Source of the DNA: an uncultured Chloroflexia bacterium
GTDB taxonomy: Bacteria; Chloroflexota; Limnocylindria; Limnocylindrales; CSP1-4
Assembly (NCBI GenBank): GCA_963712745.1
Contig: CAVQJC010000001.1
Span: 1-64,000 of the forward strand
Direction: 5' to 3'
Length of the DNA: 64,000 bases
The notes under the pieces are model-generated. The model made no database searches. It worked only from the letters and a program-made list of their open reading frames with translations, and was not told the origin of the DNA. Position numbers and translations under genes: made by a program. Within the stretch, counting starts at the first letter, position 1. Each line of letters starts with the position of its first letter. Positions 1 to 64,000 of this stretch are shown in pieces.

Positions 1-118
1 GTGGACCCGCCGCTAGCGAACACCCGTTCCAATCTGCGATGCTCGGGACCTCGGCGGGGCCCGGCCCCGACGGGAGGCCCGCGGTCCCCGAGGGCCCGAG
101 GAACGACGGGGACGTCGT
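1..118 (+). repeat. Copy 1 of ~115-bp direct repeat (LexA box + GC-rich structured segment)
   Basis: Near-identical to 1395-1510, including the identical core CCCCGACGGGAGGCCCGCGGTCCCCGAGGGCCCGAGGAA. Confidence 0.9.
17..30. promoter_or_regulatory. LexA/DinR (SOS) box
   Basis: cGAAC-ACCC-GTTCc matches the GAAC-N4-GTTC box of Firmicutes, Actinobacteria and Chloroflexi. Confidence 0.65.
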
Positions 119-137
119 TGTCGTGAGGGAGGTCGCG

Positions 138-167
138 GGTCAGGCGTGGATTCGCCTGCGCCTGACC
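138..167. terminator. Hairpin between repeat copy 1 and the 3' end of the convergent propeller gene
   Basis: Perfect 9-bp inverted repeat GGTCAGGCG/CGCCTGACC; no U-tract. Confidence 0.4.
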
Positions 168-180
168 GGACCGATACGGA

Positions 181-1186
181 CTACGGGAGTGGCAGGCGCC
201 ACACGGCATTGACGTCGTGGGCGCTGAGCCAGACCGCTGCATCGTCGGCAGCCACGCTGCCGCTCCCGGCCGGTGGCCCGTATCGCGCCACGACCGCGTT
301 CGTCGACGGGTCGATCTGGGGCGACGCAGCTGGTCGCTCATCCATGCCCACACGAAACCCCCTCGACGGCGATGTCGCCACCCTGGACGGGCGACGGCGT
401 CACGAGGATGGTCGCCGTGACGGCATCGGTCGCCGAGTCGATGCGCAACACGGTGCCGTCGCCTTCGTTCATGGCCCACACCGAGCCCTCGCCGACGGCG
501 AGGAAGCGCGGTCGGCTGCCGACCGCGAATTGCACTTCATCAGCACGGTGCCATCACTCGGTCGATGCGTCGCCAGACCGAGTTCGCGTCCATCTTGGCG
601 ATCCAGACGCCGCCGTAGCCGGCACGGACGCCGAACAACCCGGTCCCTACCGGGAACATCCCCACGACGGCATCGGTGTCTGGATCGACCTTCATGAGGA
701 GTTGCTCGCCGGGTCCGAGGGACACCGCCCAGACCGCCCCTCCCCGGCGGCCACGGAGCTCTCGTACTGGAGGTCGTTGACCTCGAGCGGGATCGTCGCG
801 CTGATCGTCGCCGTGGCAGGGTCGATCCGGACCAGGGACGGCGCGCCGGACTTGCAGGCACCCACCCAGACGGAGTCGAAGCCCACGTCCATGGCGAGGC
901 AGGTCTCCCCGGGCACCGGCAGCATCGCGAGTTCGGTCCCATCGGCGCCCGCGAACTGCTTGACCGCCTCGCCGACGGCGACCCAGGCATCACCGCCGGC
1001 CGTCACCACCCAGTCGGCGAAGGGTCTGACCGTCAGCCGCGTGGCGCCGGCCTCCTCGATGTCCTGGGCAGGCACGAGGGCTGGGCCGGACGACGGCGAG
1101 GCCTCCTGTGCGACGCTGCCGATGGGGACCGTCGTGACCGCCAACGCCAAGACGGTCCCAGCCAGTGGAATGACTCGCCTGTTCAT
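181..1186 (-). CDS. Secreted beta-propeller protein (Vgb/YncE-like), frameshifted
   Basis: Signal peptide MNRRVIPLAGTVLALAV. Repeated blades (VGFDSVWV, AVGEGSVWAMNEGDGTVLRID, GYGGVWIA, ADDAAVWLS) are spread over ORFs 692-1186, 540-725, 338-535 and 181-381. Confidence 0.7.
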
Positions 1187-1394
1187 CTCGGGAGCTCTCC
1201 TTCTCCCCCATCGCCGCCGTTCGTGTCACGCGGTCGGTGCGAACGTGCTGGCGCAGCATGATGAGGCACCGCGTCTGCCGTGTCACCACGGAACGAGTAC
1301 GGACGCGACGCAGCGTAGGACGTCCTTGCCTTCCCGCAGCGTCCGTGTCCTGAGCACCGACCCTGCTTCCTCGCCAAATCTCGTGGATAACTTC

Positions 1395-1510
1395 GTGGAC
1401 GCCGCCCCTAGAGAACATCGGTTCTATATGCGATGCTCGAAACCTCGGCGGGGACGCCCCCGACGGGAGGCCCGCGGTCCCCGAGGGCCCGAGGAAGACG
1501 GGGACGTCGT
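1395..1510 (+). repeat. Copy 2 of ~115-bp direct repeat; leader of the gene at 1530
   Basis: Aligns to 1-118 with a few substitutions and 1-bp indels; followed by GGAG and ATG at 1530. Confidence 0.9.
1412..1425. promoter_or_regulatory. LexA/DinR (SOS) box
   Basis: AGAAC-ATCG-GTTCT, symmetric arms, next to an AT-rich TATATG. Confidence 0.75.
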
Positions 1511-1529
1511 CATCTCTCGGGGAGACGCC

Positions 1530-2039
1530 ATGCCGAGCCATCCTGACCCTCTGCCCGCGCGGGCCGACATCGCCGCGGTCGCCGACCAGACCGGTCTGAG
1601 CCGCGAGGTCGTGGCGCGCCTCCGTGAGCATCTGACGGGGACCGATGGGACGCCACCGGACCGCGAGGACCTCGGGTCGTACGCGGTGTTCGGCGCCGAG
1701 CATCTCGGCGAGGGTGGCCTGCGCCTCTACCTCGAGCTGCCCGCCGACCCCGACCGTCCGGCCACGGCTGCCGCTCGGTGGCTGCTCGAGCAGTGGGCGG
1801 CGGAGGAGGAGGCGTGGTCGAAACGGCGGCGGGGGACCTGGTTCGACGGCAAGTTCTGGGTCGCCTACCTCGACGCCTGCAAACGCACCACGCCGCCCTA
1901 CACACCGCGCTCGGTCGCGCCCCACTTCGACACCCTCCATGGCAAGCGGGGCATCAGCCCCGACCACCTGCGCCGGCTCATCCGGCGGTTCGGCGTGATG
2001 GCCAGGGTGGACGGTCGCATCAGGGTGGTCTACCCGTAG
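1530..2039 (+). CDS. Hypothetical DNA-binding protein (N-terminal HTH-like, C-terminal domain shared with next gene)
   Basis: SD GGAG + ATG; IAAVADQTGLSREVVARLR is HTH-like; C-terminus FWVAYLDACKRTTPPYTPRSVAPHFDTLHGKRGISPDHLRRLIRRFG. Confidence 0.65.
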   Translation: MPSHPDPLPARADIAAVADQTGLSREVVARLREHLTGTDGTPPDREDLGSYAVFGAEHLGEGGLRLYLELPADPDRPATAAARWLLEQWAAEEEAWSKRRRGTWFDGKFWVAYLDACKRTTPPYTPRSVAPHFDTLHGKRGISPDHLRRLIRRFGVMARVDGRIRVVYP

Positions 2040-2070
2040 GGTCGGGCCCGCGTAGCGCCGGGGGGCAGCC

Positions 2071-2541
2071 GTGTCGGACCATCCTGACGACATCCTCAGG
2101 GACGCCGACATCGCCAGACTCCAGTCCGAGTTCGCGCAGCTCCATCCCATGCTCGTCGGGGCGCTCTTCGATCATCTCGAGACGAAGCGCGGCGGACAGC
2201 CGGGCATCAAGCGGGCCCGCGCCTACATCAAGCGCGTCAGGAGCCTCGACCCGGCCACGCTGTGGAAGCGTCTCGGGCTGCCGATGCCACCGCCGGAGCC
2301 GATGCCCACCCGTCGGTCGACCGCGCCGAGGACCGCGGCCCCTCGTCGGCGCCGACCAGGCCGACCCGGCTGGACGGCCGAGCTCTTCTGGGCTCGCTAT
2401 CGCGAGGCCTGCGAGCGTGCGGACCCACCGCACACGTACCGTGCGGTCTCGCGACACTTCGTGACCCTCGACGGCACGATCGGCACGAGCCCCGAGTACC
2501 TGCGCAAGCTCGTCCACCGCTTCGGCCTGCCCCCTCGCTAG
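2071..2541 (+). CDS. Hypothetical DNA-binding protein, C-terminal paralogue of 1530-2039
   Basis: C-terminus FWARYREACERADPPHTYRAVSRHFVTLDGTIGTSPEYLRKLVHRFG aligns without gaps to the upstream protein. Confidence 0.65.
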   Translation: MSDHPDDILRDADIARLQSEFAQLHPMLVGALFDHLETKRGGQPGIKRARAYIKRVRSLDPATLWKRLGLPMPPPEPMPTRRSTAPRTAAPRRRRPGRPGWTAELFWARYREACERADPPHTYRAVSRHFVTLDGTIGTSPEYLRKLVHRFGLPPR

Positions 2542-2582
2542 GGACCGCACCGAAAACCGTACCGATATCGCGACATACCCCT

Positions 2583-2598
2583 CCGGATAATTGTCCGG
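2583..2598. promoter_or_regulatory. Palindromic operator candidate upstream of the replication operon
   Basis: CCGGATAATTGTCCGG, near-perfect palindrome in a lower-GC intergenic gap. Confidence 0.45.
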
Positions 2599-2645
2599 GT
2601 TTCGGGGACTGTTTCGTCCTGCCGCCCTCGTGCACGCTCGATCCC

Positions 2646-2981
2646 ATGAGCTACTACACCGTCTACCTCGAGGGCGAAGACGCCGAGCGACTGCTCGAGC
2701 TCGCCCAGGCCGCGCGACGTCGTCCCCGCAGCCAGGCCGAGATCCTGCTCGAGGATGCCATCCGACGCGCGGGGACCGACGGTGACTCTTCCCTCGCCGC
2801 CCTGGTCGCGGCCTTCGAGGCCGAGGGCCGGAAGTGCTTCCGCCGCGCCGAGTCCAGCTCGACCGGGCTCGTGAAGAGCCTCGTGCTCCAGGCCCGCGGC
2901 GAAGCCTGGCTGCAGGCGGCCACGCGGCTGCGCGACGCCATCCCCTCCCACCGAAGCGCGGACGGCGCTGCCGGTCGATGA
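2646..2981 (+). CDS. Ribbon-helix-helix (Arc/CopG-like) regulator
   Basis: MSYYTVYLEGEDAERLLELAQAARRRPRSQAEILLEDAI shows a beta-alpha-alpha pattern; first gene of the operon. Confidence 0.55.
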   Translation: MSYYTVYLEGEDAERLLELAQAARRRPRSQAEILLEDAIRRAGTDGDSSLAALVAAFEAEGRKCFRRAESSSTGLVKSLVLQARGEAWLQAATRLRDAIPSHRSADGAAGR

Positions 2982-3036
2982 CCGGCCGACGGCCGCATAG
3001 GACCCACCCCTCCACCACAGCCGACAGGAGCACCAC

Positions 3037-3608
3037 ATGTCCGCAGGCACCATCACCATCACCGCCGGCCGCCCCAACCGCCAGGGGGACGAGAAGGACT
3101 TCTCCGGACCCGACGGCACGTACACGGCCACCCTGGTCGCGGTCAGCGAGCCGGTCACCGAGAAGTCGACGCATGGCCGACGCCAAGGGCGACGGCACCT
3201 GGACGTATCGCACCTGGACCTTCGCCATCGAGCCCGAGGGCGAGGTCCTCGACACCCGCGCCAACACCCGCATCGCCGGTCCCAAGTCCCGCCAGTACGG
3301 CATCGTCGCGGCCCTCGTCGGGCGCACCCCGACCGGTCGGCGCCGAGGTCGACATCCAGCGCCATCTCGTGGGTCGCCAGTGCCTCGTCTCGATCGAGAC
3401 GAACGACAACGACTACCCCTACATCAAGACGTTCATGGCGTTGCCGCCGGCGCGGGTCGGGAATGGCTCGGCACCGGCGCCGGCGCCGACTCCTGCGCCG
3501 CCGGCGGCGGCTCCGGCCGCACCGGTAGCCACCCCTGACTCGCTCCGGGCGCGCATGGCGCAAGCCGAGCAGCCCCAGGCGGCACCCGACGACGACCTCG
3601 GCTTCTGA
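3037..3608 (+). CDS. Phage-type ssDNA-binding protein (DUF669-like), frameshifted
   Basis: AGGAG SD; PDGTYTATLVAV...TWTFAIE...LVGRQCLVSIETNDNDYPYIK, Pro/Ala linker and acidic-aromatic tail DDDLGF; spread over three frames. Confidence 0.6.
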
Positions 3609-3632
3609 GCCGGGACCGAGACGATCGAGACG

Positions 3633-5598
3633 GTGGGCGACGTGACCACCCTCGTCATCCCCGACGTCAGCGGGCTCGACCTGCCGGCGGCCGCGGTCGC
3701 GTATGCCGAGGCCGGCTGGCGGGTGGGCCCGCTGTGGTGGGTACGCGAGGACGGCACGTGCGCGTGCGGGTCGCCGCGCTGCCGACCGCGCGACCGGGGC
3801 AAGCACCCCATCGCCAAGCCCGGCCTCGTGCCCCATGGCCTGCGCGACTTCAGCGATCACACGGGGCAGGTCGCGGGCTGGTGGCGCCGCTATCCGGAGG
3901 CCAACATCGGCCTGCTGCCACCGGCGGGCACGTTCGGGCTCGATGTCGACGATCCTGCGACGTGGAAAGCCCGTGGTCCGGCCCTCCCCCGCGTCGGTCC
4001 GGTGCAGCTGACGGGATCGGGTGGCGGGCGACGCCAGCACCTCTACCACCTCGACGGCCATGCCACAGGGGAAGTGGCGTTCAACAAGCCGCTCACCGGC
4101 TACGGCGTGGAGACGAAAGGCGACGGTGACGGCTACCTGGTGGTGGCCCCCTCGATCACGACCGAGCCGTACCGCTGGGTGCGCACCGGACCCCTGCCGG
4201 TCGTGCCCGATGCGCTCTGGGCCATCCTGCCGCGCCGGACCGAGCGCCCCACGTCGACGACGACCATCTCCATCGACGACTGCTGCGCGGTCCCGGCGCG
4301 CATCGAGCGCGACCCTGGCGGCCGCGACTGGCTGCTGGCGAAGACCGCCCACCTGCGCGCGGCGCACCGGCTCACCGGCGCCGCCGCCCGAGCCATCCTG
4401 GTCACCTATCTCCCGGCCATGGACCCGCCCTACCCGTCGGGCGACGGCGGGGCCGAGTCGACAAGATCCTCGCCTACGACGCTGCCCACCCGGGCGCATC
4501 GGGTCGGGCGGGCGCGACCGTCGGGCGACGAGCCCCGCCCCGGGCCCGGCATCGACGCCGCCGACCTGCTCGCGCTCGATCTGCCGCCGCTGCGCGCATG
4601 GTCGTGCCCGACCTGCTGCCCGAGGGTTCGAGCATCCTGGCCGCACCGCCGAAGGTGGGCAAGAGCTGCCTCGTCTACCAGATCGCGGTCGAGGTCGCCC
4701 TCGGCGGCTCGCTCCTGGGACGGCGGGTCGAGCCTGGCTCGGCGCTGTATCTCGCGCTCGAGGACGGCCATCGTCGCGGGCAGGAGCGCCTGCGGGCAGC
4801 CCTCGCCGGGCGGACGATGCCCCGCGGACGGCTCGAGGGGCTGGGGTGCGCGGCACATCGGCGCGGGGCTCGAAGAGGACATCGCGGCCTGGCTCGACGC
4901 ACACCCCGACGCCGCGCTCGTGGCCATCGACACGCTCGGACGGGTGCGCCCGGGCTCCGATGGGCGGCGCAACGCCTACGAGGTCGACGTCGAGGACCTG
5001 GGGCGTCTGCAGGGGCTGTTCCGCGACCGGCCGGTGGCGCTGCTCATCGTCCACCACACGAACAAGGACAGCCGCGACGACTTCCTGGCCCTCGTGTCGG
5101 GCACCTATGGGCTGACCGGGTCGGTGGACACGATTGATCGTCATCCGCCGCAAGCGCCTCGAGGCCTTCGGCACCATCGCGGTCACCGGGCGCGAGGTGG
5201 CCGAGTCCGAGCTCGCTGCCCGCTTCGACGGCATGACCTGGCAAGAGGCACCCGACTCCCTGGCCGAAGCCTCGTTCCAGCGCATCGAGGTCTACCGCAT
5301 CATCGAGGAGGCGGGGCCCATCTTCCCCAAGGCCATCGCCGACCGCCTGGGGCTGTCACGGACCTCGGTCCAGAACATGACCGCGTCGCTCGTGGCCGAT
5401 GGGGCCATCGCGCGGACCTCACGCGGCTACGTCACCGTCGGGGTCGTCTTGGAGAGTCATCCGAGTCACCGCGAGTCATCGGAGTCATCGGAGTCACCGG
5501 CCCCCGGTGACTCTGCCCTCCGAGAGATGATCCGAGTCATCGCGGACGACCAAGGGGTCGAAGGGGACACCCCTCCCTCTGAGCGTGCCTACCACTGA
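3633..5598 (+). CDS. Bifunctional primase/polymerase (Prim-Pol) fused to AAA_25/RepA-type helicase with C-terminal HTH, frameshifted
   Basis: YAEAGWRVGPL, CACGSPRC..GKHP, GLDVDD, TGSGG..QHLY, GYLVVAPS; Walker A AAPPKVGKS; Walker B LVAIDTL; LLIVHHTNK; IADRLGLSRTSVQN. Confidence 0.85.
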
Positions 5599-5645
5599 CC
5601 CCGGTGACTCTGATGATTTCCTACGGGGAGAGTCATCCCAGTCAC
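5454..5645. repeat. Iteron-like GAGTCAY cluster (putative origin)
   Basis: GAGTCAY at 5454, 5463, 5473, 5482, 5491, 5534 and 5630; inverted GTGACTC at 5507 and 5604. Confidence 0.7.
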
Positions 5646-5816
5646 CGGGGGGACGCGCGCGAGGGGGCCGCCGTGGCGGTGCCGGCGCCGGCCGCCGGCC
5701 GCTGTCCCGACTGCGGGCTCGGGCCCTTCATCTCGGCCGACTACTACGAGCGCCACTGGCTCGACACCCACGACTATCCCGCGAGCGCCTGGGGATTACG
5801 GGGGCTGCCGGCATGA
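5604..5816 (+). CDS. Small protein with C2H2-like zinc finger (start uncertain)
   Basis: CPDCGLGPFISADYYERHWLDTH (C-x2-C-x13-H-x4-H); stop overlaps next ATG. Confidence 0.4.
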   Translation: MTLMISYGESHPSHRGDAREGAAVAVPAPAAGRCPDCGLGPFISADYYERHWLDTHDYPASAWGLRGLPA

Positions 5817-6866
5817 CCGCCGCCGACGAGCTCACCGCCTTCCTCCGCGCCCGTGGGGGCGAGGCGCCGGCCGCGGTGTGCACCGAGCACCTCCGCGCCC
5901 GCGGCTATGGCAGCGCCGCCCGCAAGGCGGCCAAGGAACGCGCCGGGGTCGTCTCGCGCAAGACCGGCTACGACGGCAAGTGGGTCTGGCGCCTGGCCGA
6001 CGATGTCGAAGGTGCCGCGGCGGTCCCCGACGCCGCGGCACCACCCTCCGCCGTCATCACCATCTCGGCGGGACCGCGCAACGCCCGCACCGGTCCCGGC
6101 CACCGGCCTGCGCTTCTACACCTGGCGGGGACGGGACCTGCCGTCGGTGACGAGCATCCGCCGCATCGCCGGGCTGCCCCACGGGCTCCACCAGTGGGCC
6201 CTCAACCAGGTCATCAGCCACGCGCTCGACCACTGGCCCGAGCTCACCGAGCGCCTCGCCGGCGGCGACCCCGGGCGGCTTAAGGTCGTGCGCCATGACC
6301 TGCGGGCCGCGGCCACCGCGCAGCGCGACCGGGCCGCCGACCTCGGCACCGCCGTCCACGAGGCGGCCGCGCGACGCCTGTCGCCGACCGAGGTGCCGCC
6401 CGAGGTCGCGCCGCGTCTGCGCCAGTACCTCGACTGGCTGTCTGTGTCGGGGGCCGAGGTCCTCGCCACCGAGCGCCAGGTGTGGAACCTGACCCTCGGC
6501 TACGCCGGCAGCTTCGACCTGCTCGTGCGGCTGCGTGACGGCTCGATCCACCTCGTCGATCTGAAGACGGGCAAGGGCACCTACCCCGAATATGCGCTCC
6601 AGCTCTTCGCCTACGCCATGGCCGAGTTCGTGGGCGAGGACGATGTCGTGGACGAGGCGGCGACCGCACTCCTCCACGCCATCAAGGGCATGGCCGTGCT
6701 CCATCTCACCGACACGGGCTGGGAGTACATCGCGCTGCGGCCGGACCCCGAGACGTGGTCGGCCTTCCGCGGCCTGCTCACGTTCGCGGTGTGGATGGCG
6801 ACGCACCGGGACATGGCCTCGGTGACCCTGGCGTCGCGGACGGGGCGGGAGGAGCCGGCCGCATGA
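5813..6866 (+). CDS. PD-(D/E)XK phage exonuclease with N-terminal wHTH-like segment (frameshift near 6090)
   Basis: LPSVTSI, AADLGTAVHE, ERQVWNLTLGYAGSFDLL, LVDLKTG, LQLFAY. Confidence 0.8.
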
Positions 6867-6936
6867 CGAAGCGCTGCCTCCGGACCGACCCGCACGACTG
6901 CTTCCTCGGGCGCCATCGTCGAGCCCGCCAAGGCCC

Positions 6937-7221
6937 GTGCGCATCGCCGAGAAGGACTTCCAGCGACAGGTGCTCGAGGTCGCCCGCCTCTATCGCTGGC
7001 ACGCCTACCACCCGGCGCTCTCGAAGTGGAGTGAGCGTGGCTGGCCAGACTTGGCTCTGGTCCGCCCACCCCGGCTCGTCTTCGCCGAGCTGAAGTCGGA
7101 GTCGGGCAAGGTGACCGAGCACCAGGAGCGGTGGCTCGGGTTGCTGCGCGGGTGCCCCGGGATCGAGGTCTTCCTGTGGCGGCCGTCCGACCTCGAGCGG
7201 GTCGCGGAGGTCCTGCGCTGA
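6937..7221 (+). CDS. VRR-NUC domain nuclease (junction resolvase-like)
   Basis: EKDFQRQV...GWPDLALVR..LVFAELKSESGKVTEHQERWL. Confidence 0.85.
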   Translation: MRIAEKDFQRQVLEVARLYRWHAYHPALSKWSERGWPDLALVRPPRLVFAELKSESGKVTEHQERWLGLLRGCPGIEVFLWRPSDLERVAEVLR

Positions 7222-7385
7222 TGGACCTTGAGGTGTCGCGCCCCGTGAGCGAACATGCCGACCCCGACGGAGCGAGGGTCGAGGTGACGATGGTCGAGCG
7301 AGACGATGCTGCCCTGCGCCTCGCTCGGGTCGCGGCCATCATCGCGGCCGACCGGGAGCGCCGGGCGAAGGACCTCGCGGCATGA
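7221..7385 (+). CDS. Small hypothetical protein coupled to the integrase
   Basis: ATG overlaps the VRR-NUC stop and TGA overlaps the integrase ATG; 54 aa. Confidence 0.45.
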   Translation: MDLEVSRPVSEHADPDGARVEVTMVERDDAALRLARVAAIIAADRERRAKDLAA

Positions 7386-9147
7386 CGACAGCGCTCTACG
7401 CCAGGGTGTCCTCCGAGCGCCAGGAGCGCGAGCAGACCATCGACTCCCAGATCGCGGCGCTCGAGGCCTTCGCCTTGAAGCTCGAGGGCACGGTCGAGCT
7501 CTACGCCGACGACGGCGTCCACGGCGGCAGCCTCGACCGGCCGGCGATGAAGAAGCTCCGCGACGCCCTCGCCGCGGGCATGCACGAGGCCCTCGTGGTC
7601 TACGACATCGACCGCTTGAGGCGCGACCAGGCCGACCTCTACCAGCTCGTCTACCGCGAGGTCATCGGGCGCGGTGTCGCGCTCTACGTGGCCAAGACCG
7701 GAGCCCGCTTCGAGGACACCGCCGAGGGCGATGCCCTCTTCGCGATGTTCGCGGCCTTCGCCAAGATCGAGCGCCGCCGCATCGGCGAGCGTGCCCGCCG
7801 GGGTGCCAAGCACCGCGCGAAGGTCGAGGGCCGCGGTCAACGGCGGCATCCCCACGCTACGGCTTCGCCTTCGAGGACGGCCGCCACGTGCTCGTCCCCG
7901 ACGAGGTCGCCTGGTGCCGCCAGATGAGCGCGTGGCTGCTCGTCGGGCATCACCCCCGGGGTCATCGCCGAGCGCCTCGCGCTCCACGGGGTGCCCACCC
8001 GCTACGACACGCTGGGCATCGTGCGCAAGGGCAGCCGGCGCCTGCCCAACACCTGGTATCCCGACCAGGTCCGGCGCATCCTCACCGACCGCCTCTACGG
8101 TGGCGAGTGGGTCTACCACGCCTGGGACGGCAGCGAGATCGTCGTGCCGGTGCCGGCCATCTTCACCTCCGCCGAGCAGGAGGCCCACCGGGCCCGGATC
8201 GCCCGCAACGTGGCGGTGAAGAAGCGCGCCGACGGCCCGGTCAACCTCCTGCGCGGCCTCGTCGTCTGCGGGATGTGCGGTCGACGCTACCTCGCGGGCT
8301 ACGCGTCGCGAGCAGCGCATCTACCGCTGTGGGGTGTGGCACCGGCCCAAGCGCCTGCGCGACTGCGCCAACAAGGGCTGGACCGCGCGGAAGCTCGAGG
8401 GCATCGTGTGGTCGGTCGTGGAGGCCTTCCTCGCCGGACCCCGCCACCTCGCTCGCGGCGGTCGAGGCGCAGGGCCACGACCCCGACCAGCCCGAGCTGC
8501 GCATCGCCGGGCTCGAGCGACGTCTCGGCGAGCTCGAGGCCGAGGACGCCAGGGTGCGGGCCGGCTTCCGGGCGGGTATCTGGGACGCCGCCGGGGCACG
8601 GGCCGAGCTGGGACGCTCGGCCAAGGCGCGCACGCTCATCGAGGGCGAGATCGCCGACATGCGCAAGCGCGCGGTCCAGCAGGCCCGCCTCGCCGACCTC
8701 GAGCGGGCAGCCGCCGAGCTGCGGGGCCATCTGCCCGCGCTATCACACGAGGCTCGGGGCCAGGTGCTCGCCGAGCTGGTCGAACGCATCACAGTGACGG
8801 AGGAACTCGTGGAGATCCAGCTCATCGTGCCCATCGCGAGGCGCGGAGGGGGCCATCCAGCAGCAGAACCCCACAGAGAGACCGGCCAGGCGCTCCCAGG
8901 TCACGATGGCGTGGTACTCGGTGCGCTCCTCTCCCCCGCGATACTCGTTGGTGGCCACGCTGAAGTTGGTGACCGTCTTGCCGCTGGGCAGCGAGCGCAT
9001 CTCCGGGTCACGAGTGAGTCGTCCGGTCAACAGGACACGGTTCATGAGGACCTCCCTTGCCGGACGATCACACGAGGCGTCCGGCTCTCGACACTGCGGC
9101 GGGTATCGACTTCGGCGGGTCCTCGGCGAACGGTGAGGGCACGATAG
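7382..9147 (+). CDS. Large serine recombinase (integrase), multiply frameshifted; homologous part ends near 8835, frame stays open to 9147
   Basis: LYARVSSERQ catalytic Ser, YDIDRLRR, recombinase domain (YGF...VRRILTDRLYGG), Zn ribbon LLRGLVVCGMCG..YRC..C, coiled coil, ELVERITV. Confidence 0.9.
8884..9045 (-). pseudogene. ssb: 5' half of single-stranded DNA-binding protein gene, interrupted by the element
   Basis: GGAGG SD; MNRVLLTGRLTRDPEMRSLPSGKTVTNFSVATNEY..TEYHAIVTWERLA, after which SSB homology stops. Confidence 0.85.
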
Positions 9148-9370
9148 CGAGGGGCGCTTATCACGTCGTCAACCAGCGCTTATCGCGGGCTGCGCACAAG
9201 CGCTCGTTGCAGTCGCGAAACCCACGCGCGCCCGGCCGAGCAGGAGCGGGCTGACCCGCGGCGGGGAGCGGCCGCCGTGGTAGGGTCCGAGCGGCCTTGC
9301 TCCGCAAGAGTCAGGGAGTCCGGCAAGGACCACGGAGTTCGGCCCGAGGCACGAAGGATGGAGCAACCAC

Positions 9371-10351
9371 ATGCCCGCTACCGACCCTGCGGCCGCACCG
9401 AGCCACGAGCAGGCTCCGCCGCGAGCAGCGAGCGATGGATACAGACCCGTCGAGTTCACGTCTGATGGAGCGACGTTGCGGGGACGGCTCTACCTGCCCG
9501 GCAGACCGCACGCTGCGGTCGTCGTCATGGGGCATGGCTTCTCAGCGACCATCCCGATGGTCATGGACCGCTATGCCGAATGTCTCCGTGATGGCGGCCT
9601 GGCGGTGCTGGCATTCGACCATCGGGGGCACGGCACGAGTGACGGCGAGCCGCGAGGCGAGATCAACCACTGGGTGCAGGCGCGTGGCTTCATCGACGCC
9701 ATGAGCGCGGCCCGCGCCATGGCGGACGTCGGGTCGGCCCCGATCGCGCTCTGGAGCGACAGCATGAGCGCCCGCGTCGCCGTCGCCGTGACCGCTCTCG
9801 ACGATCGAGTCAGCGCCCTAGTCTGCCAGGTGCCGGCCTTCGGTGACAAACCTGGGGTCGATGACCCGGACGGCGCCCGGCTGGCGGCCATGGCACGGTT
9901 CCTGACGGCGGGCCGACTGCGTCGACCGTCCGGCTGGGTGTCGTCGCCGGTCGTATCCGCGGACCAGACCACGAACCCGTCCGCGCTGAAGCCGTTGACC
10001 GCATTCCGCTGGTTCATCGAATACGGCGGGCGCTACGGCACCGGCTGGACGAACCGGGTCGTCTTCACCACGGCGGACGATGCACCCCCCTTGGACCCGT
10101 TCGCCTGTGCTGCGCAGATACGAGTACCCACGCTGGTGGTCATGTCGCCCGACGACGAGATGGAGGGCGCGGTGAGTAGCGTCACCCGGGCGGTCTTCGA
10201 ACGTCTCCCGGGGCCAAAGGAACTGCTGGAGATAGATGGAGGGCACTTCGGTCTCCTGGAGTACCCCGGCGCCCTGTTCGACCAAGCCAGCCGGGCCCAG
10301 GTGGCTTTCCTGGCTCGAACCATGTCCCGGCCTGGCTCACACTCGGCGTAG
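9371..10351 (+). CDS. Alpha/beta-fold hydrolase
   Basis: VVVMGHGFS, AFDHRGHGTSDGEPR, nucleophile-elbow-like WSDSMSA, GGHF. Confidence 0.85.
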   Translation: MPATDPAAAPSHEQAPPRAASDGYRPVEFTSDGATLRGRLYLPGRPHAAVVVMGHGFSATIPMVMDRYAECLRDGGLAVLAFDHRGHGTSDGEPRGEINHWVQARGFIDAMSAARAMADVGSAPIALWSDSMSARVAVAVTALDDRVSALVCQVPAFGDKPGVDDPDGARLAAMARFLTAGRLRRPSGWVSSPVVSADQTTNPSALKPLTAFRWFIEYGGRYGTGWTNRVVFTTADDAPPLDPFACAAQIRVPTLVVMSPDDEMEGAVSSVTRAVFERLPGPKELLEIDGGHFGLLEYPGALFDQASRAQVAFLARTMSRPGSHSA

Positions 10352-10562
10352 CCACGACCGACCCGCGCGGGTCGCGTTCGCGCACTGCGACTGGCGCAGC
10401 GAGCGCCAAGGCGCGTGACGCTTTCGCCCGAGTGCGCCCTGCCCGCGCTCATGGGCCCCTCGGCACTTCCACGGCTCTTCATCGTCGCGGTACAGTGTGT
10501 GGATACGATCTGAATTCCTACTCGGGATCCTTGCCGTGAGGAGCCGTGTGACCGACTGGGAC

Positions 10563-11549
10563 ATGTCGAGATCGGGGGATCTTCGGCTGCGCAACGAGCG
10601 CTTGCTGCTGCTTGGCCTTGCCTGCTACGCCCTGCTCGTCGGTGCGCTCATCTTCCAGAATCCTGCGGCCATCACGCCCGACGTCGTGGTCGTGGCCGTC
10701 GCGCTCGCGGGCGTCCTGCTCATCCGTGGACGCTGGTGGGTCTCCCACTGGGTCCCCATCGTGGCCCTCCTCCTGGCCTACGAGCTGATGCGTGGCCTGG
10801 CCGACGATGCCGGCTTCCCGCTCCACATGGAAGACCTCATCGCGGCCGAGCGCCTGCTCGGTCTGGGTGCCCTGCCGACGCAGGTGCTGCAGGAGGCGAT
10901 ACGCCCGGTGGCAGGCATCGACTGGGTGGCATTGCTGTCCACGGGTGTGTACATGCTCCATTTCCTCGTCCCCATCACCACCGGCGCGCTGCTGTGGATG
11001 TGGCGCCGCGACCAGTTCCATGACTTCATGGCCGCGCTCATCGTGCTCAGCATGGCCGCGTTCGTGACCTACCTGTTGCTGCCGGCAGCCCCACCCTGGT
11101 ATGCGGCCAACGCCGGCCTGCTGAACGGGCCCGACGGCCTGCCACTCATCGCCTACCTGAAGCCGGAGACCTTCGCTGACGTGGGTGCCTCGCTGGGCCT
11201 CGACGGCAACAACGTCTATGACACGGTCTTCTATGCGGCGGGGCCGAACGACGTGGCGGCCTGGCCATCGCTCCACGTGGCCTACCCGTTCCTCGCCTTC
11301 CTCGTGCTGCGGCGAGCCTTCGGCCGCATCGCCTGGGTCGTGGCCGGCTACGCGCTGGTCGTGGCCTTCTCGGTCGTCTACACCGGTGACCACTGGGTCC
11401 ACGACTGCGTCGCGGGAGCGGCCTACGCCTACGTGGCCTACTACCTGGTGGTGCATACGCCGGTGGCGGTGCGTGAGTGGTTCGACCGCACGTTCATGCC
11501 CTCGAGCGAACCGGTGTCTGCCCGCTCCACCATCAGCGAGGCCGACTGA
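10563..11549 (+). CDS. PAP2-family membrane phosphoesterase (Aur1/IPC synthase-like)
   Basis: Multiple TM segments; PAAPPWY, AAWPSLHVAY, VYTGDHWVHD. Confidence 0.85.
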   Translation: MSRSGDLRLRNERLLLLGLACYALLVGALIFQNPAAITPDVVVVAVALAGVLLIRGRWWVSHWVPIVALLLAYELMRGLADDAGFPLHMEDLIAAERLLGLGALPTQVLQEAIRPVAGIDWVALLSTGVYMLHFLVPITTGALLWMWRRDQFHDFMAALIVLSMAAFVTYLLLPAAPPWYAANAGLLNGPDGLPLIAYLKPETFADVGASLGLDGNNVYDTVFYAAGPNDVAAWPSLHVAYPFLAFLVLRRAFGRIAWVVAGYALVVAFSVVYTGDHWVHDCVAGAAYAYVAYYLVVHTPVAVREWFDRTFMPSSEPVSARSTISEAD

Positions 11550-11700
11550 TCCCTACCATGCGAACTGGTTCGGGTGGATGCCGACCTGTGTCGCGGGCCC
11601 ACGGCTCGGTCGGGCCGAGCTCCCGCCTGCCGCTGACCCTTCCGGCGCCCGGTGGCCGAACGCTTGCCACGTACGGCGCCGGCAAGAGGTGGGCTCCACG

Positions 11701-12420
11701 ATGACCTTGCCGGGGGCGGTCGCCCGCTGGCTCGACGCACTGGGCGAGGGGGCTTCGGCACCCGACACCGCCGTTATCGAAGGCCGGTCACGCTTCCGCC
11801 GCAACGGCCGAGGCCTGTGGCTGCCGATCACAGCGGTGATGTGGCACGAGCTCGGTCGGAACCACGTGGCTGACCTTCGCGTCGGCTTGGGGCCGCTGAC
11901 GTTCGTGCGCGGCCTGGACGGCTACGTCGACGGCACCGGCTTCAGCCGCATCAGTCACACGCTCGACATGGGCCCCGAGATCGACCAGTCGGCGGTGCTG
12001 TTCATGTGGGCTGAGGCGGTGCTGTTCCCGGCCGCCTGGCATGGCCGGGAGGAAGTCGAGTGGTCCGCCATCGACGACCACGCCGCCGACGTCTCACTGC
12101 CGTTCGGCGACGTCCTCGTGCCGGCGCGGCTGACGTTCGACCCAGGCTCCGGTTACCCGCAGCGCTTCAGCGCGGAACGCCACAAGGGAGTGGGCGCGGC
12201 CAAGGTCGAGTGGATCGTCGACTACACCGATTGGGGGCCGACCGAGGACGGCGTGACGCTGCCGGGCACGGCCACGGTGACCTGGACCGATGAGCCGGGC
12301 CCGTGGTTCCGCATGCACATCGACCGCGCCAATCCCGGCGCTGACGTCAGCGCGGCCCTGGCCCGGGGGCGGGCGGTGCTGGCGGCCGCCGCCGCCGACC
12401 CTATACGCAGGCCCCGCTGA
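11701..12420 (+). CDS. Hypothetical protein (DUF6544-like)
   Basis: Clean ORF; GLDGYVDGTG..GPEIDQSA..WAEAVLFP..VEWSAIDD pattern. Confidence 0.6.
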   Translation: MTLPGAVARWLDALGEGASAPDTAVIEGRSRFRRNGRGLWLPITAVMWHELGRNHVADLRVGLGPLTFVRGLDGYVDGTGFSRISHTLDMGPEIDQSAVLFMWAEAVLFPAAWHGREEVEWSAIDDHAADVSLPFGDVLVPARLTFDPGSGYPQRFSAERHKGVGAAKVEWIVDYTDWGPTEDGVTLPGTATVTWTDEPGPWFRMHIDRANPGADVSAALARGRAVLAAAAADPIRRPR

Positions 12421-12485
12421 TGGCGGTCGCGGACGTATCGTGCTGCTCGTCGGAACCGATCTCTACCAGGGAGCGTCTCATCGAC

Positions 12486-13331
12486 ATGCAGCATCTCCTT
12501 CGTCCTGCCCTGCTCGCTCTGCTCGTGCTCACCGTTCTACCCGGCGCCTCGGCCGCGTCCGACACCGACAGCACTCCGGGGGCCGGTGCGCGGGCCGATC
12601 CGGTCTATGTCAATTCGACCGAGATCCTCTACCTCGAGAGCTTCCCGGTGCAGCTGGATCTGCTGGTGGAGGGTTCGCTCCCGACTCCCTGCCACGAGCC
12701 CATGTGGGAAATCGATGACACTGGCAGTAGCGTCGACGTCCGCCTTTGGAGCGAGGCCCCACCAGAGGCGGCCTGCATCGCCATCCTGGAGCCGGTGGAG
12801 TTGCGCATCCCACTCGGCTCGTACGAAACGGCCAACGTGGCGGTGTCGCTCAACGGTGACCCGGTCGGCCGCATCGGGGTCGGACAGGGCGGAGCAGACG
12901 AGCCCGACCTGCTCGGCGCAGGCTGGTCGTTCGGGATGTGCCTGGGCTACTGCGGCGCAGACCTCGAGGTGAAGGACGACCGGCTGTCCATGAGCGGGTG
13001 GGACCGCGAGGCCTCGCAGCCGCTCTATGCCAACGCGGGCATGCTGACCCCAGCCGGCCGTGAGCGACTCGCGGCAGCACTCGAGGGCGTCGATGTCGGA
13101 TCGCTCGAGGCCACCTACGGATGCCCGGACTGCGCCGATGGCGGAGCGGCCTACATCCTGCTCGGCGCTGGAGATACCCCGAGCCGCCACGACATGGAGT
13201 TCGGCCGCCCGCCGCCCGAGTTGACCGAGGTCTGCGAGCTGACGGCAGCCATGATGTCGGCGCTCGAGGCGTGCCGCTCGGACGAGCTGGTCACGGTCGA
13301 CGACGACTGCGAGGCCTACCAGAGGCGCTGA
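12486..13331 (+). CDS. Secreted Cys-rich hypothetical protein
   Basis: Signal peptide; ESFPVQ..GSLPTPC, SFGMCLGYC, YGCPDCADGG. Confidence 0.65.
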   Translation: MQHLLRPALLALLVLTVLPGASAASDTDSTPGAGARADPVYVNSTEILYLESFPVQLDLLVEGSLPTPCHEPMWEIDDTGSSVDVRLWSEAPPEAACIAILEPVELRIPLGSYETANVAVSLNGDPVGRIGVGQGGADEPDLLGAGWSFGMCLGYCGADLEVKDDRLSMSGWDREASQPLYANAGMLTPAGRERLAAALEGVDVGSLEATYGCPDCADGGAAYILLGAGDTPSRHDMEFGRPPPELTEVCELTAAMMSALEACRSDELVTVDDDCEAYQRR

Positions 13332-14174
13332 TCAGCGCCTCTCGTCGGCGAACAGCTCCCGCCTGGGCAGGCCGGTCTCCTCGGCCACGATCCGAGCGGC
13401 CGACGAACGCTTGACGCCCTCGGCCACGAGCCGGTCCACGCGTGCCCACCCGTCCGCCAGGCTGAGCGAGGCCGTGGCCTCGGCCGTGGCGCCGGCGACC
13501 ACGATGACGACCTCGCCCCTGATCGGCTCGGACGCTGCGGCCGCGGCCAGCTCCGCGAGCGTGCCGCGGCGGACCTCCTCGTGCAGCTTGGTCAGCTCTC
13601 GCGCCAGGGCCGCTCGGCGGTCTCCGCCGCAGGCCCCGGCCAGGTCACGCAGTGTCGCCGCCGTTCGGCCGTGCGCCTCAAAGAGGACCGTGGCCCGGTC
13701 GTCGGAGGAGATGCGCGAAAGGCGCTCGCGCCGCTCGCGACCCTTGCGCGGCAGGAAGCCCTCGAAGCCCCAGCGCGGTGCGGGGATGCCGCTGGCTACC
13801 AGCGCGGACAGCACCGCCGAGGCACCGGGGATGGGCACGACGACGCCGCCAGTGGCGACCCAGGCAGCGACCAGCACCTCGCCGGGATCGCTCACCAGGG
13901 GCGTGCCGGCATCGGTCACGAGCGCCACGTCGTCGCCCGACTCGAGCCGCTCGACGAGCTGCTGCGTACGCCGGTCGTCGCTGTGGGCGTGGTAGCTGAG
14001 CAGCGGCGTCGCGATCTCGTAGCGGGACCACAGCTTGCGCGTGACGCGCGTGTCCTCGGCGGCTACGACCGCCACCGAGCGCAGTACCTCGAGCGCGCGC
14101 AGCGTGATGTCGCCGAGGTTGCCGATGGGCGTGGCCACCACGAAGAGCGTGCCGCGGCCGCTCTCCCCGGCCAC
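13332..14174 (-). CDS. rsmI: 16S rRNA (cytidine1402-2'-O)-methyltransferase
   Basis: LFVVATPIGNLGDITLRAL, AEDTR, VTDAGTPLVSDPG, RELTKLHEE. Confidence 0.95.
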   Translation of the reverse strand: MAGESGRGTLFVVATPIGNLGDITLRALEVLRSVAVVAAEDTRVTRKLWSRYEIATPLLSYHAHSDDRRTQQLVERLESGDDVALVTDAGTPLVSDPGEVLVAAWVATGGVVVPIPGASAVLSALVASGIPAPRWGFEGFLPRKGRERRERLSRISSDDRATVLFEAHGRTAATLRDLAGACGGDRRAALARELTKLHEEVRRGTLAELAAAAASEPIRGEVVIVVAGATAEATASLSLADGWARVDRLVAEGVKRSSAARIVAEETGLPRRELFADERR

Positions 14175-14175
14175 G

Positions 14176-15045
14176 TCAGTCGCGCGCCGAGCGCGGACGG
14201 CGGCGGGGGTAGAGGTAGTCGATGCCGGCCGTGCGCGGCCCGATCTTGGCGATCGGCGGCACCTGCCGCTTGAACTCCGAGGCGGCGACCATGCGGTCGA
14301 TCCGCGCCACCATCTCCGGCTCGAAGCCGTCGGCCGCGATCTCGTCGAGCGACAGCCGCCGGTCGACCAGTCGGAACAGGATGCGGTCGAGCTCGGCATA
14401 CGAGAAGCCGACCTCCTCCTCGTCGGTCTGCCCGGGCCAGAGGTCGGCCGAGGGCGCCTTGGCGATGATGGCCTCTGGCACGTCCATGGCCGCGCTCAGC
14501 TGACGGACCTGCGACTTGTAGATGTCGCCGATGGGGTTGAAGGCGCTGGCGCTGTCGCCCCAGAGCGTGCTGTAGCCGATGAGCGTCTCGGTCTTGTTGC
14601 CCGTCCCGATGACCAGCCCGCCCCAGGTCACCGAGTGGTCGTACAGCACCATCATCCGGGCGCGGGCCATGAAGTTGCCGCGTCGCAGCGGGACGGCATC
14701 GGCGCGGCTCTCGTCGAAGTAGCCGTCCACGATGGCGCTGATGTCCACCAGCTCGCTCGAGCAGCCGAGTCGGCGCACGACCTCCTCGGCGTCAGCCCGG
14801 GAGACCGGCGACGAGGTCCGGTAGGGCATCAGTACGGCCAGCACGTGCTCCGCCCCGATGGCCTCCGCCGCGAGGTAGGCCACGAGCGCCGAGTCGATGC
14901 CGCCCGAGAGGCCGACCAGGGCCTTGTCGAAGCCGGCCTGGGCGAGCTGGGCGCGGATGAACTCGCCGATGATGCGGCGCGCGGCGGAGGTATCGATGGC
15001 CAGCTCCGCCGGCAGCTCGAAGGCCGGTTTCGGGGGGGCAGTCAT
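14176..15045 (-). CDS. nadE: NAD+ synthetase (synthetase subunit)
   Basis: GLSGGIDS, GNFMARARM, GTGNKTE, KAPSADLWPGQTDE. Confidence 0.95.
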   Translation of the reverse strand: MTAPPKPAFELPAELAIDTSAARRIIGEFIRAQLAQAGFDKALVGLSGGIDSALVAYLAAEAIGAEHVLAVLMPYRTSSPVSRADAEEVVRRLGCSSELVDISAIVDGYFDESRADAVPLRRGNFMARARMMVLYDHSVTWGGLVIGTGNKTETLIGYSTLWGDSASAFNPIGDIYKSQVRQLSAAMDVPEAIIAKAPSADLWPGQTDEEEVGFSYAELDRILFRLVDRRLSLDEIAADGFEPEMVARIDRMVAASEFKRQVPPIAKIGPRTAGIDYLYPRRRPRSARD

Positions 15046-15937
15046 GGCCGCTTGGCGCTGCGGGCGTTGCGCTCCAGGCGCTCGCCGATGATCTGGTCGA
15101 GCTGACGGATGACGACTTCCGGACGCTCGTCGCGCAGCAGTGGCGAGGCGATGCGCTCGCGGCGCAGTTCGGCCGGCTCGATATGCGTGACGTAGAGGCC
15201 CTCGTCGTGGGTCGGCGCGCGGAAGACGCTGGCGCCGTTGGGCGCCACCACCTCGGAGCCGCCCCAGAAGGTGATCGACTCGTCCACGCCGACGCGATTG
15301 ACGAAGATGACGTAGCTCGTCGTCAGTTGTGCGTAGGTGCGGTTGAGCGAGCGCCACGATTCGGCCGTGCCCAGGCCCAGCTCGTTGATGGCGGCCACGT
15401 CACGACCCGGCGAGGAGGAGACGTTGATGAGCACCTGCGCGCCGTCGAGCGCAAGCAGCTGCGCCGTGGCCAGGTGCCAGAAGTCCTCGCACACGCTGAT
15501 GCCAAGGCGCAGGTCGAGGTTCTCCGAGTTGGCCGCGCGGATGGTCGAGCCCAGGAGCGAAGAAGCGGCGCTCGTCGAAGAGGCCGTAGGTGGGCAGGAA
15601 GACCTTGCGATGGACGTGGCGGATGCCCTGGTTCTCCAGCAGGGCCGCCGAGATGAATAGCTTGTGGTCCGACGATTCCTCGACGAACGAGACGATCGAC
15701 GCTCATGGGCCCGGCTGCCCTGGCCAGCTCCAGCAACCGCGGGTCGTTGCGCCGGATGGCGACCTCCGCGTTGAGGTCCTGGAGCAGGTAGCCGGTCAGG
15801 CCCAGCTCCGGGAAGACGACGAGGTTCGCTTCGTGCCCGCGAGCTTCCGCGATGAGCCGGTGGTGGCGCTCGAGGTTGTCGTCGAGCGCACCGAGCCGAG
15901 GTGCGATCTGGGCGAGCGCGACGCGGATCGGTGCCAT
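15042..15937 (-). CDS. Carbon-nitrogen hydrolase (probable glutaminase partner of NadE), frameshifted
   Basis: VALAQIAPRLG, VFPELGLTGY, VCEDFWH, VNRVGVDE; overlaps nadE start. Confidence 0.85.
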
Positions 15938-15979
15938 GGCGCAGAGTGTATGCCGCGGGAGGCGCGGGGTCGCGGCCGC

Positions 15980-16363
15980 TCAGTACGTCTCGACACGAAC
16001 CGGCGTCAGGGCGAAGTCCTTGACGTTGCGCGTGAGGACGGCCGCATCGACCGCGTCCGCCGCGGCGGCGACGAGGCGTCCGGCCAGGCTCAGGTGGTAG
16101 CCCCGCGACGTCGCGCGATCTCGCCACGCACCGGCCAGCACCGCTGCGTCAGCTGGCCCGGCTGGATGAACTCGACCGGCTCGAAGAAGGCATGGAACGT
16201 CGGGAAGCTCCTCGTCGCGGGTACCGGCGCGGACCTCGCAGACGACGATCTCGTTGACGAACGGCTCGTCGCCAGCCTCGAACAACGCACGGTAGCGCTC
16301 GATCGCCTCTGGCAGGCCGCGCATGTGGTCGATCACGAAGGCGGAGTCGAGCAGCAGCCTCAT
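15980..16363 (-). CDS. vapC: PIN-domain toxin (internal frameshifts)
   Basis: MRLLLDSAFVIDHMRG, NEIVVCEV, VLTRNVKDF. Confidence 0.8.
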   Translation of the reverse strand: MRLLLDSAFVIDHMRGLPEAIERYRALFEAGDEPFVNEIVVCEVRAGTRDEELPDVPCLLRAGRVHPAGPADAAVLAGAWRDRATSRGYHLSLAGRLVAAAADAVDAAVLTRNVKDFALTPVRVETY

Positions 16364-16682
16364 CGCGGAGTCGGGCTCCGTGCTGGTCTCCTCCGCGCGC
16401 ATCTCTCGTACCCACGCGACGACGTCCGCGGATGTCCGCCAGTGCGGGTAGTGCTCGCATGGGCAGGGAACCGGCGGTTTGTTCGATGGATACGCGTAGA
16501 CTGCTCACGCTTGATGGCCTTGCGTAGCGCCTCCTCAGCGAAGGCACTGCGATTACGAGGGCCCGCGACCTTGTCGAGGTCCTCGACCAGATCCTCGGGC
16601 AGGCTCAGGTTGACCGGGATCGGCGCCTGGGTTCCGGCAAAGGAGTCGAGGTCCAGTCGACCGGTACCGTGCGTACAGCCAT
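16360..16682 (-). CDS. RHH antitoxin (VapB-like), frameshifted, start uncertain
   Basis: VNLSLPEDLVEDLDKVAGPRNRSAFAEEALRKAI; directly upstream of vapC; tandem TGCGTACAG near 16670-16690. Confidence 0.65.
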
Positions 16683-16938
16683 GCGTACAGTCATTGCGCA
16701 GACTCGTGCGCAGAGTCAAGGGACGACCGGGCCACCGCGTGACGACGTGATCCCACGCGGTGCTAGGCTTCCGGAACGCCGCGAAGGGTGCGAGCGCTCT
16801 GCCGCGTCGCGCACCTGCGGGTGGCTGTTGAGGAGGACGGCTCGACCGAACCAGGGACATCGTCAGCCGATGTCCGTGGTCAGCCGACGACTCTAGGGAG
16901 TGCCCCCGTCGCCGTCGCGGCGAGAATGAGGAGACGAG

Positions 16939-18713
16939 ATGACCCGACGACCAGGATGGTCGGCGCTGGCTGCGCCTCGGCGCGGCCATGGCTCTCACGC
17001 TCTCGATGAGCGGAGCAAGCTTCGCCCAGGAGGCCGCGCCCGAGATCACCAACGACATGACGTCGTATCCCAGCTACGGTGGCGGAGTCAGTTGCGAGCC
17101 CTTCGAAGTCACCGTCAAGGACGAGGAGACTGGCGAGGACAGCATCGTCACGTACGCCGGCAGCTTCAACGGCTCCCCGTACAGCGGCAACCTCAAGTCC
17201 ATCACTGCGCCGGACCCGATGACGGTCGAGTTCGAGTTCTGCAACCCGAACGTCGGCTTCCTTTCCCAGATCGGGTTCGCCTCGCTGGGTATCGATGACG
17301 CCGACTACCTCATCGAGCACATGGCCGATGGCTCCATCCTGCGCGAGGCCAACGGCACCGGGCGCTACAAGCAGGTCGCCTGGGAGCCCGGCAACCGCAT
17401 CGTCATGGAGGCCTTCGACGGCTACTGGGGCGAACCGGCCAAGACCCCGAATGCCGAGCTGCGCTGGAACCTCGAGTCCGCCCAGCGTCTCACCGAGCTC
17501 CTCTCAGGCACGGTCGACGGCATCGACAACCCCGGCGCCGATGACTTCGAGACGATCGAGAACACCGAGGGTCTGAAGCTCATCCCACGAGAGGTCCTCA
17601 ACATCCTCTACTTCGGGATGAACAACACCTATCGAGCCCTGGAACGACGTGCGCGTCCGCAAGGCGATCGCCATGGGCGTGGACCTCGAGCGTCTCGTTG
17701 CGAACTTCTTCCCGCCCGGATCGGCCGTGGCCACGTACTTCACGCCGTGCTCACTGGCGTACGCCTGTGGCGGCGATCCCTGGTACACGTTCGACCCCGA
17801 GGGCGCCAAGGCGCTGCTCGCGGAAGCAGGCTACCCGGATGGGTTCTCGACGAAGATCCAGTACCGACCGGACGTCCGCCCGTACCTGCCCGACCCGCCC
17901 ATCATCGCGCAGGAGATCCAGGCACAGCTGAAGCAGAACCTGAACATCGACGCGCAGATCGATCAGCAGGAATCGAGCACGTTCCTCGCCAACAATGCGG
18001 CGGGCACGCTCGACGGCCTCTTCCTCCTCGGGTGGGGCGCTGACTTCCCTGATACGGACAACTTCCTCAACTTCCACTTCGGACCCGGCACCGGCGCGAA
18101 GTTCGGTGATCCCATCCCCGAGCTCGTCGAGGCCATCAGGCTCGCCTCCCAGAGTTCTGATCCTGCCGAGCGAGACGCGCTCTACACGACGGCCAACGAG
18201 CTCATCAAGGAGCACGTGCCCGCCGCCATCGCCGCCGTCGCCGGCAATGCCACGGCCTGGAAGGACGACGTCGAGGGAGCCTACTCGTCTCCGTTGACGA
18301 CCGAGATCCTCGCTGACATGAAGGCCGGCGACCGCGACACGATCGTGTTCGTCCAGAACGGTGAGCCGGAGGGCGTCTACTGCGGCGACGAGACCAGCGG
18401 TGAGACCTTCCGTGCCTGCGAGCAGCTCAAGGAGTCGCTCTACGGCTACGAGAGCGGTGGCGTGGTGCCCGTGCCGGCGCTGGCCACGGATTGCTCCGCG
18501 AACGAAGACCTGACCAAGTGGACCTGCACGCTCCGTGAGGGCGTGAAGTTCCACGACGGTGCCGATTTCGACGCCTCCGACGTGATCGCGTCCTTCGCGG
18601 TCCAGTGGGACAGCCAGAGCCCGCTGCACGTCGGCCGGACCGGCGTCTTCGAGTACTGGCCTTCGATGATCGGTGGCGGCTACCTGAACCCGCCTCCGCC
18701 CGCCGCCGAATAG
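16939..18713 (+). CDS. Peptide ABC transporter substrate-binding protein (family 5), circularly permuted, frameshifts near 16980 and 17635
   Basis: AGGAG SD, signal peptide, NGTGRY, YFGMNN, VRVRKAIAMG, and TLREGVKFHDG located at the C-terminus. Confidence 0.85.
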
Positions 18714-18738
18714 CCCGTTCACCGAACGAGCGACTGTT

Positions 18739-18775
18739 GGCACCGACCGGCTCGCACGGCCGGTCGGTGCCTTTT
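18739..18775 (+). terminator. Intrinsic terminator/stabilising hairpin after the SBP gene
   Basis: GGCACCGACCGGC-N7-GCCGGTCGGTGCC-TTTT. Confidence 0.75.
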
Positions 18776-18808
18776 CACCACCCCTAGGAATCCGCACTAC
18801 ACCGACTG

Positions 18809-19885
18809 ATGGCCAGATTCGTCGTGCGCCGCCTCCTCCTCGCCATCCCCGTGCTCTTCGGCGTCGTCCTCATCGTCTTCATGCTGGCGCGCGTCCTGCC
18901 CGGCGATCCCTGTATCGCCACGCTCGGTGAGCGCGCCACCGAGGAGCAGTGTGCACAGTTCGCCATCCGCTACGGCCTGGACGAACCGCTCTGGGTGCAG
19001 TTCGGCGTCTTCCTTCAGGACATCGCGAGCGGGGACCTGGGGACGTCGGTCAAGTTCGGCCTGCCGGTCACCGAGCTCATCGTGCTGCGCCTCCCGACGA
19101 CCATCGAGCTGAGCTTCTACGCGCTCACGCTGGCGATCCTCGTGGGCGTGCCGCTGGGCATCATCTCGGCCTATCGGCGCAACTCGAAGACCGACGTCTC
19201 GACGATGATGTTCGCGAACCTGGGAGTCTCGATCCCGGTCTTCGTGCTGGGCCTCTTGCTCGCCTATGTCTTCGCCGTTACGCTCAAGGACACGCCGTTC
19301 GCGTTGCCTCCATCGGGCCGACTCAGCGCCGGCGTGACCGTAGTCCCGCTTGCTACGGTGTGGGGCCTGGAGGACCTCGGTGGGCCGCCTCGTGCGCTCC
19401 TCGACTTCGTCTCGGGTATCTACACGCTCACGAGCCTCATCACGTTCCAGTGGGAGGCGCTCGTCGACTCGGCACGGCACCTGATCCTGCCGGTCATCGC
19501 GCTCGCCACGATCCCGATGGCCATCATCGCGCGCATCACGCGCTCCAGCCTGCTCGACGTCATGGGTAGTGACTACGTGCGGACGGCACGAGCCAAAGGC
19601 TTGGCCAACCGCCCGGTCGTGATGCGACACGCCTTCCGTAACGCCGTCCTGCCCGTCGTGACCATCATCGGTCTGCAGATCGGCATCCTCTTTGCCGGGG
19701 CGATCCTGACCGAGACCGTGTTCAGCCTGTCGGGCGTGGGTCGGACAGTATTCGAGGCCATCACCGGCCGGGACTACGTGGTCATCCAGGGCTTTACGCT
19801 CATCATCGCCATCGGCGTACTCGTGGTGAACCTCATCGTGGACGTCTCCTACGCCTACCTCGACCCCCGGGTCCGACTCAGCTGA
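18809..19885 (+). CDS. Peptide ABC permease (DppB/OppB family)
   Basis: RRLLLAIPVL, PGDP, DYVRTARAKGL EAA-like loop, YLDPRV. Confidence 0.92.
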   Translation: MARFVVRRLLLAIPVLFGVVLIVFMLARVLPGDPCIATLGERATEEQCAQFAIRYGLDEPLWVQFGVFLQDIASGDLGTSVKFGLPVTELIVLRLPTTIELSFYALTLAILVGVPLGIISAYRRNSKTDVSTMMFANLGVSIPVFVLGLLLAYVFAVTLKDTPFALPPSGRLSAGVTVVPLATVWGLEDLGGPPRALLDFVSGIYTLTSLITFQWEALVDSARHLILPVIALATIPMAIIARITRSSLLDVMGSDYVRTARAKGLANRPVVMRHAFRNAVLPVVTIIGLQIGILFAGAILTETVFSLSGVGRTVFEAITGRDYVVIQGFTLIIAIGVLVVNLIVDVSYAYLDPRVRLS

Positions 19886-20843
19886 TGACGAACGAACCAG
19901 TCTCCGTCACGGCCGAAGGCCTCGGCGACCTCGTCGCACACCGGGCCAAGACTCGTCGAGCCGGCCCACTTCGGGACACCCTCGGCAGCGTTCTGCGGCA
20001 GCGCTCTGCGATCATGGGGCTCTCGATCCTGGGCGTACTCCTCTTCGCCGCCATCTTCGCCGACGTCATCGCTCCCTACCCGCCCGAGCAGGTGCTGCTC
20101 GGCGAGGTGGAGGGCATCTCGCGCCGCTCGTCCCCCTGCATCCATGCCCTCGGTTGCCCGACCGATCAGCCCGAGTTCATCATGGGTACCGACGGCAACT
20201 TCCGGGATGTCTTCAGCCGCGTGGTGTTCGGCGCGCGGGTCTCGCTGTTCATCGGCTTCTTCACGGTGACCTTCGCGATCCTCGTGGGCGCATTCTTCGG
20301 CGCCGTGGCGGGCTACGTGGGGGGCTGGAGCGACAACGGGATCATGCGTTTCATGGACCTGTTCCTGGTCTTCCCGGCACTGCTGCTTGCGATCGCCATC
20401 GTCACCGTGCTGGGGCAGGGTCTCATCAACGCCATGCTAGCCATCGTCATCGTGAGCATCCCCATCTATTCCCGGATCATGCGATCCACGGTCATCACCG
20501 TGCGTGAATCGGACTACGTGACGGCCTCACGGGCGCTCGGCGAATCGCCCAGGGGCCTGCTATTCCGGCGTGTCGTCCCCAACTCCATCACGCCCATCAT
20601 CGTGGCCGGCACGCTGGGCATCGCGACCGCCATCCTGGAGGTTGCCGCCCTGTCGTTCCTGGGCATCGGCGCCCAGCCACCACTGGCCGAGTGGGGCTCC
20701 ATGATCGGGCTGGAGCGCAACCAGCTCTTCTCCGCGCCGCACCTCATCCTCTTCCCGGGTATCGCCCTGGCGCTCACGGTGCTCGGTTTCAACCTCCTTG
20801 GCGACGGTCTGCGCGACGCCATGGACCCGCGATTGAACAACTG

Positions 20844-20844
<1 letters not shown>
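19885..20844 (+). CDS. Peptide ABC permease (DppC/OppC family)
   Basis: GTDGNFRDVFSRVVFGARVSL, LSFLGIG, LGDGLRDAMDP. Confidence 0.92.
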
Positions 20845-21883
<1,039 letters not shown>

Positions 21884-21887
<4 letters not shown>

Positions 21888-22969
21888 TGACCAGCGTGAG
21901 CGCCGCAGCTGCCGCCCCCGAAGCGACCGACGATCTCGTACGGGTCGAGGGCCTCTACAAGTCCTTCCCCATCAAGGGCGGCATCCTGCAGCGCACCGTT
22001 GCGGAGGTGCGTGCGGTCGACGGTGTGGATCTGGTCATCCGCCGTGGCGAGACGGTCGGGCTCGTCGGCGAGTCGGGCTGTGGCAAGACGACCGTGGGCC
22101 GGCTCATCCTTCGCCTGATCGAGCCCTCGGGCGGGAAGATCTTCTTCGATGGTCGAGACATCACTGCTCTCAGCGGCGGGGCGTTGCGGCCCTTCCGCAG
22201 GCGAATGCAGATCGTGTTCCAGGATCCCTTCTCCTCGCTGGACCCGCGCCAGCCCATCGGAGACAGCATCGGCGAGGGTCTCCGCATCCATGGCATCGGC
22301 ACAGGTGAGGAGCGACAGGCCAAGGTGGCGCGGATGATGGACCTCGTCGGCCTGCAGGCCTATCAGGCTCGGCGCTATCCGCACGAGTTCTCAGGCGGCC
22401 AGCGCCAGCGGATCGGCATCGCCCGTGCCCTGGTCATGGAGCCCGATCTCATCGTCTGCGACGAGCCGGTATCGGCGCTGGATGTCTCGATCCAAGCACA
22501 GGTGCTGAACCTGCTCAAGTCGCTCCAGAAGGAGTTCGGGCTGACCTACCTGTTCATCGCCCACAACCTCGGCGTAGTCGAACATATCAGCGACCGCGTG
22601 GCGGTGATGTACCTGGGTCGCGTGGCCGAGCTCACCAACCGCGAGCAGCTCTACCGCGACCCACGCCACCCCTACACGATGGCGCTGATGTCCGCGATCC
22701 CCCTGCCCGACCCGACGTTGAGACGCAAGCGCATCATCCTCACTGGCGACGTGCCCAGCCCGGTCAATCCGCCCGAGGGCTGCAACTTCCATCCGCGCTG
22801 CTGGCTGCGTCACCAGCTCGACCAGCCAGAGGTCTGCGCGACCGACATCCCGCAGCTGATCGATCCCACGCCCGACGATGGCGAGGAGCAACAGGTGGCC
22901 TGCCACTTCCGCGAGACGAGCGCCATCGAGCTGGAGAAGGCCTCCCGGGTGGAGGAGGTCGTCAGCTAG
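21884..22969 (+). CDS. Peptide ABC ATPase (DppF/OppF family)
   Basis: [31 protein letters not shown]. Confidence 0.92.
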
Positions 22970-23378
22970 GACGACCAGGGATATCGATGCCGGTCGTGTA
23001 CCGATGGGCACGCTTGGAACCCAGGGGCCCGGAGTTGCTGTCTGTTCGTGACCGCATCGCCGAGGCCGGTTGCCGAGTGGTCGTCGAGACCGGCTCCTGA
23101 ACGCCACGACGAAGCCGTCACGCTCATGCGGTCTCGGCCGACGAGAGCGCGGAGCGATGCCCGCTTCCCGGTCTTCGAGATGCACGCCGGCGTCAGTCGA
23201 TCCGGCATTCGCCGACGCGATGGCCCAGCGACTCGATGTCGACGATCCCCATGGGCCCCGGAGCCGCGGAGCGAAGGCCTGATCCCGCTTGCGCTTGCCG
23301 ACTCGACTGCCGTACCATCCCGGCCTCGTGACGCCGAGGCGGCCATGTTCCACCACCGGGGGAACAGGGAGGGATGCC

Positions 23379-23757
23379 ATGACATCCACCATCCACGCCC
23401 CCGCCCGAACGAGGCTTCGCCGACCACCTGGACGCGCATCCATACGTCACCGTCTCGGCGATGACACCGGTCGAGATCGGCGGCTACAGCGGGGTCCAGG
23501 TGGACATGCGCTCGAGCGTGCCGGCGGAGAGCGAGCCGCCCTGGGCCTGGCTCTGGACGCTGCCCGTGGTGGGTGACTTCCATCTCAATGACGACGAGGA
23601 CGCCCGTTTCATCGCGCTCGACGTGGACGACCACGTCACGGTCATGGCGGCCGAAGCCTTCACCGGCCCGGACCCGGAGAACCCCGAGGTCGACTGGGAC
23701 GGCTTCCTGGAGAAGCTGTCGGCACTGACCGACTCCATGGTCATCGCACCGGCCTGA
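23379..23757 (+). CDS. Hypothetical protein, probably truncated or frameshifted at the 5' end
   Basis: GGAGG SD before ATG 23379; protein-like ORF 23461-23757 (TPVEIGGYSGVQVD...). Confidence 0.45.
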
Positions 23758-23844
23758 TTCGGGACCCACCGGCCGGGTTACCCTCGAAGTGACAGGCCGC
23801 GCCCCACCCGGACGCGATGCGCGTTCCGCCTCCGGCGGCTGGGA

Positions 23845-24987
23845 TCAGGCTGCGGCCTCGTCGGGTTCATCGCTGAGGTTGACGTGGTGGGCGGCGTGCT
23901 CGGTCGCCTCGGGCGAGATCCTGTCGGTGAAGTGACAGGCGGCCAGGTGGCCTCCGCCGATGTCCTGGAGTGGCGGATCGACCGTCTCGCAGATCTCAGG
24001 GTCGTCGAGTTGCTCGCGCAACCAGCAGCGGGTCCGGAAGCGACACCCCGAGGGCGGGGCGGCCGGACTGGGGACATCGCCTCTGAGCACGATGCGACGA
24101 GCGCGCCGGCGGGGGTCGGGCTCCGGCACCGCTGACAGAAGCGCGATCGAGTAGGGATGCTGGGGCCCGTCGTACAACCCGCCCACCGCCGCCAGCTCGA
24201 CGATCTTGCCCAGGTACATGACCGCCACCCGGTCGCTGATGTACTGGACCACCGAGAGGTTGTGGGCGATGAACAGGTAGGTCAGGCCGAATTCCGAGCG
24301 CAGGTCCAGCAGCAGGTTCAGGATCTGCGACTGGATCGACACGTCCAGGGCCGAGACCGGCTCGTCGCAGACCACGAACTCCGGGCCCAGCACCAGGGCA
24401 CGGGCGATGCCGATGCGTTGACGCTGGCCGCCACTGAATTCGTGCGGGTAGCGACGAGCGTAGTCACGGCGCAGTCCCACGAACTCGAGGTAGTCGCCGA
24501 CGCGGGCGTCGCGAACGCTGCGCTTGCCCCAGCCGTTCTCTTGGTCGGCCTGAGCGACCAGACCCTCGCCGACGATGTCGCTGATGGGCATCCGGGGGTT
24601 CAGCGAGCCCACTGGATCCTGGAAGATGATCTGCATGCGCCGGCGCAGACGCTTGAGGTCGTCACCCTTCTTGGCGAAGATGTCCTCCCCGTCGATGCGC
24701 GCTGCGCCAGAGGTCGGTGGCAGGAGCCGGATGAGGGTACGGCCCAGCGTCGACTTGCCGCAGCCGGACTCACCGACCAAGCCCAGGACCTCGCCCCTGG
24801 CGACGTCGAAGCTGACCCCATCGACGGCCTGGACATCGCCGATGTGCCGACGCAGCAGGCCACCGGTGATGGGGAAGTACTTGACGAGATCCTGCACCTC
24901 GATGAGCTTCCTCGCGGCATCGGGAACTGGACGTGCGCCACCTTCGGCGGCGACGCCCGGCTGCGACTTGGGGGCCGTGTCGGTCAA
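23845..24987 (-). CDS. Peptide ABC ATPase (OppF family)
   Basis: [31 protein letters not shown]. Confidence 0.92.
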
Positions 24988-26021
24988 CGCGGAACCTCCT
25001 GGTGCTTCCAGCAGGCCACGGTGCGGCCATCGGCATCGCCCAGGACCGGGTCATGTTCGTCGCAGGCCTCGAAACGATACGGGCAGCGCGGCGCGAAATT
25101 GCAGCCGCTGGGCATGTTGAAGGGGTTGGGCACGGTGCCATGGATGACGTTGAGCCGCTTGCCCCGCGAGGCTCGGCTTGGGATGGAGGCAAGCAGGCCC
25201 TCGGAGTACGGGTGCTTGGGATCGAGCAGGACCTCTTCAGCGGTCCCGCGTTCGACGACCCGGCCGGCGTACATGACGATGACCTCGTCGACCATCTCAG
25301 CGACCACGCCCAGGTCGTGCGTGATCAGCATCAACGCCGCCCCGGTCTCCTCCTGGATCTCCCGCACCAGCTCGAGGATCTGCGCCTGGATGGTCACGTC
25401 CAGGGCCGTGGTGGGCTCGTCCGCGATGAGCAGCTTCGGCTCACAGGACAGGGCCATGGCGATCATCACGCGCTGCCGCATCCCGCCCGACAACTCGTGT
25501 GGATACTGGCGCGCGCGGCGCTCCGGGGAGGCGATGCCGACCCGGCGCAGGTTGTCGACAGCACGGTCCTGCGCCTCTTGCTTGCTGACCGGGAAGTGCA
25601 GCCGGATCGCTTCTGCGATCTGGTCCCCGACCCGGAAGACCGGGTTGAGGCTGGTCATCGGCTCCTGGAAGATCATGGCGATGTCGTTGCCACGCAATCT
25701 GCGCATGTCGTCCTCGGGCAGCGCCAGCAGGTCGCGACCGTCGAAGAGGATCTGACCGCTGGCGATCTCCGCGGGTGGGATATCCAGCAGGCGCATGATG
25801 GTGAGCGCCGTGACCGACTTGCCGCAGCCGGATTCACCGACTACACCGAGGGTCTCACCACGCGCGATCGAGAAGTCGACGCCGTCGACCGCCTTGACCG
25901 TGCCGTCCATGACGTGGAAGTGCGTACGAAGGTCGCGCACCTGCAGGATGTCGTCGGAGCCGGCCGTCTGCTCGGGCTCTGCCTGCGGCGACACGCTGGC
26001 GGTCGCCTCGCTCGTGCTCAC
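24984..26021 (-). CDS. Peptide ABC ATPase (OppD family)
   Basis: [30 protein letters not shown]. Confidence 0.92.
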
Positions 26022-26025
26022 CGGC

Positions 26026-26991
26026 CTACTCCTTGGATCGCGGGTCGAGGGCATCGCGGAGTCCGTCGCCCATGAAGTTGACGGCGATCACCGTGAGGGC
26101 GATGGCCATGCCGGGGAAGAGCGCCCACCACCAGTTGCCCAGCGAAAGCGCGTTCTGGGCGTTCGAGAGTGCGTTGCCCCAGCTGACTTCGGTCTCCTTG
26201 ATACCGAAGTTGAGGAACGAGACGAAGGCCTCCAGGATGATGTTCGAGGCCATCAGCAGGGTCATGGCCACGATGACCGGGCCCATGGCATTGGGGAGGA
26301 CGTGTCGGAATGCTGTCCGCGCCGGACTGACACCGACGGCTCGAGCGGCATCGACGAAGTCTGTCTCGCGCAAGGTCAGGAACTGCGCGCGGACCAGGCG
26401 GGCGATGAGGGGCCAGGTCAAGAGTCCGAAGATGACCGTGATGGCCCAGACATCGCCGCCACCGAGGAACTCCGCGGCGACGAGGATGACGAAGAGGAAG
26501 GGGATCGCGAACAGGACGTCGACGAGGCGCATGAGGACGTTGTCCACCTTGCCTCCGGCGAAGCCCGCGGTGGCGCCGATGATGACGCCCACGAAGCCGG
26601 CGATGAGCATGGACCCGAGGCCGACGAAGATGGAGATGCGCGCGCCGTTCACGGTCATGGCGAATACATCGCGCCCGTCGCTCGCGGTCCCGAAGAGGTG
26701 CTCGATACTGGGCGAGTCACCGCCCGGCGATAGGGCTCCGGGGTAGTTGATAGGGTCGAAGGGCGCCAGGATCGGGCCGAAGATCGCGACGAACAACATC
26801 GTCGCGAAGATGACCGCACCGACCAGGGCCAGCTTGTGCCGCTTGTAGCGGCGCCAGGCCAGCTGCCACTGGCTCAGCGACTCGAGAGCGACCTCGTTGT
26901 CCGCGGACGCGACTTCGGGGTCGAGCTTGTGCGCTGGGATCCCCGTCGCGGCGACTTGGCTGTCGGTCTTGGCCGATTCGTCGACTGACAT
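26026..26991 (-). CDS. Peptide ABC permease (OppC family)
   Basis: [28 protein letters not shown]. Confidence 0.92.
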
Positions 26992-27000
26992 CACGTGCCT

Positions 27001-28106
27001 TTAGTAGCGGATCCGGGGATCGGCGAACGCATAGATCATGTCGGCCACGATGTTCATGATCACCACGAGCATCGAGGTGATCAGCAGGATGCCCATGAGC
27101 AGGAAGTAGTCACGGTTGTTGACGCCCTCGATGTAGAGGCGCCCCATGCCGGGCCAGGAGAAGATGGTCTCGGTGACCACCGCTCCTGAGAAGAGGAAGG
27201 CGATCTGCAGCGACACCGACGTGATGATGGGCAGCAGCGCATTGCGGAACGCATGGGTGAAGACGACCGTGCGTCGTGGCGCGCCCTTGGCCCGAGCGGT
27301 GCGGACATAGTCCTGGCTCAGCGTGTCCAGCATGGATGAGCGGACGAAGCGGCTGTCCGCGGCGATGCTCACCGCCACCAGCGTGACCACGGGCAGGAAC
27401 AGGTGGCGCGCGATGTCAAGGAGGTTGGGGACAGGCTCCGCCCAGAATCCGGTCCAGTAGGCGGGCGTGTTGAAGGCCCCCGGCGCCTCTCGCGCATCGA
27501 CGATGCCCTGCGATGGGAACCAGTGCAGGGTGACGGCGAAGAAGTAGATGAGGATCAGTCCTAACCAGAACGTGGGGAGCGAGTAGAAGACGTAGCTGAA
27601 GAAGGTCACGCTCTGGTCGAAGAGCGAATACCGTTTGACGGCCGCGATGACGCCCAGGACGATGGCGATGCTGACCCAGATGACGAACGCCGTGCCCATC
27701 AGCACCAAGGTGGCAGGCACCCGCTCGAAGATCATGTCCAACACGGGTCTGCCCGAGTTGATGGAGTACCCGAAGTCGCCGTGCAGGACGCCGTTGTCCC
27801 CACCTCCGAGGAACTGGGGCAGGAAGTTGGGCATGCCCTGCTCGGAGAAGAAGCCGCCGCCTGACTCACAGTTCCAGACTCCCAGCCAGCCGCCGAACTC
27901 GCGCAGCGTGGCGCCGGGGTCGTCGCTACGCTCCAGGCACCACCGGGCCAGCCACTGATCGATCTGCTCGGCGCTGATGTGCGGGTTGCGCACGAACGCG
28001 GCCTGCGGCCCCCCGGGGCAGCCTGCATCAGCATGAAGCTGATGACCGCGATCACGAAGACCACGGGGATGGCCTGCAGGATCCGGCGGGTCAGGTAGCT
28101 AGCCAT
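27001..28106 (-). CDS. Peptide ABC permease (OppB family), frameshift near 28010
   Basis: MASYLTRRILQAIP..APGG joins ORF 27001-27993 (DYVRTARAKG, ADPRIRY). Confidence 0.88.
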
Positions 28107-28175
28107 GCATGGGCTGCTGGTGGTTGAGGGGGAGGTGCATGGGGACGAGGGTCATGGGAGGGCGACCGACACGAG

Positions 28176-28203
28176 GTGTGGGCGCCTCGGGAGGCGCCCA
28201 CAC
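28176..28203 (-). terminator. Hairpin between the oppA-like and oppB-like genes
   Basis: Inverted repeat GTGTGGGCGCCTC-GG-GAGGCGCCCACAC. Confidence 0.6.
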
Positions 28204-28243
28204 GCTGGTGTGTCGACTCAGGTCCTGGTGGACCCGGCCACGA

Positions 28244-30031
28244 CTACTCCTTGACGAACCAGCGCTCCGTGTCCCACGTCGCGCCAGCGGTGCTGGGATT
28301 GTACTTCTCGTAGCCACCGACACGGTTGCTCACACCGGTGGTCTCCGCTCGGTAGTAGACCGGGATCTCGGTCACGGTGTCGATGATGGTCTGCTGCACC
28401 ACCGAGACCGCAGCCTTCTGCTCCTCGGGATCGATGAGCACGGCCAGGGCGTCGAGCGCCTCGTCCATCGCCGCGTCGTTGACACGCGAGTTGTTGTAGC
28501 CGTTGGGATTGGCATCCGACGGGATCTGCGAGGAGTGGTAGACGTAGAAGTTGTCGCTGTAGAGGTCACCGGTCATCACCCATGCGAAGAGGGCGATGTC
28601 GTAGCTGCCGCGGTAGATCGAGCACTCGGTGTCCGGGGTCGTATCGGCCCAGTCAGCGAAGTAGACGCTGGCGGCATCCTCGGTCTGGATGTCGGAGTTG
28701 ATACCGACCGCGGCGAGGTCCTGGGCGACGCGACCGAGCGTTGTCAGCCGGGTGGGATTGCCCGAGCTGGTGCACATCTGCAGCCGCAGCTCGTTGCCAT
28801 CCTTCTCGCGCCTGCCTGAGTCCGGGTTCACCGTCCAGCCGGCCTCGTCAAGGAGCGCCATGGCCATCTCGGGATCGTACTCGGGGCAGGTGATCGGGGT
28901 ATCGGTCCGCCACCACGAGCCTGGCGGCGACGTGGAGCAGGCCGGTTCGACACCGGCGCCCGGGAAGAGGACCTCGACGATCGAGGCCTTGTCGACGGCG
29001 TGCGCGATAGCGGTACGAACGAGCGGATCATCGAGGCCCACATCGACGCTGTCGAAGTTGAGGTCGAGGTGCTCGTATGACCAGACCGAGTCAGAGTCGG
29101 CACGACCGATATCAGGGCTGACCTGACTCACGGCCGGGTAGTCGGCCTGCGTCATGTCGAACGCGAGGTCGATCTCACCGTTGAGGAAGGCGGTGATCAT
29201 GCCGTCCTTGGAACCGAAGAAGCGATAGCGGAGGCCGTCGAGATAGGGGCCGTCGTTGACGACGTACTCGGGATTGGGCACGTAGTCGATACCCTCACCA
29301 CTGGACCCGGTGATCATGAAGGGGCCGTTGGCGGGGATCTCCGGCAGGACCGGCGAACCGACGACGGCGGTCGTGGTGACTTCCTCGTAGGGGATGTCTG
29401 CCCAGAACTGCGGCGGGATGACGGCGTAGGAGGCGAGCCAGTCACGCCAGGCAGCGTACGGCTGGCGCCAGGTAACGGTCGCGCTGAGGCCATCCTCCGC
29501 GATCTCGTAGGAGGCGACGAGCTGGTTCTCAGGCGCATACAGGGTCTCGATGTCTTCGATGGCCGGATCGACCAGCGGCACCATCGAGGCGCAACGGCCG
29601 CAGCCGACACCGGACTTGAGCATCTCGGCGGCCCACTCGAGGTTCCACTTGTGATCGTTCAGCGTGAGGGGCATCCCGTCGGACCACTTCAGATCAGGCT
29701 TGAGCTTCAGATTGAGCGCGAAGCTGCCGTCGTCGTTGATCACCAGTCCGCCGTTCTCGACGGATGGGACCTCGGACAGAAGCTCTGGGATGTACTCGCC
29801 ATCGTTGTTGACGTCGAGCAACGCGACCCAGCTCGGGTAGATGGCCTGGAAGTTGGTGACCGTGTTGGTCATGTGCGGGTTGAGCTGGCTGGCTGCCTGC
29901 CAGTCGCCATAGACGATGGTGCCGCCTGGCTGTGGCTCATCCTGGGCGGCGGCGGGCGCAGCAGCGAACGCCGTGGCCGCCAGCACCAGCGCGGCGCCGA
30001 GCGCAAACGTGCGTCGAGTCGATGGACTCAT
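28244..30031 (-). CDS. Peptide ABC substrate-binding protein (OppA-like, canonical order)
   Basis: Signal peptide, PQPGGTIVYG, LKPDLKWSDG, NGPF, YEHLDLN. Confidence 0.9.
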   Translation of the reverse strand: MSPSTRRTFALGAALVLAATAFAAAPAAAQDEPQPGGTIVYGDWQAASQLNPHMTNTVTNFQAIYPSWVALLDVNNDGEYIPELLSEVPSVENGGLVINDDGSFALNLKLKPDLKWSDGMPLTLNDHKWNLEWAAEMLKSGVGCGRCASMVPLVDPAIEDIETLYAPENQLVASYEIAEDGLSATVTWRQPYAAWRDWLASYAVIPPQFWADIPYEEVTTTAVVGSPVLPEIPANGPFMITGSSGEGIDYVPNPEYVVNDGPYLDGLRYRFFGSKDGMITAFLNGEIDLAFDMTQADYPAVSQVSPDIGRADSDSVWSYEHLDLNFDSVDVGLDDPLVRTAIAHAVDKASIVEVLFPGAGVEPACSTSPPGSWWRTDTPITCPEYDPEMAMALLDEAGWTVNPDSGRREKDGNELRLQMCTSSGNPTRLTTLGRVAQDLAAVGINSDIQTEDAASVYFADWADTTPDTECSIYRGSYDIALFAWVMTGDLYSDNFYVYHSSQIPSDANPNGYNNSRVNDAAMDEALDALAVLIDPEEQKAAVSVVQQTIIDTVTEIPVYYRAETTGVSNRVGGYEKYNPSTAGATWDTERWFVKE

Positions 30032-30137
30032 AGAAGAGGCTCCTCCTCTTTGCGGACGTCCGCGCCTTGGTGGTGCGGATCGCATCTGTCTCCCGTCTGC
30101 CGCCACTCCTCATTCTGTGCACGCAGGCGCACGTCTC

Positions 30138-30229
30138 CCACAGAGGGGCCACAGGCAGTTTGATTGTATAGAGCCCTTCCAGGAGGTTCTACCACAGGGC
30201 CATAGGTCGCCGGCTGACGCGACCATAGG
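30138..30229 (-). promoter_or_regulatory. oppA promoter region with -10 TACAAT and repeated CCAYAGG motifs
   Basis: ATTGTA at 30163-30168 (TACAAT on minus); CCAYAGG at 30149, 30192, 30200 and 30223. Confidence 0.45.
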
Positions 30230-30239
30230 CCCCCGGAGG

Positions 30240-32261
30240 TCAGGAGTCTGTGAGGGGCCGCAGTGACCAGGCCGAGACGTCCCAGTCGTAGCGGGAGCCG
30301 GCCGGGTCCACCGGGCCATCGGGTCCGACCACACGTTCGGAGATCGCACTGGTGGCCGAGTCGTACCACAACGGCCAGTAGGGGATGAGCGTCTCCAGCT
30401 CCTCCTGGACGAGTCCGTAGGCCTCGGTGCGTGCGTCTTGGTCCATCGTCTCACGGGCCTCGGCCACGTAATGGTCGACGAGCTCGGAGGTGAAGCCGCT
30501 GGGGTTCTCATCGGCCATGTTGTCTGCGCTGGTGATGCGCGAGGACTCGAATGCGCGCACGGCGCTATCGGGATCGGGCCCCAGCCAGCGAGACCACATG
30601 ATGGTGTCGAAGTCGTTGGGGTGCTGAAGCTGGCTGAGCATGGTGTCCCCGGTGAGGTCTAGCTCGTCCACGATGAGCTCGATGCCGCATTCGGCCAGTT
30701 GCTCCGCGGCCTGGTTGGCGAAGGTGAAGAGGTCGACGCTGGTGGGGCGCACGGCGATGGTGGTGGACAGGCGCGTGCCGTCCTCGCGCACGCGCACCCC
30801 GTCGGTGGCCATGCGCCAGCCGGCTCGCTCCAGGCGCTCGTTGGCGGCAGCCGGGTCACGCTCGGTTCGTCCGGACTCGGGCAGGGCCCAGGAGGTAGCG
30901 GTGAAGGGCGTGTCCGCGAGGTGGCGCTCCTCGTCGAGCGCGGTGGCCAGCCCTTGGCGGTCGATGCACTGCACGAACGCACGCCTGGTCTCGATGTCGA
31001 AGTAGACCCGGTCCGGGCGGACGTTGAAGAGCACACCGAACTGGGTGTCGATGGGATGCGAAGCCGCGCGGAATCCGGGCGAGGCATCGATGACCTCCGC
31101 CTGGTCGTCGGTGACCTCCAGGATCCAGTCGGCCTCGCCGGTAAGCAGCCGGGTCGTGGCCAGCGCGTCGTTGCGCTCGATGCGCACCTCCATGCGGGCG
31201 ATCTTGGGTGCGCTACGGGTGTGCTGGGGGTTGGCCCGCAGCACGTAGGTCCCGTCATCTTCGATGCGCACCAGGCGATAGGGTCCGCCCCCGAAGGGCT
31301 CGACCGTGGCATCGAGCAGTCCCAGCGCGGCCGAGGACTTGTCCACACCGGCGCTGTCGAACACCTGCGCCAGTGCCTCCAGCCGTCGCAGCAGGTCGCC
31401 CAGGTAGGCGTCCTCGTCGAAGAGGCCCGTCTCGTCGATGTAGGGCGCCTGCAGCGGCAGGTCGATACGCGCGCGCTGGAAGATCTGCTCCAGCCGGTCG
31501 CGGTGGTCGCGCAGCAGGCACCCGTCGGGGGGTTCCGCATCAAGACACGCGTCGCGCAGGGTCTGGTCGGTGATGTCGGTGATGATGCGATCGGGCCGGG
31601 CCTCGTTGAGCCGCCCGGCCGCGTCGACGAGCTCCTTGGTGGCCTTCCTCACGTCTTCTTCGGAGAGGATGGGCAGCCGCCCCAGGACCTCGGAGAGGAA
31701 CGGCGCGTGCGGCTTGGACAGGGTCAGCGTGACCTCGTTGTCGTTGCGCTCCATGCTCACGAGGTGATCGCGCACGGTCTCGCACAGCGTGCGCCCCAGG
31801 GGGCACGAGGGCGAGGAGGCCATGCGCAGCGAGTACATCACATCGTCGGCCTTGACCTTCTCGCCGCTGTGGAAGAAGGCGTCTTGTTTGATGGTGATCT
31901 TCCAGGTCAGGCCGTCCTTGCTGATCTCGGGCAGGCCCTTGGCCAGCTCGGGCACCGGCTGCATCCGTTCGTCCAGGCGGTAGAGCGGGTCGTAGAGCAC
32001 GTCCACCAGCAGAGCTTCGGTGGCGTTGAGGTTGTCACCCGGCAGCAGGCGCGTGGGGTGCTCGGGCGCCATCACGACCAGGGTGCCTGCCGAGCGCGCC
32101 TGCGGTGTCGGCGTAGGCTCGGGCGTGGTCGTAGCCACGGGGTCGGAGGTCGGAAGTAGGCTGGGCGATCCCGTCGGCGTCGGGTCCGACAGACAGGCCC
32201 CGGCCACGAAGAGACCGGCCAAGGCCAGGGCCGGCAGCCGCAGCCGGCGCACGAGGCTCAC
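30240..32261 (-). CDS. Family-5 ABC substrate-binding lipoprotein with large insertion
   Basis: Lipobox-like [33 protein letters not shown]; GTG start overlaps the gcvPB stop. Confidence 0.85.
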
Positions 32262-33820
32262 TGCGGGCACGGAGTCTCGGCACCGGTCATGGGCTCCCAG
32301 CGCAGGTCGGGCTTGCGGGCGGCAGTGGTCTCGTCGAGGCGCCGCACCGGCGCGTCGTGCGGTGCCGAGGTCAGCAGCTCGGGATCCTCGTGCGCCTCGC
32401 GGGCCACGGCGATGAGCGCATCGGCGAAGGCATCGAGCGTCTCGAGCGACTCGGTCTCGGTGGGCTCGATGAGCAGGCACTCATCGACGATGAGCGGGAA
32501 GTAGATCGTCGGCGGGTGGTAGCCGTGGTCGATGAGGCGCTTGGCGATGTCATACGTGCGCACCCCGGTCGCGGCCTTGATGGCCGAGGCCGAAGCCACG
32601 AACTCGTGCTTGCAGGGACCGTCGAACGGCAGCTCATAGGCCTCCCCCACCCGCAGGCGCAGGTAGTTGGCGGCCAGCACCGCGTCCTCGCTCACCTCGC
32701 GCAGACCGGGCCCGCCATGGGCGCGGATGTAGGCGTAGGCGCGGACGAGGACACCGACGCTGCCGCCGTAGGCGCGCACACGGCCGACGCTCTCCGGTCG
32801 CTCGCCGGGGCGTTCGAGACGGAAGGCGCCGTCGTCCTCGCGCACGACCAGCGGCCCAGGCAGGTACGGAGCCAGGCGCTCGGCCACGGCGATGGGCCCG
32901 GCCCCCGGTCCGCCACCGCCGTGGGGCGTGGAGAACGTCTTGTGCAGGTTGAAGTGCATGACGTCGAAGCCGGCCTGACCGGGGCGGAAGTGGCCCAGCA
33001 CCGCGTTCATGTTGGCGCCGTCCATGTAGGCCAGCGCGCCGGCGGCGTGCACCGCCTCGAGCAGCTCGAGGACGTGGTGCTCGAAGAGGCCCAGCGTGGA
33101 GGGATTGGTCAGCATCACCGCCGCGGTCCGCGGTCCCAGCGCCGCGCGCAGGGCCTCGATGTCCACCAGGCCCTCGGACGTGGAGGTGATGGTGATGGTG
33201 CGGAACCCGGCCATCGAAGCGGTCGCCGGGTTGGTGCCGTGCGAAGAGTCGGGCACGATGACCTCGTCGCGCTCGAGATCGCCACGGGCACGGTGATAGG
33301 CGCGGATGACGAGGATGCCGGTGAGTTCCCCCTGGGCACCCGCGGCCGGCTGCAGCGAGACCGCGGGGAAGCCACCGATCTCGCCCAGCTGCCGCTGCAG
33401 CGTCCACATCAGCTCCAGGCTCCCCTGCGCGAGTGCATCGGGCACCAGCGGATGCAGGCGGGCGAAGCCGGGCAGGCGGGCGGCCCACTCGTTGATCTTG
33501 GGGTTGTATTTCATGGTGCACGAGCCCAACGGGTAGATGCCGCTGTCGACCGAGTAGTTGAGGTGGGAGAGGCGCACGAAGTGGTGGACGACGGTGGGCT
33601 CGTCGATCTCGGGCAGGCCGGCCGGGCTGGCACGGCGGTGCTCGGGGGGCACGCCCTCCAAGGCGTGGGCGGGGGCATGCGGCACCTTGAACGAGGAGCG
33701 GCCCGGTGCAGACAGCTCCGCCAGCGTGGGCTGCAGGTCTGGTCCCACCGCCGAACGGCGGGCGTTCTCCGGCACCAGGATGGGGCGGGGCCGGTTGGTC
33801 TCGAGGTTCGGCGCGCTCAT
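32258..33820 (-). CDS. gcvPB: Glycine dehydrogenase subunit 2
   Basis: [45 protein letters not shown]. Confidence 0.95.
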
Positions 33821-35168
33821 GCCACCGCCTCCCCCAGCGCGGCGGCCAGGCGGCCGATGTCTTCGTCGGTGGTGAGCTCGGTGGCGCACACCAGCAGGGC
33901 CTCGCGCAACTCGGGGTCGTGGGCATACCAGCGCCGCAGCTCCAGGCCCGCCAGCAGCCCCTCGTCGAGCAGGCGCGCATGGACGGCGGCGGCCCCGGGT
34001 ACACGGATGGCGAACTCGTTGAGATAGGGCGCGTCGTGGACGCGCGCGATACCGACAGCCGCGAGGGCGCCTTCCAGCCTGCGCGCGGCGGCCGCGCCCC
34101 GAGGCGGCCACGTCGCGCAAGCCATGGGGGCCCAGCGTGGCCAGGTAGGTCGTGGCCGCGAGGGCGCAGAGGGCCTGGTTGGTGCAGATGTTGGAGGCGG
34201 CCTTGTCGCGTCGGATGTCCTGTTCGCGGGCGCGCAGCGTCATCACGAACGCGCGGCGACCCTCGATATCGGTGGTGCGACCCACCAGCCGACCGGGGAT
34301 CTGTCGCAGCGAGCGCCCCGTCGCAGGCGAGCAGGCCGAGGTAGGGACCGCCGAACTGGGGGGCGATGCCCAGCGGCTGTCCCTCCCCCGCCGCGATGTC
34401 GGCGCCGTATTCGCCCGGCGGCGCCAGCACCGACAGCGAGACCGGCTCGACCACGGCCACGAAGAGCGCCCCCGCGGCATGGGTCAGCTCCGCCGCATGC
34501 GCCATCGGCTCCAGCAGTCCGAAGGCGTTGGGCTGGCCCAGGACCACGCCCGCCACCGGTCGCTCATCGTCGGCCAGCTCGGTCTCCAGCGCGGCCAGGT
34601 CGGTGGTGCCGTCAGGGAGCGTGGGCAGCTCCTCGAGCTCGAGGGTGCCGGCGCTGAAGTAGGTCCGCGCCGTCTCGACGTAGTGGCGGTGGACGGCGCG
34701 ACTGATGAGCACGCGCTCACGCCGGGTGGCGCGGACGGTCATCAGCGCCGCCTCGGCCGTGGCCGAGGCGCCGTCGTAGTGGGAGGCGGAGACGACCGGC
34801 AGGCCCGCCAGCTCGGCGATGAGCGACTGGAACTCGTAGATGGTCTGGAGCGTGCCCTGGCTGATCTCCGGCTGGTAGGGCGTGTAGGCGGTGTAGAACT
34901 CGCCGCGCGAGAGCACCGCGTCGACCGCGGCCGGGATGTGGTGCTGGTACACGCCGGCACCGAGGAACGAGACGAGGTCGGCGCGGTTGCGCCCGGCCAG
35001 GGCCGCCAGCTCGCGGCTGAGGGTCAGCTCCGAGACCGGATCGGCCAGGTCCAGGCCGTCGGCGCGCACGGCTGGGGGGATATCGTCGAACAGCTGCTCG
35101 ACCGACTCGAGGCCGAGCGCGGCCAGCATCTGCGCGCGCGTGTCAGGGGTGTGGGGGCCGTAGACCAT
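33817..35168 (-). CDS. gcvPA: Glycine dehydrogenase subunit 1 (frameshifts near 34320 and 34100)
   Basis: [43 protein letters not shown]. Confidence 0.92.
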
Positions 35169-35172
35169 GCCG

Positions 35173-35553
35173 TCAGTCGCCGATCATCCGGCCATAGGCA
35201 GCGGCATCCAGCAGCCCCTCGGCCGAGCCCGCGTCGTCGAGGCGCAGGCGCACCATCCAGCCGCCCTCGTAGGGCTCGCTGTTGACCAGCTCGGGCTCCT
35301 CGGCCAGGGCCTCGTTGACGGCGATGACCTCGCCCGCCACCGGGGCCAGCAGGTCGCTGGCGGTCTTGACCGACTCGATGACCCCGAAGGTCTCGTCCCC
35401 GGCCAGCTTGCGCCCGACCTCGGGCAGCTCCACGAAGACGACGTCCCCGAGCTCGTCGGCAGCGTAGGCGGTGATGCCGACCACGGCCTCGTCACCCTCG
35501 ATGCGCAGCCACTCGTGATCCTTGGAGTAGCGCAGCGTCCCGGGTACTTCCAC
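35173..35553 (-). CDS. gcvH: Glycine cleavage H protein
   Basis: YSKDHEW, LGDVVFVELP, ESVKTASD lipoyl-Lys. Confidence 0.95.
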   Translation of the reverse strand: MEVPGTLRYSKDHEWLRIEGDEAVVGITAYAADELGDVVFVELPEVGRKLAGDETFGVIESVKTASDLLAPVAGEVIAVNEALAEEPELVNSEPYEGGWMVRLRLDDAGSAEGLLDAAAYGRMIGD

Positions 35554-35617
35554 GTCAGATCCTCCAGCGGTCAACGACAGCCCGTCTGAACTCCCCCGGC
35601 GGGCGCTGGGGTCGGGC

Positions 35618-36715
35618 TCATCGGCCCGTGCGGCGATAGAACGGCAATGGCACGACCTCGGCAGGCACGGCAGCTCCGCGGACGGCGACGTCGAGCATGG
35701 TACCCGGGGCTGCATCTTTGGGCGGGACATAGGCCATGGCGATGGCCTGGCCCAGCGTCGGCGACTGGCTGCCGCTGGTGACGACACCGACCGGATCGTC
35801 CGCAGCGGGGTGCATGACCGCGTAGCCGTGCCGGGCGATCCCGCGGTCACGCAGGACCAGGCCGACGAGCTGCCGGGCAGGGTTGCCCGCGCTCACCATG
35901 AGCGCCTCGCGGCCGACGAACTCGTGGTCCGACTGCACGGCCCAGCCCAACCCGGCTTCGTACGGCGTGGTCGAGCGGTCGAGCTCGTTGCCGTAGAGGG
36001 GCATGCCGGCTTCGAGGCGCAGCGTGTCCCGGGCGCCCAGTCCGCAGGGCACGAGACCGGCCGTTGCGCCGGCCTCGAGCAGCGCCACCCACAGCCCGGG
36101 GGCGTCGGCCCAGGGCACGAAGAGCTCGAAGCCATCCTCGCCGGTGTAGCCCGTGCGGGCCACGAGCGCGGGCAGGCCGGCCACGGTCGCTTCCGCGGCA
36201 GCGTAGTTGCGCAGCGTCGTGAGGTCGCAGTCGGTGAGCGGGGCCAGGACCTCCGCGGCGGCCGGTCCCTGGATGGCGACCAGCGAGGTCGACAGTGTCT
36301 CGTCGCCGAGGCTCGCCTGGTACCCCTCGAGGCGGTCGCGCAAGGTCCCGGCCACGATATCGGTGTTCGATGCGTTGGGTACGACCAGGAACGCTTCGTC
36401 GGCGAGGCGGTAGACGATGAGGTCGTCGATGACACCACCCTCCGCGGTGCACAGCAGCGAGTAGCCGGCCCGCCCGTTCGCCAATCGGCCAGGGTCGTTG
36501 ACCAGGGCGGCCGCCAGCCCAGCCGCTGCGCCCGGACCCTCGATGCGGAGCTCTCCCATGTGTGAGAGGTCGAAGAGTCCGGCTGCGGTCCGCACCGCCT
36601 GGTGTTCTTCGATGATCGACCCATAGCGGACCGGCATCTCCCAGCCACCGAACTCGGTGAAGCGGGCCCCGCGGTCAAGGTGGGCGGCGTAGAGGGCGGT
36701 CCGGCGCGTGCCCAC
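35618..36715 (-). CDS. gcvT: Aminomethyltransferase
   Basis: FGGWEMPV, FDLSHMGE, RTGYTGEDGFE, GLGARDTLRLEAG. Confidence 0.95.
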   Translation of the reverse strand: MGTRRTALYAAHLDRGARFTEFGGWEMPVRYGSIIEEHQAVRTAAGLFDLSHMGELRIEGPGAAAGLAAALVNDPGRLANGRAGYSLLCTAEGGVIDDLIVYRLADEAFLVVPNASNTDIVAGTLRDRLEGYQASLGDETLSTSLVAIQGPAAAEVLAPLTDCDLTTLRNYAAAEATVAGLPALVARTGYTGEDGFELFVPWADAPGLWVALLEAGATAGLVPCGLGARDTLRLEAGMPLYGNELDRSTTPYEAGLGWAVQSDHEFVGREALMVSAGNPARQLVGLVLRDRGIARHGYAVMHPAADDPVGVVTSGSQSPTLGQAIAMAYVPPKDAAPGTMLDVAVRGAAVPAEVVPLPFYRRTGR

Positions 36716-36719
36716 CGGC

Positions 36720-37172
36720 CTAGGCCAGGCCGGCCACGGGCAGGGCCCGCGTGAGGATGTCGCGCTCGGTCGGGAAGCGCATCACCGCCTCGGCTTCACC
36801 GATCCCGAACCAGCGCACCTCCTCGAACTCGTGGTCGTGGTCGGCGATATCGCCGCCGGTGGGCTCCATGAGGTAGTAGTGCACGGTCTTGTGGATGCGC
36901 CGGCCATCCCGCACGAAGCGGTAGTGGATGTCGCCGACGGTCTCGAGGATGCGCACCTCCAGTCCGGTCTCCTCGCGCACCTCGCGCACGGCGGTCTGGG
37001 CGGGCGTCTCGTCGCCGTCGGGCGTGCCCTTGGGCAACGACCAGCTCGCACGATCGCGGCGCCGGCGGCCGAGCACGAGCTCGGGGCCGTCCTGGCTGTG
37101 TCGGATGACCACGCCGCCGGCCGAGAACGCGCGAGTGATGGGTAGCAGGGATCGACTCCTCGGCCTGGCCAC
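36720..37172 (-). CDS. NUDIX hydrolase
   Basis: WSLPKG..GETPAQTAVREVREETG Nudix box. Confidence 0.9.
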   Translation of the reverse strand: MARPRSRSLLPITRAFSAGGVVIRHSQDGPELVLGRRRRDRASWSLPKGTPDGDETPAQTAVREVREETGLEVRILETVGDIHYRFVRDGRRIHKTVHYYLMEPTGGDIADHDHEFEEVRWFGIGEAEAVMRFPTERDILTRALPVAGLA

Positions 37173-37507
37173 TTCAGCGTGGCCGGGGCACCGCGCGGAA
37201 CGAGCGAGGGTCTCGGAGCGCCCGGCGAGGGCTGGACCAGTGGATGGAGGCCGGCCGCTGTGCCGCGTCGGCCAGGGCCGGGGCCGGTCCATCGGCAGTC
37301 AGGCTGCGCGCGGCGCGACGGAGCGTGCCCACCGGGTCGCGCTGGGCCGCGGCACGCGCCGCCCGCGGGATGCGCGGCTCCATCCGCGAGTGGCCGCGCG
37401 CGAGCGGATGTGGTCGGCGGCCGCCGCCCGCGGGCGACACGAATCGCGTCCCTCGGTGTGTCGCACGCATCGATCCGACGCCTCGCTGCATCATGCGATG
37501 GTACCGC

Positions 37508-38434
37508 CTATCCGTCCTCGAGCAGACGCCGTAGCGGCGCAGCTCGAGCTTCATCCAGATCCCCGCGCGCCAGCGCCAACGCCAGCTCCCGCTTGGCCGT
37601 GGCCCGGTACATCTCCAGCGCTCCCGGGGCCAACCGCGACATGGCCGCGAGGTGGTCTCGGACGGTACCCACGTCACCGCGCACGAACGGCCCCGTCAAG
37701 GCGTCTCCGATACCCATGGACTCGGCGTTGGTTAGAGCCTGGCGGATGAGCGGAACATAGATGGCGAGGGCACCGGCCTCGTCGAGCCCGGCCCCTCGAG
37801 CGACCTCGGCCACGCCGTCGAGCAGGCCGATGACGCCGCCTCCGGCCAGCACGGCCGCAGCGTGGTAGGCGGTCTTGCCCGTGGGTGGCAGGCGCACCGG
37901 CTGGGCTCCGATGTCCGTGGCCAGCTGGCCCAGCAGCGTCACCAGCTCCTCATCACCCTCGAGCGCGATGGTCGCATCGGGCAGCGCCGCCACGGCCGCC
38001 TCCTGGCCGGCGAAGGCGACCATGGGATGGAACGAACCCAGCTGGGTGCCGGCGGCACGGGCCGGTTCGAGGACGTGCGAGTCGAGCGCGCCGGAGGTGT
38101 GCACCAGCGCCTGGCCGGCGTACAGCCGCAGCGACGCGGCGACGTCGGCGATGGCGTCATCGGGCACGGTCACGAAGATGAGATCGACCGCGTCGGCGAT
38201 GGCCGCGCCGACAGGTACCGCAGCCGCGTCCGGGACCAGCTGGCGGAAGCGATCGGCGTGGACCGGATCGCGGGAGGCGATGGCGACCACGGGCCAGCCC
38301 GCGCGGGCGAACGCGACACCGAGAGCGCAGGCCACCCTCCCGGCACCGACGAACCCGATACGCGGATGGCCGCTGGGATCGCCGGGCGGATGTGGATGGC
38401 TGTGGCCCGGTGCGCCGCCGTGCGTCTCGTTCAC
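37508..38434 (-). CDS. Rossmann-like + DUF2520 oxidoreductase (PanG-like)
   Basis: IGFVGAGRV, TVPDDAI, HTSGA, FHP, YHAAA, LTGPFVRGD. Confidence 0.85.
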   Translation of the reverse strand: MNETHGGAPGHSHPHPPGDPSGHPRIGFVGAGRVACALGVAFARAGWPVVAIASRDPVHADRFRQLVPDAAAVPVGAAIADAVDLIFVTVPDDAIADVAASLRLYAGQALVHTSGALDSHVLEPARAAGTQLGSFHPMVAFAGQEAAVAALPDATIALEGDEELVTLLGQLATDIGAQPVRLPPTGKTAYHAAAVLAGGGVIGLLDGVAEVARGAGLDEAGALAIYVPLIRQALTNAESMGIGDALTGPFVRGDVGTVRDHLAAMSRLAPGALEMYRATAKRELALALARGDLDEARAAPLRRLLEDG

Positions 38435-38561
38435 GGCTACAGCCTATCGGGCTCGAAAGGCGGTCGTATACTGCGGTCGCATACGAACGACCCGAGGCGG
38501 GCACTCCCGTCAGGAGCCGACAGCACGAGCGCGCCCGCCGCGCCGCATTGGAGCTCGCCTC

Positions 38562-41258
<2,697 letters not shown>

Positions 41259-41278
41259 GCCGGGTAGGCCGCGGAGCG

Positions 41279-42514
41279 TCAGCCGGCGGGGGCCTCTCCG
41301 TCCGCGCCGAGGCCCATGACGTAGCCGCCAGTGGTGACCAGATACAGCTCGCCCGCGTCATCCACGCCGAACGAACGCGGCTGGCCCAGCTCCGTCGGCA
41401 CCCGGCCGACCACGGCCGGGGTAGCCGCTCCCGCCTGCAGCTGCTCAGCCGGCACGGCCCAGATGGTGCCGCTGCAATGGTCCGCGTAGAGGTAGGTGCC
41501 GGCAGGCAGCGATCCGGCAGCACCGCGGTAGGCGTAGCCGCCGACGACGGCGCAGTGGCCGGTCTCGCCATCCTCGTGGGCGTAGGCCACGGCGGGTGCG
41601 ATGTGGTCACCCGGCACGCACTCGTGTCCAGCGACGCAACCCTCTCCCTCCATCACGCTCCAGCCGAAGGATGCCTCGCGCGCTCCCGGCGCCAGCACGT
41701 CGATCTCCTCCCACTGGCTCTGGCCCGCGTCACCGATATAGGCATGACCCGTCTCGCGGTCGAGGCTGAAACGCCAGGGATCGCGCAGGCCGATGGCCTG
41801 GATCTCCGCCCGCGCGGCAGGGTCGTCGGCGAAGCCATTGTCGGCCGGGGTGGCGTAGGGCCAGCCGTGGTCGACATCCAGGCGCAGCAGCTTGCCCAGC
41901 AGGGAGGCGCGGTCCTGGCCGTTGCCGAGCGGGTCGTTGGCGGAGCCGCCATCGCCGATCGCGGCCAGCAGCATGCCCTCGTGGTCGAAGGCGAGCATGC
42001 CCGCCTTGTGCGTGGTGAACGGCTGCGGGATGGTCAGCACCGCCCGCTCGGTCGCCTCGAGGGCGCTGTCGTCGTCGGGCACCTGGAACTCGCTGATGAC
42101 GGTGGCTCCGTCTCCTCGCCGCGAATAGGTGGTGAAGAGGCGCCCGTTCTGGCCGAAGCCCGGATGGAAGGCCAGGCCCAGCAGGCCTCGCTCCTCCTGA
42201 TACAGGACGCGGTCACGGATGTCGAGGAAGAGCTCGGGCTCCACCTCTCCGTCGGCGCTCAGCCGCAGGATGTGACCGTCCTGCTCGACCACGTATCGGT
42301 CGCCCTCCCCGTCGCCCGCCAGCAGGACCGGAGCATCGAAGCCGGCAGCGACGGTCTCGAGGCGGATGGACAGGTCGAGGGGCTCGGCCGGGGACGCATC
42401 ATCGCCGAAGAGCTGGGCGGCCAGAAGCGCCACGATGCCGATGAGACCGATGACGATGATGGCGGCATTGATGACGACCCCCGAGCCGGGGCCGCTCGAC
42501 CTCGCCTCGCTCAC
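41279..42514 (-). CDS. PQQ-dependent sugar dehydrogenase (GSDH family), membrane anchored
   Basis: ERGLLGLAFHP, GDGGS, LGKLLRLD, GLRDPWRFS. Confidence 0.9.
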   Translation of the reverse strand: MSEARSSGPGSGVVINAAIIVIGLIGIVALLAAQLFGDDASPAEPLDLSIRLETVAAGFDAPVLLAGDGEGDRYVVEQDGHILRLSADGEVEPELFLDIRDRVLYQEERGLLGLAFHPGFGQNGRLFTTYSRRGDGATVISEFQVPDDDSALEATERAVLTIPQPFTTHKAGMLAFDHEGMLLAAIGDGGSANDPLGNGQDRASLLGKLLRLDVDHGWPYATPADNGFADDPAARAEIQAIGLRDPWRFSLDRETGHAYIGDAGQSQWEEIDVLAPGAREASFGWSVMEGEGCVAGHECVPGDHIAPAVAYAHEDGETGHCAVVGGYAYRGAAGSLPAGTYLYADHCSGTIWAVPAEQLQAGAATPAVVGRVPTELGQPRSFGVDDAGELYLVTTGGYVMGLGADGEAPAG

Positions 42515-43416
42515 TCCACGTCGTCGGCCGGCACGACTGTCGGGTCAGCCTCGGGTGACGGCGGCGGTGGCAGGGCAACCTCCAGCTGCTCGCGCAGCAC
42601 CAGCAACGGCTGTCCGAAGGCATCACTGAAGGTGAGGCCCTCGACATCGCGCTCCCAGCGCGTGATCTCGCCGAAGAGCGCGAAGAGGCGACGCTCCTGC
42701 TTGCGGGCATCGCCGGTGCAGGCGGGGCCGATGGGTTCGATCGGTCCGATGAGGATGCGCGTGCCCTCGCTGGTGTACTCACCGTCGAGGAAGCGGCAGC
42801 CGCTGCTGCCGGTCACCCCGCCGTCGGCCGCGAGGTCGAGGATGATGGGCACGTCCTCGAGTGGCACCACGGGCTGGCCGTTGGGCCGGGCGTAGCGCTG
42901 GGCGACCCAAGTGCCCGTGACGTCGGTGAAGGCGGGACGCTCGAGCACGACGCGGACGTCGCCGTCCCCATCGAGGAGCTCTAGCCCGGTCGCGCTCGCG
43001 GTCCAGGTGGTGACCGCCTCCAGCGCCACTGAGAACGCGACCGCCTCCTCGGTGCGCTTGGCACCGCATTCGCCGAAGCCCTTGCTCACGATGCCCAGGC
43101 CGATGCGCTCACCCTCGACCGAATAGCCACCGTGGTATTCGCCGCAGCCGGTCTGCCCCTCGAGACGACCCCGCGTCAGCATCGAGAGCGACAGCTCGGA
43201 GCCCTTGCGCGGCTCGACCAGGCCCTCGCCCCAGGCATCGTAGGCCTGGACATCCCAGGTGCCCTCCGGCTGGGCCGGGACCGGGATGGCTTCGGGGCTG
43301 ATGCTCGGGGCGGGCGAGGCGACGCCGGGCTCCTGTGCCAGCACCGCGGCCGTCGAGAGGATGATGGCGGCCAAGGCCACGCCGAGCGTGGTCGACAGGC
43401 GGGTCCTGTTCCTCAT
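42511..43416 (-). CDS. Secreted protein with two META (HslJ-like) domains
   Basis: Signal peptide; two GxxGC motifs (GQTGC, GSSGC), each followed by a second Cys. Confidence 0.75.
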   Translation of the reverse strand: MRNRTRLSTTLGVALAAIILSTAAVLAQEPGVASPAPSISPEAIPVPAQPEGTWDVQAYDAWGEGLVEPRKGSELSLSMLTRGRLEGQTGCGEYHGGYSVEGERIGLGIVSKGFGECGAKRTEEAVAFSVALEAVTTWTASATGLELLDGDGDVRVVLERPAFTDVTGTWVAQRYARPNGQPVVPLEDVPIILDLAADGGVTGSSGCRFLDGEYTSEGTRILIGPIEPIGPACTGDARKQERRLFALFGEITRWERDVEGLTFSDAFGQPLLVLREQLEVALPPPPSPEADPTVVPADDVE

Positions 43417-43477
43417 GTGCATAGCCGTCAGGGTAGCGCCGATGCGTGTGCATGGGGCCAGGCGCTACAGTCGCCCC

Positions 43478-44485
43478 ATGGCCGACGTGTTCGAGCTCGT
43501 GCCCAAGGTCGAGCTGCATCTGCACCTCGAGGGAGCGATCCCGCCGGCTGCCCTGTGGGAGCTGGTCGAGGGCTACGGCGATCCGGGGACCCGGTCCCTC
43601 GTGGAGATGACGGCACGCTTCGAGTACCGAGACTTTGCCCACTTCATCGAGACCTGGCAGTGGATGCTGCCCTTCATCCGCACCGGCGACGACTGGACCC
43701 GGGTGGCCAGGGCGGTGGCTGCCTCGCTGGCCGATCAGCACATCGTCTATGCCGAGGCGTCGATCTCGCCCACCGATTTCCGCCAGCACCAGCTTCCGCT
43801 CGCGGAGATCGCGACCAGCGTGCGCCGGGGCCTCGACTCGGTGGCGGGAACCCGCGTGAACCTGCTCGTGGACCTGGTTCGAGACACCGGGCCGGAATGG
43901 TGCGGGCGCACCCTCGAGGAGGTCATCGAGGTCGCCGACGAAGCCGGCATCGTGGGCATCACCCTCGGTGGCATGGAGCAGCCCAACCCGCCGTGGCGCT
44001 ATCGGGACGTCTACCGGCGAGCCGGGGAAGCCGGGCTCGGGCGCAGCGTCCACGCCGGCGAGGCTGCCGGACCAGAGTACGTGTGGTCCGCCCTGCGCGA
44101 CCTCGGCGTCGACCGCATCGGCCACGGCGTACGCGCGGTGGAGGATCCGGCGCTCGTGGACCACCTCGTTACGCGTGGCGTGCCGCTGGAGGTCTGTCCG
44201 ACCTCCAACATCCGCACCGGCGTGGTCGCCTCGTGGGCGGAGCACCCGGTCATCGAGCTCGTGGAGCGTGGCGCGCGCGTGACCATCAACAGCGATGACC
44301 CCATGTACTTCGAGTGCACGCTGGCAGGTGACCTGCGCCGGGTGGCGAGCCTGACCGAGCTGGACGTCGAACGCCACACGCTCTACGCGGTCGAGGCATC
44401 TTTCGCGAGCGAGGCGGTCAAGCGGGACCTGACCGCGACCGTGGCCGGCTGGTGGCGGGCCGATCCGGCGGAGGCGATCTCGTGA
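43478..44485 (+). CDS. add: Adenosine deaminase
   Basis: PKVELHLHLEG, HAGE, RIGHG, EVCPTSN, NSDDP. Confidence 0.9.
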   Translation: MADVFELVPKVELHLHLEGAIPPAALWELVEGYGDPGTRSLVEMTARFEYRDFAHFIETWQWMLPFIRTGDDWTRVARAVAASLADQHIVYAEASISPTDFRQHQLPLAEIATSVRRGLDSVAGTRVNLLVDLVRDTGPEWCGRTLEEVIEVADEAGIVGITLGGMEQPNPPWRYRDVYRRAGEAGLGRSVHAGEAAGPEYVWSALRDLGVDRIGHGVRAVEDPALVDHLVTRGVPLEVCPTSNIRTGVVASWAEHPVIELVERGARVTINSDDPMYFECTLAGDLRRVASLTELDVERHTLYAVEASFASEAVKRDLTATVAGWWRADPAEAIS

Positions 44486-44850
44486 GCGATGCGAGCTGGC
44501 AGGCGCTGCCCCGTCGTGCCAGGGCGTTCCGCATCGCCCACGTCGCCTGGGGCATCGTCGCCCTGGTGGCGCTGGCCCACGTGTGGGAGTGCGCCATCAA
44601 ACGCCGCCGCGACCGGCCCCTGTGGGCCTCGATGGCGTTCCTGCTGGTCCAGGGGATGGCCCTGCTGATCGGCCGGGGCGACTGTCCGTTCGGTCCCTTC
44701 CAGCGTCGGCTGGGAGATCCTGTCCCGATGTTCGAGCTGGTCCTGCCGCCGCGGGCGGCCAAGGCCGCCATCCCGGTCCTCGCGGTGGTGGCCGTTGCCG
44801 GCATCGTGTCGGTCCTCCTCCGGCCCCCACGTCGCGACACGCGCCGGTAG
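44482..44850 (+). CDS. Small membrane protein
   Basis: Three hydrophobic segments, GDCP motif; GTG overlaps the add stop. Confidence 0.6.
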   Translation: MSDASWQALPRRARAFRIAHVAWGIVALVALAHVWECAIKRRRDRPLWASMAFLLVQGMALLIGRGDCPFGPFQRRLGDPVPMFELVLPPRAAKAAIPVLAVVAVAGIVSVLLRPPRRDTRR

Positions 44851-44851
44851 G

Positions 44852-45433
44852 CTACTCGCCCAGTGACAGGCCGGGTTCGATGGGATCCAGCACCGGCGGC
44901 GGCTCGCCTTCGTAGATGTAGCCCTCGAAGACGTACTCGCCCGCGCCCCAGTCAGTGACGTCCACGTACAGCACAAGGATGGCGGAGAGGCCCTCGTAGG
45001 CCCCCTCCCCGCTCAACGTCGCCAGCTCGACCCCCATCGGTCCGAACGACTCCGAGGGCATGGCCTCCGGGCTCGCGTCGAAGCCGTGGCCGCCACCGAC
45101 CCAGGCGCCGTCGGCATCCTCCAGTCGGTAGCTGATGGCGATGACTGATGGCCACACCGACCCTTCGGGGTGCAGGCCCTCACGTGTGTCCATGAGCGTG
45201 CGCGTCAACATCCGCGACGGGAGGCGGGGGTCGCTCCAGTCGACGTCACGCTCGCTGAGCAGGAGCAGTCGGTCGACATCGTCCGCCTCGACCGACTCCG
45301 GCGGCGGCCCGAAGGACTCGACGATCGTGCCACTGACGTACGACGCGACTGGCGTCTCGCCGTCGGCGGCGGCCGCACCGGCCACGCCGACCATCAAGCC
45401 CAGGGCGAAGACACCGATACAGAGGGTGCGCAT
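44852..45433 (-). CDS. Secreted hypothetical protein
   Basis: Signal peptide; LSGEGAYEGLSAIL; AGGAG SD. Confidence 0.65.
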   Translation of the reverse strand: MRTLCIGVFALGLMVGVAGAAAADGETPVASYVSGTIVESFGPPPESVEADDVDRLLLLSERDVDWSDPRLPSRMLTRTLMDTREGLHPEGSVWPSVIAISYRLEDADGAWVGGGHGFDASPEAMPSESFGPMGVELATLSGEGAYEGLSAILVLYVDVTDWGAGEYVFEGYIYEGEPPPVLDPIEPGLSLGE

Positions 45434-45623
45434 CTCGAGCTCCTCCAGCTACTACCCCCCATCCCAGTGGGCAACCGTCAAGGGCGCAAGGGTCGGAGGT
45501 CACCTTGTGCCTTCAGCCTGAGAGGCAGAGACGAGCACGGCTTCCGCCGCCGGGCTGTTTGACACTTGACCCCGCACCGTCGGGCTGCAGGATTCGGGTA
45601 TCCGACCAGGGGGGACAACGGAT

Positions 45624-47552
45624 ATGGGCCGCTTCGTCACCGCCACGCTGGTCGTGGCGCTCTCGCTCGGACCGGGAGCCACGTTCGCAGTCGAGGACGA
45701 GGCACCCGCGACCGGGGCCTTCAGCCGTACGGGTTCGCTCAGCGAAGCACGCTCCTCGTTGGGGGTGTACGGAGCGGTACCACTGGCCGACGGGCGCATC
45801 CTCGTGATGAACGGAGGCTGCCACGCCAGGAGCGCTCCGTCGTTGGAGGTCTGGGACCCCGAGACGGGCGAGTTCAGCTTGGCGGGGAGCCTCGCCACGG
45901 GCCGCTGCTACTACACGGCGACGCCACTGGAGGACGGTCGGGTACTCATCCTGGGCGGGGGTAGAAGTAACCAAGGCATGAGCCCCAGGGCCCAGTTGTG
46001 GGATCCGGAGACGGGAGCGCTCGAGGCCGCAGGCAAGCTGGACCCGCCCCGCGTCGGCCACACGGCCACGCGCCTGCAGGACGGATGGGTCCTCATCGTC
46101 GGCGGATCGAGTAGCACCGATACATACCGACCCCTCGCCTCCGCGCAGGTCTGGGATCCGGAGAATGAGCAGTTCAGCCCGACAGGCCCGATGGCGCACC
46201 CGCGGTCCGGACACACGGCCACCTTGCTGCCAGACGGTCGCGTCCTCGTGGTCGGTGGAGCGGACGGCGACCAGCGTGGGAGCGCGGAGGTCTGGGATCC
46301 GGCCACCGGCACGTTCAGTCCGACCGGCTCGCTCATCCGTCCGCGCTTCGAGGACTTCTCGGCGCTGCCGCTGGTCGATGGACGCGTCCTCATCACCGGA
46401 CCGGGCCACGACGAACGACCGCTGCTGGACGAGGCCTGGGACCCGGCCACCGGCACGTTCGCCACGACCCCTACGGTCGTCTGGTCGGATTACGAGAGCA
46501 CGGCCACGGTGCTGCCGGATGGCCGCATCGTGGTCATCGGTGGCGGCGATGAGTTCAATGGGGCGGACGTCTGGGACCCAGCGACGTGGTCGAGCGTGCC
46601 GGCGGGTGAGCTCATCCGCTCACGGGGACGGCACGCCGCCGCACTGCTGCAGGACGGCCGCGTCCTAGTGGTAGGTGGCGACGTCGCCGCAGCCGAAGTC
46701 TGGGACCCGCACGGGCTGCCGGTGCCGGTGAGCGAGGAGTTCGAACGGGTCGGGCTGCCCTCTGTCTTCGGGAACCGGGTTGGCGACCTCATCGTGCTCG
46801 ATGACGAGGGCTTCTGCTCCTACCTGCTGGGCGGGATCTGGAACCGCGCCTCGATCGTCCCCAGCGACCTCGTGCTCGGCCAGAGCAGCGACAAGCAGGC
46901 CGTGCAGGCCGCCGTCGACGCCAACGCCCAGTTCCCGGCTACCGACGGCGAGATGCTGGAGCGGTGTGCCCAGACGCTCCGCCGGTTCCGAACCGCGGAG
47001 CCCGACGCGCTGGCCCCGGAGTGGTCGAAAGACCACCCGGTCGTGCCGCAGGCGTTCGCAAGCCTGGTCACGGACGAAACGACCGGGGACGATGCACGGC
47101 CGCGGATGGAGCCCTCCGACCGCACCTCTCTCGAGTTGCAGATGCTCCTCGGCGTTCGCGATGACCTGCAGGGATCGTGCGTGCCCAGGCGCAGTGACCT
47201 CCCGACGGGCTCCATCGCGGCCATCCAGTGCACGCCACGAGCGCCCGGCATCGAGCGGGTCCGAATCTATCTGTTCGAGCGTAGGCTCGAACTCATGGAC
47301 GCCTACTTCGCCAGGCTCGCGCGGGCGGGCGCCACAGTCTCAAGACCGCACTACCCACAGGTGCAGGGGGCCTCTTTCGTGGACAGGACGGGGCGGGCTC
47401 ACTTCCTCATCCCGAGCGCGCCGAACACCCTGTTCGAGGTCATCGGGAGCGGACGCAACGCAGAACGGGCGCGCCTCTTCGCCCACTTGGGCAACCAGGA
47501 CCAGCCTGGTGGACCCACGCTCTGCTGCGACGGTGGGAGCCCTGAGAAATGA
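45624..47552 (+). CDS. Secreted Kelch-repeat protein with two extra C-terminal domains
   Basis: Signal peptide; seven repeats of xTATxLxDGRVLxxGG...WDP. Confidence 0.85.
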   Translation: MGRFVTATLVVALSLGPGATFAVEDEAPATGAFSRTGSLSEARSSLGVYGAVPLADGRILVMNGGCHARSAPSLEVWDPETGEFSLAGSLATGRCYYTATPLEDGRVLILGGGRSNQGMSPRAQLWDPETGALEAAGKLDPPRVGHTATRLQDGWVLIVGGSSSTDTYRPLASAQVWDPENEQFSPTGPMAHPRSGHTATLLPDGRVLVVGGADGDQRGSAEVWDPATGTFSPTGSLIRPRFEDFSALPLVDGRVLITGPGHDERPLLDEAWDPATGTFATTPTVVWSDYESTATVLPDGRIVVIGGGDEFNGADVWDPATWSSVPAGELIRSRGRHAAALLQDGRVLVVGGDVAAAEVWDPHGLPVPVSEEFERVGLPSVFGNRVGDLIVLDDEGFCSYLLGGIWNRASIVPSDLVLGQSSDKQAVQAAVDANAQFPATDGEMLERCAQTLRRFRTAEPDALAPEWSKDHPVVPQAFASLVTDETTGDDARPRMEPSDRTSLELQMLLGVRDDLQGSCVPRRSDLPTGSIAAIQCTPRAPGIERVRIYLFERRLELMDAYFARLARAGATVSRPHYPQVQGASFVDRTGRAHFLIPSAPNTLFEVIGSGRNAERARLFAHLGNQDQPGGPTLCCDGGSPEK

Positions 47553-47578
47553 GGGCGACCGAGCGAAGGAGAACGATC

Positions 47579-48499
47579 ATGCGGCGCACCGTCATCGCGA
47601 CACTGGTGCTGGCACTCGTTGCGGCTCCCGGAGCTGCGTCCGCCATCGACGACGATGCATCCACGTCCTTGAGCCCGCCCGCCGGGCTCACCTGCCAGGA
47701 CTACGTGACGAGCGAAGTGGCTAACGATCCCTTCGCCTTCGGGGCGGCGGCAGCGGTCAGTTGCCCCGGGACCGAATCAGAGGGGTTCCCCAGAGTCGAC
47801 TACCTGACGCTGTTCCGCTTCCCGGACGGGCCGACGATGGGCGAATACTGGGAATTCCGCAGCGACCAGAATCCGAAGCTGCCGAAGCGAGCAGAGGCCT
47901 GCGCCGACGGCAACAAGGGCTCCGCCGAATGGGCTCACGGCGACTACTTCTGCTACGTGTCCAAGTCAGGTGGTCACGCATTGCTGCGCTGGACCGACGA
48001 CCGCACGAACACGTACGGCGTGCTCGACGCTACCGATAGCAGCATCGCGCCGCTGTTCCGGTCGTGGACCAGGCTCCGAGGAGATGGGGCCAAGGCGCAC
48101 GATCTGGTCGCACCGGCCGAGGTAGCCCCGAGACCCGTCGAGGGGTTCGCCCAGGATGGCTTGCCCACGCTTGCCGGCCACACCACCGAGGACGGGGTCA
48201 TCGTCCTGCGCGACGAGGACTTCTGCGCATACCTGCTCGGCAGTATCTGGGGGCAGGACTCGGTCATCCTCACCGAACTCGTCTTCGTCGAGGGCACGGA
48301 CGATCGGTCGATCGAGAAGGCCGTCGAGACGTATGCGCAGAACCCACCGACCGACGAGTACGCGCTGGAGCGCTGCGTTGGGGCACTGAACCGGTACCGC
48401 ACGCGCGGTGGCGAGGTGATGCCCTTCCCGTGGTGGGCCAGCGAGAACCCGGTCATCCCCGAGGTCTTCGCGACGCTCTGGGGTGACGTGGAGCGATGA
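47579..48499 (+). CDS. Secreted hypothetical protein sharing a domain with the Kelch protein
   Basis: AGGAG SD, signal peptide, Cys-rich N-domain, FCAYLLGSIW domain. Confidence 0.7.
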   Translation: MRRTVIATLVLALVAAPGAASAIDDDASTSLSPPAGLTCQDYVTSEVANDPFAFGAAAAVSCPGTESEGFPRVDYLTLFRFPDGPTMGEYWEFRSDQNPKLPKRAEACADGNKGSAEWAHGDYFCYVSKSGGHALLRWTDDRTNTYGVLDATDSSIAPLFRSWTRLRGDGAKAHDLVAPAEVAPRPVEGFAQDGLPTLAGHTTEDGVIVLRDEDFCAYLLGSIWGQDSVILTELVFVEGTDDRSIEKAVETYAQNPPTDEYALERCVGALNRYRTRGGEVMPFPWWASENPVIPEVFATLWGDVER

Positions 48500-48630
48500 C
48501 GAGACATCCGGGATCGACCGCACTCGTGGCACCAGTTTCGAACTCGCGCGCACCCCTGACACGGGCGCGACCCGGGCTGCGCCACTCCGCGGACAAGGTG
48601 CGACACCGCAGGACCCTTGAAGGTCGGGGG

Positions 48631-48707
48631 TGGTGGGCGATACTGGATTCGAACCAGTGACCTCGCGGATGTGAACCGCGCGCTCTAACCAACTGAGCCA
48701 ATCGCCC
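48631..48707 (-). tRNA. tRNA-Val(CAC)
   Basis: GGGCGATTGGCTCAGTTGGTTAGAGCGCGCGGTTCACATCCGCGAGGTCACTGGTTCGAATCCAGTATCGCCCACCA; anticodon CAC, encoded CCA; TATACT -10 at 48719-48724. Confidence 0.97.
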
Positions 48708-48832
48708 GTGGGACGAAGAGTATAGCCCGCTCACAGCGGAACGCCCGACGGCCCGAGCGCCAGGCTGAGCTGGGCCGTCCGGCCCTTGACGGTCCCGGCT
48801 CGCAGCGCGGGATGATGCCCGTGAGGCACGCG

Positions 48833-49435
48833 ATGCGACCAGCGACAACGGGAATAGCAGTGGTCATCATCCTGGTGATGGTGCTCATGTCCTGCTCGCT
48901 CGAGCAGCGGTCCGACCGGGCGCAGATCACGGTCGACCCGGCCGGCCGGGTCGAGTCTGTCGAGATCGGCATCGCGCTGACGTTCCCGGAGGACTGGCAG
49001 GTAGAGGCGTGGCCGGCCAGCTCGACTGAGCCGTTGACGTCGATCCGCGAACCCGACCTGCGCGAGCTGATCATCCCGGTCGTAGCGGCTGTGCCCCCGA
49101 CGAGGCACGACCGCTGCGTGCTCGTGGACCTGGGCCCGCTCGTGGAGGCACAGGCAGGCTGGACGACGCTCGAAGAGGTGGTGGGCGGGTTGCGGCAGCT
49201 GCTCGAAGCTGATGGCCGCTGGGTCGCCTTCGGAAGCACGGTCGTCGACCTGCCCGCCGGTCCTACCGGACGCATCCAACGGGTCCGCGACGGCGAAGCG
49301 GAGTCAGTCAGCAGCTATGTCTTCACACGGGCCGAGGCATGGTTCCTGCTCGAATGCGTCGTCCACGAAGTCCTCACCGAGGACTGGCGCTCCATCGCCC
49401 GGACGTTCGAGTTCCTCGCGCCTGTCCCCGTGTGA
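48833..49435 (+). CDS. Hypothetical lipoprotein
   Basis: Hydrophobic N-terminus ending LMSC; LTFPEDW...IARTFEF. Confidence 0.6.
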   Translation: MRPATTGIAVVIILVMVLMSCSLEQRSDRAQITVDPAGRVESVEIGIALTFPEDWQVEAWPASSTEPLTSIREPDLRELIIPVVAAVPPTRHDRCVLVDLGPLVEAQAGWTTLEEVVGGLRQLLEADGRWVAFGSTVVDLPAGPTGRIQRVRDGEAESVSSYVFTRAEAWFLLECVVHEVLTEDWRSIARTFEFLAPVPV

Positions 49436-49507
49436 TCAAGCCCACCCGCCGCCCGGCGCTGAACCGGCTCGCTGCAGGACACGCGACGGCGAGGCGGCCG
49501 TGCACGG

Positions 49508-49798
49508 CTACGCGCGGGCGATGCTCGCTCCGGGCCAGCGTCGCGTGACCTGGCTGACGGTCACGCCCTCGATGCGCACACGCTTGTGGCGGCTGGCCGC
49601 ACCGCTCACCAGGGAGACAGCACCCTTGGGCAGGCCCAGGGTCCTGGCCAGCAGCTTGAGCGCAGCCTTGTTGGCAGCACCATCGGCCGGGGCTGCGGTG
49701 ACCCGCAGTCGGATGGCACCCTCGGCGTCGACCTCCTCGACCGCGTCGTGACTCGACCGTGGCGTCACGCGGACGGCCACGATCAGCGCCTCACTCAC
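49508..49798 (-). CDS. yggU: DUF167 protein
   Basis: VRVTPRS, VTAAPADGAANKAAL, SGAASRHK. Confidence 0.85.
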   Translation of the reverse strand: MSEALIVAVRVTPRSSHDAVEEVDAEGAIRLRVTAAPADGAANKAALKLLARTLGLPKGAVSLVSGAASRHKRVRIEGVTVSQVTRRWPGASIARA

Positions 49799-50046
49799 AG
49801 GTACCAGGTCATGCGCATGAGCAGGCCCAGCCCGATGAGCAGCACCAGCGGCGAGAAGTCGAACGAGCCCGACTGTGGCAGCACGCGTCGGATGGGTGCG
49901 AGGAAGGGCTCGGTCAAGCTGAAGAGGAACTGGCCCAGGGGCTTCTCGAACTGGGGGTCGACCCAGCTGAAGAGCACGCGCCCCAGCATCACCACCCAGG
50001 CCGTGGTCACGAGCGACTGCAGCAGGATGCGGAGGAAGTCTTCCAC
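49795..50046 (-). CDS. yggT: YggT family membrane protein
   Basis: LFSW, LTEPFLAPIRRVLP, DFSP. Confidence 0.9.
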   Translation of the reverse strand: MEDFLRILLQSLVTTAWVVMLGRVLFSWVDPQFEKPLGQFLFSLTEPFLAPIRRVLPQSGSFDFSPLVLLIGLGLLMRMTWYL

Positions 50047-50056
50047 GGCTCGGTGC

Positions 50057-50749
50057 TCAGCTGATGGGAGGGCGCTCTCCGAAGAGCGCCCGGCCGACCC
50101 GCACGACCGTACTGCCTTCCTCGATGGCGGCCTCGTAGTCGTCGGTCATACCCATGGACAAGCCAGGACCCAGGCGTGGGTCGGAAACCCGCAGGCGCTC
50201 GGAGAGCTCGCGCAGGCGGACGAAGGTGGGGCGAGCCTCCGCAGCGCCGCCGGTCAGCCAGCCCACGGTCATGAGACCGGCCACCTCGACGTTGGCCAGG
50301 TCCAGGACATCGGCCAGCTCGCGCTCCAGCGCATCCGGCGCGAAGCCGGCCTTGGCCGGGTCGGCATCGACGTTGACCTGCAGGTAGACCGGTAGCCGCC
50401 CAGCGCCGCGCCAACCGTGCTCGCCCACCAGGCGGTCCAGCCGGGTCGCCAGGGCCAGTGAGTCCACCGACTCGATGACGTCGAAGAGCTCGATGGCCCT
50501 GGCTGCCTTGTTCTTCTGCAAGTGGCCCACCAGGTGCCAGGTGGCCGGGGCCAAGGCGGGGATCTTGCCGGCCGCCTCCTGCACCCGGTTCTCCCCGAAC
50601 AGGTCGATGCCGGCGGCCTGGGCCAGGCGCAGCCGTTCGGCCGGGACGGTCTTGGAGATGGCTACGAGAGTCGCGGCGCCGGCCGGGCGACCCGAACGCA
50701 CGCAGGCCGCCGCCATTCGCCCGCGGACATCGGCGCGGGCGGCGGCCAA
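50057..50749 (-). CDS. yggS: PLP homeostasis protein
   Basis: VAISKT, FGENRVQE, WHLVGHLQKNK, LSMGM, VRVGRALFG. Confidence 0.92.
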   Translation of the reverse strand: MAAARADVRGRMAAACVRSGRPAGAATLVAISKTVPAERLRLAQAAGIDLFGENRVQEAAGKIPALAPATWHLVGHLQKNKAARAIELFDVIESVDSLALATRLDRLVGEHGWRGAGRLPVYLQVNVDADPAKAGFAPDALERELADVLDLANVEVAGLMTVGWLTGGAAEARPTFVRLRELSERLRVSDPRLGPGLSMGMTDDYEAAIEEGSTVVRVGRALFGERPPIS

Positions 50750-50803
50750 CTCGGAGACGGCCCGCTCGTCGAGCGGGCCCAGTTCAGTGTTCGTTGGTAC
50801 GGG

Positions 50804-52021
50804 TCAGCGGCTGCGGCGGAGGAACGCGGGGATGTCGAGGTCCTCTTCCTTGGAAGAACCCCGGGATTCGCCCGCGGCCACGGGCTGGCCCGTCGAGACC
50901 GGCACGGCCACGGCCTGCCTGGCTTCGCCCTGGCCCTCGGACTCGGCCTTGTCGCCGGCCGCCGTGCGCTGGCGCGCCAGCTCCTGCATGAAGTCGCGGT
51001 TGTCGAGCCCGGCCTGGACACCGGCATCGACGCCTTCCTCGGCACCGACCTGCAGGTACGAGGCCTGGCGGTTGTGGTCGAAGCCGGTGGCGATGACTGT
51101 GATCTGCAGGTCCTCACCCATGCGCTCGTCGATGACCGTACCGAAGATGATGTTGGCCTCCGGGTCGGCCATCTCCTTGATGATCTCCGCGGCCTCGTCG
51201 ATCTCGAAGAGGCCCAGGCTGGGACCACCGGTGACGTTGAAGAGCACGCCCTGGGCGCCACTGATGCTGACCTCGAGCAGGGGGCTGCTGATGGCCTCGC
51301 GCGCCGCCTCCGCAGCGCGATCGGGTCCGCTGGCGCGGCCGATGCCCATGAGCGCCGAGCCGGCCGAGCGCATGACAGCGCGCACGTCGGCGAAGTCGAG
51401 GTTGATGAGGCCGGGCACGGTGATGAGGTCGCTGATGCCCTGCACGCCCTGGCGCAGGACGTCGTCGACGACGCGGAAGGCGTCGACGATGGAGGTCTCC
51501 TCGCTGACCACCTCCTTGAGGCGATCGTTGGGGATGGTGATGAGCGTGTCGACCTTGTCGCGCAGCAGCTCGGCCGACTTCTCGGCGTTGAGGCGGCGAC
51601 GGGCGCCTTCCCAGCTGAAGGGCTTGGTCACCACGCCGATGGTCAGAGCACCCATGTCGCGCGCGATCTCGGCGATGACGGGTGCGGCTCCCGACCCGGT
51701 CCCACCACCCATGCCGGCGGTGATGAAGACCATGTCGGAGTCACGGAGGGCGTCGGCGATCTTCTCGGAGTCTTCCTCGGCGGCACGCTGGCCGATGGAG
51801 GGGTCGCCGCCGGCGCCGAGGCCGCGGGTGATCTTGTCGCCGACGCGGATCTTGTTGGGCGCGTCCGACTGCAGCAGGGCTTGGGCATCGGTATTGACAG
51901 CGATGAACTCCACGCCCATCAGCTCGGCCCGGATCATGCGGTTGACGGCGTTGCTGCCACCACCGCCGACCCCGATCACACGGATGAGAGCGAAGTTCTC
52001 TGAGTCAGAACGCAACGGCAT
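50804..52021 (-). CDS. ftsZ: Cell division protein FtsZ
   Basis: [29 protein letters not shown] tail. Confidence 0.97.
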
Positions 52022-52294
52022 GTAATTGATCCCTCCAGATCGCGCACCAGGCACCTGCAGCCCATCGGGCCACCCGCACGGTCAGGGGCAACTCCTGAAG
52101 ACCACCTGGTCGGTTCGGCCGAGTATATCCTCGGTCCCCGACTCAGGGATAGTCCCGTAGGTCGCCGGCTCCGAGCGTGCGTGCAGGGAGGCCTCCCGTT
52201 CTTGGCGCCTTTGGTCAACGGGCGGACGGATGGTGCTGCAGGGCGATGCCCGGAACGCCTGGCACGGGACCCTGAGCCTCAGAGCCCGCCGTCC

Positions 52295-52391
52295 TGGCGC
52301 ATGGCCGTGCTGTTGGCGCGTGGCCATGCCGTGGCGCACGGCCGTGCCGTTGGAGCGTGGCCGTGCCGTTGGCGCGTGGCCGTGCCGTGGC
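52295..52391. repeat. Five tandem 18-19-bp repeats
   Basis: Consensus TGGCGCGTGGCCGTGCCGT at 52295, 52314, 52332, 52351 and 52370. Confidence 0.85.
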
Positions 52392-52405
52392 AGATCAGCG
52401 GCTCT

Positions 52406-52552
52406 TCCCGCTGGACGGGACAACACTGCCAGCACGACCGCGGAAGCTCACGACGGTCCCGTTGGGCGGGAACCGCGGGCGCTTCTTCCCGTTGGGCGGG
52501 GATGCCGGGCAGGTTCGGCGCTTGGGTCGTCGAGTTCTCCCGTTGGACGGGA
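52406..52552. repeat. Four spaced palindromic REP-like repeats
   Basis: TCCCG-YTGGR-CGGGR at 52406, 52457, 52487 and 52538. Confidence 0.8.
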
Positions 52553-52592
52553 ACCACCATGGCTACTGCGGGCCCACGGGCGACGGCTGCAG

Positions 52593-53828
52593 CTAGGGGA
52601 AGAAGCGGCGCACCACCTCGCGCACGCGATCCCAGTTCTGGGCGCGTGGCGGTGGCTCGTAGCGCAGCAGGTCCTCGGTGGTGACCACGTGGGCCGCCCA
52701 CAGCAGCAGGCCGATGGCCGTCGCGTAGCTCGGCGTGAGCAGGTGGTCGGTGAGCCCGCCGACGCCCTCCGGCGCCGCCACCCGCACCGGGACCTGGAGC
52801 ACATCGCGGGCGAGCTCGGCGGCGTTGGCCAGCTGGGCTGCACCACCGGTGAGCACCAGTCCGGCGGGCAGGCGGTGAGCGCTGGCGTTGTCCGACAACT
52901 CCTCGCCGATCTTCTCGAAGAGCTCGCGCATGCGCGCGTCGATGATCTCGGTCACGTCCGCCTTGCGCGCCGGACGCGCCACACCGTCGTCGATGATCTC
53001 GACCGCAGCCTCGCTGTCGTCGGGGGCCGACATGGCCTCCTGCGAGCCGAACTGCATCTTCAGCTGTTCAGCCGCGGTCAGGTTCGTGCGCAGGCCGATG
53101 GCGATGTCGTTGGTCACGTTGACGCCACCGAGCGGGATGACCGAGGTGTAGAAGGGCGTGCCATCGGCGTAGAGCGCAAGGTCGGTAGTGCCCGCCCCGA
53201 TGTCGGCCACGGCCACGCCCAGCTCCTTCTCGGTCTCGCTCAGCACCGCCTCGCCCGAGGCGATGGAGGAGACGACGAGCTCATCGGGCCGCATGCCCGC
53301 GTGTCGTACGCACTTGGTCAGGTTCTGCAACGCCGTGGCGCCGCCGTGGACGATGTGTGTGGTGACCTCGAGGCGGATGGCGCTCATGCCCTCGGGGTCC
53401 TTCACGCCCTCCTGGCCGTCGACGGTGAAGTCGCGCGGCAGCACGTGCAGGACCTCCCGGTTGGAGGGGATGGTCACCGCCCGCGCGACCTCGGTGGCGC
53501 GCTCGATATCCTCGCGCGTGACCTCGCGATGGGCGCCGCTGACCGCGACCGTGCCGCGCGAGTTCAGCGACTCGAGGTGATCGCCGCCGACGCCGACGAA
53601 GGCGGCCTCCAGCCGCAGGCCCGACAGTCGCTCGGCCTGCTCGATGGCACCGCGGATCGAGGTGACGGTCTGGTCGATGTTGTTGACGAGGCCCTTCTTG
53701 ACCCCGGTCGTGGGCATCGTGCCCTTGCCGATGATGTCCAGCGTGCCATCGTTGGTGACTTCGCCGACGAGCACGACGACCTTGCTCGTACCGACATCGA
53801 GCGCCACCAGGATCGCTTCGATCTCCAA
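52593..53828 (-). CDS. ftsA: Cell division protein FtsA
   Basis: LDVGTSKV, DIGAGTT, VLTGG, amphipathic C-terminal helix. Confidence 0.95.
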   Translation of the reverse strand: MEIEAILVALDVGTSKVVVLVGEVTNDGTLDIIGKGTMPTTGVKKGLVNNIDQTVTSIRGAIEQAERLSGLRLEAAFVGVGGDHLESLNSRGTVAVSGAHREVTREDIERATEVARAVTIPSNREVLHVLPRDFTVDGQEGVKDPEGMSAIRLEVTTHIVHGGATALQNLTKCVRHAGMRPDELVVSSIASGEAVLSETEKELGVAVADIGAGTTDLALYADGTPFYTSVIPLGGVNVTNDIAIGLRTNLTAAEQLKMQFGSQEAMSAPDDSEAAVEIIDDGVARPARKADVTEIIDARMRELFEKIGEELSDNASAHRLPAGLVLTGGAAQLANAAELARDVLQVPVRVAAPEGVGGLTDHLLTPSYATAIGLLLWAAHVVTTEDLLRYEPPPRAQNWDRVREVVRRFFP

Positions 53829-53931
53829 GTGATTCCCTTCCTCGACCTTCCGGGGCCCTTGCCAGCCCGGTGCGCCGACGCACCACGGCTCCTACATTGT
53901 GTGCGATGCGGCCGGGTTCCGCAGGGCCGTT

Positions 53932-54846
53932 CTAGCTGCCCTTGGGTCGCTTGTCGTCGAAGGTGGTGAACGTTCCGCAGGCCTCGTCCGAGGGAACGAG
54001 GCGCACCTGCTCGAGCTTTCGCTCGTGCGCGGCCAGCAGCCAACGCAGGCACTGCACCTGGCGGGGGATGATCGTGGGCGGCTGGAGCGCGGGCGTGTAG
54101 CGACCGAAGAGCGCCCTCCAGCCACTGTCGCGGCTCTTCAGCACGTAGCCGTCGCGCTGGTCGACGCGCAGCTCGAGGGCCTCGGACTCGCTGCCCAGCA
54201 GCTCCGGGGTGAGGGCCAGCAGCTGGCGCATGATGCTCATGTCCGCCGCCGGCAGGCGCGTACCCACCGTCGGCGGCTCTTCCACGATGCGCCCGTCCTC
54301 GACCACCGGCAGCGCAGCCCTCGCCGCGCCACCCACCGCTGCTGCACTACCCTCGTCGCGGACCTGGCTGCCCGGCCCGGCCCCCATGGCCTCGCCGGGA
54401 GCGAAGAGCATGCCCTCCTCGTCCACGAGCCAGGATTCCTCGAGGTCGCTCCAGATGAAGACCGGGTCGCGCTCGTCGAGTCGGACCGTGACCTCGGCCG
54501 GCAGGCTGACCGTGGCCGAGGCGGCGTCGACCTCGACCAGCTCCGACAGCTCGCTGACGATGTCCGAAGCTCGGACACGGAAGACGTTGGGCCCGCGGTC
54601 GATGTCGGCGAGGTAGGCGCGGACCTGCTCTTCGTCGGCGTGGGCCAGGCCACGGAACGTGACGTTCTCCTCGGTGACCCGGAAACTCTCGTCGGTCAGC
54701 AGCCAGAAGAGCACGGCCGTGAGCGCGATGAGTCCGGCCGCGCCCACCAGCCGCGCCATGGTGGTGTGGCCGCGGGGCGGGCGCGAGGGCGGATTCGAAC
54801 GTGGTGCGATCTGGCCGGCGTCTCTGCCCGGCCGGGCGAAGGTCAC
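53932..54846 (-). CDS. ftsQ: Cell division protein FtsQ/DivIB
   Basis: Single TM + POTRA-like region (VSLPAEVTVRLDER); sits between ddl and ftsA. Confidence 0.8.
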   Translation of the reverse strand: MTFARPGRDAGQIAPRSNPPSRPPRGHTTMARLVGAAGLIALTAVLFWLLTDESFRVTEENVTFRGLAHADEEQVRAYLADIDRGPNVFRVRASDIVSELSELVEVDAASATVSLPAEVTVRLDERDPVFIWSDLEESWLVDEEGMLFAPGEAMGAGPGSQVRDEGSAAAVGGAARAALPVVEDGRIVEEPPTVGTRLPAADMSIMRQLLALTPELLGSESEALELRVDQRDGYVLKSRDSGWRALFGRYTPALQPPTIIPRQVQCLRWLLAAHERKLEQVRLVPSDEACGTFTTFDDKRPKGS

Positions 54847-55973
54847 GGCAAGTCGTCGGGCTCGAGTCGGTGGTCGGGCGCCCACGCCGCGCGCTCGAGG
54901 GCGAGCTCCACGATGCGCTCGCAGGTCGTGGCGAAGTCGTAGCCACCCTGGGCCGTCATGCGCGGAAACAGGCTGATGGGCGTGAAGCCCGGCAGCGTGT
55001 TGATCTCGCTGATGTAGGGGATGCCGTCGCTCGAGAGAAGCATATCCACGCGCGCGAAACCACTGCCGCCGATGACCAGGAAGACCTCCACCGCGGAAGC
55101 CCGGATGGACTCAGCCAGCTCGGCGTCGAGGTCCGCCCGGTCGGTGACCTCGCTGTCGGAGGACTGGTACTTGGCCACGTAGTCGTAGAACTCGCGCCCG
55201 GGCCTGATCTCACCGGGGCCATAGGCCACCGCGTCGAGGCGGCTGTTACCCATGACCGCGGTCTCCAGCTCGCGGGGGTGATCGAGATACGGCTCCACGA
55301 TCACCAGGTCGTCATAGCGCATGGCCTCGGCCAAGGCGCTCCGCAGCGAGCCGCCGGGCGACACGTCGTGCACGATGCTGATGCCGATACTCGAGCCCAG
55401 GCGGGCCGGCTTGACGATGAGCCGTGGGTCGGCGAAGCCCGAGGCGAACTCGCGCAACCCGTCCTCCACCGCGCCAGGATCGGCCTCATGCTCCGCCGCT
55501 CGCACCTCCGCCCACGGCAGCACCGGCAGTTCGAGCGTCGCCACCACACGCTTGAAGAGCGTCTTGTCCATGCCCACGGCCGAGGCCGCGGGGCCCGCGC
55601 CGCAGTAGACCAGTCCGGCCGACTCGAGCAGCGACTGCACCTGGCCGTCCTCACCGAAGGGGCCATGCAGCGCGGGGAACACGACCGGTCGTGGATCGGG
55701 CGCCGCGATGGCCTCGAGCGCCCCGGCTGCGCTGAAGGGTCCCTCGGCGCCCAGCGCGCCCGGGTCGCGGAAGGCCTGCAGCGGCAGCGCCGGATCGAGT
55801 GCCGGCTCCGGCAGCCGCCACCACTCGCCGGCCAGCGTGAGCAGCCAGCCGCTCACCTCGTGACCGCGCCCCGCCAGGGCCGTGGCGATGGCGCGGCCCG
55901 AGACGAGCGAGACGTCGTGCTCGGCCGAGGGGCCTCCCAGCAGGACGGCGATGGCGGTGGGAGCCAGGGTCAT
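54843..55973 (-). CDS. ddl: D-alanine--D-alanine ligase
   Basis: GGPSAEHDVS, LHGPFGEDG, GSSIG, EINTLPGFT. Confidence 0.95.
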   Translation of the reverse strand: MTLAPTAIAVLLGGPSAEHDVSLVSGRAIATALAGRGHEVSGWLLTLAGEWWRLPEPALDPALPLQAFRDPGALGAEGPFSAAGALEAIAAPDPRPVVFPALHGPFGEDGQVQSLLESAGLVYCGAGPAASAVGMDKTLFKRVVATLELPVLPWAEVRAAEHEADPGAVEDGLREFASGFADPRLIVKPARLGSSIGISIVHDVSPGGSLRSALAEAMRYDDLVIVEPYLDHPRELETAVMGNSRLDAVAYGPGEIRPGREFYDYVAKYQSSDSEVTDRADLDAELAESIRASAVEVFLVIGGSGFARVDMLLSSDGIPYISEINTLPGFTPISLFPRMTAQGGYDFATTCERIVELALERAAWAPDHRLEPDDLP

Positions 55974-56004
55974 GTGGCGGTCCCGCTGCAGCGCTCGATG
56001 GTGG

Positions 56005-56964
56005 TCATGTCCCCTCCTCTGCGTCCCAGTCGCCCACGAACTCGACCTCGTAGGCCAGCTCGACGCCGCGCTCGCGGAGCACCGTCTCGCGCACGATCTC
56101 GGCCAGTCTGCGAACGTCGGCGGCCGTGGCGCCGCCGCTGTTGACGATGAAGTTGGCGTGCTTGGGGCTCACCACCGCGCCGCCGAGGCGCCGGTCCTTG
56201 AGGCCCAGCTCGTCGATGATGCGCCCGGCCGAGTCCCCCTCGGGGTTGCGGAACACGCTGCCGGCCGACTTCTGGCCGATGGGCTGGTGGTCCTGTCGCC
56301 AGCGCCGGATGTCGTCGAGCCGTTCGGCGATGGTAGCGGAGTCGGCGGGCTCGAGCGCGAAGGTAGCCTGCAGCACGACGTCGGGCCGGCCGGGTGCGCT
56401 GTGCTTGAGGCGGCTCTCGCGATAGGCCATGCCCAGATCGTCCGGCCCCAGCGCCCGCTCCGCGCCCTCAGCGTCCACCACGACAGCCTCGAGCAGCACT
56501 CCCTGCACGTCGGACCCGTGAGCGCCGGCGTTGGCCCACACGGCGCCGCCGACGGTCCCCGGGATGGCCAGCCCGAACTCGAGCCCGGATAGTCCGGCCG
56601 ACTTGCTGGCGGTGGCCGCCTTGGCCATGGGCAGGCCGGCCTCGGCCACCAGGCGTTCGCCCTCCAGACGATGCCCGGCTGCGCGCACGAGCACGACCAG
56701 GCCGCCGATGCCGCGGTCGCTGATGACGAGGTCGGAGCCACGGCCGATGAGGAAGAGCGGGATGTCCCGCGCACGGGCGAAACGCACCAGCCCGCGCAGC
56801 TCGAACAGGTTGCGCACTTCCGCGAAGAGGTCGGCCGGGCCGCCCACGCGCATGGTCGAGAAACGTTCGAGTGGCTCGTCACGCGTGGTTTTGATTCCCA
56901 GCCGGCGCTGGATATCGCCACCCAGCCGGGTCTGCTGGTCCGGGGTCAGGCGTGACGCGCTCAC
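56005..56964 (-). CDS. murB: UDP-N-acetylmuramate dehydrogenase
   Basis: RVGGPAD, IPGTVGGA..NAGA, SAGSVFRNP, KHANF. Confidence 0.95.
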   Translation of the reverse strand: MSASRLTPDQQTRLGGDIQRRLGIKTTRDEPLERFSTMRVGGPADLFAEVRNLFELRGLVRFARARDIPLFLIGRGSDLVISDRGIGGLVVLVRAAGHRLEGERLVAEAGLPMAKAATASKSAGLSGLEFGLAIPGTVGGAVWANAGAHGSDVQGVLLEAVVVDAEGAERALGPDDLGMAYRESRLKHSAPGRPDVVLQATFALEPADSATIAERLDDIRRWRQDHQPIGQKSAGSVFRNPEGDSAGRIIDELGLKDRRLGGAVVSPKHANFIVNSGGATAADVRRLAEIVRETVLRERGVELAYEVEFVGDWDAEEGT

Positions 56965-58103
56965 GATGCCGGCCGGATGAGCTCGTCCAGCTCCTCCTGC
57001 GCGGGCAGCGGCTCCCGCCGGGCCAGGCGCACGAGCAGTTCCGCGCTGGCGGCCGCGGCCCCGGGGCGGCCGACCGAGCGGGCGGCCGCCGACATGGCTG
57101 CCAGCCGTCCCTCGTCGTAGAGCAGGTCGCAGGCAGCACGCAGCGTGTCGCCGTCGAGCTCCTCGTCGTCGACCAGGGCGGCCGCACCGACGCCCACCAT
57201 CTCGGCCGCGTTGGCCCGCTGGTGGGCGGCCGCATGCGGGTAGGGCACGACCATCATGGGCACGCCGGCCGCGGCCGTCTCGCCCAGGGTCGAGGAGCCG
57301 GCACGACCGACCACCAGCTGCGACGCGGCCAGGGCAGCATCCATGTCGTCGGCCAGGAACGAGTAGGGCCGGTAGCGCTCGAGGCGCTCCCGGGGCAGCT
57401 CCGAGCGGATCTGCCCGGCGGCCGCGATCCCGCCGCTGCCGGTGATATGCACGACCGTACAGCGCTCGACGAGATCGGCGATGGCCTCGGCCACCGCCTC
57501 GTTGAGCCGCTTGACTTCCTGGGAGCCGCCGAAGACGAGCATGACCGGTACATCGAGCGGCAGTCCCAGCCGAGCCCGGCCTGCGGCACGATCGAGGCCG
57601 CCAAGCCCACGGATGGGCGTGCCCGTGACGAAGACCGGGGCCGGCAGCCGCTTGCTCGTGACCGGGAAGGTCACGCTACGGGCAGTGGCCAGGCGTGCCG
57701 AGAGGCGCACGCTACGCCCGGGGATGGCGTTGCCCTCCCAGATGAGTGAGGGGATGCGCAGGAGCGCCGCTGCCGCCAGCACCGGGATGGCCACATAGCC
57801 GCCGGTGGTGTAGATGACGGCCGGACGCCAGCGCCTGAGCCGGGCGAGGGCCTGGGGCACGGAGGCGGCCAGCCGCAGTGGGTCGAGGATGGTGTCGAGG
57901 GAGGCGTCCACCGTGCGCAGGGAGCGCAGTCGGAGACGATCGAACTCGAGTCCCGCGGCGGGCACGATGTCGCCCTCCAGGCCTCGGCGGCCGCCGAGCC
58001 AGCGCAGCTCCAGCTCAGGCAGGCGGTTCTGCAGCTGGGTCACGACGGCCAGGGCGGGGTAGATGTGGCCGCCCGTGCCCCCGGCTGCGATGAGGATCCT
58101 CAT
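56961..58103 (-). CDS. murG: Lipid II GlcNAc transferase
   Basis: AGGTGGHIYPA, GGY, GGSQ, RAG, HQRANA. Confidence 0.95.
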   Translation of the reverse strand: MRILIAAGGTGGHIYPALAVVTQLQNRLPELELRWLGGRRGLEGDIVPAAGLEFDRLRLRSLRTVDASLDTILDPLRLAASVPQALARLRRWRPAVIYTTGGYVAIPVLAAAALLRIPSLIWEGNAIPGRSVRLSARLATARSVTFPVTSKRLPAPVFVTGTPIRGLGGLDRAAGRARLGLPLDVPVMLVFGGSQEVKRLNEAVAEAIADLVERCTVVHITGSGGIAAAGQIRSELPRERLERYRPYSFLADDMDAALAASQLVVGRAGSSTLGETAAAGVPMMVVPYPHAAAHQRANAAEMVGVGAAALVDDEELDGDTLRAACDLLYDEGRLAAMSAAARSVGRPGAAAASAELLVRLARREPLPAQEELDELIRPAS

Positions 58104-59514
58104 GCGCGCTGGCACCTCGGGTTTCGGTCTCTCGGGAGATGGACAGAAGGATACCTACGGCGGCCAGAACGACCACCAGCGAGGTGCCGCCATCGCTGAG
58201 GAACGGCAGGGGCATGCCGGTCAGCGGCAGGAGGTTGACGACCACGCCGATGTTGATGAAGGCCTGGAACGTGAGCCAGCCGGTGATGCCGAGTGCGAGC
58301 AGCCCGCCGAAGGTGTCGGGCGCGTGCATGGCCACGCGGATGCCCCGCCAGGCCAGCAGCAGGAAGAGCGCGATGACGGTGAAACCGCCGATGAAGCCGA
58401 ACTCCTGTCCGACCACGGCGAAGATGAAGTCGTTCTCCGCCGCGGGCAGTCTCAGCCCGTTGGGTTGCTGGCTGACGCCGAGGCCCTGACCGGTGACGCC
58501 GCCCAGAGCCAGCGCGTACAGCCCGTGGACCGTCTGGAAGCCATCGCCGGCGGGATCGCTGAACGGGTCGAGGAAGGTCTCCACCCGAGCGAGCATGTAC
58601 GGCTTCGCCTGGACCACCGCGGCCACGCCGGCAAGCGCGACCGGCACCATCAGCAGCAGTTGCAGGACGCTGCCTCCGGCCACGAAGAACATGGTGAAGG
58701 TCGTGAGCACGACCACGCCGGTGGTACCCAGGTCGGGCTCCATCAGCATGAGTCCGGCGAACACCGCCACCATCAGGCTGAAGGGCACGAGCCCGCCCCG
58801 GAAGCTGCCTACGCTCTTGCCGCGCGAGGTCAGCCAATGGGCCATGAAGATGACGATGGCGAGCTTGGCCACCTCCGTCGGCTGGAACCTGGGCAGCCCG
58901 CCGATCTCGAGCCAGCGGGTGGCCCCGTTGACGGTGACGGGCTTGAGCAGCGGCGGGATGCTGGGCCCGATGACGAGCAGGAGCAGGACCACGGCCACGA
59001 CGATGCCCAGCACCGAGAACGAACGCCAGTAGCGGTAGTCGATGCGCATGACGACGAGCAGGACGATGCCGCCCAGGAGACCCCAGCCCAACTGCGTCGT
59101 GACCGCGTCGAAGACGCTGCCGTCGATGGCCGACTTCACGCCCAGGCTGGAGTAGACCATGAGGATGCCGATGGCCGCCAGCGCCACGGCGGCCGCCATG
59201 AGCAGGTAGTCGGGGTCGTGGCGCACGCGCTGGGGGCCCTCGACCACGCGCCCGGCGGTACGGTCGCGCGCCACCTCACGGGAGGCATGGCCGGCGGTGC
59301 GGACGCCACCGCGCGGGATCGACCGGGTCAGCGACTCGGCTGCGCTGGCGCGCAGGGTGATGGGACGTCGGCCGCGGTTGGCCTCGCGCCGTGAGAACGA
59401 CTCCGTCGCCTGCGATCGCAGGCTCGTCCTGCGGCCCTTGCGTGGCCGGAACGCGCTGGGCGCGACCTCGCGCCGACGGTCGTCGTCCTCCCAGGGAAAG
59501 CGGAGGGCTTCCAT
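58015..59514 (-). CDS. ftsW: Peptidoglycan polymerase FtsW with long basic N-terminal extension
   Basis: NGATRWL, FQPTEVAK, EPDLGT, DFIFAV, TGMPLPF. Confidence 0.93.
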   Translation of the reverse strand: MEALRFPWEDDDRRREVAPSAFRPRKGRRTSLRSQATESFSRREANRGRRPITLRASAAESLTRSIPRGGVRTAGHASREVARDRTAGRVVEGPQRVRHDPDYLLMAAAVALAAIGILMVYSSLGVKSAIDGSVFDAVTTQLGWGLLGGIVLLVVMRIDYRYWRSFSVLGIVVAVVLLLLVIGPSIPPLLKPVTVNGATRWLEIGGLPRFQPTEVAKLAIVIFMAHWLTSRGKSVGSFRGGLVPFSLMVAVFAGLMLMEPDLGTTGVVVLTTFTMFFVAGGSVLQLLLMVPVALAGVAAVVQAKPYMLARVETFLDPFSDPAGDGFQTVHGLYALALGGVTGQGLGVSQQPNGLRLPAAENDFIFAVVGQEFGFIGGFTVIALFLLLAWRGIRVAMHAPDTFGGLLALGITGWLTFQAFINIGVVVNLLPLTGMPLPFLSDGGTSLVVVLAAVGILLSISRETETRGASAHEDPHRSRGHGRPHLPRPGRRDPAAEPPA

Positions 59515-60983
59515 CAGCGGTCCACCTTCGGGCCGGCGATGGCGGCCACGGCGGCCTTGAAGGCGGCGCCGCGCGCCTCATAGTCGCGGAACATGTCGAA
59601 GGAGGCAGCCGCAGGGCTAAGCAGGACCGTGGCCGGCGTGCGCTCGCGGGCGATGACGGTGGCGGCTGCGACCGCGTCTTCCAGGCTGGCCGCTCGCTCG
59701 ATGCGATGGAGCCCGGCCCGGGCGAAGGCATCGGCCAGCTCATCGGCCGTCTCGCCCATGAGCACGGCCGCACTCACGCGCTCGGCCACGGCCTCCGCCA
59801 GCGCGACGACCGGCACACCCTTGGAGCGCCCGCCGGCGATGAGCACGAGCGGCTGCTCGAAGGCCCGCACGGCCGCGATGACGGCGTCTGGCTGCGTGCC
59901 CTGTGAGTCATTGATGTAGGTCACGCCGGCGAACTCGGCCACCCGCTCCAACCGGTGCTCTACGCCCGCGAATCCCCGCACGGCATCGGCGATGGCCCGC
60001 GGGGACACGCCGTGCAGCAGCCCCACCGCGGTCGCGGCCAGGACGTTGGAGACGTTGTGCCCGCCCGGCAGCGGGATCTCGGCGAGCGGCAGGATGCGCG
60101 GGTCTCGCCCGGCCGGGACGAGATCGGTGGCAGCCACGATCCAGCCGTCAGCGACCCCCACGCTGGAGGGCACCGGTGGGCTCTGCGCGTAGCTGACCGT
60201 GCCAGCGCCGGCCGGAGGTCGATACGTGGAGACTACCGGGTCGTCGTCATTGCGCACGAGCGTGCCGCGCGCCGGCAGCAGGTCGGCCAGGCGCCGCTTG
60301 ACCGCCTGGTACGCCTCGAGACTGCCGTGGCGGTCGAGATGGTCGGAAGTGACGTGGGTGTAGACCGCGATGTCCGTGCCTCGGGAAAGGGTGGGCAGTT
60401 GCAGCTCGGAGAGCTCGAGCACGACGCGATGGGCGGGCGTGAGCTCTGGCAGCCGCTCGATGAGCGGGACGCCGATGTTGCCCCCCAGGACGGTCGGCGC
60501 CTCGCCTGTGGCCAGCACCGCCGCGGTCAACGAACTGGTGGTGGTCTTGCCCTTGGTGCCGGTGACGCCGATGGTTGCCGCCGGACTCAGGCGCAGGAAG
60601 AGGTCGACCTCGCTGAGGACAGGCGTGGCGCCGGTGGCCTCCACCTCCGCCAGTGCCGCCCGCAGCCGCGGCTCCGTCGTGGGGTAGCGGCTGCTGACCG
60701 AGGGGGAGGTGCAGACCAGGGCCTGGCCTTCGAGAGCCGCTCGCGGATCCACCTGAGGTCCCAGCAGCAGGCGTGGCCGGCGCTCGCCCAGGGCCTCGAT
60801 GGCGGCGGCCAGCTCCTCGGCCGGTCGGCCGTCGTAGACGGTCACATGGGCACCATGGTCGGACAGGAATCGCGTGAGCGCGATGCCGCTGCGGGCCAGG
60901 CCCAGCACGGCCACCGGCCGGCCACGGAAGGAGCCAAGGCGGAGGGCCCCCAGGTCGATGGCAGACGCCGGCGGGTTCGCCAT
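59514..60983 (-). CDS. murD: UDP-MurNAc-L-Ala--D-Glu ligase
   Basis: GLARSG, GVTGTKGKTTT, GGNIG, DHLDRH, EHRLE, SPAAASFD. Confidence 0.95.
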   Translation of the reverse strand: MANPPASAIDLGALRLGSFRGRPVAVLGLARSGIALTRFLSDHGAHVTVYDGRPAEELAAAIEALGERRPRLLLGPQVDPRAALEGQALVCTSPSVSSRYPTTEPRLRAALAEVEATGATPVLSEVDLFLRLSPAATIGVTGTKGKTTTSSLTAAVLATGEAPTVLGGNIGVPLIERLPELTPAHRVVLELSELQLPTLSRGTDIAVYTHVTSDHLDRHGSLEAYQAVKRRLADLLPARGTLVRNDDDPVVSTYRPPAGAGTVSYAQSPPVPSSVGVADGWIVAATDLVPAGRDPRILPLAEIPLPGGHNVSNVLAATAVGLLHGVSPRAIADAVRGFAGVEHRLERVAEFAGVTYINDSQGTQPDAVIAAVRAFEQPLVLIAGGRSKGVPVVALAEAVAERVSAAVLMGETADELADAFARAGLHRIERAASLEDAVAAATVIARERTPATVLLSPAAASFDMFRDYEARGAAFKAAVAAIAGPKVDR

Positions 60984-60988
60984 GAGGG

Positions 60989-61979
60989 TCAATTGAGCAG
61001 TCCGGCGGTGGCCATGTAGAAGGCCACACCGACCAGCGCCGCCAGCGCGCCAACGATCCAGAAGCGAAGGGTCGATCTTCTCCTCATCCCAGCCGGTCAG
61101 CTCGAAGTGGTGATGCAGGGGCGACATCTTGAAGAGCCGCTTGCCCCGCAGCTTGACCGAGGCCACCTGCAGGATGACCGAGCCGGTCTCGAGCACGAAG
61201 ACGATGCCGATGAGCGGCAGCAGCAGGACCTGGCCGGTGATGACGGCGGTGACCGCCAGCGTGGCCCCGAGGGCCAGCGAGCCGGAGTCGCCCATGAAGA
61301 TCTGGGCGGGATGGACGTTGAACCAGAGGAACGCGAGGAGGGCCCCCACGATGAGGGCGCACAGGACTGCCAGGTTGATGGTGCCGAAGGTGAAGGCGAT
61401 GACCATGTAGCCGATGAAGGCGAAGATCAGCGTGCCTCCGGCCAGGCCGTCGAGGCCGTCGGTGATGTTGACCGCGTTGCTGGTGGCCACGATGGCGAAG
61501 GCGGCGATGAGGATGAAGGCGATGGGGTGGATGCCGACGGCGCCGATGAAGGGCACGGCCAGCTGGTCGATCTGGTAGGTGTCCTGGATCTGCCACGCGG
61601 CCACGCCCGCCACGACCGTCTGCCACAGCAGCTTCTGGACGGCGCTGATGCCATCGCCGGTGCGGGCGTTGAGCCAGTCGTCGGCGGTGCCCAGGATGCC
61701 CACCAAGGCCAGCGTGGCCATGGGTGCGAAGGTGTTGGCGTCCACGAACCCTTCGCCCAGCAGCTCCATCAGCAGGGCCACGCCGAGCACCACGCTCACG
61801 ATGAGCAATCCACCCATGGTGGGTGTGCCTTCCTTGACGTAGTGCGTCTCCGGCCCCTCCAGCCGGATGCGCTTGCCCATGCCGATGCGCTTGAGCAAGC
61901 GGATGAAGGCCGGCATCAGCACGACCAGCACGGCGAACGCCAGCAGGATGGCCTGGACGATGGTGTCGCCGCCACTCAT
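60989..61979 (-). CDS. mraY: Phospho-MurNAc-pentapeptide transferase (frameshift near 61075)
   Basis: KEGTPTMGG, NAVNITDGLDGL, FMGDSGS, PLHHHFE; tail RFWIVG...LLN-stop is in another frame. Confidence 0.93.
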
Positions 61980-63421
61980 GAGCGGGCGTCGCCGGCTTCG
62001 GCCACGAGTACGAGGCGGTCGACGAGTAGGTCGAGCTCGGCTCCGCGAGAGGCCTTGACCAGCACCGCGTCGCCGTCGCGCAGCTCGGCCAGCAGGGCCG
62101 ACAACGCCTCGTCGCGGTCGGCCGCGACGCGGATGTGCGACGCATCCATGCCGCGCGCCGCGGCGCCGTCTGCGATGCCGCGCGCTCCTTCACCCACCAC
62201 CACCAGCCGGTCGGCCACCTCCGCCGCGTGCTCTCCGACTCGAACGTGCTCGGCCGCGGCGCTCCCGCCCAGCTCGAGCATCTCGCCGAGCACGGCGATA
62301 CGCCGCCCCGGCAGCTCTGCGAGGAGGCCCAGAGCTGCCAGGACAGCGTCGGGAGATGCGTTGTAGGAATCATCGAGGATAGTCCAGGCACCGGCCCGAA
62401 CCAGCTGCGAGCGGTGAGGCATCACGAGAGGCTTGGCCAGGCCGGGCACGACCTTGTCGATGTCCATGCCCGCACAGTGGGCCACGGCGGCCGCTGCCAG
62501 CGCGTTGTGGACGCCGTGTCGGCCCAGCACAGGCGTGCGGACGGCTCGGGTCCCGGCCGGAGTGTGGAGCGTGAAGCGCATGCCCGCGGTCCCCAGCGAA
62601 ACGACCTCGGAGGCGCGCACGTCGGCATCGGCGTCGAACCCGTAGCTCAGGACGCCGGCCCGGGTATGGCTGGCCATGGCTGCCACTCGTGGGTCGTCGG
62701 CGTTAAGGATGGCCCAGCCGTGGGCCGGGAGCGCTTCCACAAGCTCGCGCTTGCCGGCTTCGATGGCCTCGATGGAGCCGGCACGAGATAGATGCACGCC
62801 ACGCACGGCCGTGACCACGCCGATCTGCGGCCGCGCCAGTCGCGCCAGGAGGGCGATCTCGCCGGTGGTGTAGAGGCCCATCTCCAGGACCGCCAGCTCA
62901 TGCTCGGGCCGCAGCCGGAGTAGGGTCATGGGCAGCCCGATCTCATTGTTCCAGTTGGCCGGATTCCGCAGGACCGTGAAGGCCTCCTCGAGCACCTCGG
63001 CCACCTGCTCCTTGGTCGACGTCTTGGCCAGCGAGCCGGTGATGCCCACCACGAGCGGGTCGAAACGGTCGCGGTAGCTCCCGGCCACGCTCCGCAGCGC
63101 GACGGCAGCGTCGGCCACACGCACGACCGTGACCGGGCCCGCGGCCGTCAGCGACTCCAGGCGCCCTTGCGCAAGATCCCGGGTCACGACCAGGCCGCGC
63201 GCGCCCGCTTCCACCGCCGCTTCGAGGTGGCGGTGCCCGTCCGTGCGCTCGCCCGGCAGAGCGAAGAAGATGTTGCCCTCGACCACCAGGCGCGAGTCCA
63301 CCGCGCCACCGTGCATGGGCCTGCTCCCCGCGCGGACCAGATCGCCCTTCGCGGCGGCGGCCAGTCCCGGGGCATCGAATCTCGTCGCGGCGTCGGTCAT
63401 CGACGCCGCGTTCGCTGGCAT
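61976..63421 (-). CDS. murF: UDP-MurNAc-tripeptide--D-Ala-D-Ala ligase
   Basis: VDSR, DGH, GITGSLAKTSTKE, NNEIGLP, DDSYNASP, LGEMLELG, VKASRG. Confidence 0.95.
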   Translation of the reverse strand: MPANAASMTDAATRFDAPGLAAAAKGDLVRAGSRPMHGGAVDSRLVVEGNIFFALPGERTDGHRHLEAAVEAGARGLVVTRDLAQGRLESLTAAGPVTVVRVADAAVALRSVAGSYRDRFDPLVVGITGSLAKTSTKEQVAEVLEEAFTVLRNPANWNNEIGLPMTLLRLRPEHELAVLEMGLYTTGEIALLARLARPQIGVVTAVRGVHLSRAGSIEAIEAGKRELVEALPAHGWAILNADDPRVAAMASHTRAGVLSYGFDADADVRASEVVSLGTAGMRFTLHTPAGTRAVRTPVLGRHGVHNALAAAAVAHCAGMDIDKVVPGLAKPLVMPHRSQLVRAGAWTILDDSYNASPDAVLAALGLLAELPGRRIAVLGEMLELGGSAAAEHVRVGEHAAEVADRLVVVGEGARGIADGAAARGMDASHIRVAADRDEALSALLAELRDGDAVLVKASRGAELDLLVDRLVLVAEAGDARS

Positions 63422-63462
63422 GTGCTTCGGCCCTTCACCCACGGAGGCCCATCCTGACACAG

Positions 63463-64000
63463 CTAGGTGCCCAGCCCACGGGTGGCCCGGTCGGGCTTGC
63501 CCCGCTTCTGGGCGGACGTGCCGGCGTCCCGGCCTCGCTCGGCCTTTCTCTCGGACTTGACCTTGTCGCCTTGAGCCTTCCTGCCATTCTCGGCCGACTG
63601 CTTCCTGTCCTCGGTCGACTGGCCCTTGGCCCTGGACTTCGCCTTGGCCTTCTGGAGAGCGGCCTTGTAGCTGCTTCCGCCCAAGGCCCTGGCCGCGTCG
63701 GTGCCGGGGAGCGGCCGGCCTGCGAGGGGATCCTTCGACTTCTTCATGTCGAGGTGCTTGATGGAGGCACGGGCAATCATCTGGAACAGCTCGTATGACT
63801 CGATACGAAGCGGGATGACGCCCTGCTCGATCATGTCCGGGACGGGCTCTTCGAGACGCACTGCGATGACGATCTCCTGCTGCCTCCCGCCTGCGAAACC
63901 GATGAAGCTGTGGTTGAAGCGCTTCTCCTTCCACCTGGCCTTGTCCACGTCCCAGATCTGGGCCGTGCCGGTCTTGCCGCCGATGGTGTAGCCGGGGATG
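63463..64000 (-). CDS. ftsI: Class B penicillin-binding protein (FtsI-like), 3' part; runs off the window
   Basis: IPGYTIGGKTGTAQ, SFIGF; first gene seen in the dcw cluster. Confidence 0.85.
   Translation of the reverse strand, partial: IPGYTIGGKTGTAQIWDVDKARWKEKRFNHSFIGFAGGRQQEIVIAVRLEEPVPDMIEQGVIPLRIESYELFQMIARASIKHLDMKKSKDPLAGRPLPGTDAARALGGSSYKAALQKAKAKSRAKGQSTEDRKQSAENGRKAQGDKVKSERKAERGRDAGTSAQKRGKPDRATRGLGT

Follow-up and report, generated by a model that had tools for sequence, protein, structure and literature searches.

The window, by which we mean the whole stretch of DNA that was analysed, is the opening 64 kb of its contig. Its left contig end lies 1.4 kb from a module of early, replication and recombination genes that closes with a large serine recombinase gene and the 5' part of a secondary ssb paralogue, here called ssb2 (Table 1).

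Table 1. Features at the left end of the window, in order of position.
Feature	Position	Strand	Basis or remark
R1, second, contig-edge copy of the early regulatory region	1..118	+	88% identical to 1395-1510, 91% to the G053 copy
Region X, secreted repeat protein gene, three frames in the assembly	338..1186	-	ORFs
R2, conserved regulatory region 5' of the cassette	1368..1529	+	Alignment of five copies
Early protein, 169 aa	1530..2039	+	ORF; C-terminal part paralogous to the 2071..2541 gene
156-aa paralogue of the 1530..2039 product	2071..2541	+	Kept in G008, G065 and G007
Small DNA-binding-type protein, RHH-like	2646..2981	+	Sequence pattern; conserved in G008 and G065
OB-fold ssDNA-binding-like protein with ..DDDLGF C-terminal tip	3037..3608	+	In three frames in the assembly, with bases added near 3173 and 3332
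Prim-Pol / AAA_25 helicase / winged-helix replication initiator	3633..5816	+	Pfam; several frames here
Iterons GAGTCAYCS, direct and inverted copies	5454..5647	.	Presumed origin
PD-(D/E)XK exonuclease with extra N-terminal domain	5813..6866	+	Pfam PDDEXK_1 in 5853-6866
VRR-NUC nuclease	6937..7221	+	Pfam VRR_NUC; PHROG endonuclease / Holliday junction resolvase families
Large serine recombinase (integrase)	7382..8895	+	Pfam Resolvase and Recombinase in 7382-8797
attR: phage arm CAGAGAGACC (8874-8883) and shared core GGCCAGGCGCTC (8884-8895)	8874..8895	.	Junction comparison
5' part (54 codons) of ssb2	8884..9045	-	Pfam SSB; relatives

The conserved regulatory region R2 contains two TCGTGGA repeats (1381-1387 and 1393-1399) followed by a LexA-box-like palindrome (1413-1424). 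R1, which is truncated at its left edge by the contig start, also contains a LexA-box-like palindrome (18-29). Region X, between them, is either accessory cargo or displaced host DNA; no PHROG match was found for 692-1186, and DNA homologues of the region occur in 2 of the 48 other genomes of the genus, the homologue in G010 being in an ordinary chromosomal setting. The two paralogous early products gave no PHROG match, and the second gave no Pfam match either. The sequence-only reading of this DNA had assigned the third product to the RHH proteins. Because Pfam returned a single weak match, to HTH_62 (E 0.0014), that assignment stands as a sequence pattern, and we call the protein RHH-like.

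The next product had been named SSB-like. It has no Pfam or PHROG match, and none of its 74 homologues has a precomputed Pfam domain or a name beyond "hypothetical protein". A structure model of the intact G008 orthologue (185 aa) predicts an OB fold (pLDDT 82.5), and the best PDB matches of the model are PrgE of pCF10 (top, E 2e-4) and SSB/RPA folds. For the replication initiator, Pfam places Prim-Pol and AAA_25 in 3633-5510 and a winged-helix match in 5134-5598, and the G008 counterpart is a single 728-aa ORF that matches PHROG primase/helicase families. The iterons in the same region proved real, with 4.7 copies of the 9-bp unit at 5454-5496 plus further copies, and probably mark the origin. 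The exonuclease gene has one extra base near 6098 in the assembly, and its G008 orthologue belongs to the PHROG exonuclease family phrog_298 (E 2.8e-29). Overall, PHROG families support a phage-type primase/helicase, exonuclease, endonuclease and integrase.

The recombinase has a resolvase catalytic domain (PF00239, E 2.1e-30, residues 4-148) with the motif ..YARVSSERQ.. in its translation, and a Recombinase domain (PF07508). The close relatives P0001 to P0008 have a recorded zinc-ribbon domain (PF13408); the window frame is broken in that region. The protein aligns to residues 1-491 of the 506-aa P0001, which matches a PHROG integrase family. The G065 recombinase, P0002, is 85% identical to P0001, and the window protein is 89% identical to P0002 over the N-terminal 153 aa. 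Compared with the G065 locus (L032), the window gene has single extra bases at five places and an in-frame insertion of 39 bp. Its frame crosses the junction into the antisense strand of ssb2.

On that opposite strand, Pfam SSB positions 1-59 of 104 are matched in 9045..8884(-) (E 1.5e-15). Homology of the ssb frame ends at 8883/8884, after ..WERLA, in every comparison, and DNA matches within the genus begin at 8883-8885; the cassette thus ends exactly where the ssb frame was first seen to lose homology. An intact orthologue of 148-159 aa, running on ..WERLA(E/D)ICGQ(Y/F)LGKGQ.., is present in 14 of the 16 relatives' loci examined; of the other two, one runs into a contig end and the frame of the other is broken. 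Full-length ssb2 occurs in 33 of the 48 other genomes of the genus. Two public metagenome contigs continue through 8883 directly into the rest of ssb, and the public-run contigs contained no usable junction bearing on excision. The primary ssb of this genome is at C10:162104-162433, followed by rpsR, which together with the conservation of ssb2 in the genus confirms that the split gene is a secondary paralogue. It lacks the usual C-terminal ..DDxPF tip. The presence of comEC and dprA in the genome is weak evidence for a role of ssb2 in transformation.

The core GGCCAGGCGCTC is the antisense of ssb codons 51-54, E-R-L-A, so that the proposed integration by a large serine recombinase into a stand-alone secondary ssb can be placed at these codons. 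The attR arm and core recur at both junctions of the G065 prophage, both of which have GACCGCCTGGCC between inverted arms. The attP rebuilt from these junctions has the arms CGAGAGAGAC and GTCTCTCTCG and a 12-bp stretch in common with attB. The att sites are therefore short with inverted arms, and the window bears the same arm as G065.

Complete prophages flanked by ssb sequence occur in relatives. In G065, the cassette, with the same gene order as in the window, forms the right-hand end of a siphovirus-type prophage of 38.6 kb with one ssb half on either side: the ssb piece TEYHSVVTWDRLA is at C10:39321-39368 and the 3' half at C10:356-748. The 38.6 kb between them encodes terminase and portal, major head, major tail, tape measure and minor tail proteins (PHROGs), with a weak endolysin-family match (E 3e-5). 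The G008 cassette, 84% identical over window positions 2356-7221, lies 18 kb downstream of a terminase gene on the same strand, and genes for major head, head-closure and tail-chaperone proteins lie in the interval. In G007, contig C37 has a terminase gene (C37:58067-59557) as well as a cassette gene (C37:75854-76032). Two further junctions of this phage type, at the start of contig C20 in G054 and at C20:30806-30939 in the present genome (G000), are 84% identical to each other and also favour a prophage. Virion and packaging genes are thus contiguous with the integrase/replication module in G065 and G008. We consider it about 75% probable that window positions 1-8883 are the right end of the genome of such a phage, temperate, of siphovirus type and integrated in ssb2, whose family occurs in the Limnocylindrales-like lineage.

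These relatives bear directly on the description of the locus as a compact replicative element. Since the same cassette ends 35-40 kb tailed prophages in G065 and G008, its compactness is not supported, and the absence of virion genes from the window, which is correct as stated, arises only because the window begins at a contig end. Two observations favour a non-viral self-replicating integrative element of about 7.5-9 kb, such as a satellite or an integrative plasmid, whose two ends would both be near the cassette: homology between four related cassettes begins sharply at 1368-1383 with different DNA leftward in each, and G065 has a separate 9.3-kb serine-recombinase element in the same ssb2, about 10 codons upstream of the prophage site. 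However, small elements of the PICI or AICE type have their own att sites, and left of 1368 there is neither an ssb 3' half nor an att-like core; the left flank of the G065 cassette is prophage DNA, with attL 38.6 kb away, and G008 has its head and terminase genes upstream. We consider such an element very improbable.

Several observations in this genome count against the prophage reading. The cassette is preceded by a non-phage-looking secreted-protein gene and a second regulatory copy, not by tail or lysis genes. The structural genes of G065 and G008 had no homologue in this genome, the whole 84.6%-complete assembly gave no match to phrog_9, PF05065 or PF03354, and no CI-type repressor was identified. 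The sole matching attL in the assembly lies at about 30.85 kb on a different contig, C20, without a link to the window contig. No full ssb2 3' half is present anywhere in the assembly, nor is one on the far side of the element within the contig, and the C20 attL, which is internal to its contig, keeps 13 ssb codons. Two intact ssb halves are therefore not found in this genome.

The prophage may be intact in this genome but unassembled, or it may be rearranged and defective. In the second case, a single old prophage would survive in two pieces, the cassette with attR on C1 and the attL arm on C20; having lost its virion module along with most of the 3' half of ssb2, it would leave ssb2 permanently inactive with nothing to switch. 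On C20, the 13 codons give way to about 12 kb of phage-like genes, beyond which the genes look host-like, and this fits such a remnant, as do the failure to find a terminase or capsid family in the assembly, the resemblance of R1-X-R2 to a recombination scar, and at least nine related islands in the genome, led by small LuxR-type genes, that could drive rearrangements. On the other hand, the DNA of the ssb2 5' half shares 95% identity with its G022 counterpart, its start and frame are intact, and all cassette genes align full length to intact relatives without large deletions. The bin, at 84.6% completeness, may contain more than one strain, and contig breaks adjoin the same cassette in G053 and G013, as expected of a repeat-rich or polymorphic prophage. 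We therefore hold a defective remnant to be a possible but somewhat doubtful explanation.

Across 7.5 kb of the cassette, at least 12 frame-breaking indels of 1-2 bases were found, many of which look like assembly errors. True pseudogenes in a decaying fossil would show such breaks as well, and rpoB and rpoC are each one open frame; the extra bases at 3170, 4592 (two bases) and 5135 (one base) are missing both from relatives and from the public contigs. However, indels of the same type, mostly single extra bases, cluster in the host region with the glutamine-dependent NAD synthetase gene (nine at 15550-16499 compared with G059, none in the 2.2 kb just before), and G008 and G054 show comparable breaks in other genes. 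Gene decay does not usually show an excess of insertions. Decay of the cassette thus appears unlikely.

Each of the six copies examined has the palindrome GAAC-N4-GTTC upstream of the cassette. The motif is invariant in the five aligned copies and is also found in G065, where it lies 113 bp upstream of the first cassette gene and is the sole such motif in 40 kb of prophage; in the 64-kb window it occurs only twice, in R1 and R2. The host lexA promoter has CGAACAAGTGTTCG between TTGACA and TAGTGT, and the cassette box, in the promoter region, matches this operator. The genome contains 70 copies of the motif versus about 36 expected by base composition, which makes any one copy weak evidence, and none lies within 400 bp upstream of recA. 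The conserved, host-matched box makes the proposed SOS control plausible, and the SOS response may induce the early operon. The temperate phages GIL01 and CTXphi are controlled by LexA without a classical CI repressor. The cassette resembles them in that its LexA box, predicted here from sequence, lies across the early promoter; the phage may still encode a repressor in the part of its genome outside the window.

The right end of the presumed prophage would then work as follows. The large serine recombinase would join attP to attB within ssb2 codons 51-54 (E/D-R-L-A), splitting ssb2 in the middle of its OB fold while the host retains the primary ssb. DNA damage would de-repress the early operon behind the LexA-box region, comprising the two paralogous proteins, the RHH-like protein, the OB-fold protein with its SSB-like tail, the initiator, the exonuclease, the VRR-NUC nuclease and the integrase, and the Prim-Pol/helicase initiator would act on the adjacent iterons. 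Excision would also need a directionality factor, speculatively one of the replication proteins. The sequence-only reading proposed that excision would restore ssb. In silico, G065 gives this result from its two halves, and G054, whose C20 starts with the phage left end fused to the entire ssb2 3' half, supports the attL side; for the present genome, with 13 codons at the C20 attL, the proposal finds no such backing.

The prophage family described here, the separate 9.3-kb element in G065, a different insert at ssb2 codon ~53 in G003 and scattered ssb2 fragments in other genomes might suggest that ssb2 is a dedicated landing pad reused by several unrelated serine-recombinase elements, with LexA-controlled excision making it a damage-responsive switch. 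We regard this as an unlikely, speculative extension. On the same view, disruption of an SsbB-like protein could equally keep transformation from removing the prophage, an idea put forward for streptococci.

Gene-splitting elements with large serine recombinases are known from active lysogeny, as for SPbeta in spsM, skin in sigK and phi10403S in comK. The present locus is similar in its insertion within an ORF by a large serine recombinase, and precise excision would rebuild the gene, as judged in silico from G065. It differs in that the ssb 3' half is absent from this genome's assembly, and regulated, non-lytic excision finds no support here. Among actinophage integrases (TG1, phiC31, Bxb1), the recombination directionality factors (RDFs) are replication proteins. 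The TG1 factor is an SSB and that of Bxb1 is exonuclease-like (PMC11795197). The integrase here likewise adjoins genes for an OB-fold ssDNA-binding-type protein and an exonuclease, although the modeled OB-fold protein resembles PrgE rather than gp32.

A prophage in a spare ssb is already known. Streptococcus mitis prophage phiB6 sits in ssbB, disrupting it near the 5' end via a 9-bp core (PMC2828477), and rare pneumococcal prophages are integrated in ssbB (PMC12637031). Like the presumed prophage here, phiB6 is a temperate phage that lies within a secondary ssb gene, one that is not essential, and disrupts its coding region, and by analogy it offers a published precedent for the suggestion that the element blocks competence. 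Here, in contrast, the site is at codons 51-54, the enzyme is a large serine recombinase, and the host belongs to a high-GC Chloroflexota-type lineage.

For windows at contig edges, the locus is a caution that a seemingly compact element can be one end of a far larger one, and that apparent gene decay can be assembly noise. It defines an attB/attP pair and the matching large serine integrase in a little-studied lineage of uncultured high-GC bacteria and gives a first sketch of that lineage's temperate phages, with their module order, LexA-box early region and unannotated family of OB-fold proteins that end in an SSB-like tail. A probable prophage in a spare ssb is seen here in a new bacterial lineage, which extends the pattern from streptococci to a distant phylum, and such repeated use of the site hints at a preference of phages for secondary SSBs as targets.

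The minus-strand ssb gene beside the replication/recombination cassette (ssb2) is represented by its 5' part, which matches positions 1 to 59 of the 104 in the Pfam SSB model. As the sequence-only reading had proposed, this is a spare gene: the primary ssb (C-terminus ..DDLPF) lies on contig C10 with rpsR next to it. The ssb2 protein of the related genome G021, used as a query, had full-length-type matches in 33 of the 48 other genus genomes, 34 places in all. Comparison with relatives further showed an intact ssb2 of 148 to 159 aa in 14 of 16 loci (of the other two, one is truncated at a contig end and the other has its frame broken). The relatives' protein reads on as ..VTWERLA(E/D)ICGQ(Y/F)LGKGQ(M/L)VSLEGRLQTRRWEDD.. 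and ends in ..VAA, lacking the canonical tip. The window's homology to all of these genes stops at 8883-8885, and a pair of contigs from one public metagenome run, which derive from related populations and not necessarily from this strain (at most 0.11 of sampled words shared), cross 8883 uninterrupted into the ssb2 continuation. To the right of the junction, window 8885-19880 is collinear with the related genome G059, with host synteny back at once. The intact relatives, the homology stop, the read-through contigs and the right-side synteny indicate that the break in ssb2 is real, precise and derived. Since comEC and dprA are both present in the genome, a putative role of ssb2 in transformation is allowed.

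The proposal that a large serine recombinase integrated the element into a spare ssb was right: the junction lies exactly at 8883/8884, and the adjoining gene has Resolvase and Recombinase domains. A search with the N-terminal 153 aa of the recombinase at E 1e-15 found no close relative in the other 48 genus genomes. A large protein collection contained full-length relatives of 501 to 609 aa with Resolvase, Recombinase and zinc-ribbon domains, two of which, P0001 and P0002, were 93% and 89% identical to the query. The window recombinase spans three reading frames that align to residues 1-491 of P0001. Its conserved C-terminus, ..RETGQA(V/L), crosses the junction, and GQAL is the antisense reading of the ssb2 codons for E-R-L-A. 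Directly before the ..RETGQA end, the window carries an in-frame 39-bp insertion (13 aa, IARRGGGHPAAEP-type) relative to P0001 and to L032, the locus that encodes P0002.

The sequence-only reading had described a compact element, and the related genomes indicate that this is wrong in both nature and size. L032, in a record titled Candidatus Limnocylindrales MAG (G065), was the one locus returned when species-representative genomes were scanned with P0001, and its cassette has the same gene order as the window. In G065, an ssb2 piece (TEYHSVVTWDRLA) adjoins the recombinase end at C10:39321-39368, while the 3' half of ssb2 lies 38.6 kb from it at C10:356-748. PHROG matches (E down to 1e-96) placed a ParB-methyltransferase, a fused terminase-large-subunit/portal ORF, and major head, major tail, tape measure and minor tail genes between the two halves, together with a weak endolysin-family match. 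GACCGCCTGGCC is present at both G065 junctions, and the attP rebuilt from them has the inverted arms CGAGAGAGAC / GTCTCTCTCG.

Virion or packaging genes were also linked to the cassette in two further relatives. The G008 cassette (84% identity across window 2356-7221) has a terminase 18 kb upstream on its own strand, and between the two are major head, head-closure and tail-chaperone genes; in G007, a terminase and a cassette gene share one contig, the terminase being 16-18 kb upstream. Contig C20 of G054 opens with the phage left end joined to a complete 3' half of ssb2. Modules vary, with a different recombinase in G008 and a different replicase in G065. Because virion or packaging genes accompany the cassette in G065, G008 and G007, and because of the left end in G054, we conclude from gene content and order that the cassette serves as the early/replication/integrase module in a family of tailed temperate phages. 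The reported lack of virion genes in the window must be read in light of the start of contig C1 at position 1, as the contig has no DNA to the left.

The table lists the features of the cassette and its flanks. Pfam domains upheld most of the gene content read earlier (SSB, recombinase, VRR_NUC, exonuclease and Prim-Pol/helicase), and the iterons are present. For the "SSB-like" gene neither Pfam nor PHROG gave a family. The G008 orthologue, intact at 185 aa and modeled with an alignment of 31 sequences out of 74 homologues, gave a predicted OB fold (pLDDT 82.5) with PrgE of plasmid pCF10 as the top solved match (E 2e-4), ahead of RPA, gp32 and SsbA/SsbB folds. The ribbon-helix-helix call made for another protein remains one from sequence pattern, with a weak Pfam HTH_62 match. 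No RNA genes turned up in window 1-10 kb or 1-20 kb with Rfam (E up to 1) or by tRNA scanning.

Features of the cassette, its flanks and related gene copies (window coordinates unless a contig is named)
Feature	Position	Strand	Remark
Regulatory region R, second copy	1-118		truncated by contig start
GAAC-N4-GTTC	18-29		in contig-edge copy of region R
Secreted repeat protein gene (region X)	338-1186	-	left flank of cassette
Regulatory region R	1368-1529		upstream of cassette
GAAC-N4-GTTC	1413-1424		upstream of first cassette gene
"SSB-like" gene	3037-3608	+	predicted OB fold
Prim-Pol, AAA_25 and winged helix	3633-5598	+	Pfam
9-bp iteron array	5454-5496		more direct and inverted copies up to 5647
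PDDEXK_1	5853-6866	+	Pfam
VRR_NUC	6937-7221	+	Pfam
Resolvase and Recombinase domains	7382-8797	+	Pfam
39-bp insertion	8835-8873		in frame
Phage arm of attR	8874-8883		junction comparison with G065
Shared att core	8884-8895		junction comparison with G065
ssb2, 5' part (54 codons)	9045..8884	-	Pfam SSB
LuxR-type HTH gene copies	C17 (two), C9 (start), C8, C10, C16 (two), C20 (two)

The cassette had been read as apparently SOS controlled. GAAC-N4-GTTC is unchanged across five aligned copies of region R, and the two region R copies account for both occurrences in the 64-kb window. In G065 it precedes the first cassette gene by 113 bp, as the sole occurrence in 40 kb. The host lexA gene (C6:278110-278733) has a matching element, CGAACAAGTGTTCG, situated between TTGACA and TAGTGT. 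Because the whole genome contains 70 copies of the motif, where about 36 would be expected, and recA showed no copy within 400 bp, the argument is one of conservation and position and not of a single match. On these grounds SOS control through a predicted LexA box is plausible.

Several cassette genes are broken into multiple frames. Relative to intact relatives, the recombinase gene has five single extra bases, and the OB-fold, initiator and exonuclease genes carry frame-breaking indels. The indel sites include 3173, 3332, 4592, 5136, 6098, 7837, 7856, 7943, 8310 and 8432. Gene decay would account for this, but we dropped that explanation because indels of the same type cluster in host genes: the stretch 15550-16499, including a glutamine-dependent NAD synthetase gene, has nine mostly single-base insertions relative to G059. 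The preceding 2.2 kb has none, and rpoB and rpoC are each one open frame. The extra bases at 3170, 4592 and 5135 are missing from public-run contigs, which again represent related populations and not necessarily this strain. We read the indels as probable local assembly error, so that the frames of this assembly would be no gauge of gene integrity. The insertion clusters at 15550-16499 and in the cassette at 3037-8432, with clean neighbors, look like local low-quality patches.

The bin (20 contigs, 4.22 Mb, 84.6% complete, 5% contamination, about 68% G+C) also contains two stretches, C1:386740-454809 and C2:86665-118422, that are both collinear with a single region of the related genome G010 at 72-84% identity; this may reflect a large duplication or a mixed-strain bin.

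The left side of the prophage in this genome is less simple. Cassette homology among this genome, G008, G053 and G013 starts sharply at window 1368-1383, and the DNA further left is unlike in each. The left flank, with region X and the second region R copy, may be cargo of the phage along with a duplicate of the operator region, or it may be a recombination scar. Region X itself may be phage cargo or displaced host DNA. Just 2 of the 48 other genomes have DNA homologues, and the one in G010 has ordinary chromosomal surroundings. One public-run contig is 99% identical to window 1026-1394, beyond which it has another 194 letters that do not resemble the window; its break at exactly 1394/1395 corresponds to the contig's first base in the other region R copy. 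Other public-run joints, including 7185-to-36, were set aside, their sides being just 20-42 letters at 88% likeness, as was a different one, an 81-base skip at 4457-4539 (side 69).

The ssb2 3' half expected across the element was not found within C1 left of the cassette, where the contig begins at position 1, nor in the minus frames of window 1-1700. Searches of the whole assembly (tblastx and tblastn, intact relatives as queries) yielded no full copy, returning only the ssb2 5' half, the primary ssb and a diverged fragment at C5:352368-352475. In G059 and G021 purH lies downstream of ssb2, and here it lies near the end of C6; adjacency of C1 and C6 was rejected, as C6 lacks synteny over its final 1.8 kb and the C1 start overlaps none of the contig ends. 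A left junction of this phage type occurs at C20:30806-30939, 84% identical to the G054 junction and resembling that of G065. It retains only 13 ssb2 codons (..DRLAEMCGQFLGK) and is internal to a 660-kb contig, where about 12 kb of phage-like genes come next and host-like genes after them. Neither terminase (phrog_9, PF03354) nor HK97 capsid (PF05065) had a match anywhere in the 84.6%-complete assembly, and no homologues of the G065 or G008 structural genes were found in it. The middle of the prophage may be unassembled or unbinned, or the prophage may be rearranged and defective in this genome. Restoration of ssb2 by excision, as proposed in the sequence-only reading, is hypothetical for this genome.

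Other elements were seen in or near ssb2 of relatives. G065 has a second element of about 9.3 kb (L032 11517-20770, G065:C10:39385-48640) roughly 10 codons upstream of the prophage junction, with its own 409-aa serine recombinase, a RepA/AAA-type protein and an HNH protein, and with ..TEYH.. kept on both flanks. In G003 (locus L048, C51:10688-10867 and on), ssb2 ends ..VTWDRL and gives way to unrelated AT-richer DNA for 220 bp to the contig end, and is a different insert, placed at nearly the same codon. Isolated ssb2-like 3' parts (residues ~81-153) occur in this genome (the C5 fragment), G001, G005, G024, G049 and G053 and may be scars or pieces carried by phages. This genome has at least nine copies of a small LuxR-type HTH gene that resembles the one at the left end of the prophage; five have in common a conserved upstream sequence of about 100 bp, which may be another att-type site.

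Our literature search found nothing closer on integration into ssb than the phiB6 prophage of Streptococcus mitis B6 and the pneumococcal ssbB site, and no relevant paper on Limnocylindr* prophages. phiB6 is described as entering ssbB through a 9-bp core, with the disruption near the 5' end, and its authors suggest lowered transformability (PMC2828477); it shares with the window prophage the insertion into a secondary ssb. A 2025 study counts the ssbB site among those rare attB sites of pneumococci that probably inhibit transformation (PMC12637031). In actinophages, large serine integrases are described as taking replication proteins as directionality factors, SSB in TG1 and an exonuclease-like protein in Bxb1 (PMC11795197), and by this precedent the OB-fold protein and the exonuclease are candidate directionality factors. 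The main value of the finding is an att/integrase pair, a conserved early region with a predicted LexA box and an unannotated OB-fold family, along with a hint that ssb2 is a repeated integration target.
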